A stretch of DNA of 64,000 nucleotides from Antedon mediterranea (Eukaryota; Animalia; Echinodermata): the NCBI RefSeq assembly GCF_964355755.1, contig NC_092677.1:704101-768100 (forward strand). Reading direction: 5' to 3'. The notes below the pieces were generated by a model. The model saw only the letters and a program-made list of their open reading frames with translations. It had not been told where the DNA came from and ran no database searches. A program made the translations under genes and the position numbers. This document shows, in pieces, positions 1-64,000 of this stretch (its first letter is position 1; every line of letters starts with the position of its first letter).

Positions 1-220
1 TTTGCCAATTAACGGTCATTGTGTTTATCATCATCTTTTATTGTAACATTACTTAAAGTGTACCGTACGAATTGTGTCATATTACGTCATGGTTATAATT
101 ACTGCTTTGCCAATTAACGGTCATTGTGTTTATCATCATCTTTTATTGTAACATTACTTAAAGTGTACCGTACGAATTGTGTCATATTACGTCATGGTTA
201 TAATTACTGCTTTGCCAATT
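1..220. repeat. 105-bp tandem repeat, about 2 copies visible, runs off the window start
   Basis: Unit starting tttgccaatt recurs at 1, 106 and 211. Confidence 0.9.
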
Positions 221-1251
221 AGTTTAGGTTTAGTTAGGGTATACATTTTGATTTACTTAAAGTTAAGTGAAATTTTAATTTAGTTCAATCTAATGCTGCT
301 TGTGTAAATTCATACACATATGTATACAACATTTGGTTGTTATTATTACAGTAATGATTAATTGTAATTATTTAAATGGTACTAAAGCTGTGATGACGTT
401 ATTTGCAACTTGTTCTAAAAATGATAGGATTCTTTTATATCGAAATAGCCTTATTAGTTAATGATATACTTTAAACTCTTAATTGAGTTATATTCTGAAT
501 TAAAATATCGGTAATATTAATTGTCTTGTTTCGTACTTTTACAATTCACTTTCTTCTTTTTTTTCTTTGTGTAAATTCTACAAAGGATCATTCATGCAGT
601 AGGTTAAATATATTTATCTTAAGTAAGATAAATATATTTTGGTAAGCTAAAAGCCTCTATTATACCAATATTGTTATTTACATAGAAAAGTGCACGAACA
701 TAGACATATAAGCGGAAACATTGTACGGTGTATTATTGCACCATAGCGGAAATAACAACATTTGACTAAGTATCGACTTAGGTATTACTAGACGGTATAC
801 TAAGGACGATAATGAGACTTTTACTTCCTTGTAATCTAAATATTCTGTTTATGTGAAATGAACCATTGCTTCATTTAAATGCTCATACTTAGTTTTTAGT
901 TAACATAAACCAGTATACTAGAAGTATTATGTGTAGGCCTATTTGTAATGGACCCTGACGTCACGCGGGAACTCATGTATATATTGCAATATGCCATAAA
1001 AAGCAGACGAGTGGGTTATGGGTCGAGGAAACAGTTAATAATAATATAAATAATATTTATAATAAATAAATAATTATATATAAATCCAAAGGCAAGTTAC
1101 TGAAAATAATGACAATGCTGTTGGTATCAGTGGTTGGATCTCAATGAGATACAAAATAAAAAAAAGCTAAAAGCTAAATAAAAACGATAAAGTAAAACAG
1201 GCAGACAAATTAGAAGAGCTTTCGGGAAACACTAGCCCTTCATCAGTGCAA

Positions 1252-1314
1252 ATATATATATATATATATATATATAAATCAAACTTATTTAAATTTAACT
1301 TATTTGATCTTGAT

Positions 1315-1389
<75 letters not shown>
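1252..1389. repeat. (TA)n microsatellites
   Basis: Two TA runs, about 1252-1276 and 1321-1389. Confidence 0.95.
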
Positions 1390-1396
<7 letters not shown>

Positions 1397-2169
1397 GTAA
1401 TCTGGTATTACATATAAGCCTAGCATAACAAAAGATCAGGCCTACTGTATTTGTTTACGTACCTAGGACTCTGACTCGAGTTTGACTCATTAACTGGGAC
1501 GAGACTAATTGTCACGCATTACCAAGATTAACGATTGGTTTGCCGTTTAAATTGACAACGATGTGACGGGTAGTAACACCTTCTGTGCTCATAAACTGTT
1601 CTAAAAAGCCACAAAATAGAAGGATAGAAAGTTAAAAAGGCCATATACATGGTTGCAGTCGCGTGCTCAAGTTAGTGTTTACCAACCGACCGACATAGTG
1701 GGGTGTAGAGACTAAAACAGAAATGGAAAATATGCGAACAGTAGAAGCGGTTTAATAACCTTATGATCAAACAATGAAGATCTACGTTCAACCATTAAAA
1801 AAAATGATATCATTAATTAAAATGACCATATCCTGTATTATACATTAATATAATAAATGATTATTTACCTCTACCATCAATGTTAGTACTGCATGTCACT
1901 TTTCTATTGAGTAAAGGACTATACGTGTGCCTTAAGTAAACGCTTGCATGTAATTCAGAACTACAGATAACAACAAGACAAATAGTACAATACCACCAAT
2001 AGGCTGTGCTCACCTGTATATGCAAATGACGACATAAAGATAGAAAGTTAGCATGACTGTAACTATATATAGATTTGGTTCAAATTTCTGAAAAGTAGTC
2101 AAGTTTTAATAATGAAAGAAAAATGATGATGAACAGACGAACAAACAATGAACGTATGATAGACAAACG

Positions 2170-3010
2170 ATTAAAAAAAGGAGATATAATACACAACGAA
2201 GAAAATATACAAGAATGGATGAATGACTACACATAGTAATGACGGTACAGTCATTGATAAACAGACGGATAAACAATATAAACGAACAAATATACGGAAT
2301 GAACGACGGACAAATGATTGAAAAAACGGAGATATAATACACAACGAAGAAAATAATACTAACGGATGAATGAATACACGAAGTAATGACGGTACAGTCA
2401 TTGATAAACAGACAACAATATAAACGAACAAATATACGGAATGAACGACGGATAAACGATTGAAAAAACGGAGATATAATACACAACGAAGAAAATAATA
2501 CTAACGGATGAATGAATAGGCCTACACGAAGTAATGACGGTACAGTCATTGATAAACAGACAACAATATAAACGAACAAATATACGGAATGAACGACGGA
2601 TAAACGATTGAAAAAAACGGAGATATAATACACAACGAAGAAAATAATACTAACGGATGAATGAATACACGAAGTAATGACGGTACAGTCATTGATAAAC
2701 AGACAACAATATAAACGAACAAATATACGGAATGAACGACGGATAAACGATTGAAAAAAACGGAGATATAATACACAACGAAGAAAATAATACTAACGGA
2801 TGAATGAATACACGAAGTAATGACGGTACAGTCATTGATAAACAGACAACAATATCAACGAACAAATATACGGAATGAACGACGGACAAGATTGAAAAAA
2901 ACGGTGATATAATACACAACGAAGAAATAAATATACTAGTGGATCAACAAATACGAAGTAATGATGGTACAACCATTGGTGAACAAACGGAGAAACAATA
3001 CACAAATGAA
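2170..3010. repeat. ~143-bp minisatellite, 5-6 copies, just upstream of gene A
   Basis: gaagtaatgacggtacagtcattgataaacagacaacaat recurs with ~143-bp period; outer copies are degenerate; explains the repetitive ORFs at 2106-3023. Confidence 0.92.
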
Positions 3011-3254
3011 CAAACGAACACAAAAATGAACGAGTGAGAGAACGAAAATATTAATCATTATTTAAATAATACTATTTTCGCAATTTATATCCGTGTTGAT
3101 AAAAACAAATAGAATGCCTATCCAAAGGTCGAATAACAGTTATAATTATCTTGTTTGTAAATTTGCACTTACAAATGGTGTTATATGCAGCATGAACGTG
3201 TTCAAAGTGGACAAGTTAGTGACGATTTTATTGAAGGTAAAAAAGAATTGAAAA

Positions 3255-3297
3255 ATGTACATTGTTTGCTTGTTGTCCTGTATTATCTCAGTTTTTG
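3255..3297 (+). CDS. Gene A exon 1, signal peptide MYIVCLLSCIISVF
   Basis: aaaATG start, hydrophobic run, donor G|GTAAGT phase 1, in frame with exon 2. Confidence 0.8.
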
Positions 3298-6200
3298 GTA
3301 AGTATCAGTCATAACAACAACTATCGTATTCTATTATTCTATATGGTTAATGGTTTTAAATTTATATAGCGCAAAATACAAGTAGTCTCTATGCGCTGTA
3401 TTCCTATATTCTTTTAAAAAAAAGAGGGGAAACCGTGATAAATGTAATAGCAATTTTTTTATTAGGATTAAGAATTTCAGTTTGGAATTGATACTAACAT
3501 TAAATTAGCTTAGTTGAAGTTGATATTGTTATGCATACCAAAATTATTTGTTTATTTACAAGTCCCCATGACGGCTGCACTAACGGTCACAATAAGTGAA
3601 GTGCAAGGATTTCCCGAGAATTCAGACGCGTTACTGGCTTGCGACTACACACCCACCGGGGCAACGGGGGTTGATATATCGTGGACACGAGTTAATGCAC
3701 AAAGCGACCTTATTCATTTAGTAGTACGAAGTGAAGTGGTTGATGAATTCAAATCACGTATGGAGCTCCAGGTTTCTGATACTTTCCAGGGTAACGCTGG
3801 TTTAATAATTCATAATGTCACTAGAGAGGATGCTATGTCTTACGTGTGTGCAGTATTCTCTACTAGTGATGGTCAAGAACAAGGAATAACTACTCTACAG
3901 ATACAATGTAAGTATTATCAATGCCCAATGAATACTAAACTGGTATTTTACAAACCGTGTAAACACAGTAGTACTGTAAAGAATCTCTAACCTGATATTT
4001 TATAATACTTGGATTATAACATTTATAAGTGTGTAAACGGAAGAAACGGAACTACTTATTTTATTATAACATGCATCACGACTGATTACGCCATTATAAT
4101 CCTCTATTATTATAACATGCGTCACGACTGATTACGTCATTATAATCCTCTATTATTATCAGGAATGCTGATTCTATCTTTTGTGTCTACATCATTTAAA
4201 CTATTTCTAAAACTGATAATGTAGTTTTAATTGTTTTGAAAATACTTAATTAACTTTTATTTGTTGCCTTAACACAATTGTGCTAGTTTAAAAGTTTCGT
4301 TCACACAGTCTCCAATTGCTTTTTCAGGGAATTACAAGCCACAAATTACAAGTGATCCAGATACAGATTCTTTGCAAGTTGGTGACAACGTAACATTTAC
4401 GTGTTTATCTGATGCCAATCCTACATCAGAAATAAAATGGCTGAAAAACAACGTTACCATAGAGATGGGTGACAGATTCACAAGAAACGAGAATGCATCT
4501 ACTCTACACATAGATGGTTTAACTCGAGATGATCACGCCCTCTTTAGTTGTAGTTCAACAAACCCCGTAAAAGAAATAAGGAGTGATCAGATTGAAGTTG
4601 ATATAGAATGTAAGCTTATACACACAAACATGAGTATTGTAATTTTAAATTATTTTACCATGCAGACACCAAAGACATTTACGTGTACAAATTTGTATTT
4701 AAATATGGCATTAAATGTTCATCAATAAACAAAGATAAAAATAAGACAATATATATAAATATTACTACATAGTGCAGTGGTGGGCATTATTATTATCCAT
4801 TCATTTATTCCTATTTCAGATATTGTATCCATTATATACATATACGTATACATGCAAATCGTAAATTAAATACGATAACAAACTATCCATTGAACAAAAT
4901 TATACCACAATAACTCACAAATTTACTTTACGATGCTAATACTGTTAATTGTTTTTAATAGATGAGCCAGAGATGTATTTGAACCAGACAGGCAACACAG
5001 TTGAATGCACCAGTGACGCGAATCCACCAGTGTATCAGTACGAGTTTGAAGTAGACGGTAAAGTAGTGAGGACAGACGACGCAGTGTACGAATTGAAAGG
5101 AACTGAATGTGTTAATATCACGTGTTTTGGTACTAACAAAATAGGAACAGGCAACGCATCGGATATCGCCTGTCCTTTGAGTAAAACATCCCAATTATAA
5201 GTTTTCTTTCCAATTCCAGTCGATATATCTTCCCGATATTGAGTACCGTACCTATGTTTTTGCTCGTCTTTTTTTGTAAATAGCCAAACTAAAAATAATT
5301 AATATATTTTATATATTGTTATTTTTATTTATTTATTTTTGGTGGGTGGGGCGGTTTGGGTTGAAGTAATCGAAATAAAATTTCTGAAAATCAAACAAAT
5401 ATACACTTGTAATATCTTTTAAATACCTCCATTGTAATAGTAAGCTATACCAGGGAAGAGTTAAATTAAATTGTAATTTAACTCTTCCCTGGCTATACTT
5501 TTTACCGTTTGTCGTTAAAAATTATAGAGAAATCCACATGAAACTATAAACCTTTTTATAAAAATCATGTGAACTTGCAGTAAAATTAAATTGAACATTG
5601 TTAGATGTGTATACAAGTTGTATGGGATGATGCATTTAAAACACTTAACTTACCACAACTTAAAGTGAGACGAGATACCTTGTTGCTTAAGTTTGCTAAA
5701 GGCATTGATCTAGTCCTGCCCCATGCATTACCTAAAGGTAAACGAGAAACATGTGGGAGGCAAAGCCATATATATTATAAAGAGTTACGACATTGAAAAT
5801 TAGAAGCCATTTTTGTGTCAAAGAATTCGCACGCTGAGGGCGCGCGCGTATTTTTTGGATAGCGTTTTCCTGTAGTTCCATGCATTATTTTTAGATTTTG
5901 TTGTCAATGAAATAACGCTTACGCCCGTATTCTTAAACCGGACTTTAGTCGTAGTTCGAAGTTCGACTTGGAAAAGTCGTAGTTCGAGCTATTACTTCAA
6001 ATTCGATTCAAAAACGAAGTAGTCGAAGTTTGCAGTTCGACTTAATGAAGTCGAGCTTTTAGTCGAGTTGCACACGTCTGGGTAACAAAGGCTATACATT
6101 GGCCAATGACAAGAGAGTATTTGAGGAGCAGACGAAATTTTGCGCATTGATATCACTTTCCATTTCTTACAACACTTTTTACGCATCAGGACTATATACA

Positions 6201-8552
6201 TGAAAAATAATTTTAATCGTTAATTATTAGAACAATATCAGTATTAATTTAACAGTGAAGTATATTTGATTAACAACAAATAAAATCTTAAAAATATATT
6301 TAGGAACCATGGCGGTACGGTAACTTTTATATTTTCTAGGCCCCCAACAAAGTATGATCGCCACGAACCACGCACTTCATAGCGTGACAAGAAAGCGCTA
6401 GGCCCCCTAAACATTCCATCGCGTGGTGAATTGCCGCATCTCCCATTGTCGCTATGGCGTGACGTAGCTCAAGTCGGACTTGCGCGAAGAAAATAATGTA
6501 ATTTGTATACAGTTGTAAATAAAGATGATTTTCATTATTATAATTTATACCAATGTATATTTAATTAAGCTAATATAAATATAGATATCTCATTCTTCAA
6601 TATCTGGTCAATATAACAACTCAATGACTGTTACCTTTTTTATAAACATCGTTTAAAAACCATTTAGTCGACCATTTAGTCTGCCTCCTCCAGACTAAAA
6701 AAATCGATCAAAATCCGTCTCGATTTAGTCGAGGTTGGCCTGATTTAGTCGGTGATTTAGTTGAAGTTCGGTTTATGAATTAAAATGACGTCATTTTTTT
6801 AGTTTTAGCTCGAACTATGACTAAAGTCCGGTTTAAGAATACGGGCGTTAGATTCCGTTTTTATTTTAGTAAATAATGTTATTAATGGTATTAATTTTGT
6901 AACATATATATATTGTGTCTATAATAACAAAAGAATAAATGCTAGGGCCTACATGCATGTCAGGATACATCAAAGCATGAACCAATACAAAAAACACACA
7001 AATTCACCCCTATTTTTATACAGTATATGGCTCTCTGTGTGTTTTTGACACAAACTTTCAGAGACTCGTATCATCATTTCATTTGTAATAATTTGCCTTT
7101 ATTATTTTAATATTGTTCATACCTATTCAATATATTAACAAATATATCCACGACACTTATTATTTTATTTAGTCATCAAAGCATGCATTATGAATTGAAA
7201 ATATTACATAATTGTTATTGGAACGTATGGGATGTTTTGTTCCAAAATCAATCAATCGAACGTTAATTAATGTACTAGCGTACGCGCGCGCAATATTCTT
7301 TGGCGCAAGTGGTTCTGTACGCTGTGCACGTCGATATTCCACCGCGTAAAAAGTGCAATTACATTTTTTTTAATATAAGAAAAAGTTTAAAGTAATTTCT
7401 TGCTCCTATACTTTACATGCATTAACGGAGACAAGTTTGACACAAATTGATCTGCATATCACGTGACTTAAATCCAATTTCGTAACTCTTTATATATATG
7501 GCTCTGGTGGGGAGGGTCCTTAGAAACCATGAACACCTCACATAATAGGTTTTTTTATATTTCAATGAGATCTTTGTGTTTTTTTTTATTTTAATGTTTT
7601 TTAGTCTGTATATGATGATAGGTTTTTTTTATATATATTGTAATCAACTCCCAAGAGTTTGAAATAAAAGCCATAATAAAGAAGTTAACTTATTTAGAAG
7701 TATTAATAATTAAATAAGAAGTAAATTGTCATAGAACACGGGCCAACAATAATGTTTTGTTTGTTAGTTTATCCAGAGCCATCGGTAGAACCAAGTTGTA
7801 AAAACACAGGTCTGGTCATCGGGATGGTCTTTGTTGGAATGCTAATTGGTGCCATTGTAATGTGTATTGGAATGCTTGTCTACAATAAGTACAAGATGAG
7901 AGGTTTGTCGCTTTATCCTTAGATTTGACACTTTTGTAATACATGTCAGAAATCTCACCCTTTCCTGGTCAGACGGTATTTAAAAAAATATTTATCATGT
8001 CAAAGGTTAGGCCTAAGTACAATTATTCTCATGTTTTACGAACATCGAAATCAAATGTTTACTTATTTTTTAATTGATTTTATTATATTATTTTGTTTGT
8101 ATTTGTTTTCATTCACAATTTATTGAAAAAATGGTATCACCTATATTACCTATATCTATGAATAACGATAAATAATCAATATTTTGTATTCTATTTCGAA
8201 GGAATTGTGCCTGCTAAGCTAGAGAACACGGGAAAGAAAACAGAGGACAAATAATAATACAAAATACAAAATACAATACAAAGTAAGTAGAGAATTATTA
8301 AATAAAATATATTGGCTATTTATTTAACATTCTAACCAAGAATATAATAATGGTTGGACAATTTACAGCATCTACAAACATTTCCTAAATTAGTTATGGT
8401 TCAAAAGCATGTATGCCTATTTATATAAAATTTGAAATGTTATATTACTACTGTATCTCTTGCAGACGCAGATGAACTCCAACGACTCGGATAAGCACCA
8501 TTATGATTTACAAATTAAAGAAGAAGACTCGGCTTATGAAATTGTCAATTAA
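3255..8552 (+). CDS. Gene A: type I Ig-superfamily receptor (SP-IgV-IgC2-Ig-TM-ITIM tail), frameshifted in exon 6 as assembled
   Basis: Exons 3255-3297, 3563-3907, 4328-4609, 4962-5180, 7777-7902, 8202-8282, 8466-8552; all GT-AG; phase-1 introns between domains; TM GLVIGMVFVGMLIGAIVMCIGMLVY; last exon ends SAYEIVN*. Confidence 0.85.
3563..3907 (+). CDS. Gene A exon 2, Ig V-set domain
   Basis: LLACDY...ISW...LIIHNVTREDAMSYVC motif; acceptor tttacaag, donor T|GTAAGT. Confidence 0.92.
4056..4159. repeat. ~50-bp tandem duplication in gene A intron 2
   Basis: ttataacatgc.tcacgactgattacg.cattataatcctctatta occurs twice. Confidence 0.85.
4328..4609 (+). CDS. Gene A exon 3, Ig C2/I-set domain
   Basis: GDNVTFTC..ANP...W...LHI....DHALFSC; acceptor ttttcag, donor T|GTAAGC. 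Confidence 0.92.
4962..5180 (+). CDS. Gene A exon 4, short Ig C2-like domain
   Basis: VECTSDANPP...NITCFGTNKIG; acceptor ttttaatag, donor A|GTAAAA. Confidence 0.88.
5451..5491. mobile_element. 41-bp palindromic transposon remnant with 7-bp TSD (probable excision footprint)
   Basis: CAGGGAAGAGTTAAATTA / TAATTTAACTCTTCCCTG perfect 18-bp inverted repeat; GCTATAC duplicated at 5444-5450 and 5492-5498. Confidence 0.75.
5605..5760 (+). mobile_element. LINE 3' remnant interrupted by a DNA element, continues near 7515
   Basis: LNLPQLKVRRDTLLLKFAK resembles CR1/L2-group RT C-termini; reading TCGR resumes as VLRN after the insertion. Confidence 0.55.
5761..7506. mobile_element. Non-autonomous TIR DNA element (P- or hAT-type, ~8-bp TSD)
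   Basis: CAAAGCCATATATATTATAAAGAGTTACGA versus TCGTAACTCTTTATATATATGGCTCTG; flanks gtgggagg / gtggggagg. Confidence 0.7.
5922..6847. mobile_element. PIF/Harbinger-like MITE nested in the previous element
   Basis: ~38-bp TIR CGCCCGTATTCTTAAACCGGACTTTAGTC; TTA TSD on both sides. Confidence 0.88.
7777..7902 (+). CDS. Gene A exon 5, transmembrane helix
   Basis: PSVEPSCKNTGLVIGMVFVGMLIGAIVMCIGMLVYNKYKMR; acceptor tttatccag, donor G|GTTTGT; basic residues follow the helix. Confidence 0.88.
8202..8282 (+). CDS. Gene A exon 6, cytoplasmic; premature TAA at 8252-8254
   Basis: GIVPAKLENTGKKTEDK*; acceptor tttcgaag, donor GTAAGT at 8283; one base too long to phase with exon 7. Confidence 0.65.
8466..8552 (+). 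CDS. Gene A exon 7, ITIM-bearing C-terminus
   Basis: Acceptor ctcttgcag; TQMNSNDSDKHHYDLQIKEEDSAYEIVN*; AATAAA signals near 8831-8845. Confidence 0.75.
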   Translation, partial: TQMNSNDSDKHHYDLQIKEEDSAYEIVN

Positions 8553-9584
8553 TATGACGTCACTAAGAAGAGACGATACAATACGGAGAATGGAGAACTT
8601 TGTTGGCTAAATATGTTTAAAAAGAGCAAAACACAAAACATGTGTTGTGCTTAGTTTATACATGGAGCTACCCTCAATGTTTTATAGTGTGTAGTATAGC
8701 TTTAAATATGTACATATTTATATACTGCTTTTGTTTTGTTTCCTTTCATTATTTTGGTCAATTGTTATATTGTTTTATTTTGGTTGCACCACTAACAACA
8801 GTGTGTGCCACTGATAAAAAAGTGATGACTAATAAATGAAATAAATAAATAACATAGATATCCTCAAGTTAATCCGCATGTTAAATATTAAGTGCAGGCC
8901 TATATGTTTTATCCTGTACTGCGTGATTGTAGTCTCAGTAGTACTCGATATTAGCACGATTGTGATTTGAACACAATAGACACACTGTGGTTTCACAGAA
9001 TACGATTGCAACTTTCAAAAGCCCATTGTTGGTTTTATGATTATATTACAGAGTTTGTTACATATTGCACAATACTTTGCAAAATATTGAACTTCCTTGT
9101 AGGGATGTACTAAACATTTCGTACACACCAGCGGAATTTAATGTACAAGGAGTAAAATATTTTTATTTCAAGTTCCATATTGCATATTCAATCAACTTGT
9201 TCTTATTGTTCTGATATGTCGCAGACGCTTTCTTAAAGGCCAGGTGCGGGCAAAAAATGATTATTGATCATACATTCCAATAATTATCGATCTATAATTT
9301 CCCCTATGTTTCATATTTTTTTTGATTTTATTTGTTTTACACGAGCTTGTTGAAAATAAGCACTTTCCTAACAGTGGGGGGATAGTTCAAATTACACAGT
9401 AAAATCTCTATTATTTTGTACACAAATTTTGTAAATAGAGAGGCATTTTAAAAAAGCTATGAGATCAGATTTTTATTTTCATGCTATAGCAAAAATTATC
9501 CACCGTATATCCACCATCTTTTTCTAGGGAATCACCAGACATGTTATTACATTTAGGTTAGTTATTACATTGAGTTTAATGACT

Positions 9585-9977
9585 CCCTCCACCTCAAATG
9601 CACCCGTAGCCAAAGTTGTAAAACATTAATTACACCAAATTGGAAAAATGCTCAAGGTAAAAGAACCTTCAAATACAGAGCAACAAAAGAATGGAATCTT
9701 TTACCAACCGAAACTAGAACAAAAGTAACTGGGAAACATATTTATAAACTCAAAAATATAGCAACTCTTATGTCATCCAAGTGATCCTACATTTTTTTAT
9801 ATTTTATTTTTTATATTTTATTTGTGTTTAACTATTCTGTATATATCTTTTAAATTAGGCCTACTGTGTATTTATGTTATAATTTTTATTTACTTTTAAA
9901 CCTATAACTGGACCATTTTGGAAAGCAGTACTGCGTTACTGAAAAAGCAATCCAGTCAAAAGAAATAATAAATAAAT
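9585..9977 (+). mobile_element. 5'-truncated LINE 3' end
   Basis: Reads GKRTFKYRATKEWNLLP, a typical RT C-terminus, then an AT-rich UTR and aataa-type tail. Confidence 0.55.
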
Positions 9978-10111
9978 ACCTAACTACTGAAAAAAGTCTT
10001 CCTGGTTTTTATGGCAGAATTTTGTATTTGACTATATAAAGGAAAATTCATGTTTTTTCATATTGATTTCAGTTACAAATATTTGATTTATGTACAATTA
10101 ACCAGATTTTA

Positions 10112-12650
10112 TCTATATATAAATTTACGTAAGGGCAAAATTCGGTAAATCGCGCCTTACTTCTAGAATTTTCACTCGATGGTATGTAAAGTTGGTTCGT
10201 ACTTTCGGTACTGATTTTAACCGCCTGATGTAACCCTGTTTACTAATTAAATTGAGTTAGATAATTAGTTATTGACGATTAAAACGAATTTAGGTTCAAA
10301 GATTTGCCCCAAATAGGGGTGTTTTCCGATCGTGGTATACACTGTCTAATGGATGTCCATCTTGAAAAATACCCGCCAAAAAAATGCGAGGAGGCTTCGC
10401 ATTTTTCTATCTCCTCCTACAATAATTGTTTTTAATAGCTGAAAACCGGTTGAACAGCTAGAGTACACCATCATAATGTTGAAGACAGGCCGATTTTCTT
10501 TAAAAAATACTATTTTGATAGATTTAATATACGATTATACAAATGTATTGATTTGCGATGAATGGAACATCCCAATCTCTCAGTCTGCCAGAGTTCGGTT
10601 TAACACAAGTACTGCAGGTAAATTTATGAGCCCTTGGTTTAACACATACGGTAGGTAAATATATGGGCCCTTTGAGAATAAACTTGCAATACTTTGACAA
10701 TACTGTAAATACCTATTAACTATTTTTCATTTGAATCGAACATTTCTTACTGTGAATGTTCGTACTGTTAGATGTAATATAAAAATATATACAAATAAAC
10801 TTTATTACTGAGACTGTGGATAGGCTCTACTGTTAGATATACAAATAAACTTTATACTGACAGTTCCTTCTCAACGTTTGTATTAATTAATAATTACCAA
10901 AAATATAAACGTCGTAGTGGTGTATCGTGACATGTACTTTAATATTTCAATCGATTATGACAGTGACAGTTTTAACAAAGTATTAAATCGCAAATGTTTT
11001 AGGCCTACTGTATTTAGAGGTATATTATTTATAGGCCTATAAAACATGAACAAAATATTTCGTTACTCAGTGGATAAAGAATATATTTAAAAATTGTTCC
11101 TCTTTGTACCTATCCGCTTTCCCATCCCTCAACCCTAATGTTACATAGCGAGGAGGCTTCGCATTTTCCTATCTCCTCCTACGATAATTGTTTTTAATAG
11201 CTGAAAACCGGTTGAACAGCTAGAGTACACCATCATAATGTTGAAGACAGGCCGATTTTCTTTAAAAAATACTATTTTGATAGATTGCTAGAGTACACCA
11301 TCATAATGTTGAAGACAGGCCGATTTTCTTTAAAAAATACTATTTTGATAGATTTAATATACGATTATACAAATGTATTGATTTGCGATGAATGGAACAT
11401 CCAGTTTGGTTTAACACAAGTACTGTAGGTAAATTTATGAGCCCTTGGTTTAACACATACGGTAGGTAAATATATGGGCCCTTTGAGAATAAACTTGCAA
11501 TAGGTTCGGAAAATGTTAAAAACCAATTTCTATTATTTGAATCGGTAAACAGTTTCCATTTATTATACATTGATAATGAAACATGAAATATTCCTATTTA
11601 TGTCCCTCGAGGTTCATTACAATTTATATTTAGTAGTCCCACGGACTTCATCTTAGCCACTCCCCCGAGTGCTAAGGCCAAATTTATGATACCTTACTTT
11701 CTATGTAAGTTTAGTTACAGTTAGTTCTTGACGATAATACAACGAATTTAGGTTACACCCTTCGGCCGCGAAAACGTTTCTGTACAAATATGATACCGAT
11801 TGGCTTTATTTCATTCAACAGCGACCATAATCTCGCCAATTACAGGATAGATAAACTATTTTATTATTGATGTGCTTATAAAACTCATGTAAACAGCTTG
11901 ATTACATCATTTTACAGACAAACGAAACTTTTTTAAACCTACTGTTTCAATAACTGAGTATAATACTGTATACGTTTTCATAAGTAAGTGCATATACATT
12001 TTCGTGTTTTCATTGACGAGATTGTAATAGTAACTTCAGTAACTATTACAGTACTTATTTATTATACGACACAAGACAATTGTATCTGACAGGTACGTAC
12101 ATTATTCTAAAAAATAAGTCTAGATAGATCCCTTGGGCGTCATAAATCACAGGCCAACAAATCAGTACTCATGACAGAAATTCGACCCAGTTTGGTTCAC
12201 ACAAATGTTTACAGGAAGTTCAACACCACAACCGATGATTTGCCCTAAATATTTAGGTAGACTACAGTTTAATTTTTCACTGAATAGGAGCTTGAATTTC
12301 CGATTTCCATTTCGCAGAATGTCTAGGTCTATTTATTTAGTTTGGTTCTTATAATATAAATACAATCAACTTTATTACTGCGGTTCCATCACCACCACCA
12401 CGTGCCGCCGCCCAATTCCCGTACATACATTTCCATTTCTCCCTAATTTCTTTAATCCACATAAATTAATTGTCCTTTATGGAATCCAGTATTGGTTTTG
12501 TTGTCTCTATTTCTGAATACCCCAATTAGGGGACACTTCCGTTTTTGTTTAGTGTCCCAAAAAAGTCCCCGTCCGTGGATTCTACTGTATTCGAGAACCA
12601 TCTGTGAGCACCCCTAGATGGTACGCGAGCGAAGCGAGCGTGCCATCTAG
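10112..12650 (+). mobile_element. Non-autonomous Helitron, composite copy with internal duplication and foreign filler
   Basis: A|TCTATATAT 5' end; 3' hairpin CTAGATGGTACGC..GCGTGCCATCTAG|T; no TSD; homologous to copies at 20411, 23444, 41771; 11147-11500 repeats 10387-10700. Confidence 0.85.
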
Positions 12651-12688
12651 TATTTAAAATTCATGCATGTACCTGAGCTTTAAAGAAT

Positions 12689-13395
12689 AACAAGCACGAA
12701 TGTACGATACCCGGGGTACAGCAAAAGAAGCTGTAATGACGTCATAAGACGGGATGTAACGTCACATACACATCAATAACCTCGCTACCAAATACGGCTA
12801 TATTCCGAAAAGTTACGTCACATAATCGGAAATGGCATAATTACGGCAAATTATGCAATCTCAAAGTAATTTTTTGCTATTTTCGGGTGCAGAAGTAACG
12901 TCACATGTCTTAAATAAGGTTTACTGTATATATTCTTATTATCCAAGTCAAGACCTTTGAAATGACACCAAACACGGCTATATTACGACGAAAATCGTTT
13001 GGCACCAAGGTACCATCTTCGATACGTCATATGGCTGCATCCGGTTTGAAATTAAAAAATCCGGCTCTATAGCTTTGAGGACATGTCCCTGTAGTATACC
13101 CATGCCAAATCCCAGCTCAATACTACAACGAATAAGGGAAGATTAGTACTTTTATAAATCGATTTTTCGATTGGTACCATGTTTGACGTCGTAATTCTGC
13201 ATCCGGTTGAAGTACGAACATTTTTGCTCTATAGCTTTGTTCACCTATTACCCTGTATATGCATGTCATGTTTCAGAGCCGTCAGACTACGCGTAAAGAA
13301 CTAGTAGGACTTGAAAGTTGGCTCAATAGTATCCAGATGGAAGAAGAAGAGGAGAATGAGCGAGTCCTAGACTCGGGTACCCCGAGTAACCGAGT
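12689..13395. mobile_element. Helentron/HINE-like non-autonomous element
   Basis: Begins aACAAG; ends with purine-rich run then hairpin ACTCGGGTACCCGAGT. Confidence 0.45.
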
Positions 13396-15029
13396 AAAAA
13401 GTAAATAAACTCAATTAATAATATGCCTATAGTTTATTTTTTTACCGGTAAGCTTAAATATAAAAAACAACTGGTTACAAAATAAATATGAATAACGACT
13501 AGATGGATGGGAGCAGGAACGCTAGAATAAACCAAACCCAGTACCGTTTTGATTTAATTTAACCACATCGTGCCATTATACAGATATATATACAGTTTTG
13601 ATTGATATAAACATGACAATGATATTGAATTAGCAAGAAAACATAACCTAAACATGTGGATGTAGTCATGTTTACTGCAGTAAATAGGCCTTTTTGCAGT
13701 AAGTATCGTATCATCATTTGTTGTTGCTACTTTGTATACTGCAACATGATTTATTATATTTCAATATTGATTTAATGTACACAAGAACACGGTAGACATT
13801 AACTATCAATATCTTGTCCATTCTGTATACTCATCGACATGTCATGTGCGTCAAAATGTTATCTTTTACCAATAAAACCGAATCGCCGTCTAGAAAAATC
13901 TAGAATGAATAATTGGAATTTACTTTCATTTGAAATTTTAATTAAGTTTTCATTTCATGTCAACAACGAGTTAATGGAAATGAAAATATACAAACAAAAA
14001 AATGAATTCCAAACTAGAGAAATGTTTGTACCGAGAAGCATGAGACTAATTTGGACGCTTGAATATTCTGTCTGGTTCTGTGCAAATAATTTTCATCCCG
14101 TTTAGCAGGATTATGAAGATCCAGATCAGCATATGTCAGTTGCTTAACGGTCTACATAAAAAATAGTTTGATTTACACCACGAAATGTTACGACACAATG
14201 TTACAATCAAAATCATTAAGCAAAATTATGGTTTTAGCAAACGTGTAAACATTGTAGTGTAGTGAGAATGGGTACGCGACAGTTAATACAATTAATTATT
14301 ATTAAATTAATACACATTTCATCTATTTCACTTTTTATTTATTCTGTCAATTTATTTATATACATTAATTCCATATATATCACAAATTGGCAATTTATTG
14401 TTTGCTCTTTATTGGCACATATTTTTAATTTATATTTGATAAAAATAAGATAAAACCTATACATTGGAGTTACATAATAATATACTAGCCTCTAGGATAA
14501 AAAACATAAATTATTTTGTTTAAAGCATGTAGGCCTAGACCTAACTGAAAACACTTGCGATGTTGTGATCCTGAAAGCGAAAATATGTTACAAATGTTTA
14601 TTTTGATTCTCTACATTAAACGTCCCTCGGTTATAAATGACTCAATAGCTGCGACCAGAATAAACCACGGCCCTGTATTCTCCATTGCTAGTTTCAACAC
14701 ATACTCTATACTTTTTGTCATTTTATCTTATGATAGAAAACCAACATATCATAAGGGAAAGCAGTGTTTTTAGTTAACATACATTTTCGCTTCACCAGAT
14801 GGAAAAAAAAAACCCAAGATCTTTAGGATTATGTCAAACAATGTAGTTACTGCAGTGGAATATGTTTTACATAACCCCTTATGTGATCGGATCTGCCTTC
14901 TATACACAAGGTGTTTTACTGCATTAGGCAAACACCAGGTGAAAATATTGTTATATCAAATATATTATTACTGTACTATCTTTTTGATTCCCGAACCTCA
15001 AAATCTATATTGGACGGGTACCTGCTAGT

Positions 15030-15790
15030 ATGGTTAAATGTTACATCGATGGCAAAAAGTGACGTATACAGTGTTGAACAGAGCAAATAATAATGATAAT
15101 AATAAATAATATAATAAATTCTTTATTTGGTAAACAAATGTACATAAACAGAATCACAGATACAAAGTTCTTTAACTAATAGATTATTACATAACAAAAC
15201 AATACAATAATAATACAAAAGCCCATGGACCACAAATGAAGGCACGACATTTCATGATAATGTGATAAAAACATAACGTGATAAAACATGATGGAACCAA
15301 TGAAAGAACATCATTTTATGATGTATAACATTCTGCGTATTTAGAAATATTCACAATTTAATTACACAATTATACAGCATTATACAATTGTAAAAGAATG
15401 AATGAAAATAAAGATCTTAAAGATCTGTGATACCATATATGGTTAAATGCTACATTGATGGCCAAAAGTGATATATACAGTGTTGAACAGAGCAACATGA
15501 AGTATCAATCATATACTGTATGAAGGCACAACATTCATGATAATGTGATAAAAACATGACGTGATAAAACATGATGATGGAACCAATGAAAACAACATCA
15601 TTTTATGATGTATAACATTCTGCGTATTTACATATATTCACAATTTAATTACACAATTATACAGCATTATACAATTGTAAAAGAATGAAAGAAAATAAAG
15701 ATCTTAAAGATCTGTGATAAATGCTACATTGATGGCCAAAAGTGATATATACAGTGTTGAACAGAGCAACATGAAGTATCAATCATATAC
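15030..15790. repeat. Imperfect tandem duplications downstream of the gene B stop
   Basis: 15238-15430 recurs at 15521-15718; tacattgatggccaaaagtgatatatacagtgttgaacagagcaa-type block occurs three times. Confidence 0.8.
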
Positions 15791-15964
15791 GGTACTGTAT
15801 TTAGTATACTAGTATTTATAGGTGTGAACATCAATTCTTGGAATAATTAAGCATGTGAAATGAAAATGAAATCTATTAACAAACTTGTGGTTTCTGAATA
15901 AAAATGCACTTTTGAATGGTGTTGTCAAGAAAAAAAGTTATTTCGGAAATTCTTTCTTTCTATA

Positions 15965-16205
15965 CAAAATGCATCTTAACACCAGACAGTTTGGGCAAGT
16001 CCAAGTGTGTCCAAAATGCATCTTAACACAAGACAGTTTGGGCAAGTCCAAGTGTGTACAAAATGCATCTTAACACCAGACAGTTTGGGCAAGTCCAAGT
16101 GTGTCCAAAATGCATCTTAACACCAGACAGTTTGGGCAAGTCCTAACACCAGACAGTTTGGACAAGTCCTAACACCTGACAGTTTGGACAAGTCCGAGTG
16201 TGTCC
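15965..16205. repeat. 47-bp minisatellite (~4 copies plus shortened units)
   Basis: aaaatgcatcttaacaccagacagtttgggcaagtccaagtgtgtcc repeated. Confidence 0.9.
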
Positions 16206-17067
16206 ATATTCGGGAGAGTTAAACAGTAGTAAATTAGTTGTTTGAGTCAACGGATTGTGAATAAATTGTAAAGCTCACAGCATTCTTAACGATTCCAAAG
16301 ATATTACATCTTAGACTATTCTAAAGCAGTTATGTACATTGTTTGGTGTGTTTTATATTTAAACACTGTTTGTATGCCATCCACTGCACATTCCATCCAA
16401 TATTAAGTGATTTTATCTAAAATTGTCCCAATAATGATATTCTAAATGATTATTCAAATTGACATGCATTAATTATATAATTATCTTACAATTCATATGG
16501 TTAATAAATCCAGAATTAGTACTACAAGATTTTAATGTCCAATATTTGGCTAGATTCCTCTCTATTTACAAGTTAAGTTGTGTTCAGTGTTTGTTCTTCC
16601 AACCCAACATGGTCTCAGCTTGAACCAAGCAGGATAAATGCTTCAAAGTAAAAAGGTTTAGTAAGCTAGAAAAGCAAGGTGCAATATATATAAGACTATT
16701 TGTATAGGATAAGGATTTACTAATATATGTTTTTACATTATTTAGTAGTAAAGTATTATAAATGTTAACAATGTAGTCAGAGATAAATAATTATTATTAT
16801 TTAAAAAGTTGGATTGCAGCGATAGATATATAATTTATATAAAAAACAATTTGTTTTGTTTTTATTTTTTAAATTTATTATTATCATTTTTCTTAATTCT
16901 TTTAATTTTTTTTTTTCAGAATTTGTATAATTTTGTTTTTAGACATCAGTAGGGTATAACTCAACCGCACTATCTTTTCTCTTTTTCTTCTTTCTTTTCT
17001 TTTTTGGTTGATCATCATCAATTGGGTGAACTTTATTAGATGGATGTGTAATGGATGGCGCTGGTTG

Positions 17068-17211
17068 TCAGATTCTAGTGGGTTGTTGTTGGATGCTAGC
17101 ATATGTCGTTTCTGGATCAGGGTGGTTGATCTCGTTGCTTGCACCTTTTGGCAAACCTCGTGTCAGATCCAAATCTGCATATTGTAGTTCTTCAACATTT
17201 CTTAACCGCTT
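17068..17211 (-). CDS. Gene B last coding exon with ITIM (LQYADL) and ITSM (TTYASI)
   Basis: Acceptor tttttatag; KRLRNVEELQYADLDLTRGLPKGASNEINHPDPETTYASIQQQPTRI*. Confidence 0.9.
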   Translation of the reverse strand, partial: KRLRNVEELQYADLDLTRGLPKGASNEINHPDPETTYASIQQQPTRI

Positions 17212-20200
17212 CTATAAAAATAAAGGCGTTTACAATTAATAAGAATGTACTGGTTACTAAAAAAAACATAAATTAACACATTAAAGAAAACATAAATTGG
17301 ATAAAAATACACACAGAAAACAATAATAGAAAATAGACAATGGAAAATGGTAATTTTTGTTCGTTCAGCTGGGCACCTTACCTTTGGAATCTTTTACCTC
17401 ATTTATGTTTGCTAATCTTAATGTTTTCCAATCTTCAAATTTAAACTCATTTAGAACTAATTTGAAATCATTTTCGCATTAATCAGGATAATTTGTTCAC
17501 TGCGCTTTTGATGTTTGAATTTTTTCTACTTATTATTAATACTATGATAAAATAAAAAGTGTCTCTAAAAGATAAGACATTTAAAAAGAAAATAGCTAAT
17601 AGAATAGCTTTAGAAAAGATAACAAAGAATCCCATATTGTTAATACAAGCATACAGTAATACTGTTTGTGCCAGTCACTAATAACACCATGTATAGGAAA
17701 TAACCACAATGAAGAGTATGGGATACTAAAATGTTTTACTCAATTTACCATTATTTTAATATTCATATTACAGTGTAATGGCCATGTGTATATTATACAC
17801 CAAATGAAACAATATTATTTTTGGTAAGCAATATCACCACTATGTATAGGTAATAATCACAAGGAGGAGAAAAAAATCATCATACATAATTCCTTCTGAA
17901 ATTGCCTACAGTATGGTGGCCCATAAGCTCATGGTAATATTATTTTGCTCACAGCAATATCAATTTTACTCACAAAAATATCAATTTGTTAATGAACCCA
18001 TGGGTCACCGTAATTGACAGGCATTCATCTGTTTTTTTTCTCCAACATTTATTCATTTTCAACCATTTTTCTGGGTATTAAGTCTTAGACTTAAATGTTA
18101 AAATCTAAGTCTGTTTGTAGTATTCCAGTTCAATTAATGAAAATAATTGAAAAATAATCCAATAATCTATTTTATAATTTTATAAACATAGGGAAAGTGT
18201 CTTTATTTACAAAATACACAATGGCTACCAACAAAGCTAGGTTACTTCAGCGGAAGACAAACAACAGCTAATGAGAAATTACGGCAAAAATTGGGAAAGA
18301 AAAATAATTGCAATGCCATCCAGCAAGAGTAGTTGTTTGTGTAGACAAGAACTTATCTTGGAAGTTAAGTTGTAAACCCCAATCTTATTCAATTAGTTTA
18401 CTTAAATTCTCCGTCCCTGGACTAAAAAATTTGCGTATTTGGTCAAATTTTCTCCTTTAACTTAAATGTTTTCTTTTGTTTTACTTAATATTTAAGTACA
18501 GCTTAAACAGAACCATCAAGTCTTTATTTTTTGTATTGGGTAAATCAAATGCTATTCATTTATGAGTTGGATTACTTAAATAAAAAATGTATCTTATATT
18601 CTAATCTATACATGGCTGCTTGCTTCAAGTTTCAGTTACTGCTACTAAAAATAAAAAAAATAACAATATCTGAAAATAAAAATAAATTTTACTATTTTTC
18701 TATGTAAATCATTTTTTTCAAAATGACTGCGCTGCAATTGCATAAAAAAATATTTTTAAATTGCATTTTGTTACCTAATACCAATGCTATTCGGTAATTA
18801 TCAAATCATAAAATAAGATATTTTTCAATTGTAAGAAAACAAAAAAATTGCTGTAAAGAAAAAAACAAATACAAATTAACTATGGTATCTAAAATTTGAT
18901 GCTAAACAATTTTTGAATTAAAATTTGATTGAGTTAGTTATATTACAGTATTTAACAATCTTATTTGTTGATCATGTTGAAATCTCAAGAACCAATCACA
19001 TGCATCAAAAACAATCTCAGGCAAATCATTGGCTGTAAGTATAAATTCAAATTTGAATCAACGAATTAGAGAAGAGAATTGTTATGACATCACTATGCAA
19101 CATGCATCAAATGTGACATCATCATCAAGTCATTATATCATGCTTTAACCAACATACTATGTTAGTTAGGTTCCATTTTACTCTATTCCATGGTACACAA
19201 TATAAAATCATTTCTCTAGTGGATGTCTTCTTGACGAATACTTTAATTTCTTCTTTATAAAACCAATCTTAGAAGAATTTGAATAAACAAAAACGGAAAA
19301 ACATATTACATCAACAGATTAGCATAATATGGGATTGGAAAAAAGTTGTTTATTTTTAATTAATTAGTGCCACACAATGGTGCAACAACAGTTTTAATAC
19401 CACTACCATATACTGTACTACAGTTTATCTGAGAAAGAAAGTTAATGATGTAAAACAACAATAATCATTTTTATATAAATGTACCACTTTTCTCTTCTAA
19501 TATTTCTCATATCTTTAATACGTATCCTAACAGGATGGTTTATTGTTAATGTCTAATGTGATGGACTTAAGTCTACTCTTAACTCTCTTGCTGAATAACA
19601 ACATGGTGGACATGCTTAAACTAAATTAAAGTAAATATAGATTACCAATATCATCACAATTTGTTATACCTGTTCAAAATAAAATACATGATCAGCATTA
19701 ACATAGAAAAACACAATCTATAGTTAAGCTACATGTGATTATAGGGCAGAATATATCTAGAATAATGATTTTTTATTTTATAATCATGCTTTATAGCATT
19801 TTAATTGTGAACAACATATTGACATTATACTTATAATCATTCAATTTTATGATTTTGTGTGTATAACATGATGAATGTATTCTTAATACACTAAGGTTTC
19901 TGAAGTCTAACAGTCTTAAAATACCCCTTTTACTGTACTTACATCAACTTGTGCTGGGCGGTCAGATTTCTTTGTTTTGTCCATGTCAAGTTCACTAGGG
20001 TCCTTTTCAGGTTCAACTTGTTTCTTTTTCTTGTCTTTTAAGTTGACCTCTGTGTAAAGGTCACCACCTTTTGCTTTGTATCTTTGTGTATTTCCTTCTT
20101 CCATTTCAATGGCAGGTTCAACATTTGATTTGTTCTTTTTTCTGGAGAACATAAAATAAAGACATACGTTACACAGCATATGTAAATACGTGAACGTGAT

Positions 20201-23200
20201 TGATCGAAATGGCATCACATTATTACAGATAATTTGAGGATCGAAAATTTTCATATTTCTCTTTCAGGTAATATAACATTTTATATTGACTGGTCAATTT
20301 AACACACACATCCAGTGACATTGACGGTTTTGAACTTTGGTCAAAACTACAGTGACATTATCTACGAAAATGGACATACTGTACTGTAGTATTAGACAGA
20401 ATTATTGTTACTAGATGGTACGCTCGCTTCGCTCGCGTACCATCTAGGTTGTGCCCACAGATGGTTCTCGAATACACAGTAATTTCAGCGTAACAAAAAT
20501 GGCGATTTCAAATGTACGTACCACAGGACTATAATACATTGTCGTTTACAGAAACGAATAAATAGAAACGATGATTTATGTAGTCAACTAAAATTAGCAC
20601 CCTGGGAATTACTTCCGAAGGAGAAACTTATCACAAAATGAGTCCAAATTTTTGATTTGGACTCATTTAAAGAAACCCAATTTGTGTTTTGTATGTAACA
20701 TTAGGGTTGAGGGATGGGAAAGCGGATAGGTACAAAGAGGAACAATTTTTAAATATATTCTTTATCCACTCAGTAACGAAATATTTTTTTCATGTTTTAT
20801 AGGCCTATAAATAATATACCTCTAAATACAGTAAAACGTTTGCGATTTAATACTTTGTTAAAACTGTCACTGTCATAATCGATTGAAATATTTAAGTACA
20901 TGTCACAATACACCATACGACGTTTATATTTTTGGTAATTATTAATTAATACAAACGTTGAGAAGGAACTGTCAGTATAAAGTTTATTTGTATATAATAA
21001 TGTGTTTTATATATCTAACAGTAGAGCCTATCCACAATCTCAGTAATAAAGTTTATTTGTATATATTTTTATATTACATCTAACAGTACGAACATTCACA
21101 GTAAGAAATGTTCGATTCAAATGAGGACCAAAAATAGTTAATAGGTATTTACAGTATTGTCAAAGTATTGTAAGTTTATTCTCAAAGGGCCCATATATTT
21201 ACCTACCGTATGTGTTAAACCAAGGGCTCATAAATTCACCTACTTGTGTTAAACCAAACTCTGGCAGACTGAGAGATTGGGATGTTCCATTCATCGCAAA
21301 TCAATACATTTGTATTATACAGATATTGACTGCTTAGAGGTTAAATATAAGATTTGACATCCCAGAGGGAATGATATTAAGTTCGAGGGAATATATATTT
21401 CCCGAAGCGCCACCGATATAAAAGGCAATATCTGTTATATATAGCCAAGAACAGTCTGCTGGGTTGGGTGAAGCTAGGCCTCCTATTTGTATTGTATTTA
21501 AACAAGCCTGCCTAGACACCTTACCTTGCGAAGAATAATATACAGATAATTACTAATTAATGATTCCTTGGCAATAAAATATTCACTTAGGCCTAGGTCG
21601 TTTAAATTCAAAGAAGAATTTCCATCAATAAGCCTATTATAATAATATTATAATCAGGTAGGCCGAATAAACAACTCGTCTTCTTCTCGATCTTCGAGGA
21701 GGAGCCGAATCACCGGATGTTCAGCGCGTACTAGTTACTAGGTTACTACCGTGAGTATTGACCAATCACAAACGGTGTTTCATCACATTTAGGGTGGACT
21801 TATAACAAATGAGGGCGCTATGTATGCATAGCTTAAATAGTTTAGAAGATTAATTTCTTCAAGCAAATTCCGTGGCGCAGCGGTTGAAGCTTTGTCTTGT
21901 GATGGAGTGACAATTGCATCGCAAATTCAAGACCAGTAGATGACTTTTGTTTATTTATCGGCAAACGCGAGTGTTGCACAAGAAAATTAAACAGTCAATA
22001 TCATCGTACTCGAGAATTTATATGATTAATGACAGGGGACACGATAATTACGCGAAAATTACACAGTCAATATCATCGTTCTCGAGGATATATACGATTT
22101 ACGATCCTCGCAGCAGTAGTCATGTGATGCAGTTTCAACCAATCACGTTCGCGTATTTACATAGGCTATGTAATATAATCGTATATTAAATCTATCAAAA
22201 TAGTATTTTTTAAAGAAAATCGGCCTGTCTTCAACATTATGATGATGTTCAACCGGTTTTCAGCTATTAAAAACAATTATCGTAGGAGGAAATAGGAAAA
22301 TGCGAAGTCTCCTCGCATTTTTGTGGCGGGTATTTTTCAAGATGGACATCCATTAGACAGTGTATACCACGATCGGAAAACACCCCTATTTGGGGCAAAT
22401 CGTTGAACCTAAATTCGTTTTAATCGTCAATAACTAATTATCTAACTTAATTTAATTAGTAAACAGGGTTACATCAGGTGGTTAAAATCAGTACCGAAAG
22501 TACGAACCAACTTTATATACCATCGAGTAAAAATTCTAGAAGTAAGGCGCGATTTACCGAATTTTGCCCTTACGTATTAAATTTATATATAGATACTGTA
22601 AACAACAACTTTAGTGGCATCTTCTAATCCCCTAATACAGTATTTTATTTTATACTTTTCTATATATTTATTTCCACACACATCAGCAATAAACATGACT
22701 TTATCAATTACAGTAAGTCTTGTATGAGGCTGTGGCAGTATGATAAGCCAGAGGCAGGATTTGAGCCACAGACCCATAAGCAAACATACTGTGGTTGTAG
22801 TAATATTCCACATTTTCACTGCTGATTATTCCATATTCTATAATCCTTACATTATTTCAAACTATTTACCATCTCGTATGCCTTTGTTGTATATTTCTTT
22901 TGTTAAACCTAAGGATATATTTTTTGCATTTAGCCAAATCTTATTGGATGGCTACTCGACTGATGCATTGTGGAAAAAGGACAGACTAAAATGTAGTTAA
23001 AGCTGATGGTTTATAAACTAAATATATACTCACGAACTTGACTTTGCATTCTTGCTGGCTGTTTAAAATAATTACAAAATGTAATCAAAACTTTTTCAAA
23101 TGAATAAGATTACAAGATCCTTGTCATGTGTACATTCTTAGATAATGACATGACAAGATCTTGGTTCTCATGACTACATTCTTTAGAAGAGATATCAGAA

Positions 23201-26200
23201 AACATTGATTCTGCCTTTTAAAATACATTTTGTTTTTATGGTTAAAATAAATAAAAAGTATTACTGATAAAATAAATAGTTTCCCTCTGATAGACATTGG
23301 GGAGTTCTTATATTGATTATTCAATGAAACAGTTTTATGACAATAAGAAAATGGTTGTAATGGTGTTTGGTATCAAATGATATGTCAGATTATGACATAA
23401 ATTAAGTTTCTAATGATGTGGCTATCAAGATAAATTATAATAACTAGATGGCACGCTCGCTTCGCTCGCGTACCATCTAGGTCGTGCCCACAGATGGTTC
23501 TCGAATACACAGTATTTCCAGCGAGAAAAAAATGGAGATTTCAAATGTACGTACCGCAGGACTATAATACATTGTCGTTTACAGAAACGAATAAATATAC
23601 ACAATGATTTATGTAGTCAACCAAAATTAGCACCCTGGGAATTACTTCCGAGAGAGAAACAAAATGAGTCAAATTTTTTTATTTGGACTCATTTAAACAA
23701 ACCCAATTTGTGTTTTGTATGTAACATTAAGGGTTGAGGGATGGGGGAAGAAGATAGGTACAAAGAGGAAACATTTTAAAATATATTCTTATCCACTCAG
23801 TAACGAAATATTGTTTTTAATGTTTTATAGGCCTATAAATAATATACCACTAAATACAGTAAAACATTTACGATTTAATACGGTACTTTGTTAAAACTCT
23901 CACTGTCATAGTCGATTGAAATAGTAAAGTACATGTAACGATACACCACTACGACGTTTATATATTTTTAAATTATTAATTAATACAAACGTTGAGAAGC
24001 AACTGTCAGTAATAACGTTTATTTATTTGTATATTATATGTTTATAATCTAACAGTAGGGCCTACCCACACTCACAGTAATAAAGTTTATTTGTATATAT
24101 TTTTATATTACATCTAACAGTACCAACACTCACAGTAAGAAATTTGCGATTCAAATTGCGATCAAAAGTGGTTAATACCTTAACAGTATTGTACAGCATT
24201 GCAATACTATTTATGTTTATTCTCCAAGGGGGCCCATAAATCTAAATCTATACCTCTATGGTTAAACCAAATAATTTGGAATGTTTATTTGTATATTATA
24301 TGTTTATAATCTAACAGTAGGGCCTACCCACACTCACAGTAATAAAGTTTATTTGTATATATTTTTATATTACATCTAACAGTACCAACACTCACAGTAA
24401 GAAATTTGCGATTCAAATTGCGATCAAAAGTGGTTTTAACCATTAAAATACCTTAACAGTATTGTACAGCCAGGGAACTCCCTGGTACAGCATTGCAATA
24501 CTATTTATGTTTATTCTCCAAGGGGGCCCATAAATCTAAATCTATACCTGTATGGTTAAACCAAATAATTTGGAATGTTCCATTCATCACAAATCAATAC
24601 ATTTGTAAAAACGTATATTAAATGTATCAAAATAGTATTTTTTAAAGAAAATCAGCCTGTCTTCAACATTATGATGCTGTACTCGAACTGTTCAACCGGT
24701 TTTCAGCTATTAAAAACAATTATCGTAGGAGGAGATAGGAAAATGCGAAGCCTCCTCGCATTTTTGTGGCGGGTATTTTTCAAGATGGACATCCATTAGA
24801 CAGTGTATACCACGATCGGAAAACACCCCTATTTGGGGCAAATCGTTGAACCTAAATTCGTTTTAATCGTCAATAACTAATTATCTAACTTAATTTAATT
24901 AGTAAACAGGGTTACATCAGGTGGTTAAAATCAGTACCGAAAGTACGAACCAACTTTATATACCATCGAGTAAAAATTCTAGAAGTAAGGCGCGATTTAC
25001 CGAATTTTGCCCTTACGTAAATTTATATATAGATGAAACAACGATACTTACCATTAGTAACTGTAAATTTTACATGGAAACTGAGAACTTTTAAACTGGT
25101 TTTCATTTCACAGCAATAGTGACCATCATCATCCTCTTTCACCTTTGGTATCTTCAGAGAACCATCGTCAGCAACCGTGAATCTAGAATTAGCATCTCCA
25201 GAACGAACTATGAACTTTTTGTTTCCTCCTTTCTTGTCACATTTATGCCAATCAAAGTGTTCCACTATCTCTCCTGTTGCAAGTGTGTAATCGATTTGCA
25301 AACAACTGTCAGTAGAAATTTCTGCCTTTGCTAGCTTAACCTTAAAGCTTTATTGAACAAAAAGATAAGATAAAATTATCAAAATGTTTAGTATATAGCA
25401 TCAGACATAACAAAATACTATTTTTTGAGCGGAATTTTTACACCTTACCCCACAATGAATCAGTTTAGTTCCATTATTGTAATTAACCTACTAATGTCTT
25501 GTTTTGAATTTGCTTATTTGAGGCTGGTGAATAAATACTAGTAAATGTAAATCTTTACTAATATTTTCTTCTCATTATTCAATGTACTGCATACAATTCC
25601 AAACGTTTGTGGAAATAAGGAATAAACTGAAACAGAATGATCATAAATAAATATACTTACGAACTTGACTTTCCAGTTTTGTTACCTGTATAAAAGCAAT
25701 AGTAAAATAGTAGAAATATGACTCAGAATGAACACAAATAAACTATGACATTGGACAATAGATTATAGATGATGATTAGAGAAATGGTGGTGGATTTAGG
25801 TGGTAATAAATGATGCCAATATCAATGAAAGTTCAAATTGGAACAAGAATAGTGTGAGAATCTTGATAGTTGCCACACTGTGGCTGCCATGTGTTCAAAC
25901 ACACCACACATACCTTTCCAGAAATGGAGGAAGATTAATTTTACATTTACAATGATTAAAATAATGACAATAATAACTTTAATTAGATGTTTTTGCCCTA
26001 ATCTGACATAATTTGTACTTTATACTAAGTACATTTGAGAATACTTCTTCGCAAGTAGTTCTCGGGTGGGACTCGAACCCACAACCTCCAGATCACTAGC
26101 CTGGCGTTCATACCTCTAGACCACCGAGCTTGCGCTGATGGCTAGTGGTTAGAATCGAGCCCAAGTAAGCAGCGGGTACTACACCAACAGGATTGTAATT

Positions 26201-29200
26201 GTAGTTTTTGCGTCAGGGAGTTGAGTAATTAGATGTTTTTGCCCTACTCTGACGTAATTTGTACTTTATACCAAGTACATTTGAGAATACTTGCGAAAAA
26301 ATTTGCAAGTAGTTCTCGGGTGGGACTCGAACCCACGACCTCCAGATCACTAGCCTGGCGTATAACGACAATAATAACAACAATTATAATTAATGAGAAA
26401 GTCAGACTTATATTTACCAGATCCTGTAGGAGATGCGAGACTTATATTTTCACTTCCATGCTGATTGGAACCATCATCTTGATCTTCACCTTCAACGATC
26501 TTCCTAAATCATCCACAAAGGAGCATATTGTTGAACACACAAATGTGATGTTCACAAATCATATATATAATAAACATCACCCACAAATATTACCACTTAC
26601 AAAATCAAAATATAGTAGTACTATCATCACTCACAAATGTAATGCAGTCAAATAAGTGCACGACTGAATATTTAGATTACTAGATGTTGCATAATAATGC
26701 TTATTTTATTTAACTTACTAACTTCATTACATAAAAAAAACATATTTTACACTTATTTAATACGTTACATACAAAAAGAAATTTGTAATAACTATTTGAG
26801 TGAAATGAAACACCCATGATTTGTGTTAAAAGTTAAAATCCAATGCATTTTTAAAAGTTAACATAAACTGTTAAAATAGTGTTAGTAAATATTAATCATA
26901 GAATGAACTTCAGAATAATACCCCTTTCACACCAAAACTCTGGAGTAATCTCTGGAGACATCCCAGGGTTTATGACCATTCAAAACATCGAGAAACTCTG
27001 GAGATACCCCTTTCACACCAACCTAGCAACATCGGGGTTTATAAAATAAAATTGTAAATGTCGCCCTCTATTTTGTTTGTTTACATAGCGACGATCATTA
27101 GAATTATTTTAATTGATATTTTTAATTTAATAATTATTTTCAAAAGTATCAGAAGTCATGCAATGTTTCATTGATACTACTTTTTGATTTTTTTGATCGC
27201 AATACATTTTGTACAAATATTTAAAGTATTTTGAAATAAAACTAAAGCAATGAGTGATCCTGTGAGGATGACCTTTTGACCTAAAAACTCCGGAGTTTGA
27301 TGTTGGTACCTTTCACACCAAAACACCGGGGCGTCAACTCCGGAGTGTCTCCGGAGTTTTGATTAGGTGTGAAAGTGGTATTAGATACACAGTGTTATTT
27401 TATAGACGTTACAGACCATACAACCCCAACATGAACAGGCTTAAATAGGTTGCATGCAAATTAAATAAAATGGCAAGTTAAAATTAAAACTGCAGAAATA
27501 TTGCCATTTGCATAATTGTATAGCCATCTAGAGTGTGTCAAGATTTATGTTATTGTTTGTAAAGCATATAAAGAAATATAATTGTTTTGAGCACTCACCC
27601 AATATGCTTATTGTTCCAGCATTCTGATGATAAAACAGAAATTGTTACAAATGTTCTAAGACCTTGAGAATGTATTCAGATTGTTTAATTTAAGAGAATT
27701 ATTATTTATAATAAATAAAGCATTGGCCAAAAAAAGATAATCATGTTTCTTCCGAAATACTAATTCTACAGTTTTCTGAGGTTAGATAGACCTAAGAAAT
27801 AACCCAAAGAGAGCACACCGTTACGGTGATAGTGTAAAAGGGGTATTATAGTAACATGTTTTGTAAATATAGTATACGATGCTTTAAAGTAATATTAAAT
27901 TGTATTATTGATGAATTACTTATATTACATATTTACTTGTTTACCTCCGCCAAGGAGGTATATGTAATCGATCGCGTGTGTTTGTTTGTTAGCAAGATTA
28001 CTCAAAAACTAATTACAAGATCTTTACCAAAATGATAATACAGATATGTGGTCAAGGACCATTCCATTAAATTTAGGAGGTAATTCGGACCACGGTCCCA
28101 ATTCTGGACCACTTTTTAGTATAATTTTCAGACCTGCTAGTGTTAAAAGATAGGACAGAATTTTCAAAAGCCGGCAAGCAGTCTTAAAGTAACAAGTAAA
28201 CTGTATGTAATTGCATTTTCTCGAGAACTACTTGTCCAAAAAACTTCATTTTTGTACAAGAGGCAAGAGTTACAATTTGTGATTTTAACTTTAAAACATA
28301 AATTGATTTAATTTACAGGTTTTTTATACAAGTAGTTTTAAAAAACCTATTTCTTTTCAAATTAATCTGTTTGTTTTTGGCGTTGCTGTTCTATTGTTAG
28401 TCAACAGATTAGAATCTATTGTTAGTTGAAAGGCTGGTTACATAACCATTCAACCAATTCGCATACACATGCTTGTAGTGAAATTAGCCTAAATCACAAA
28501 CGGCATTAGGACACACACAAATATATATATATATTTTCCCGGAGAAATCTTATGTAGGAGAAGTTTACAGTAGGTGGAGGTATGCACTCTCGGAGTGGCT
28601 TTCTAGTTGTTACAGTATTCACAAATTTAAATATATATATTTACAAATGGACGATCAAATTGATAGAGTGGCGGCAAATGTTGACTGTATGTTACGACAG
28701 CTCTATTCTACAATCATTATGTTGATGAAATTATTTTTATTTTTAATTTTGAAAATGATGCTAATTTATCAACTCCATGCATAAGGAAATTAATAATAGA
28801 TGTTTTTTGATGTTTTGATTACCAAATGTGAATATTCTGTTAATACGTCTGTTGTCAGAAAACTGACATTCACTGGGCAACTTTTAAATTGTTTTTCTTC
28901 CTACAAAAAACTCTGATATGTACAATAATCCACAGGATTTTAAAAATCAATGGCAATTTGGTTAGTTTCCATATTGATTTCCTCAACTTAATTACTATTT
29001 GACGTAGGTGCAATCTAGTATACACTGTGTCTAACTAATCAGTTTATTACTGATGATGGTACGGTAGGCTTAAAAACTGTTGTGATCTTTTCCATACTGA
29101 CACGGCTATAAGCCCACCCCCCTAGAACATGAAATCACGTCAAGTTTGGGGGTTGGGCTTATACCTGAGGATCCAAAAATGCAGGTCGTCAAAAACAACA

Positions 29201-32200
29201 CATGTACTGTGTAGACATCATCATCTCTCCTCTGAAACCACCACACGAGTGCCCTCACGATGTGTTGCGACGTGTATGTTGCCTATACACGAGGTGTAGA
29301 GTATCGGAAAATTAAACTTATATACTTAGTGTGTGTCATTTATCGTAGAATATATTATTTTAAACGTCAATTGAACAAGAATTTATCAAGCAGAAAAGCA
29401 AGTATACAGTTTTCGTTAGATAGAAATGTATCAAAGAAATTTAATAAGCCTGTTTATGGCAGCCAATACCAAATAGGGGTTTCCTGTTTTGGCGACTTGT
29501 GATTCGAGCGTAGTGTGTGCAGCGATTTTCGCCCACGACTAAGTGTAAACAAAACAGGACCAATAGGCCTGATATGGACTAGCTTATATTAGCCTAGCTT
29601 TGTTATAATATGCGGTGTATGGAAGTCGCCAGACAGGTCGACCATCACAAAATTAATACGCGCCCTTACCAAATACAAAATAATGTATTACGGCACCTAC
29701 TGTAGATCTTCGAATTAATGGGTGGGCTTATACCCGAGTGCCTGATTTTGCATGAAAATTAGTCAAAAGTCGGGGGTGGGCTTTTACCTGAGTTTGGGCT
29801 TATAGCCGCGTCAGTACGGTAATACAAAAATTATTTTATCTTTTTTTAAACTCCCAATGCTATAAAAACAAGATTCTTTACTTACTTATTGTTACACAGG
29901 CTACAACACTACAGACAATGATAAAACCAAGAATAGCTCCAATGATGATTAAGGCTATTTCCCAATCTTCAAATCGGCCTATATTAAGAATAAAAAAACA
30001 TTCATTTTTTTCAAGTTACAAAAGGTCTATTGGATGGAATTTCTCATTTCTGTAAGGTAAGGTAATAATATAGGTGCTTAATGGTTCACATGCAAATACA
30101 TCTTAGTTACGGGAACAGCCATGTCAGTATGGTTTGATCACAAAAACAATATATAATATGTGTAGTTTTTTGTGATGTTGATTGAGTGGGAGTGATTACA
30201 TGCATGCTGACTCATACTGCCGTTGGAATGCATTGCAATTCCGATTACGTAATAATCAGGGAAAACGGGGCCCAATCGCTGTTATGAAAACCTGCAATTG
30301 TACAATAATTCGGAGCCACTAAAGATAGAAGTGCCGAAAAACCAGTAATTATTGGCATGTCACACTTGTTTACTCTACTACCGTAAATCTTCTAATTGTA
30401 ACCCTGGGTTATTATTCTTTGATTGTTTTTAGGGTGGGTTGTTGAACCTAAAAATGTGAAAACGCCCACAAATGTGAAAACAAATCGCCCACAAATGTGA
30501 AAACGTATCGCCCACAAATGTGAAAACAACCACAAATGTAAAAACGCATCACCCACAAATGTGAAAACAGCGCCCACAAATGTGAAAAAAAGAGAGATCT
30601 TTTCGCCCACAAAAAAAAAAAATCCAAATCAAATTTAGTGCTAGGCCCAAACAATATTGATCGAGTTAATGTTAATGTATTTATATACATTGTATTGAGT
30701 TGTCTCAATAATACGATACGTCTGTTAGTGTCGTGGTTAACGCGTTGGATTATTACCATTTGCTGCTTGTGCGCGCGATAATTGCATGTTAACTCGAGAC
30801 GATATTTGTTATTCGCTGCGTGCATGCACGATACTTCAAAGTTATATCACTGTTGCTTGTAGTGTGTAGTTGTTAACTCATATCGTCTAGAGGAAGGGTT
30901 TTGGTTTAGTGTAGAGTATGCTGTGTTGCCGGTGTCGGAGACTACAATGTTGGTAAAAGCATCACATTGTTGGCGAATTCGTAGAACGGTTGTGGAACTC
31001 GTTCTTTAGTTAGCTGATAGTTAACATCGGCCTTCTCTGTTGTTGAGAGTACACTCTATTCCTGTATGTAGTAATAGCTGTTGCGACAGTCAGTACATAT
31101 GTAATTGTAAACTGTATTTATTTAAGACATTTTGAAAATTAGAGCTGCTCGATGGCTGGAAATGGCACTTAATTTGAAATAAAAATGTATAAGAGTCTCT
31201 AGGACCTCGTCCCACCATGGTCACTGACTGGTGGGGCTGAGGTAAGAACATTTGGAAAAATAGTGCTACTATAAGTACGATGCAAATAGAATTACTTAAT
31301 TTAAAATATGGAAAAAAAATTCTCTAGGAGAATTTTTTTTAAAAATTAGAGCTGCTAAGTTACTGTTCTTTTAATAGTTGTGGTAGGGGTGCAGTCGCTT
31401 ATAATTATGAACTAAAAAAACAAAACTCCTTGTTTTCGTTCAATTGTCTCTACATCTGGGATCCAATAACCTGCATAATCTCTGAATAGGTCAATCGCGG
31501 CTAGCCTTGTCGGTTTCGTTGTGCTGCCTATCGCACACACGGTAGTTTGTGAGCAGCCTTATAATAATAATAATAAATAACATTTATAAAGCGCAAGAGA
31601 CAAAGGTTTCAAAGCGCTGTGTTTTCCAAGATCAGTGCAAGTAGTAGCGTGCGATTATGCTTCTCTGAAGAGATGAGTTTTGAGTTTAGTTTTTAAATGT
31701 GATAACAGATTTTGATGAGCGTATTTCGAGTGGTAGAGTGTTCCAGAGTTTTGGGGCTGCGACAGCGAAAGCACGATCACCGTAAAACCGAGTTCTGGAA
31801 CGGGGTCCAGGTTTTAGAAGAAGTCTGCTGGATGAACGAAGCGAAGAGTTGGTTGACGGAGTAATGATGTCACATATGTAGGCTGGAGCACATCCGTTGA
31901 TGGCCTTATATGTCAGCAACAGGATTTTAAAACGAATGCGCTGATCAACAGGCAACCAGTGTAAGTCACGTAAAACGGGAGAAATATGTTCATGTCGTTT
32001 AGTGCCAGTGATAAGTCTTGCGGCGGAATTTTGGATTCGTTGAAGAGGAGACAGATAAGAAGTTGGTAGGCCGTACAGAAGCGAGTTATTACAGTCCAGA
32101 CGAGATGAAACAAAAGCATGAACAAGACGTTCAGTTGATGTTTTGTCAAGGTACTTACGAATCTGGCCGATCTGGTAAATTCCAAAGGAAGCACCACGGC

Positions 32201-35200
32201 AAACATTACGAATGTGTTCTTTTAAACCGAGGCTGTTGTCTAGTTGGACGCCTAGATTTCTGGCTGAGCTGGAGGTAGAGACACTAGTATCTCCGATATG
32301 GACCAAAGGAAATGATGATGCCTCACGGAACTTTGAATGAAAATGGATCATTTCAGTTTATTTTGAATGGCCCATGAGCGAACATCTGCAATGCATGATT
32401 CAAGGCTGTTAACAGATTCAGAGTGATGTGTAGGTTTCATGATTAAATATAGTTGAGTGTCATCTGCATAGATCATATGACGAACTTCCGGGTGGGAATC
32501 AATGATGTTGCTGAGTGGTCCAGTGTATAAGATGAAATCGAGTGGACCTTTTACGGATCCCTGTGGTACACCCCAGGGTAGAGCGAACTCATCAGACATC
32601 GAATCACCCACAATGATTGCTTGTCTACGATTCTCAAAATATGAAATAAACCATTTCAATGCGGTTCCGCTTATGCCGTATCTTTTATGAAGACGTTGAA
32701 ATAATAAATCATGATTGATAGTGTCAAATGCTGCGGAGTAGTCGAGTAGAATAAGTACCGCTTCATTACCTTTGTCTAAAGCAAGTAGTAGATCGTTTGT
32801 AACACGTAATAAAGCGGTTTCAGTTGAGTGGAAGCGGCGGTAGGCTGATTGGACTTTTGAAAACAGGAAATGTTCATCCATATATGCTTTTATCTGAGCA
32901 GTTGCAATTCTTTCCAAGACTTTGAAAAGGAAGGGAAGATTTGCTATTGGTCTATAATTTTGTAGGACGTTGGAGTCGAGATTTTGCTTTTTCAACAGTG
33001 GCATAACGAGGGACAATTTAAATGCAGATGGTACAGTACCTGATGACAGCGACATGTTGACGATTTTAGTGATATGCGGTAGTAGAGCGTCAATGCAGTT
33101 TTTTAGTAACCGTGTTGGAATTGGGTCAAGTCTACTGGACTTAGATGCGCTTTCAGCGATGACTTTGCGTACCGTATCTTCTGATATTTGCTCAAATTCA
33201 GCGAAACTACTATTACATGACTCGTCGACGTTGACAGTTATTAGTGGAGTGTTTATGGAGTTAAGTTTCTTGCAAATTTTCAGAATCTTTTCATTAAAGA
33301 AACAGCCAAACTGGTTTGCGAGATCCATTGAAGATGTGTGTTTTGGCAGAACAGGAGAAGAATCGACCGAGTACAGTTTACTTATGATGCGGAAAAGGTT
33401 CTTGTCATCCGCATTAGCGATTTCATTGCGATGATAATTGCATTTTGCTAGATCTAGCATATCTTTATATGCTATGCATTCCAACTTGTACCTCTGTTTG
33501 TCGATATCCAAACCAGATTTCAACATTCTGCGTTCTGATCTCCGTTTGACGCACTTCGCTTCACGGAGTTCATTCGTGTACCATGGTGCCCGTGGTCTAA
33601 TGGTGACCAGTTTAGTTGTTAACGGAGCATGTTGGTCAAGGATGTACTGCAATACATTATTGTATTGGTCAGCGAGATCGGAGACATTATCTTCCGGTGC
33701 GCAGACGAGCGGGGAATTCATTATATCTTCCACAAAACAATTTAGATCAATGTTACGAAGTTTGCGGTAAGAGGTTGTCCGCGTTGGTTGTTTAGGATGT
33801 GATAAATCCACAAAGCTGATGACAGCCATATGGTCGGATGGTAGTCCTTGTTTGACAGTGGTTTGTTTTATTATGTTGTCGTTTTTTCGAGAGATTAGAA
33901 GGTCCAGTGTGTGCCCGCTAACGTGAGTGGGGCCTTGGACGTGTTGATGAAGACAACTCGTGTAAAGCAGTTCATCAAATCGCTTGGTGTTGTTGTCCAA
34001 GAGGTCATCTGTGTGAATATTGAAATCACCAACTATCAGAAGGTTTTTGGTGCAAGAGACTGATTCAAGAAGTGATGAGAATTCAGTGATGAACAAGTCA
34101 AAGGTAAGTTTGTTTTTGGTCGATGGTGGTGGTCTGTAAATTGAAATCAAGTTAATTACAGATGAATTGGAAGTGATCTTGATATCCATATGTTCGAAAG
34201 ACCGGAAACTTGTTGAAACATTTGGTGTTATTTGGAGTCCACGGTGCGAAATGATGCATATTCCACCTCCGCGTCCACCTGTAGGGCGTGGCTCATGTGA
34301 CACCACGAAATTTGGGAGGGTGTTACTCACGTCCGCAATAAAGTGGTTGTCACTTGCATCACCTTTCAACCAACTTTCGGTAATTACAAAAATGTCTAAT
34401 TCAACATCCAAAATAAAATCACAAACGTGAACAGTTTTATTTCTTATAGAACGCGCATTCCACAGTCCAAAACAGATGGAACTCGAACTACGAGATTGTT
34501 CAGTATCCACGGAAACAGGTCTGCGAGGTTGAGAGATGTGTTCAGTGGCGGCAGAGATAAGCTTGCTTCGTCGTCGACCAGCCTTCTTTCCTCTATGTGT
34601 TTTTCGAGTTGAGAATGCTCGGCATGTGGTAAAGGCATTGATATTCAAACGATTTATAGTGTCAATTTCTGATGGAGTCAACGATGACTTTAAGTTTCCT
34701 GATAATCTGAGAAGTTGATCACGATCGTAGTAAATCATAGACGCAATAGATGAACTGACAGGTTGAATTAAAGTCAATGAACACCCGTTATGATAAGACG
34801 ATTCGGTTCTGTGAAGTAAGCCGACTACTACAATCCTAGGCCTACCGTAGTTGACAAATCCGGCAAAGAATGTTGAATGAACCGTGGATACGGCTGACCG
34901 CGAAGGCTGACTGCACAGGAATGTGAGTAGACAGGCAAACGAAACTGGCCTAGGAAAACGGAACATTAGTTTCGCTAGTAGACCAACGATGTTATCTTCA
35001 CAAATACATACAACGGTCAGTAATAACCAGGAAAAGTTCGATGTGGCATTAAACACACAGATTTCAGTATACAGAAACTGTAATTTTACAGAAACTTGGA
35101 GAACAGATCAGACTGGCCGCTTGTAAGGCGCACACGTCTGCTTTAAGCCTTCCTATCCGAAGTGTCGATTGAGTCCGAAATGAAAGGATAGAGGAACTAT

Positions 35201-38200
35201 CGTACGGAAAAAACTGACAGACCTGTTTTGTACCTGGTGGTGTAGGTGTACATTTGAAGAAAGCTGGAATCTTAATTAATGATCTGTTGACTGTTTATAT
35301 GGCTTATATAAGACCTATTTTAGAATATGCTGCCCCTGTTTGGCATGGCGCTATCACTAAAGATGTCAGTGTGAAAACAAATCGATATGCCAAATCCTTT
35401 ATTCCCTCCGGTATCATCCAGTACAACAGAAAGTCAAGAAGATAATTTTATCTTGTATTTTTTGATGTTTTTATATGAATGGTTTTATGCTATATTTGTT
35501 TTTATTGTGTTTTCTTGTTATTATGACGAGCAATGAGTTTCCTTTTTGAGGATCTACAAAAGTTATCTTATCTTATCTTATGTCCAAGTCTATTGAAAAG
35601 GTACAAAAGAGAGCATTGCGAATCATGCTAGGTAACAACTATTTGTGCTATGATCATGCATTGTCTGTTACTGGTTTACCTACTCTTGTTGAGAGAAGAA
35701 ACAAACTGGTGTTGTCTTTCGGGGAAGGCTTATTAAAATCCGAGCTGTTTAGAGAAATACTTCCCCCTCTTCATAAGGCAGACTTAGGTCGTCTCCAGTT
35801 CCCACCATGGTGGATATAATTAATAGGCACCACTAGCTCTTTTTTTGATATATAATAAGTGAATGTTTTAAGGTTTTTTATTCATGTATGTTTTAATTTT
35901 ATGGTTCGATATCTAATTTTAATGAGATGTTTCTATTTTTATAGCAATTTTAACTAATTTGTATTTATTTGTAATACAATTCATTTCAGTCCTTGACTGT
36001 CGTTTTTTAATATATTTTTATATACCGAATAAATAAAATAAATAAACTAGACATGAAACTCGTCACTTTGACGAGTTAGTTATCCGCTCGACAAACGCCA
36101 CGTGCACGTCATACGTTACAATATTGTGCACAGAAAAATATTAAGGCATTATGACCTGAACTGAAGAATATGATATGTTGTTATTTCTGAATTCTGTTAT
36201 TTTGTGTCATATAGTATACACAGTACAATCTGTATACATATCACAAACAGTGTAAAATAGGTGAAATTACGGGACCCGTATTTTATTGTAATTTTTAACA
36301 TCTTGACGGTTTCAAAATGAAATGCAAAAGTAGAAATTTCAGAATGAAATTATCTCAGCAACAACATATTAACGTGTAGAAGAAATTTGAATACGTGAAA
36401 TATTGATGCGCGCTCTTTTAAATGTAATGAAATATAATGCAAAAGATGAAAATACGACTTTTTTTATTTAACTGGCCATATGATGACGTCACGACATTCA
36501 ATTGGCACAATTTACACATGATTTTGTATCTACAATACAATAGCTTCCTGAAAACGTTTTAATCGTGATTATCACATTTTATTCTTACGAGGTATAACAG
36601 ATTAAAATTTACTGTAAAGATGAAATTAATGACCAACGTAATTTAAATTTTTAGGCATGATGACGTTAAAAAAATTAAAAAAATTTTAATTCATGCAAAA
36701 GATAGTTGATTGACCTAGAATATATTAAAATCGGGGTGAAAATAGACAACGAATAAGTGGAGATGCGCTCTATTAAATGTGATGAGCTATGACGAAAGAG
36801 ACAAAAATCCTATATTTTATATTCGCGTGGCCATACGATGACGTCACAATGTCCGGTTACCCATATTAATGCATGATCCGATATCTACAACTCATCAACT
36901 TCCAGAATATGTAATTAAAAAAAAGTTCTCCATGTAGTTTAGAATCTATGACTGTTTAAAAATAGGCATAATTTTGACAAATTTTTGAACTTTTTCACCA
37001 AAAACGCGTGCAAATTATGTAATTCGACGTGCTCGTATGACGTAATTTTAAGTCGAAATTGCTTAAAAGTTGGTAACATTACTAGAAAAGGCTGAAAAAA
37101 CATAAATCACGCGAAAAAAATATGTTTTTAACGCTACGTGTGCACCGCGTGCGTAAAAATTTTTGCGCGCGTGGGAATTTTTGACATGCTCAAAATGACA
37201 TGAAACGCATAGAAAGTTGATTAGAAGTTGATTTTTCGCATCCTAAAATTTTAAACGCACGTACGCGCGTAACTTTTTGTGAAACATGCTATTTTTAATC
37301 CATAGAAAGTTTGCGCTTGATATGACTTAAATTTTCACAAAGTGTCAAAACAAAATTATGTTTGGTTTTTAGTCTATGATCAATCATTGAAATTCATAAA
37401 ATCGCGCGTACGTCACGTTGCGCAACTCTGACGTCATTCAAAAATAGGAGGTGCACAAGTTCACGTAAATGTCGATGTGTTGACAAAGTTACGATATGTT
37501 CTGTTTACACGTTTTAGAGAAACGCGACGCACAAAAATGACAGAAAGAAAGAAGTATAATACAGAAAAAAAAAAAAAATTTGATGAAACAGGACGATTAC
37601 AAGGAGTTATCCGTTACTAAGCGGATAACTAATAAAAACACAGGAAACTAAACATTTATACTATAAATCTAACCTGACCTGTGGGCATGGATAACCATGT
37701 CTTCAGCAAATATAGTAGTATAGTGTTCTCTACTGTATGTGGCATCAATGTTAAATTGACATGATGGCTAATGAGCAGGATGAGGGTTATAAGGGGTAAT
37801 TCCTTTTACAGGCTGGGTGCATGGACAGGGTTCAACTTGTATTCCTGGCATGCTAAAATGTAAAGTTGTATTTTTAAAGGAGATGCTCATGAATGACTCT
37901 AGGGGTCTGCCTGTTTTTAATGAGTTTTTAATCAATTCAATGAAAAATAGTGATAGTGCTCCACAATTGTTTTAAAACATCTAGACCTGACCTTGATTAA
38001 ATGGAATTAAAAGCAATGTAATGTAGCTCACACATTAATAAAGCACTGATCACATACAATATGCAGAGGATGAATGACATTTCTTTGGAATGTTTACAAC
38101 AAAAACATCAAATGACAAAAAAAAACCATAATCACATTTTGCCTAGCATACTGTACATATGATTTACAATATGAAGCAACAAGTGAAGTTATAAACAGTA

Positions 38201-41200
38201 AAACTGTAGCTTTCTTCTATATTGTTTACCATCACTGAGCTCAAACGTTTTTCTTAAGCTCAACATTTATTTAGATACTGTACAATGTCCAATGTACAAC
38301 AACAGCTAGGATCAAATGAGATCAAATGTTGAATGAAATATCATTTACTTTTTATACTACTTGCTTCCCTTGACTTTACTACATTAGTATATTAATATTA
38401 CAGACCTATCTGAATTTAGAACAACGTAAATTAGAACTATAATATGTAACTATATGAAACTGAAAAAAATATCTATCTGTAGCACATTCCATAAAATTTA
38501 AAAACATTCTGATTTAAAGAAGAAAACTGATTTTAGAAACAATTAAAATATTGAATTCGAAACGAATAATTTTTACACAATTTTCCTGATCATTAATACA
38601 CGACACCATGTTGGATTTTATTGTGTTATGTCAATTTGAGCAATCATATTAATGTTCCTGGCAAGCATAATTCTCAAAGTCCAGGGCGTGTCTCTAATGA
38701 ATAAATGTTTAATGATCAACTGTTTTTTGCAATAGATTTTAAAGTTCAATGTGGAAATTAAACAGTTAATTTATTTAGTGCCACAACTTCACAATAAAAC
38801 ATCTTCATCTACAGTATGGTTCCAACAAGAGTAAACAAGCATAGAATAATGGGGAATTCCCCTAAAGAATCCAATGAGCTAGAAATCAATAACATTACAA
38901 AATGTTTTTTTCACCCTGACAGGATTTGTTAAGATGATCCCTTGTCTCACCCCAATCATAGTACATGAGCTCATCTCCTATATTATTTAATAATGGTTGC
39001 TGAAATCTCCAATTAATCTGATTGGAAGAGGAAAATGGCATGATTCATGATTTATTCATGTTAGTTTTTCCCAATATGAACAGAAACTATACACTCCCAC
39101 GTCTTGTTATTATTTTGTTTTCATTTTCTATTTTTGTCAAACAAAATATCCAAATTGTCAGAATCATAGAAGGAAGTAAATAAAATAAGAACTGCTTGTC
39201 TCCAAGTAAACTAATGTAGAACAATAGAATGCACTTTTTAATTCAATATCTAACAATGATCGACCGCAATGCTATTATTATTGTTTCACAAAACATAAGG
39301 ATGTTGCTATGTTATTGTTGTTATAGCAATGCTAAGCAAGTGTTTGTTTATTAATAATTTTTTCTACTAAACATTGGCTATAAGATATAAAGTTATATAT
39401 TTATTCATCTAATAATACATTTTGGAAATTTGCTTTCCTTTGGCATTGACACATTGAAATACTTAAAATACAGAGATCATAAAAACAGTATTGCCAGTCA
39501 TCCATTTCCTTTCTATATTTGTGAACTGCTTTATAGTTGCACTGAGACTCTATTTCAATATTTAAAATTATAGCAGCTATTAATTAATATCATTTTAATC
39601 TAATTACAGTATCATGTTTTTCATTTAAAATTATCCAGTTTAAAATTTTACTAGATAATTTAAAATTTTTTTTTTTTCAGAATTTAAATATTTTTCTTCA
39701 ATTTGAAAAGCAAATATTATATATTGTACTGTAAAAATACATATATTTTTAACCATCACATGCAAAGGTTACATTGTTTTGGAACTGAGGTTAAATGAAC
39801 TATTCTTACACCAGGAAATGAAAATTGTTGTTTATGATACTCAAAGTATAATAATAGACAATGAGCAATAGAAAACATTTACAATTTAAAGAGAATGTCC
39901 TATAGCTTGAGAAAAGTTCACAATATCAAAATATTTTGGTTTTTTTAAATTAAAGGTTATTTACTTGTTAAAAGTAAACATTTCAGTATTTTGCACACCT
40001 TTAACAATGACAAAGTATCCAGACGAAAATAAAATAAAAACAATGAAAAATTATTGTATTCACACATTGAATAAAAAAAACAAGCATAAATAAGATTCAG
40101 TTTGCTGAATCCGCAGTGCATAAAATACAAATACTTAATTCAATTGCCGAGACTTTTTAGTGAATAATACATCACACTATCTTTTAAATGTTAAAATTCA
40201 AAAAACATTGTAGAATGAGGAACTAATGCTGTATCATGAAGTGCAAGGTACTAAAAAGTAAACAAGGAAATCAGCATAAAAATTACAAGCAAAGCAAACA
40301 AAAAACAAGCAAAAATTCTGTCAATATTCATACCAACTGTGTATTTTTTATAAAATCTGGATAAATTCCAAATTGTATTTTTCTCTCATTGCAATCTTTC
40401 AGGATAGAAATTGTTCTATATTTATATGGAAGAGTTAATTTTATAATAAAAAACAGTAGTGTATTAACTAGAATACGATATACACCATAGTAGTGTACTG
40501 ACTAAAGTTCAATTTCATCACTAACATTGGTACTAAGATTGTGTCCCACTTTAGGTTTGGTTCAATGTCCTTTAGTATTTCTTATATACCTATTACTGTA
40601 TGTCTTTTATTTGTTTGTTTGAGGGCCATGAAATAATCATTCTGTTTGCATAAAATCAATATGTAAGTACACCTACATTTACATCGGTGCAAATAAACAT
40701 GTCCTTTATAACCTTACTAAACAAACATAAAGCTCATAAACAAATCAATAACAAACTTTAAAGCTGTCTAAATAACATTTTTGTGCACAGTTTGGGATTT
40801 AGATTTTCACAACATGCAAACCACAGTGTTTCAGGATGCAACATCCAGAACAACTTACGATCAGTAAGATTTTTTCAGTTGCATTTTGACAAAGATCTCC
40901 TTCAAACTTATTTGGACAGATACATACCTCTGTATCATTAACAATTTCACAAATACCTTCATTTATGCAAAGTAAGGAACATGTCAAACCTATGAGACAA
41001 TGATGAACCATAATGAAATATTACAAAGTAATAAGTTCACACAAATGCTTTCCATGAACAAATTGAGCAGAAGCAAGCATACAACGTACAATATTTGCAG
41101 AGTGAAAATCAGCACTAATATCCTATAATTTTCATAAACCCAACAGGATACCAATTTAATATTTTCTGTGTATATATCTATATACATATCAATGAGTGAG

Positions 41201-44200
41201 TGGCCGAGCGGTTAAGACAGTGGAACCGTAATTACGTAGCCATAACATCGGCAGGGGTTCGAGGCTCACTCACTCCATGGTTCTGGTGGTAGAACGAGTC
41301 TTCTCGAATAAGGACTATCAACCGTAGGTCCAGTGTACACATCTAGCTCGTGTGCACTTTAAAGAACCTAGTACATCTTTCGAGACGAGTAGGGGGTACC
41401 CCGGTGTATTAGTACATCACATAAAAGCATTGTTAGTCGAACATAAATATGAATTGCAAACAAAACGAACAAATAAAACAATTGAAATATGCAACATTGG
41501 TTTTATGATAGCATGCGCAACTGAAAGCAATAAAAGTATTCTCCCAAATTTAGATTTTCCAATATTTTAATTTTACAAAAACTGAACTAATATATATAAA
41601 ATTAGAGAATACTAAAGCCAAAATAATAAGTAACCACAGTAGATACCTAAATACAATCACAAAAAATCCAAATGTATCAAAATTTAAATTTTCAATATTT
41701 TCTAAAGACTGTTTCTAATAATAATAATTTTTATATCAAATTGAAATTTGAAAGCCTAAAACTAATCACAAGTATTGCAAGTTTATTCTCAAAGGGCCCA
41801 TGTATTTACCTCTGTATGTGTTAAACCAAGGGCTCATAAATTTACCTACTTGTGTTAAACCAATCTCTGGCAGACTGAGAGATTGGGATGTTCCATTCAT
41901 CGCAAATCAATACATTTGTATAATCGTATATTAAATCTATCAAAATAGTATTTTTTTATGAAAATCGGCCGTCTTCAACATTATGATGCTGTACTCTAGC
42001 TGTTCAACCGGTTTTCAGCTATTAAAAACAATTATCGTAGGAGGAGATAGGAAAATGCGAAGCCTCCTCGCATTTTTGTGGCGGGTATTTTTCAAGATGG
42101 ACATCCATTAGACAGTGTATACCACGATCGGAAAACACCCTTATTTGGGGCAAATCGTTGAACCTAAATTCGTTTTAATCGTCAATAACTAATTATCTAA
42201 CTTAATTTAATTAGTAAACAGCGTTACATCAGGTGGTTAAAATCAGTACCGAAAGTACGAACCAATTTTATATACCATCGAGTAAAAATTCTAGAAGTAA
42301 GGCGCGATATACCGAATTTTGCCCTTACGTAAATTTATATATAGATGTACAGTTTTTAAGGCCAACATAGTTTCCCTACAGGATAATAAAGTGAGAATCA
42401 AGAAATAATGTAAAACACTGTCTACACTATCAAACTTCATGTGACAAAAAAATGTGATGTGCCCATATACTGTATAGACATGATAATGTCATATCACTAC
42501 CATATTTGAGCATATCACTACCACATATTGGGCACATCACACTTTTGTTGTCAAACTAATTTGATAGTGTAGACAGAGCTTAAGGATGCTGACTTACTGA
42601 AGTTTAGGGTTTTGTTTTAATTCAACTTCAGATTTCAACTACATTTTTTATAACATATAACACATAATTAGTCACTTTCACAAGCATTTGTGATATTACT
42701 ATATTGTCTACAATATCCAGTCACATTCACAAGAGCCATTTCCATATATGTACTGTACACTATGTCCTCCTCAAAACAAGCATCTTCATAAATACAGTCT
42801 ATTTATGGAAATTGATTAGATAATACCTAATGTCAAGTTGCACAAAGTTAACTACAATATAATTTTAGTAACGTAAAACATTTAAGAAAGGTACACTTTG
42901 TAAATTATGCACACAACTTACTGCAAGTCTTGTTATCTAGTTTCAATATAATTTATCAAGATGTTTAAATGTGTTGAAGTCGAAGTATATGATATTTCAT
43001 ATGAGTAAACGTCGTGTTGATACGTTGGATATAGAAATTGACAATGTTAAGATTCAGCGGGTTCATAATTTCAACTTCCTTGGTATAATAATTAATGAAC
43101 ATCTAAATTGGAATAGCCATGGTGATTATATTTCAAATAAGATTTCCAAAACTATTGGCATTTTAAATAAACTCAAGCGCTTTATCCCAGCAAATGTTAT
43201 GAATATTTTATATAACTCTTTAGTTGTTTCACACATACATTATGGTATACTGCTTTGGGGTTATGTTTGTAAAAGAGTAACAATATTGCAGAAAAAAGCC
43301 TTACATATTATTACTCAAAGTAAATACAATGCCCATTCAGAACCTCTTTTTAAAAAATTCAGATTTCTATGTGATATTCATAAACTATGCCAATTAAAAT
43401 TTTACTATAAATATTCAAATAATATGTTACCTGATTATTTTCAAAGGTTTTCTTTAGAACTAAATTCAGCTTTACATTCGTATAACACACATATTAAAGA
43501 CAACTTTCATGTTGTGAGGGTCAATCATGAGTTTGCAAAGAAGTGTATTAGGTATAGCCTACCTTTATTAATTAACAATACTGTAAATTTGATTACTGAA
43601 AAGGTAAATACACATTCTTTGAAAGGTTTTTCTACATATTTAAAAAATAATTTTATTTCAGAATATGATGATGTATGTTATATCCAAAATTGTTATATAT
43701 GTAATAGAGATGGGTTGTAGCTGTTCTGATATGATTTTGTTAATGTTATGATTTGTTAATTTTTACATTATATTATATACATGAGAATTATATATTATTT
43801 AAAATGTTCGGGTGGCTTCCATGCATGCGGCTTTTGGCCTTAATGGAAGTCTCCCTGGTCCTTTTGTATATTTTTTGCTTTGCTTTGTATTTTTTTTTTC
43901 TTTTGGATCAAATAAACTGATTTGTGACTTGTGTGACTTCTTAAAAGTTATTTTTATTACGAGTAACAAAGTATTAATTAACTATAATTTCCAAAAGGAA
44001 ATAATGCATTGAATATTCTATTTGAAACAGGTCTCAATTACAGTAATTACTGCAGATGTAACCAGGTATGCATAGTGTGAAGACAATTTTGTGGAAAATC
44101 TCCACACCGATGAGAGGCCTCTTTTTGTTCCAAGATGTTACTGCACTCACATGTATTGCCTGGTATTAAACTGACCAATCATAGTAATCAAATACTGTAA

Positions 44201-47200
44201 TGAGCAACTACAGAGATTTCACAAGGTTTCGCATATGCATTTGTGAAAACATGTAATAAGTCGGGAAATGAAATTGTGTTACATGTAAGAATCTATGCAG
44301 ATGTGATATAGCAATTTTATTGGTTGATGTTCAATTTTGCCCAGACACACAGCCTGGTATAAAATCTGCATGTTGGTCCATTTGAATAATAGTATACTGT
44401 AGTTAAATATCATTATCATTATGACTACCATCTATCTCAGATGATGGATAAACAGAGGTTTGGCAGCCTATACAGTTTTCTAAAAGTCAGTCAAATGGGT
44501 CATACCTATCCCGAAAATATTAGTTTTTGCTCGTCAAATTTCTAGGCCATCTTACTGAAGATTGATATCATTATTTTAGCGTCCACAGCGGAAAACGCAC
44601 TGGCATAGCCTTTCCAAATGTTCAATGTTTCGGCCTAGCGCGCTAGCATTGTCGAATAATTAATAAATATGACTTAGGCAAAATCAAGGATTTAAGGCAT
44701 TTAAGATTTAAGAGCCATTGTCTGTAAGAATCAAAGAAATATCAAAAAGAGTGGCAGACTAAAAAAAATGGATTTCTTTCAAATTTTGCACATGGCTATA
44801 TATGTGTTGAGAGAAATCAAATATGAAGTATTTTTTATTTCACACGTATATTTCCATGGCAACGGCCAAATTTGGGTTTTTGACAAATTTTGTCCTTTTT
44901 TAAGGTTTTTTAAAATGGATATTGGTACTACTTTGATGAATGATATTTTTGTTTTGTTCATTTAATTATAAAAAATAATTAGTGTATGCATAATAACAAT
45001 GCATTGTGTACCTGTTTCATATTTTTCACGCTGCTGCTCTAGCCCGCTACGTCACACGAGATGCTTCATTCATTAGATGAAATCAAGCAGCTTTATAGTA
45101 CTACACTTTGACATTTTTGTTAAAATGGAAACTCGACTATAATTTATAGGTACCACCTGTTGAATCCAAAAAACGGCTGGGAAAAGAGTCTAACGACAAA
45201 TCCCAAAGCATTTCTGGTATTTATGAGTCCCATGATGATATTACTATAATTCGCTGTCAGATAATCATTGAATTATTATCAAAACAGTCCATTGAAGTTT
45301 TTGTTTGTAATAGGATACTTGAAGTATCTAGGCGTGATGAAGTGACCCCCAGACTTGACCTTAGCAATAACAATAAGCGAGCAGCGTTTTTTGTAAGGAA
45401 TATTCTTGTTTATTTTTTTTTATTTCATACTTTGGGAGATACCATTTATTTAAAAAGGGGTGTTTTTCACTTTTTTAAAATTGTTCATTGCAACTAAACT
45501 TTACTTCACCATAACGCCCAAAGTGGTGAATTTTTTAGCTGATTTATTACAAATAGGTAGTTCTAATGTTTAATAATTGATTTCTAAAATAAAATACTGG
45601 GGTAATTTTAAAATCTACAAGCAGTGTTGCGAGAAACATAGGCTTTTTATATAAAAAAAACATGGTATATTAGTAAAAACATTTTATTTTCTTTGATTAT
45701 TTGATTTGAAACTCATTGGTCAGAAAAATTCTTAATGTTTTATATAGTTCTAGTTGTGTTGTGAGAAAAAAAAAAAAATTTGTAATTATAGATTCGGTAA
45801 TTCCCAGTTTTAATGTCATTTTATAGGTTATATCCTCTGGAAATTTGAATAAATTATCAGATCGTTGTGAATTTTAATCTTTGCAACAGATTACTCCTCT
45901 CTTATTTTGAAGCTCCTCTTTCATTTGTTTACTTCTTTTATTTGCTAACCTAAGCAGATCCCACATGCCCTTCCACCCCCACTTTCGACCCCCCCCCCCC
46001 ACCCCGACTATAACCACAAAAAGATAAACTGCAACACTTTGGTCGATCATCCACTATAGAGTGTCAAATGCATGCATTCAAGCACCACCCACACTGCCGC
46101 TACAATCGCCCCAATGAATAGATGGATTCAAACTCCTCCATCCCAACCCCCTCCCCTTTCTCCAAGCCCCCACCCACCCCAAGTTAAAAATTGCAATGCA
46201 AAAGATAGGACATAAAGTTAAGTTTTTAGACCCTCGCCTTCAACCCACTAACTATTTAAAAGTCCTAGATCCACCACTTTCCTCTCCCCAAAATAGAACC
46301 AATCAAAAGTCAATGATATACTCAGGTATGTTAATGCTACATAACAAATATTGAAGCCCTGATGTGAAATTTCATTTCATTTAAGGTCAGCATGTAAAAT
46401 ATCACACTTTATTATTAAATATTGGTTTTAAATTCTATATTTTTTTTACTGTGATGGTTGGATTCAGTATTAATTATTAATTAATAATTATCTGATAATT
46501 ATTTAATTTCCCTTTGTTATGCATAGCAACAGTTACTATGGTAACTAAAATTGAGATATTCTTTAGATTTTGCATATTTATCTTATACAAATTTAAATTT
46601 GTAGATTATTAGCAGGCATGCCTTATTTGCATTTTCAAGTTACCGTTTCACAAGGTCATATTCGTAAGCACTTTCTTCTGTGATTATTTTTATTCATGAA
46701 AACCCCATATTTTATTTACAGCGGCCACCTCCCTTAACGGACGCACTTTGAAAAGCCTGTTTGTTCTTCCTATCTAATTAATGCATTTGGTGCTTACCGT
46801 AAGCAGCTGCGGGCACCTTTTTATACTAAAAATTAAATTTTTTGTAAGCGGCCAATCGAAAAATGTGATACTTAATGCATGGACCTATGAATTAGAGGTG
46901 CATGTTTATTGTATTTCTTTATATATTAGCTTTATTTTGAAGATGTTTTAAAAACATTACTGTGAAGAGATGAGAAAACTACACAGATTTTGACCGACCA
47001 TTTTTCATATGATATAAAAGCTTTTAAAATTTGTCTGAAAATGCTAAGAAATACTAAACCACCTGATTATAAATAATAATAGGCCTACAATTAGCTGGAA
47101 AATTGAGAGGCTTGTTTCGTTTAACAATATCGTATATAGCCACAATACGTGATTTTGGCCCTTTATCGGCAGAACCTCCCATAAGGGGTCACCGCCCGTA

Positions 47201-50200
47201 AGCGGCCACTTTTCCAGGTCCCGAGGGTGGCCACTTATTACAGGAGGTTCAACTGTATTAAAAAAACAATTATCCTTAGTTACGCATAGAAACAGGTTCT
47301 AAGGTAACATAAATAATACATTTTGACATACCTTGACCCAACAAATGACCCTTTCACAAGGTCAGACATTTTCTGGGATTCAGTAGATAATTAAATTTGG
47401 GAAAAGGTAGTAAAGCTATGTAATCAATAGAGAGAAATGGCGAACCGGCGTCTAAAATCCGAGTGGGTATAAAATCATAACAAACCGTTGAGGGCGGCAC
47501 ATTTCCTATGTTTATACACGTGAATCATGGCGTCGTCTAACGTCTAACCAATGTTGTTGCTGTAACGCTCATAATTCTTGTTATGTATAAAAGTCATCCA
47601 TCATTCACAATCATATTCCTAAAAATATCTCATCTAGACTAGGCCTATAGTATTATAGTAGAATGGTGTTAACAAGTATTCATTACTGGCGATAGCCCCC
47701 TGCAGGATCAATGAAGCATCACTTAGCCACATAACAAAATGGCAGTTGTCAAGCTGAAACTAATGCTAGGCCTACATCTACTAGAGATGCTCTATTTAGT
47801 CTTACTACCTAGCTAGGAGAGTCTTAGCAGCACCCTAGCTAAATTAGTAGTAGTAGTAGTAGTAGTAGTACAGTATGCAATAACGAATTTCCAATATTAT
47901 TATTATGATTATTATTATTATAATAACCGATAATCCGTGCTAGGCTCGAGTACTCGAGGTACTACAGCATATACAGGCCAACTATCTAGGGCCTAGAGCT
48001 GGGTACAGTATATAACAAAAACGCGTCTTAATTCAATCCAAATTAAAATAAAATATGTTAAGATTTGTCCATATAACATTAAATTGTTAAGGAGTTGCAA
48101 AAAAAAAGATACTGCTATTATGTGTGTTTTAAACGTTCTTTTCTACCTACTTTTTTAACTCAACCCATCGGAATTTCCCATACAAAAACATGTGGCGAAA
48201 TGGTTTGTTTACAATCTATACCCACTAAGTGAAATTTGAGTGACGTCATCGCGGTTCGCCATTTCTCTCTATTGTTTGTAGTCATGAAACCCCATATTAA
48301 AAATATTGTACTTAGTTACACATAGAAACAGTTACTATGGTAAAATTTTGACCTCAAAATGAATGAATTTACAAGGTCAAGTTTGTCATTAGTAGAATGC
48401 AGTAGAAGTAAAATTGAGAAAAATTACAAATGCAATCAATTCTTTGTATTTATAAAAACGCCATTTTTTACGTTTTTTAAAAAATTACTTTCATTAGTTA
48501 CACATAGAAATGGTTGCTAAGGTAACACTATAGGTAAAAATTTGTATGAACTATCTTGTAAATTTTGATCAAACATTAATAGTTGTAGTAAAGTGGGGAC
48601 CTTAGTCCAAGAGCATTAGTTCATAAGTATAGGCAGACCCGGACATTTCTGGTAACAAGCTAATTTTTTCAGGAAAGGTCCAGAACTATGATTGGAACAT
48701 CATACTAAAAGTCCTGAAAAATCCTCCTTGTGCTCTCCGAGAAATTCAAGATGGCGTCCAAAATGGTTGCCATTTTAATTAGTCTATAACTTTGTAACCG
48801 CTTGTCGGAGAGTATTGATTTTGGTGTCAAATAGTTCACAGTATATACATTCCTATTTGCTCTAACAGAAAATTTTGTCAAAAAATGACCGCTACTACAG
48901 TTTCTGGTAGTTTGACCTTTGACCTGGTCTTATCATATCTCGGTAATGGCTTGTCATAGAGAATTGAGATTAGGCCCAAATTGTTCAGAACATGCATATT
49001 TATATTTGGTGTAATAAAATATTTTATCTCAAAATGACCGGAAGTGAGGTTATTGACCTCTTATTGATCTATTCCAATATCTTTTACCGTATCTCAAGAA
49101 ATATTTACCGTATAACGTTACTTTTGGTGTCAAATTGTTTGGAACATATACATTTCTATTTAGTCTAATACAAAAGTTTGCCCTAAAATGCTCGGAAGTA
49201 AGTTAAATTATTGAACATTTAAAAAATCAAAGAGCTGCATAGGCAGAGTATATGAATACTGTAGATAAAATCAAAACCAAAATTTTAACTCTGCCTTAAA
49301 ACATGTTTTTGGCGTAGCACATCTGCAATACGATGTCGGTTGGTAAACACTAACTCATATTCATATTTTTTCGTTATTTTTACACTGGATCTTGGAGGCA
49401 AATATAAATGTTTTTAAACATTTTTCAAAATTTTTTAACATTTTCAGCAATTTCGGTCGGTTGGTCAGTTAGTAAGTTAGTAAACACTAACTCATATTCA
49501 TATTTTTCCGTTATTTTGACACTCGATATTAATACTTGGAGGCAAATATACATGTTTTTAAAATGTTATCAACATTTTCAAACATTTTCACCAATTTTGG
49601 TCGGTTGGTCGGTCGGTAGGTTGGTCGGTCAGTAAACAATAACTCAAATTTGCACACGCTCATGCAGCCATGTATATGGACTGACTTATTAAAAATAATG
49701 CATTTTGAAACATTCCTTGTTTTAAATGTTCGTTATATGGTTTATTTATGATAAAAAGAGAATGTACCCTAGGTATTTCGCATCAAACACCCTTTACCAA
49801 GCATGCATAGACTTTTTTTTTCAGATTCAGATTTTATTTGGTACTTGTGGAAATCCATGAAAAAAATAGATTGAAAGACACAGGCAATGATCCCGGTACC
49901 TCTACTAAGTGAGCGCTCTACCATTTGAGCTAGTCCCCCAGTTACATATTTAACTGTTCAAAGATGAAAAAATGATGGCCATTTGCCCTATATAGGATTT
50001 ATTATATATTGAAAATAATGCAAAATAAGGGTCTTTAAATCTCTGTAACACTTGATCAGCAGCATTCTGTTACAGTCATTCATCATCTGATGTTGCATCT
50101 TCAACATCTTGGTAGTCGTTGCTTTTTTCACATCATTATCATGTTCATCTGTAGGTGTTGTTGCATGTTTGCCCAAAACAGTTATGACGTTAATTTGTTT

Positions 50201-53200
50201 TCATCTTTAAACAGTTAAAAGGTTAAAGTCTAGGCTTGCCAGTTAGAGAACATTCAAGAGTGCATTCTCTTTTAAAACAAGGAATGACCTGGTTTCATGT
50301 TTTAAAATACATTATTTTTACAAATAAAATGGTCTTTACATTTGTTTCTGACAATCCTGAGTATAATATATGCCATGTACATACTGTAGTGTTTGCCAAT
50401 TGGGCATTTTCATGCGAAATGTATATGACCTGAACATTTCATTTTCACAGTATCGTAAAGTCTATACATTTCCTAAATTACATAAAAGTTATACTTTTAT
50501 GAACAAAAATAATAAAATAACAAAAACAACGACGTGATTTTAACAAAGCACTAATTCGCGTATGTAGCGCGAGTTAAAGACGAATAAAGCATTTAAAATG
50601 TATTCATGACATCTACATATATGGGTGACATTTTGTAGCAATAACATTTCAACCATAACTAGTATGAGAATTTAGGTTTCCCTGTTTTTAGGTCATGTCC
50701 ATTTTTTGTAACAACTTAGTGTTACCGATATTCTTTGTTCTATCAAATCAGTGGTATTCATGTCCCAGTGGAGTGTGTTGAGGCAATTTAGCTATTTCGT
50801 TGCTCAAGAGATTCATATGATCAAAGTATTATTTACCCTCAAGGTTATTGTTGAAAACAACAAAACACTCTTCAACTACCCAATAAAATGTAACGCTTGT
50901 TGTGGAATAACCCATTTTTTTTTTAAATTAACCAACTTAGTTATTGACTATGCAGCTCTTTGATTTGTTTAATTTTCAATAATTTAACTTACTTTCGAGT
51001 ATTTTAGGGCAAAATGTTGTATTTGACTAAATAGAAATGTATATGTTCCAAACAATTTGACACCAAAAGTAACGCTATACGATAAATATTTCTTGAGATA
51101 CGGTAAAGATATATGAATAGGTCAATAAGAGGTCAATAACCTCACTTCCGGTCATTTTGGGATAAAATATTTCATTACACCAAATAAAAATATGCATGTT
51201 CTGAACAAGTTGGGCCTAATCCCAATTTTCTATGATAAGCCATTACCGAGATATGATAAGACCAGGTCAAAGGTCAAACTGCTAGAAACTGCAGTAGCGA
51301 CCATTTTTTGACAAAATTTTCTGTTAGAGTAAATAGGAATGTATATATCGTGAACTATTTGAGACCAAAATCAATACTCTACAACAAGCGGTTACAAAGT
51401 TATAGACTAATTAAAATGGCAGCCATTTTGGACGCCATCTTGAATTTCTCGGAGAGCACAAGGAGGATTTTTCAGGACTTTTAGTATGATGTTCCAATCA
51501 CAGTTCTGGACCTTTCCTGAAAAAATTAGCTTGTTACCAGAAATTTCCGGGTCAAACCCTAATGCTCTTGGACTACCTGTCCTGTTTTGCATTCTGACCC
51601 CTTTTGACCTCAAATGACCTATTTACAAAGTCAGATTTTTTGGGAGGTCTTTCTGTATCTCTTTACACAAAATAGATTTAAACATTTATAAAAACCATTG
51701 ACGCAATTATTTCAAAGTTTAACATTATTTTCCATCAACTAATTAATATTTCAATGCAAAATACTGTTTTTCTGGCAATTAATTGATATAAACCTGGCAA
51801 CACATTCTCCTATTTCATCTAAACTATTCGTATGACTCTAGTAGCATTATGACAAGCCACATATACATTTTATTATTGGATTAGCCATATTTAAATTGTG
51901 TTTGATGTGTTTTGTTTGTTGATATTTTGTTTGTATTTTTTTGTATTTTTCGTATTTTCCTGGCAACACAAAACCTATGTACGAAATTTACCCCAGTGTT
52001 TTTTTCGTGATCATTGTTGAAAAACCTATTGATTATCAAATTAAAAAACCTCATTGATTTAAAAACACCACTTTGGAAGTTATAGGTACGTTTATGAGGT
52101 ATACTTTTATAAAAAAAATAATTTTTAAAAACACCCCTTTTTAAAATAATGGTATCAACCAAACTCCATTTTGTAATTTTTTGTTTTCTACATTAAATGG
52201 AACTCAATACATGTTGTTTACACTGCTATAAACAAAAACTGTATACTGTAAGTATTTTTGGTTAAAATAAGTATACAAGTTTGTACTTTTTCACTATAGA
52301 AAATCTGTGAAAAATGGCAAAAACATCAAAATTTGGATAATTGACCCTTGTCATGGCAACGGAGGCTAAAAATTAAAATGAATGTTGTAGATATGCTTTT
52401 TATTGAAATGTCTATTCATGGTAAAACTTTGAGAGAAATCCATTTTTTAACATCTGCCACCAAATCTTTGATTTTTACAGACAATGACTCTTAAGTTATG
52501 ACGATTTTTTTGCTAAGCAAGTTTGATAAATCCAGCCCAAAGATTTAAGGCAAAGTTAAGACGATTTTTTTGCTAAGCAAGTTTGATAAATCCGGCCCCT
52601 GATGTTGTAATGCATGCTATAGCCTAAACTACTGTGGGAACAAAATGATGTATGTCGTGTAACCAAATTTGTTAAATGTGTCTCTGAATGAATTAGGCAA
52701 AAATGTAAAATATATTTTTCACACTTAAAACAGATAATTTTTATTGAAAAACTTCATCTGGTTCTGAATTAATACAAATCTTGGAATTGTTACTTCTTTG
52801 AAACCAAAGAAAAAATACAAATATTTTATTCCAAGATTTGTATAATTTTTGTTATTAAATATCTTTAAGGAAAAAATTGGAAAATAATATAAAATAAAAT
52901 TAGTGACTGACCTGAGACAGTGATCTGCATTGTGTCTGCAGTGGATCCAATGAGATTTGTAACATTCACTGTTATTTCATGAACTGTGCCTTCCTCTGAT
53001 GCAATGAATGTGAATTTTGCAGAGGTTTCATATTGATCAAGACCATCAATGCTCCAATTATAAGATACCTCTTTAGGGTTAGCTTCAACATTTTCCACTT
53101 CAATCGTAACCCATTTTCCAGGTTTGGGTTTATCTGGTTTTGTTGTCTCATATCTTGATGTATCTGGAAAATATACATGAACAACATTTAAACTATACAT

Positions 53201-56200
53201 GTATTATTATTATCAATACAAATCTGATATTCAACATTATTATTTTTATTTCACCATAACAATAACATACACATTTTTTAATACTTACGCAGTTCTTCTA
53301 CATTGCTTTGTTTAGAGAAAGCAGTGTTATTAGCTTCACATGTGTAGTTCCCAGCATCATTCTCTGTTGGTCCGCTCATTGTGTATATTAAAGGTAATGT
53401 AGATTGTTGGAAAATGATACCATCATCTTTGCTAAGGATTATGTTAGGAGATGGATTACCGTCTACTGAACCAGAGCATGTGAGTACTATAGTAGTATCA
53501 TTATAAGTGGAACTAATGGTGACAGTACCAGTTAAATCTGTCAACAAATAAAATTTTTCATTGATAAACACATTATATTGATTGCTTAACGAACATAGCT
53601 TAACTACTAAGGCTCGATGTCCAAATTATTCAAAATCAGCGCTACTACACATGTCTTTAAGTATGTAACATGTGGTTTAGTGCAACTTTAATGAATTAAA
53701 CATAAACACACAGTAGTTTAATATAGACATAGTTTATAAGAAATAATATAATTATTAAGGGTTTTTTTTTTAAACGCTATCCATAAGGTGTAATATTATA
53801 AATATTATTTTAATGTATGTGCAATATTTGTATACAGTACTTACCTACTATGAAAAAAAATGTGTTTGTGTGCTGCCTTAAATTAACTAGATTTACAGGT
53901 ATAATATTAAATCAAAATATGCATACATTAATGAATGAATGAATAAAGAGGGGAGAGACCAATAAAAGATAAAAAAAAAATAAAAAATCTTTGTTGGTAC
54001 AGTACATTTTTTGTTTTAAAGCTAATGGGAATTTTTGATATACACAAAATGTCATGAATCGTGTTGACTAGAAATTAATTTTTAGTTTTGTGAAACACGT
54101 CATTTTTACTCCACAGAAAGTTGGACCTTGATATAATTTATATACTTTTACTATAAAGTGTCAATACAAAAACATACTTTTAGTTTTTAATCAATCATGG
54201 AAATTCACACAAACATGACAGAAAGAAAGAAGAATAATAAGGGAAAATAAAAGATATCATACAATTACACACTAAGTGCGATAACTAATTACAATTTCAG
54301 GAAACATATTCTTCTATCAAATTCTGACCAATAAAAATCTTTATGGTGAGGACACCTGTTTTACAGTTTAATCAGTTATTGTTTAAATTTAAAAAAAAGC
54401 TCAGTCATTAAAGAATGTAACGGAGGTATCACCAATTTGCTTCTCATACTGTATGTACTTCTCATTTTGTTTATTCTTCAATATATTTATAATACATGGC
54501 ATAATTTTTTCAAACCTTGTCATTTACAAACTTTTTAATCCTCTGAGATAAAAGAGTAAGTACTGTAAATGTGTGAACTGTAATTTAGTAGAATGATATG
54601 AGCAACAAGTGCATTCAAAAACAATAGCAAAAGTAGCATATAATATAACTATAAATATTCATTAGCCACATTTTCATTTAAAATATAACATTGAATTTGA
54701 AATGAAAACATCAGAAAGAGAATTAGTAAACGATTGCTTTCCAGGATTCAAAACAGTTATTTACTTAATCTATTGATTTTAAAAATGTTTATATTTAATA
54801 GTAGTACTGTACTCACAGTAATTAAGTGTTACATTAGCATTACTCGTCACACTTCCAGCAGTATTATTTGCTTCACATCTGTAGATTCCGTTATCTGAAT
54901 CTGACACAGTAGCTATGGTGTATGTTAGAGGTAATGTTGTCTGTGTTATAATAATAGTGTTATCTCTATAGAGGTTTATATTAGGAACTGGGTCTCCTTC
55001 TACAGTACCAGAGCATGTGATTGTAACATTATGAGCAGTGGTATTAGAATTAACATTGATCGTAATCACATTACTACTTTCAAAATCTGTAAGAGATAAA
55101 ACGAAATATTTATTATTTCTTATTTTACAAATTTACAATGTTTACCAAAATATATATCATTTCATGAAACAATTTCAAATTGACCATGTGCAACTAATAA
55201 TGACAATTAAAACTCTACAACATTACAAAGAACATTCACTTTTTTAAAAGAATAAAATCTGGAATGAATGTATCTCTTCGACTTGTTTGATAATAATCGT
55301 AATGTTAAATATTGAATAATTAATAAAATAAATAAAAATTGTATTAAAATGTATTCAGTTGATTTGGTACCCAGATTTAGCATTTTAATAGTACTATAGG
55401 CCAAACTTACTGTAAAAACAATGGTTAACTTTAAATCTCTGTAATTATCTTTTACAAAAAAAAGTTTCTTTCTGACAATCGAGAAAAAGGCTACTCCTTT
55501 TAAAACGAGAAATGTGACAATCTTGCAACCTTTGCCATCTGCTTATTTTCCCATACTATCTTGTTTGTGAGTTTATGGTCGAAGGTCGGGAAGGAGGTAT
55601 AATTGAAGGTTTTGTATGCCAAATCGAGTTATATAATCATACTTCGACCATTTTTGGAGAAATTTTTCCATGAATGTTAATATAGGCATCTTCCAAATAA
55701 TTTGACACCAAGATTATTTCATTTAATCAAAGCATTAAGCGAAGGTATGACAATTTTCTTTTCAATGGGTGAAAATATTCAAATTGAGGTCAGATGTCAA
55801 AGATGAATTTAGAAATATGACAGCATATGTTTTTACAATATATGCTTGCTTCAAACATTCATAACACAATGTTTACACTTTCCCATGATTTGCACACCTT
55901 TTTTTTTGACATAGGGAACTGGACTAAATTAAAAAATGTACAGCACAATTTGAAACAATGTAAAGGTATATTTTGGTATTTTGATAAAGTAAAACCAATG
56001 CAAGTAATAAATTAAAATAACTTTATAAAATAAAGAATAAGATTTATATTTTAATCAGATATGGTCATTTTCACAATCAGTGGTGTAACTGGCAATTTTA
56101 ACCTTTTAAGGTGTAAAATAAATTCTTAGTTTTTTGGTTATAATACTACCCCAGGTCCCTTGGATAGCAATAACAAAGTTTCAGCGATTCATTTTGCGGA

Positions 56201-57209
56201 TATAGCAGTGTCAGATATGTAAAAAATGTGACAAATTTGGTGTACTGTACAAACACATCATTTTTCCAAAAGCCAGTATATTATATATTTTATATAATTT
56301 CCTATATTTTTTGTGTAATAATTATAGCAAAGTGATTAAACTAACACAGCATTTTAGTTTTCAGAATATTATCCCTTTCCTACACGAGACGTACAATTTT
56401 TGTTTTGGAGGACGACAAATATCCTGTGTTTGCTAGAGCGCAAAATCATAAACAGTCGACATGTTGACTGTTTATGATTTTTGAGTCTCATCCTTCATCA
56501 AACAAATTAAATATCATTACAATTATCTTCAAAATAACTTACATATAACATTCAGAGTAACATCATCCTTGCCAGAAGATACACCAGTAATAACAACATC
56601 ACATTCATAATCACCACTGTAACTACGTAAAGTGTTAGCAATCACAAGAGCTCTGTCATCATTTGGATCAAGACTAAAAATAGCACTATAGGCAGGCAGC
56701 ACGTCTTTAGATACACCCACAACAGTTGTTGCTATAGATTCAGATGCCCCTCCTGTGACATTACTCCATGTTATGATAATAGTCCCACCACTTGTAGGAT
56801 TGTAGTTACATATCATTCTCGTTTCAGTTCCTTCAATCACATCGTCCAAGTTGTCAATAGTTACAGTCACACCAGTGCATGTGCTGAAAAAAACTAAGAG
56901 AAAAATTAAATAATGTAATTCATTCATCATCAAAATGGCAAATTAATCAAACCTGTAGGGGCATAATCATATCGCATCCAAACCATACCATGTGATTCAG
57001 CATGCAAACTATATTTTTTTTTACAGAACGGTTTGCTCAGGTGAATAATTTGTTTTTCTCCAATTGTTGATCAAAAGGAATAACTATATTGTGACAATCA
57101 TTGAAATGGCATGTATTAAAAAAATAATTCCTTATAATTGTTAGCAACCAGTATAAGTATGTATACCTGCCAATGATAAGACAACAGTGAAGTTTTCCTT
57201 TAAAGCCAT
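17068..57209 (-). CDS. Gene B: inhibitory Ig-superfamily receptor, SP-IgV-IgC2-IgC2-Ig-TM-cytoplasmic Ig-ITIM-ITSM, 685 aa
   Basis: Exons 57209-57167, 56893-56543, 55086-54817, 53537-53289, 53163-52912, 29978-29886, 27623-27599, 26503-26418, 25685-25661, 25347-25052, 23058-23034, 20141-19943, 17211-17068; all GT-AG; phases match at every junction; total 2058 nt with no internal stop. Confidence 0.82.
19943..20141 (-). CDS. Gene B cytoplasmic exon with LYTEV tyrosine motif
   Basis: Acceptor gttctccag phase 2; KKNKSNVEP...GDLYTEVNL...PAQVD; donor GTAAGT phase 0. Confidence 0.88.
20411..22593 (-). mobile_element. Non-autonomous Helitron copy carrying a nested insertion
   Basis: TC 5' end at 22593, hairpin plus CTAG 3' end at 20411, inserted between A and T. 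Confidence 0.88.
21315..22173. mobile_element. Non-autonomous insertion at a TA site inside the Helitron
   Basis: Absent from sister copies (tacatttgta|taatcgtata at 41911-41930); TA duplicated; ends TTATACAG / CTATGTAA; a related end lies inverted at ~20168-20250. Confidence 0.7.
23034..23058 (-). CDS. Gene B 25-nt microexon (ASKNAKSSS)
   Basis: ttttaaacag|CCAGCAAGAATGCAAAGTCAAGTTC|gtgagt; phase 1 to 2. Confidence 0.75.
23444..25033 (-). mobile_element. Non-autonomous Helitron copy with ~260-bp internal tandem duplication
   Basis: Same TC and hairpin-CTAG termini; 24022-24282 repeated at 24283-24575. Confidence 0.88.
24471..24484. mobile_element. 14-bp transposon footprint with 7-bp TSD
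   Basis: GTACAGC|CAGGGAACTCCCTG|GTACAGC; empty site with a single GTACAGC at 24191-24197 in the duplicated segment. Confidence 0.8.
25052..25347 (-). CDS. Gene B V-like Ig domain exon downstream of the TM exon (predicted intracellular)
   Basis: FKVKLAKAEISTDSCLQIDY...FDWHK...SRFTVADDGSLKIPKVKEDDDGHYCCEM...VKFTVTN; acceptor ttcaataaag phase 2, donor G|GTAAGT. Confidence 0.85.
25661..25685 (-). CDS. Gene B 25-nt microexon (GNKTGKSSS)
   Basis: cttttatacag|GTAACAAAACTGGAAAGTCAAGTTC|gtaagt; phase 1 to 2. Confidence 0.75.
25981..26361 (-). repeat. tRNA-derived tandem repeat (~246-bp unit, 1.5 copies)
   Basis: aattagatgtttttgcccta at 25981 and 26227; tRNA-like GCTCGGTGGTCTAGAGG...GGTTCGAGTCCCACCCGAG at 26130-26059. 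Confidence 0.75.
26418..26503 (-). CDS. Gene B acidic cytoplasmic linker exon
   Basis: KIVEGEDQDDGSNQHGSENISLASPTGS; acceptor gatttag, donor G|GTAAAT; phase 2 to 1. Confidence 0.75.
26919..27380. mobile_element. Harbinger-like MITE
   Basis: TIR TACCCCTTTCACACC / GGTGTGAAAGTGGTA; TAA/TTA flanks. Confidence 0.7.
27599..27623 (-). CDS. Gene B 25-nt juxtamembrane microexon (KCWNNKHIG)
   Basis: ttttatcatcag|AATGCTGGAACAATAAGCATATTGG|gtgagt; supplies basic residues after the TM; phase 1 to 2. Confidence 0.72.
27941..28607 (+). mobile_element. Helentron/HINE (DINE-1-like) non-autonomous element
   Basis: ttACCTCCGCCaaGGAGGT start, GTTT microsatellite, subterminal GGTGGAGGTA, hairpin CACTCtcgGAGTG, CTAGTT end. 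Confidence 0.8.
29092..29819. mobile_element. Tc1/pogo-like MITE close to the TM exon
   Basis: TIR CCATACTGACACGGCTATAAGCCCA / TGGGCTTATAGCCGCGTCAGTACGG followed by TA. Confidence 0.8.
29886..29978 (-). CDS. Gene B transmembrane exon
   Basis: RFEDWEIALIIIGAILGFIIVCSVVACVTI; acceptor ttaatatag, donor A|GTAAGT. Confidence 0.88.
30437..30612. repeat. CGCCCACAAATGTGAAAA tandem array, likely one end of a foldback DNA element
   Basis: About 7 degenerate 18-23-bp units; no matching second end seen. Confidence 0.7.
31561..35145 (-). mobile_element. Near full-length single-ORF L2-type LINE (APE endonuclease + RT), broken by a small deletion
   Basis: ORF 35056-32348 has WNARS, ITESW, GDFN, SDH, YRPI, AFDT, GVPQGS, YADDT; C-terminus continues in 32351-31686; 3' end AGCGCTTTGA..GCGCTTTATAAAT(TTA)n; AGCCTT duplicated at 31555-31560 and 35146-35151. 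Confidence 0.93.
35254..36046 (+). mobile_element. Truncated CR1/L2-group LINE RT C-terminal fragment
   Basis: YIRPILEYAAPVWH and IEKVQKRALRI motifs; aataa tail at ~36030-36046. Confidence 0.8.
35368..35579 (+). mobile_element. Short LINE 3' end nested in the previous fragment
   Basis: KTNRYAKSFIP terminus, (TCTTA)n tail, ATGTC duplicated at 35363-35367 and 35580-35584. Confidence 0.65.
36046..37632 (-). mobile_element. Helentron/HINE non-autonomous element
   Basis: ACTAG terminus, hairpin ACTCGTCActtTGACGAGT, subTIR TAGTTATCCGC matched by GCGGATAACTA at the other end. Confidence 0.78.
40859..40989 (-). CDS. EGF-domain exon within gene B, 131 nt, out of phase by 1 nt
   Basis: CSLLCINEGICEIVNDTEVCICPNKFEGDLC has six EGF cysteines; acceptor tctcatag, donor GTAAGT. 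Confidence 0.7.
41194..41420 (+). mobile_element. tRNA-headed SINE with Deu/Nin-like core
   Basis: A box TGGCCGAGCGG, B box GGTTCGAG; core GCACTTTAAAGAACC..TTTCGAGACGAGTAGGGG..CCCCGGTGT resembles the Deu domain. Confidence 0.75.
41771..42345 (-). mobile_element. 5' portion of the same non-autonomous Helitron
   Basis: Near identical to 24575-25033; TC terminus at 42345; 3' end missing. Confidence 0.85.
42414..42580. mobile_element. Harbinger-like MITE, 167 bp
   Basis: CTGTCTACACTATCAAA / TTTGATAGTGTAGACAG inverted ends; TAA TSD. Confidence 0.8.
42680..42798 (-). pseudogene. Decayed EGF-like pseudo-exon
   Basis: Acceptor ataaatag, then CIYEDACF, frameshifted GGH.., YGNGSCECD; contains indels and a stop. 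Confidence 0.45.
42960..43940 (+). mobile_element. 5'-truncated LINE, RT C-terminal region
   Basis: ORF 42971-43720: KSKYMIF, FNFLGI, LNW, LYNSLV.SHIHYGILLWG, terminal CxxxxCxxC. Confidence 0.85.
46719..47255. mobile_element. Tc1/mariner-like MITE
   Basis: TA|CAG...CTG|TA with repeated GCGGCCAC subterminal motifs. Confidence 0.65.
47425..48274. mobile_element. MITE with 22-bp perfect TIR
   Basis: CAATAGAGAGAAATGGCGAACC / GGTTCGCCATTTCTCTCTATTG. Confidence 0.8.
48603..51575. mobile_element. Academ-like non-autonomous element with ~600-bp TIRs
   Basis: TAGTCCAAGAGCATTAG / CTAATGCTCTTGGACTA termini; 48603-49220 is the inverted copy of ~50975-51575; CCT TSD. Confidence 0.8.
49881..49939 (-). 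pseudogene. Degenerate tRNA-Ala-like sequence
   Basis: GGGGACTAGCTCAAATGGTAGAGCGCTCACTTAG..AGAGGTACCGGGATC; 3' side of the anticodon arm deleted. Confidence 0.6.
52912..53163 (-). CDS. Gene B exon 5, cysteine-free Ig/PKD-like domain
   Basis: PGKWVTIEV..ANP..SYNWSIDG...ITVNVTNLIGS...ITV; acceptor ttttccag, donor G|GTCAGT. Confidence 0.85.
53289..53537 (-). CDS. Gene B exon 4, Ig C2/I-set domain
   Basis: VLTCSGSVDGNPSP...DAGNYTCEANN; phase 1-1 splice sites. Confidence 0.92.
54817..55086 (-). CDS. Gene B exon 3, Ig C2/I-set domain
   Basis: VTITCSGTVEGDPVP...DNGIYRCEANNTAG; phase 1-1 splice sites. Confidence 0.92.
56543..56893 (-). CDS. Gene B exon 2, Ig V-set domain
   Basis: MICNY...ITW...LVIANT...SGDYEC...VTLNV; acceptor ctcttag, donor T|GTAAGT. 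Confidence 0.92.
57167..57209 (-). CDS. Gene B signal-peptide exon MALKENFTVVLSLA
   Basis: ATG at 57209; donor G|GTATAC; joins VFFSTCTG of the next exon; an acceptor ctctttcag at 57242 implies an upstream UTR exon. Confidence 0.75.
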
Positions 57210-58960
57210 TTGTAATCACAGAGAAATTCTATTTTAATTACCTGAAAGAGAACAAAACATTGTGTAATTCAAAAGAATACTATTCAGTATTCATTTATTC
57301 ATGGTCAAACACAGTAAAATATGTACATGGTTTGAAATTATTTAAATTCACATAAAAATATAAAAATGAGTTAAAAAGGTTAAAATTTAGTAAAATACAG
57401 ATAAAATGAATCGTTTAAAATACAAAATTGGTGTGTGTAAGGGTATAAATGATCAAAGTTTTGCTATAGACATATATGTCATATTTAAATGCTTAGTACT
57501 CTACTCTAAATTGGCAGTACTCTCGCTTAAATCTGTGATCGATTTTGTCGCAAATTTCAATATGTCAATGCAGAAATAATTCTCTTCCAAATATATAAAA
57601 TTATTTTTCATCATTGTCAAATAATTAAATGAACAGGAAAGTTATATACTAACTGTCAACTAAACTATTTAGAATGATAAACGCTTGTTTAACGGTTTAA
57701 CAACAATCAAATATTTATATTTCGACAATTAAAAAAAACAATTTCAAGGGCGCATTGTATCCTGAAATTTGCTAAATAAATTAAAAGTTTTTAAATGAAT
57801 CTTGAATGAATTACAAGAGGACGCCACAAATTTGAATCCACTGTATTTCTTAGTGCAAAAACAGAGAACAGATGATTTGTCAGAGAAGCAGTTTTAATGA
57901 AGTTTTTCACTTCCATAGAAAAAAAAGCAAAAATGATTTCAAATATAAAAGACAAACTAAACAGTTAAATTTAACCAAAAACTCATTGTCTGACACTGAC
58001 AGACAATTTGACTATTTTTTGCTTTAAATTACAGTGTTTTAAGGTAAATAATAAAGTTAATAACGTTAATCCAGTGATGCATCAGTGATTTTCACCTTAA
58101 CCAATGAAAATACACGACCACGATTAGCATGCAGACAGCAACTACATACCTGTACCTGTACCCTAGTATACGATAGCGAAATAGCTATGGCAAATGTATT
58201 TTCAGGTTTGTAATTTTAACAGTAAAGTTGGCGTCAGTGATATGATATTTTCAATCAATTAATCAGATAATTTTCCGTTTTAAATTATTTTGAATTAAAA
58301 TGCAATTCTACAAGTAGTAAGAACAAATCAGTATATTTAAAGGTAACATTATATAAAATATAAATAAATTACAAAAAACAGTTTTATGATGTAAACTTTC
58401 ATTCATTGTCATGAATGTATACAAAGTTCTATCTGTTTTGACCTGATCAGAGTGTTTCAGGTACAGGCATGAATTTTGAATATAATATCTGGTTAATTGT
58501 ACATAAATCAAATATATAATTTGTAATAGAAATCAAGACGAAAAAACATGAATTTCTCTTAAAATGATCAAATACAAAAATTTGGCAAAATTCTGCTATA
58601 AAAACCAGGAATAGTTAGGTAGTTTAACCTAATGTAATAACAGTTCTGGTGACTCCCTAGAAGGTGAAAAAAGATGGCGGACATACGGTTGATTTTTTTC
58701 CCCCACCTGCCATTAACGCAAGGCATTGGAATGTTGTGTCTGAACACCTTGGCTTTTAACGCCACGGATTACCGTATGCCTTACGTAGATAACGCTACCT
58801 TAACGCCATGAGTCTGAACATACCCTAAATGGACATTAAAACATCTGGACAATCTATTCACTGGACCTTCTGGGGCAAGTTCATGAACTCAATTGAATTG
58901 TAATACAAAGGTTGATTTCTCAATTATAAATGTATATCATTACATTACACTACACATAGG

Positions 58961-60776
58961 GGTGTCAGATGAAATCGGTCGCGTCTGAAATCGGTCGCGT
59001 TTGAAATCGGTCGCGATAAAATCAACTTCCGGTATTTTTTATGGCGCGCCGCTAGAGCTATACGTTTAATGATATCGGTCGCGTTTGAAATCGGTCGCGT
59101 TTGAAATCGGTCGCGTATTGCATGGGACGCACTACAATACATTTTTAATGAAAACGCTAATTATGTTTTTAGTTAATTTTGAATATAGAATTTCTAACTA
59201 ATACTATTAACATTTTGTTTACCTCGATCGTTATTATTTTTTTAGTACAGTAGGCTTAAATATAAATATTTATCTCATTATTTATAAATAATTTGTGTTT
59301 TCATTTTATCTTACCCTAGGTGTCAATGAATAATTGTAATGTGTTCGTTTAGAAAATCGTTTTAAAAAGTGTTATTGAATATTGTTTAAGTTTTTGAAAA
59401 GATTAGCATGCCACTGTTTAAAGTTTTAAAAATGTTGAATTAAACAAGTAGACGCGCCTATTGCGTATTTTTTTATCACAGTTAATTACGAAACTAGTTC
59501 TATACCTGCAAGTGGATACCAGCTCAATGAGGTTTATGCAATAAAGGAAGATGATGTATGACGATGATTTTTACGTTCGATATCCGCCACTCTTACGTGA
59601 GCATGGTTTTAGGATAATACTAATAAAATAATATGCCGTTATATATCAATCTAAACTGTACAATGATAGGCCTAGTGATTATTATAAATGTATAGAAAAT
59701 ATATAGAAATAAAAGATATTCAAATTAAAAACTATAGTATTGCCAGGGTATATACGTAAATTATATACATCATTTCACCATGGAACTAGGTTTCACAAAA
59801 CACGTGCAGGCCTATAGATGTTTTAAACGTATGGTTATTAGTAATAGGCCTATTATACGTCATCTTTACATGTCCATGGACAACGATCGCCGTACGTGTT
59901 TTGTCCATGATTTGACACACCGCGTGTTTTTTTTAAAAGGGAATCCCCGTCAGCAAAATAACGTGCAGTTAACGTCTGCATGATCATAGAAGGCGCATCC
60001 ACGATATGATTAATGGCCTATTTCGGGGTTTATTTCAGTAACTCGCCTTTTAACGATCCGCATATAATAATATCATTTTTTACTAGAAAATATTTTAGGC
60101 CTAAACATTAGAAATAAAAATATACACGTGATTTGCCTCAACAATATTCATTATAGGCCTAAACTTAATATTATCCTACATAACGTACGGACATAAATAA
60201 AATAGAAATTAAAATACGGTAAGGTAATCCAATAGTAAGTTTTTAACGACATGGATATGATATATCTGCCACAGTATGCATAAGTATAAAAATGGATACG
60301 CTGGCTTTACGGGCTTTATATTGTTTGATTAATAAAAGACACAGACGTATATTCTCTATATAATATATTAATTACACAGAACATAATAAAATAGAGGTAA
60401 ATTATTATATGCCTAATAAAATATTTAAACAACGTGTTTAGAAATGGCCATTTAGAAAAGACACAGTCCTTCTTCTCCGAGACATGTGAAATAAAAATAA
60501 AATGATAATAAATATTTATTAACCGAAATAAAAAATATCCACATAAATAATCTAGTTTCTAAAAAATATCAATTAAATAAACTATATAAACGAAGAAAAT
60601 GTATATCCCGCTAGCATGCATCTCGCTCCATACAAAATAGCGCGACCGATTTCAAACGCGACCGATTTCAAACGTATAGCTCTAGCGGCGCGCCATACAA
60701 AATAGCGGAAGTTGATTTTATCGCGACCGATTTCAAACGCGACCGATTTCAGACGCGACCGATTTCATCGTAAACC
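58961..60776. mobile_element. Foldback/Mutator-like non-autonomous element
   Basis: ~150-bp TIRs built of TGAAATCGGTCGCG repeats; CACATAGG duplicated at 58953-58960 and 60777-60784. Confidence 0.85.
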
Positions 60777-61240
60777 CACATAGGCTATGTATAAAAGGGG
60801 AAGCCTCGTATTCACAAATTGCGCATAACACATTAACAGTAAAATAATACCTACGTTTAAATAGGATAGGTTTCCTGTGTAGACCTACCGGATTAGGCCA
60901 ACTTCGGCCACAGACAATTTCGGCCACAGACAATATTACTACCATATCTATGGAACGCCCATAGTGCCATTGATAGGGGAACAATGAGACACGACAATGT
61001 AATACAGGATTATCGATTTCATTGCGTTTTACTTTTGTTTTTTGTTTTTACACAGGAAAACACGGACACAGACAAACTTGGCAATTAATTAATTAATTTA
61101 TAATGAAAATAAAATACCTACCTACCTACCTACCTAGTAGTTAGGCCGATTTATTTTTGTTTCTAGATTTATTCTTCTCCCACACACCGGCCGCGAAATT
61201 TGTAAACACAGAGCGTACCAAGTTCTCCGAGTGTACTTAC

Positions 61241-61340
61241 TGTATCAAAGATAATCAGGTAAATAAAACCATGCCAAATTGACTATTGAGAATTCTCAAC
61301 TATTACCACAGTACGACTGTACGACGAAGTCTACTGGTAT
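61241..61340 (-). other. Candidate non-coding first exon / promoter region of gene B
   Basis: Strong donor GTAAGT at 61240-61235 in non-repeat sequence; CCAAT and GGAA motifs near 61355-61415; boundaries uncertain. Confidence 0.3.
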
Positions 61341-61639
61341 AATCGGATAGGCTGATTTCCTTGTTAACTTAAGGGGTTCATTTAATTACTGAATTCTGAT
61401 TGGTAGTAAGGAAATGTACTGGAATCCTATTGGATGGTAAGGTAGTAGGACAATGTCCATCCCATTGCAGTAATAAATAAAGTTGAGCTCTCGATTATAG
61501 TCATTTTGGTATACTTGAGCACAGTGTGCTTCAGTATATATATATATATTTCAGTGATAAAGAATAGGATAAACTTAACAATATTATACAACAAATAACA
61601 AAAGTACACGATGCAGTTTAACACTGTTTTCATTCATCG

Positions 61640-63478
61640 ACATTCGTTATTCTAGGTAATATAAGTGCATTGTAGGCCTATACCGTTAACAAGATTTTAC
61701 TTGATAACATAGACTTCACTTTGTTTAAATTATTCTAGAAATACTGTTTGCTACCTCATTTACATGAAAATTAAACGATAAATTTTCATCCAGAAATAAG
61801 CCTAGAAATTTAACTTCAGTAGCTTTTACAATACATTAATTTCCCATCCTCAATTCTAGTGAGGTAGTGTCAGCTGACTTATTTCTAGCCTTAAATATAA
61901 CATATTTTGATTTGTTTACATTTAGCGTTAATTTGTTAGCAATAAACCAGTCCGAAAGTATAGATAACTCCTGGTTCATTGTATCAAAAGCTTGACTAAT
62001 ATCATTGTGACTATAAACACATTTGTGTCATCTGCATACATAATCATGTCTACATGGTTATATGCTAGACTAATATCATTAATGAATATAAGAAATAATA
62101 ATGGACCCAATATGGATCCCTTAGGAACTCCAATGTTTACTGTCATTTACTAGACGAAGTAATAACAATAAATGTGTATTGTAGTCTTTTTTAAGATAGT
62201 TTGAGAACCAGTTAAGCGGAACTCCTCTTAGGCCTATACCATAAAATCTTAACTTATCTAATAATATATCATGATCGATTGTATCAAACGCTTTTGATAA
62301 ATCAAGGAAAACTCCTAGTGTGAACTCTTTATTCTCAATAGCGTTTGTGATTTTTTAAATCGATTGTATTAAAGCATGACTAGTTGAATGGTGTTGTCTA
62401 AACCCATATTGTGTTTTACGTTATATTTTGAGAGGTAACAAATCGTTTGATCATACACAATCCTCTCAAATATTTTGGAAAAAAAGGGTAAAATGGAAAT
62501 AGGCCGATAATTATTTATATCTGAGATGTCACCATTCTTAAATACCGGGATAACTTTAGCAATTTTTATATCAGCCGGGACACAGCCCGATGATAATGAC
62601 GTATTAATAATATGCAATAAAGGTTTTAAAATAAACGGGGAAGCAGATTTTATGAGTTGGACACTTATACCATCATGGCCAGGAAAAGTATTCTTTGTGT
62701 TTTTAATACAGTGGTTAAGTTCATGTTCAGTAACAGGTTTAAAAAACATGAAGAGGTAAAATTTCCCTTTAAGAAAGTTCTGTGGGTGATTTGATAATTT
62801 TGACATTCATGCCTAAATTTATTATTTAGTTTTTCTCCAATATTAATAAAAAAGGAGTTGAATGCACTAGCTTTCTCATCATTATCAAAGAAAGTCTCAG
62901 TACCCAATTTTATTTTTGTAGGCAAATTGGTAGTGTTTTTCCTACCCATTATATCATTTGGGATTGTTCACGTTTTTTTAATAATCTTGCTTATTTTGTT
63001 CAAACTGGACCATATAATATTCTTTTTCCCGATTTCTAATAGTAGTGGTTAACTTGTTTCTAAAATGTATGTACGTGCTTTTATTAGTAGTGGTGTTATT
63101 TTGTTTGTACTTTTTATATAATTTATGTTTTTGAGAGATAGCTCTGGCAATTTCAGCTGTGATCCAAGGAGATTTTAACTTGTTCGCCTTATTTCTAATT
63201 CGTTTTAAAGGGAAACAATTATCAATTGCTTTATTTGTAAAATTTTGATAAGCAACATTCGCATTATTTGAGAATAGCACATCATTCCACTGATTGCTTT
63301 GTAATTCTTGCAAAAAATACTCCGTTTGTTGAGGAGAGTATTGTCGTTTATATACAAATCGTGGATATTGCTTATTATGTTTTTCCAAAGTATCTACACA
63401 GAATATTGGGAAGTGATCAGAAATATCAGTAATTAGTATTCCACTTTTAAGGGACGTAGTAAAAGAATCAATGTTGCA
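61640..63478 (-). mobile_element. Degenerate LINE ORF2 (endonuclease end + RT), multiple frameshifts
   Basis: [48 protein letters not shown] motifs spread across frames. Confidence 0.88.
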
Positions 63479-64000
63479 ACTAGATTTAATTCGTCACTAT
63501 GACGAATTATAGGTTATATGCATTGATTTAAATAAAGATAATTGATTTTTAAAAGATATTTTGATTCATTGATTTTCTCAGATTCTTTAATTATTTATAA
63601 TATAAGATAGGACCTTGCTAACGCGAATACAATAGCCGGTATCACAATCCGATCAAAGATCCCTCTGCGTATAATGTCATAAACCACATTTGCTGTTACA
63701 TAATAATAAAGACATAAGTTATTTTTTATCTAGATTTCATTATAAATCATGTGTATAATATATACACTAAGAAATAAATTTGAACAAACAATACGGATAA
63801 TAAAAAAAAAATCTTATTTCGTTTCCCAAAAGGTGAGGCTCGATCTCGGTACCTTGAGTGCCATAGACACGAGCACACACCACCGAGCCATACACAGCTG
63901 ACTAAAAATTGTAGAAAAATTCCTCCGTGTATTTACTATGCAGTAACCACTTTGGTGCAGATAGATTATTACATACCGCAATGAATTATAATTTTTTACT
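63479..64000. mobile_element. Helentron/HINE-like element interrupting the LINE, runs off the window
   Basis: ACTAG terminus with hairpin AATTCGTCActaTGACGAATT, similar to the element at 36046. Confidence 0.55.

Follow-up and report, generated by a model that had tools for sequence, protein, structure and literature searches.

Ig domains of single-pass receptors are normally extracellular, and tails that carry ITIMs are normally unstructured. Receptors of the CEACAM1 type are, like the gene described here, type I members of the Ig superfamily (IgSF) with an N-terminal V domain, C2-type domains, and a tail with one ITIM and one ITSM; SIRPa, PD-1, and the CD33-related Siglecs are presumably further systems of this kind. 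To our knowledge, the tails of CEACAM1-type receptors are unstructured and contain no Ig domain. Among invertebrates, the Alr proteins of Hydractinia are described in the part of the preprint consulted as tandem IgSF receptors that combine ITIM/ITAM tails with disulfide-free extracellular V domains (bioRxiv 10.1101/2022.03.04.482883). For the sea cucumber Apostichopus japonicus, the sections consulted of one report present AjNLR-new as a membrane receptor whose intracellular Ig binds actin and fidgetin in phagocytosis (PMC13133943).

We analysed a 64,000-nucleotide stretch of contig NC_092677.1 (the window), which carries on its - strand a predicted IgSF receptor gene of the ITIM/ITSM type from the crinoid Antedon mediterranea. 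The reading that we prefer, with slightly better than even confidence, is that of a crinoid single-pass IgSF receptor, likely inhibitory, with a probably captured V-like Ig domain in its predicted cytoplasmic tail, where the domain likely docks a cytosolic partner.

Gene Model and Exon Chain

The gene model begins at ATG 56930 and has 683 aa, with an uncertain 5′ end; its 11 introns are all GT-AG and its one stop lies at the end of the chain. The first exon (56543..56930) contains a signal-peptide-like start, hydrophobic at 7-25, and an extracellular V-set Ig domain (V-set E 4e-4). The 5′ end of this exon is uncertain, and the exon is missing from the RefSeq model XP_071959158.1, which starts at an internal Met within exon 53289..53537 and has no signal peptide. 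A separate upstream signal-peptide exon was sought in 56935-64000 and none was found. Two extracellular C2/I-type Ig exons of phase 1-1 follow, at 54817..55086 (Ig_2 E 2e-12; 4 sequons) and 53289..53537 (3 sequons), and then a membrane-proximal exon for a PKD-like beta-sandwich at 52912..53163 (PKD E 2e-4, under the cut-off). The four ectodomain exons all finish in phase 1, and the sole transmembrane (TM) exon, of phase 1-1, is located at 29886..29978 (KD19 3.11).

The predicted cytoplasmic tail of 266 aa starts with a basic juxtamembrane micro-exon of 25 nt (27599..27623, phase 1-2), followed by an 86-nt exon (26418..26503, phase 2-1) that encodes an acidic linker. The 25-nt micro-exon A (25661..25685, phase 1-2) and its paralogue, the 25-nt micro-exon B (23034..23058, phase 1-2), flank the exon of the post-TM V-like Ig domain (25052..25347, 98 aa, phase 2-1), which has neither B-strand Cys nor sequon. 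The next exon (19943..20141, phase 2-0) encodes a cluster of basic residues and the YxxV motif DLYTEV, and the final coding exon (17068..17211, phase 0 to the stop) carries the ITIM (LQYADL) and the ITSM (TTYASI), with 26 residues between the two tyrosines. These tail motifs match [ILVS]xYxx[ILV] and TxYxx[VI], the second being the ITSM consensus.

Every join between the TM exon and the final ITIM/ITSM exon is in frame, with AG/GT ends. In-phase splicing over this interval had been proposed in the initial annotation, and it was recovered when we recomputed the chain on the - strand; the coordinates and exon phases given there were all correct, phase 2-1 of the Ig exon among them, and the exon chain of its 685-aa model stood, the length being the part to be amended. 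XP_071959158.1, an independent model, has the identical exon chain with its three 25-nt exons, and agrees with our model letter for letter from the TM to the stop. The acceptor of the Ig exon (AAG) is weak, with a crude score of -0.9 that falls in the 75th-90th percentile of 1808 background AGs. Omission of 321 nt, either micro-exon A with the Ig exon or the Ig exon with micro-exon B, leaves the reading frame intact; given this and the weak acceptor, isoforms that lack the Ig may be frequent.

Sequence and Predicted Fold of the Post-TM Domain

The residues on which a 98-aa V-like Ig domain had been proposed (a Trp, an Arg/Leu pattern, and DxGxYxC) were located as Trp33, Arg55, Leu64, and D73-x-G-x-Y-x-C79, and an Ig fold was predicted by AlphaFold2. 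The V-set hallmarks were taken from the list in the consulted part of the Alr preprint (bioRxiv 10.1101/2022.03.04.482883), and those present were W33 (C strand), R55 (D) with D73 (EF), L64 (E), the Y77 corner, and C79 (F). The column of the A'-B turn Gly holds Ser. The canonical B-strand Cys is absent, as had been claimed: in the alignment its column is occupied by Ile18 in this gene and by Val in a paralogue, and there is no B-F disulfide. The domain has 4 Cys, and its core was previously singled out for its lack of sequons and its 14 Lys; both counts hold for this gene, and the paralogue, with 7 Lys, shows less of an excess. Four sequons are present in the cytoplasmic part beyond the core.

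The isolated domain scored slightly below the curated Pfam cut-offs (I-set 22.9/23.7, V-set 23/26 bits). AlphaFold2 gave a pLDDT of 87.5 and a pTM of 0.78 with a 19-sequence alignment, which was drawn from Ig domains and is therefore biased toward the Ig fold, and a pLDDT of 38 on the single sequence. The predicted strands A', B, C, C', D, E, F, and G form an Ig beta-sandwich, and a C'' strand of at least three residues is absent from the model. The domain is thus predicted to be a short V-like or V/I-intermediate Ig domain. The top structural matches were CEACAM N-domains (TM-score 0.76-0.82), with a Z of 13.6 and an rmsd of 1.7 across 93 residues for the match to a CEACAM N-domain. Identity to these domains is 15-24%, as in a fold match, and Robo/MuSK I-set domains score higher by sequence; the likeness, taken from a predicted model, is one of fold only and does not assign the gene to the CEACAM family. 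CEACAM N-domains, the best structural matches, are likewise extracellular.

A Paralogue with the Same Layout

A search for a paralogue with an Ig behind the TM had been suggested, and protein searches, the only type employed, found one (XP_071959155-157) with a signal peptide, a TM, and the same Ig about 10 residues past the TM in its three isoforms. The two paralogues are 60% identical in the cytoplasmic Ig and 75% in the tail; elsewhere identity is 45% for the V domain, 28-31% for C2, 33% for the PKD-like domain, and 30% for the TM. Within the Ig domain, residues 49-74 (D-E-EF) are identical at 22 of 26 positions, and the core Trp, the Arg-Asp pair, and the Tyr corner are intact in both proteins. 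LQYADL and TTYASI show no change. The domain lies 10-50 residues from the membrane, N-terminal to the tyrosine motifs. The post-TM Ig layout is not due to chance, since the independent RefSeq model is identical and the paralogue keeps the layout, which was found in two genes of one species only. A recent event in the 3′ block, duplication or conversion, might account for the 60% identity of the Ig.

These data bear on the possibility that the cytosolic Ig, in the manner of CEACAM N-domains, self-associates via its GFCC' face and so clusters the tails, with the ITIM/ITSM pairs either presented together or masked until a ligand binds. The best fold matches being CEACAM N-domains, several of them solved as dimers, and the position of the domain close to the membrane and before the tyrosine motifs are in line with it. 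We regard it as unlikely, however: the paralogues are most conserved in D-E-EF and not in C-C', a 90%-identical copy described below varies in B-C-C', and a common fold is no demonstration of function.

When longer proteins were searched with the 98-aa domain, one of 61 candidates was recovered, the gene itself; the paralogue was missed, so the index was insensitive. A domain hit was obtained in 147 proteins, of which 47 contained a non-signal TM. Besides the four Antedon records, the sole ones with a hit behind a hydrophobic stretch were P0089 and P0110, both Robo/DSCAM models with odd internal segments, which were discarded as artefacts. The layout was confirmed in none of the 132 pattern matches of a metagenome scan. 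A literature search conducted mostly outside subscription journals found no account of the gene or of an Ig within an ITIM tail.

Membrane Topology

The initial annotation placed no second TM between the TM and the Ig domain, and this agrees with our results. The highest 19-residue hydropathy downstream of the TM is 0.59 versus 3.11 for the TM itself, and there is no phase-compatible second TM exon. The hydrophobic segment 26423-26337, a candidate second TM exon between the TM and the Ig, is in phase 0 and does not fit into the chain. None of the 38 open candidate exons in the 23-kb intron was hydrophobic, nor was any of the three open candidates downstream of the Ig. The gene has one TM, with a basic C-side, and a candidate signal peptide at exon 56543..56930; in both paralogues the TM is acidic on its N-side and basic on its C-side, with no hydrophobic stretch afterwards. 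The topology is therefore predicted to be N-out/C-in with the Ig in the cytosol, and we consider this topology of the Ig domain, together with exon use as modelled, very probable.

The cytosolic placement would be wrong if the models were chimeras of tandem genes or if a protein without signal peptide were inserted N-in/C-out, which we judge very unlikely. RefSeq does fuse tandem genes in a related family, and P0169 has a V domain behind a TM in this way, but here, unlike in P0169, the Ig has neither a C2 nor a TM exon after it. Although XP_071959158.1 has no signal peptide, the paralogue with one has the same layout, and the charge bias is C-in in both. The nearest kin of the domain are extracellular; against this, its sequons have been lost, the sole hydrophobic exon candidate from TM to Ig is out of phase, and the ITIM and ITSM would serve nothing outside the cell.

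Probable Origin of the Domain

The sequences nearest to the post-TM domain are V domains of Anneissia japonica receptors (29-41% identity, up to 70 bits), and the ectodomains of the genes themselves reach at most 26 bits. A first tree did not separate the candidate origins; a clade of the post-TM domain and the Anneissia V domains was obtained with a support of 87/85, and derivation from the V domain of the genes themselves is compatible with the data (AU p 0.14). The comparison makes an extracellular receptor family the probable source of the Ig domain.

The V domains of XP_033100834/5 and P0169 (n=3) have Tyr at the B-strand Cys position, and two of these three are N-terminal behind a signal peptide, that is, plainly extracellular. 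The F-strand Cys is kept in the Anneissia japonica V-C2-TM receptors and in the V domain of the adhesion GPCR P0172, as in Antedon. The lost disulfide, previously taken as a mark of cytosolic location, is no sign of cytosolic life because the same Cys is lacking in 3/4 of the V relatives from the extracellular Anneissia family. In the Anneissia relatives the domain is N-terminal, extracellular, and sequon-bearing, whereas in Antedon it is post-TM and sequon-free: both Antedon domains have 0 sequons, and the 3 Anneissia V domains that were counted have 2-3 apiece. Where Anneissia has NGS and NLT, Antedon has DGS and KFT/TFT.

Judged by alignment, the 86-nt exon 26418..26503 derives from a second copy of the Ig exon that has decayed, and corresponds to its 3′ third. 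It aligns to the Ig exon through the phase-1 donor, as the best of 215 windows, with codon-shuffle P values of 0.0005 and 0.003. Micro-exons A and B are 77% alike over 56 nt, splice sites included (repeat family D16), and the introns adjoining them have no significant likeness. No decayed Ig exon was detected downstream of micro-exon B (score 27 versus a shuffle mean of 27). The repeats common to the regions downstream of A and B are high-copy elements and give no proof of a tandem duplication.

We propose that exon shuffling brought a V exon into the tail, with a copy of the 25-nt micro-exon on either side; its disulfide would already have been lost by then, and for this reason it could fold in the reducing cytosol. 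The captured domain would have lost its glycan sequons, and in this gene the Ig exon would have been duplicated again, the extra copy decaying.

A Second Copy in the Sequencing Runs

A contig of run X1, 90% identical to the Ig exon, has an alignment that ends exactly at the acceptor 25347, with 12 letters unaligned and no gaps. The depth of run X1 relative to run X3 was 0.45 versus a 30-bin median of 0.014. The contig end gives a weak hint of splicing, and that run X1 is RNA is a guess. None of the 15 contig joints listed, from a set with 748 more, is a splice junction, which is uninformative either way.

The copy differs by 20 substitutions and is gapless, while the neighbouring intron contigs are gapped. 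It has 5 synonymous and 8 non-synonymous codons, and 9/17 changes are at third positions (p 0.075), so that purifying selection would be weak at this level of evidence. Taking this into account, it might be thought that the Ig exon is used and the domain is a passive spacer or optional cassette that sets the distance from membrane to ITIM. The weak selection signal, the weak acceptor, and the frame-neutral unit of micro-exon plus Ig would fit, as would the decay of one Ig copy into a 29-aa linker that is still in the spliced model. Such a role is nevertheless quite improbable, given that the core Trp, the Arg-Asp pair, and the Tyr corner are kept in both paralogues, that the Ig is present in 3/3 paralogue isoforms, and that the 20 substitutions came with no gap beside gapped introns.

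The differences are not evenly placed: 17/20 fall within 96 of 202 nt, corresponding to B-C-C' (scan-corrected P 0.006), and runs with the label organism A as well as those with organism B contained both letter types. This pattern would suit an extracellular recognition domain relocated to the tail as a polymorphic sensor or decoy, on which a pathogen or host protein bound at B-C-C' would switch the ITIM/ITSM output; we find this highly improbable, and the stricter version, an integrated copy that catches pathogen proteins and switches the receptor output, slightly more so. The synonymous changes cluster in the same block, 6/8 changed residues match the paralogue, and the pattern is equally well explained by gene conversion, a third paralogue, or a haplotype block of old age. 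If a sensor or decoy role were true, it would be the animal counterpart of the integrated domains in plant NLRs.

Proposed Function and Comparison with Known Systems

The invertebrate inhibitory receptor of the initial annotation holds as a predicted crinoid type I protein with ITIM/ITSM and a real post-TM Ig, in view of the paralogue signal peptide, the charge, and the single TM; inhibitory signalling via the tail is probable by analogy. Following established ITIM/ITSM biology of the CEACAM1, SIRPa, and PD-1 type, the V-C2-C2-PKD ectodomain would bind a ligand, the tail tyrosines would be phosphorylated by a Src-family kinase, and a SHP-type tandem-SH2 phosphatase would be recruited to damp activation, probably in immune cells. 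In the capture and docking reading that we prefer, the cytosolic Ig would link the receptor with an adaptor or a protein of the cortical cytoskeleton, and the phosphatase would thereby be placed where the receptor is engaged. The actin and fidgetin binding reported for the intracellular Ig of AjNLR-new is a precedent for such a function (PMC13133943). Partner docking as the job of the domain is tentative, somewhat short of an even chance.

In a search by features, CEACAM1-like clusters took several of the top rows, and the difference is that the CEACAM-like domain is inside the cell here and outside in CEACAM1-type receptors. No match to a C1-set domain was obtained at E 0.1, and where non-mammalian B7-H6 probably has tandem post-TM C1-set domains, we found one V-like domain and a decayed fragment. 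No NACHT was matched in the crinoid proteins P0001 or P0002 at E 0.1, and the 266-aa tail is too short for one; by its sequence, the Antedon gene appears to lie outside the echinoderm Ig-TM-NACHT receptors (AjNLRC4, AjNLR-new). As far as the sections consulted describe it, AjNLR-new has a NACHT, two TMs, and an N-terminal Ig, whereas the Antedon proteins are single-pass with Ig ectodomains and ITIM/ITSM (PMC13133943). The Alr tails, unlike the Antedon tail, have no Ig described in the part of the preprint consulted, and the likeness to Alr is by description only (bioRxiv 10.1101/2022.03.04.482883).

Since AjNLR-new is a precedent for an intracellular Ig, the Antedon gene is a variant layout and not a new category. 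The presence of an Ig domain together with ITIM/ITSM in one tail, in two paralogues, is a rare layout with a readable history: a likely donor family, an earlier loss of the disulfide, loss of glycan sites, duplicated micro-exons, and a decayed copy. It offers a testable case of a domain crossing the membrane by exon shuffling, and, with a single cytosolic Ig that could be spliced out without loss of frame, a simple setting in which to learn the role of such a domain. Together with AjNLR-new, it suggests that deuterostome immune receptors have recruited Ig domains as cytosolic signalling modules more than once and independently.

Gene Structure and Predicted Membrane Topology

The sequence bore out the exon chain claimed in the initial annotation. 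The chain lies on the minus strand, where the transmembrane (TM) exon (29978-29886) starts the chain behind the ectodomain and is followed, in order, by exons of 25, 86 (26503-26418), 25 (micro-exon A, 25685-25661), 296 (the Ig exon, 25347-25052), 25 (micro-exon B, 23058-23034), 199 (20141-19943), and 144 nt (17211-17068, with the ITIM/ITSM), in phases 1-2, 2-1, 1-2, 2-1, 1-2, 2-0, and 0-stop. GT-AG was found at 11 of 11 introns of the gene model, which from the ATG at 56930 encodes 683 aa and not the 685 first reported; the part before the TM comprises 387 residues with 10 sequons. The 98-aa domain of the 296-nt exon (post-TM Ig) has the C-strand Trp, the Arg-Asp pair, the Tyr corner, and the F-strand Cys, and the exon encodes 14 Lys and zero sequons, as had been proposed.

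The absence of a second hydrophobic helix was borne out, the peak hydropathy C-terminal to the TM being 0.59. A scan for a hidden second TM exon, a possibility raised in the initial annotation, gave no phase-compatible candidate: there was one in the TM-to-Ig interval, of incompatible phase, 0/38 in the long upstream intron, and 0/3 downstream of the Ig. The TMs of both this gene and its paralogue are acidic on the N-side and basic on the C-side. It could be argued that the gene model or the predicted topology is wrong, and within the related Anneissia V family the 677-aa Anneissia japonica model P0169, which resembles two tandem V-C2-TM genes merged by annotation, is an example of chimeric annotation; in this gene, however, no C2 or TM exon lies downstream of the Ig.

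Directly past the TGA stop the gene's own frame remains open for another 42 codons (17067-16942, minus strand), which include a polybasic stretch and end in T-D-V, a class I PDZ-ligand pattern; the CAACCA immediately 3′ of the stop matches the CARYYA read-through context. Read-through or alternative splicing could add a membrane anchor and a PDZ ligand to the predicted protein. Long open frames (35107-31689 and 63493-62124, minus strand; 42941-43717 and 35218-35816, plus strand), most of them inside the 23-kb intron, resemble LINE-type endonuclease and reverse-transcriptase pieces. The direct repeats 25980-26107 and 26226-26361 (128-136 nt, 90% alike, high depth in 4/4 runs) carry a tRNA B-box-like motif and may be a short interspersed element. 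A convergent IgSF receptor gene lies on the plus strand (3565-5185 and ~7777-7900), made up of V, I-set, and a further, third Ig-like exon together with a TM exon; apart from weak similarity to that gene's own V, it yielded no relative of the cytoplasmic Ig.

RefSeq Model and Paralogue

The post-TM Ig is matched at 100% identity by XP_071959158.1 (411 aa) of the crinoid Antedon mediterranea, a model that shares every exon between the TM and the stop, its start being an internal Met within the third ectodomain exon. RefSeq isoforms and 25-nt exons are as a rule based on transcript alignments. A paralogue located outside the window (XP_071959155-157) shows in 3/3 isoforms the order signal peptide, V, C2/I, PKD-like, TM, ~10 residues, the same Ig, and tyrosine tail. 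The two genes are 60% identical over the post-TM Ig and 75% over the tail, with the same ITIM and ITSM sequence, versus 45% over V, 28-31% over C2, 33% over the PKD-like domain, and 30% over the TM. In the isoform XP_071959157.1 the ITIM/ITSM exon is missing, with the cytoplasmic Ig and a pair of YxxV motifs retained; it is a possible non-inhibitory splice form.

Read Evidence and a Second Copy or Allele of the Ig Exon

Four of six runs were aligned over 19900-30020, all as contigs, with introns covered, and none of the 15 joints shown, of 763 contig joints, was a splice joint. One contig of run X1 (depth 147; the RNA label of X1 is a guess) aligned to 25146-25347 with 20 substitutions, 0 gaps, and 12 unaligned letters, which by the record coordinate convention lie on the acceptor side of the Ig exon. 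The X1/X3 depth ratio was 0.45 at the Ig-exon contig and 0.42 in the bin of the 199-nt exon (median of 30 bins, 0.014). As the alignment tool cautions against relying on contig depth, this excess hints weakly at a spliced transcript.

A second copy or allele, ~10% different, was seen in X1, X2, X3, and X6, its differences being concentrated in 25200-25295 (strands B-C-C′; P 0.006 for the 17 changes listed, which give 5 synonymous and 8 nonsynonymous codons). Six of the 8 changed residues agree with the paralogue. Exact and diverged copies stand side by side in X2 and X3, and their equal X3 depths (159 and 167) fit two alleles and also a near paralogue. Runs with the label organism A and runs with the label organism B contain both letter types, which hints at an old polymorphism that is shared or at a third paralogue.

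Origin of the Post-TM Ig

In a search of 1.84 billion proteins, 200 passed E 0.001; the 150 listed were mainly long multi-Ig proteins with partial matches, and among them an Anneissia japonica receptor was, Antedon aside, the best match over the whole domain. Of 2542 candidates in a profile search, 12 proteins were returned, comprising both Antedon genes, 3 from Anneissia, and 7 of Dscam type. The Anneissia version is an N-terminal V preceded by a signal peptide, with Tyr in the B-strand Cys column in 3/4 domains, so that the lost disulfide does not mark a cytosolic location, contrary to the initial interpretation; 2-3 sequons were present in each of 3/3 counted. Therefore, the loss of the disulfide most likely preceded the move into the tail, which it may have allowed, and the loss of sequons most likely came after. 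The V-C2 module seems to be shuffled also onto another receptor class, since in the Anneissia adhesion GPCR model P0172 an N-terminal V of this kin, with its B-strand Cys kept, precedes C2.

Pairwise scores (up to 70 bits with Anneissia V domains, 26 or less with the genes' own ectodomains) favour an Anneissia-type V family as the probable donor, and trees are less firm: one of 20 rows did not resolve the origin, and one of 14 rows, with long branches and C2 domains left out, gave support of 87/85 for a clade with Anneissia V domains. The AU test (p 0.14) is compatible with descent from the V domain of the gene itself. The 86-nt exon aligns with the Ig exon over its 3′-terminal third, donor site included (best among 215 windows; P 0.0005 and 0.003 by codon shuffling), and micro-exon A matches micro-exon B at 77%; therefore, the tail would formerly have had two micro-exon-plus-Ig units, one since decayed.

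Predicted Fold and Possible Function

Single-sequence AlphaFold2 was unsuccessful; given an alignment of 19 Ig domains, it modelled the post-TM Ig at a pLDDT of 87.5. With this prediction as query, CEACAM N-domains occupied ranks 1-11 in Foldseek and 1-2 in a wide structure search, where Z fell only from 13.6 at the top to 11.1 at rank 50, and therefore many Ig domains fit the predicted fold.

By analogy to vertebrate inhibitory receptors, the ITIM and ITSM tyrosines would be phosphorylated and then bound by an SHP-type phosphatase; a preprint on the invertebrate Hydractinia (bioRxiv 10.1101/2022.03.04.482883) describes both ITIM receptors and homologues of SHP there. The post-TM Ig might cluster receptor tails, serve as a passive spacer, or be an integrated decoy. 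The role that we tentatively favour is that of a docking site for a partner, either cytoskeletal or an adaptor, by analogy with AjNLR-new, whose intracellular Ig binds actin and fidgetin (PMC13133943), with a topology based on TMHMM and indirect binding assays; it is the one functional precedent found among echinoderms.

Comparison with Known Receptors

The literature search found no paper that deals with this gene or with an Ig within an ITIM tail, and the available portions of PMC11999971 and PMC12227049 have no bearing on the layout. We consider the architecture real and unusual; it belongs with the inhibitory IgSF receptors, has been found to date in 2 genes of a single species, and has a function that is a prediction. 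The gene is not a B7-H6-type C1 array, nor an Ig-TM-NACHT receptor. With CEACAM1-type inhibitory receptors, the likeness would be in the way of working, and we do not claim CEACAM membership.
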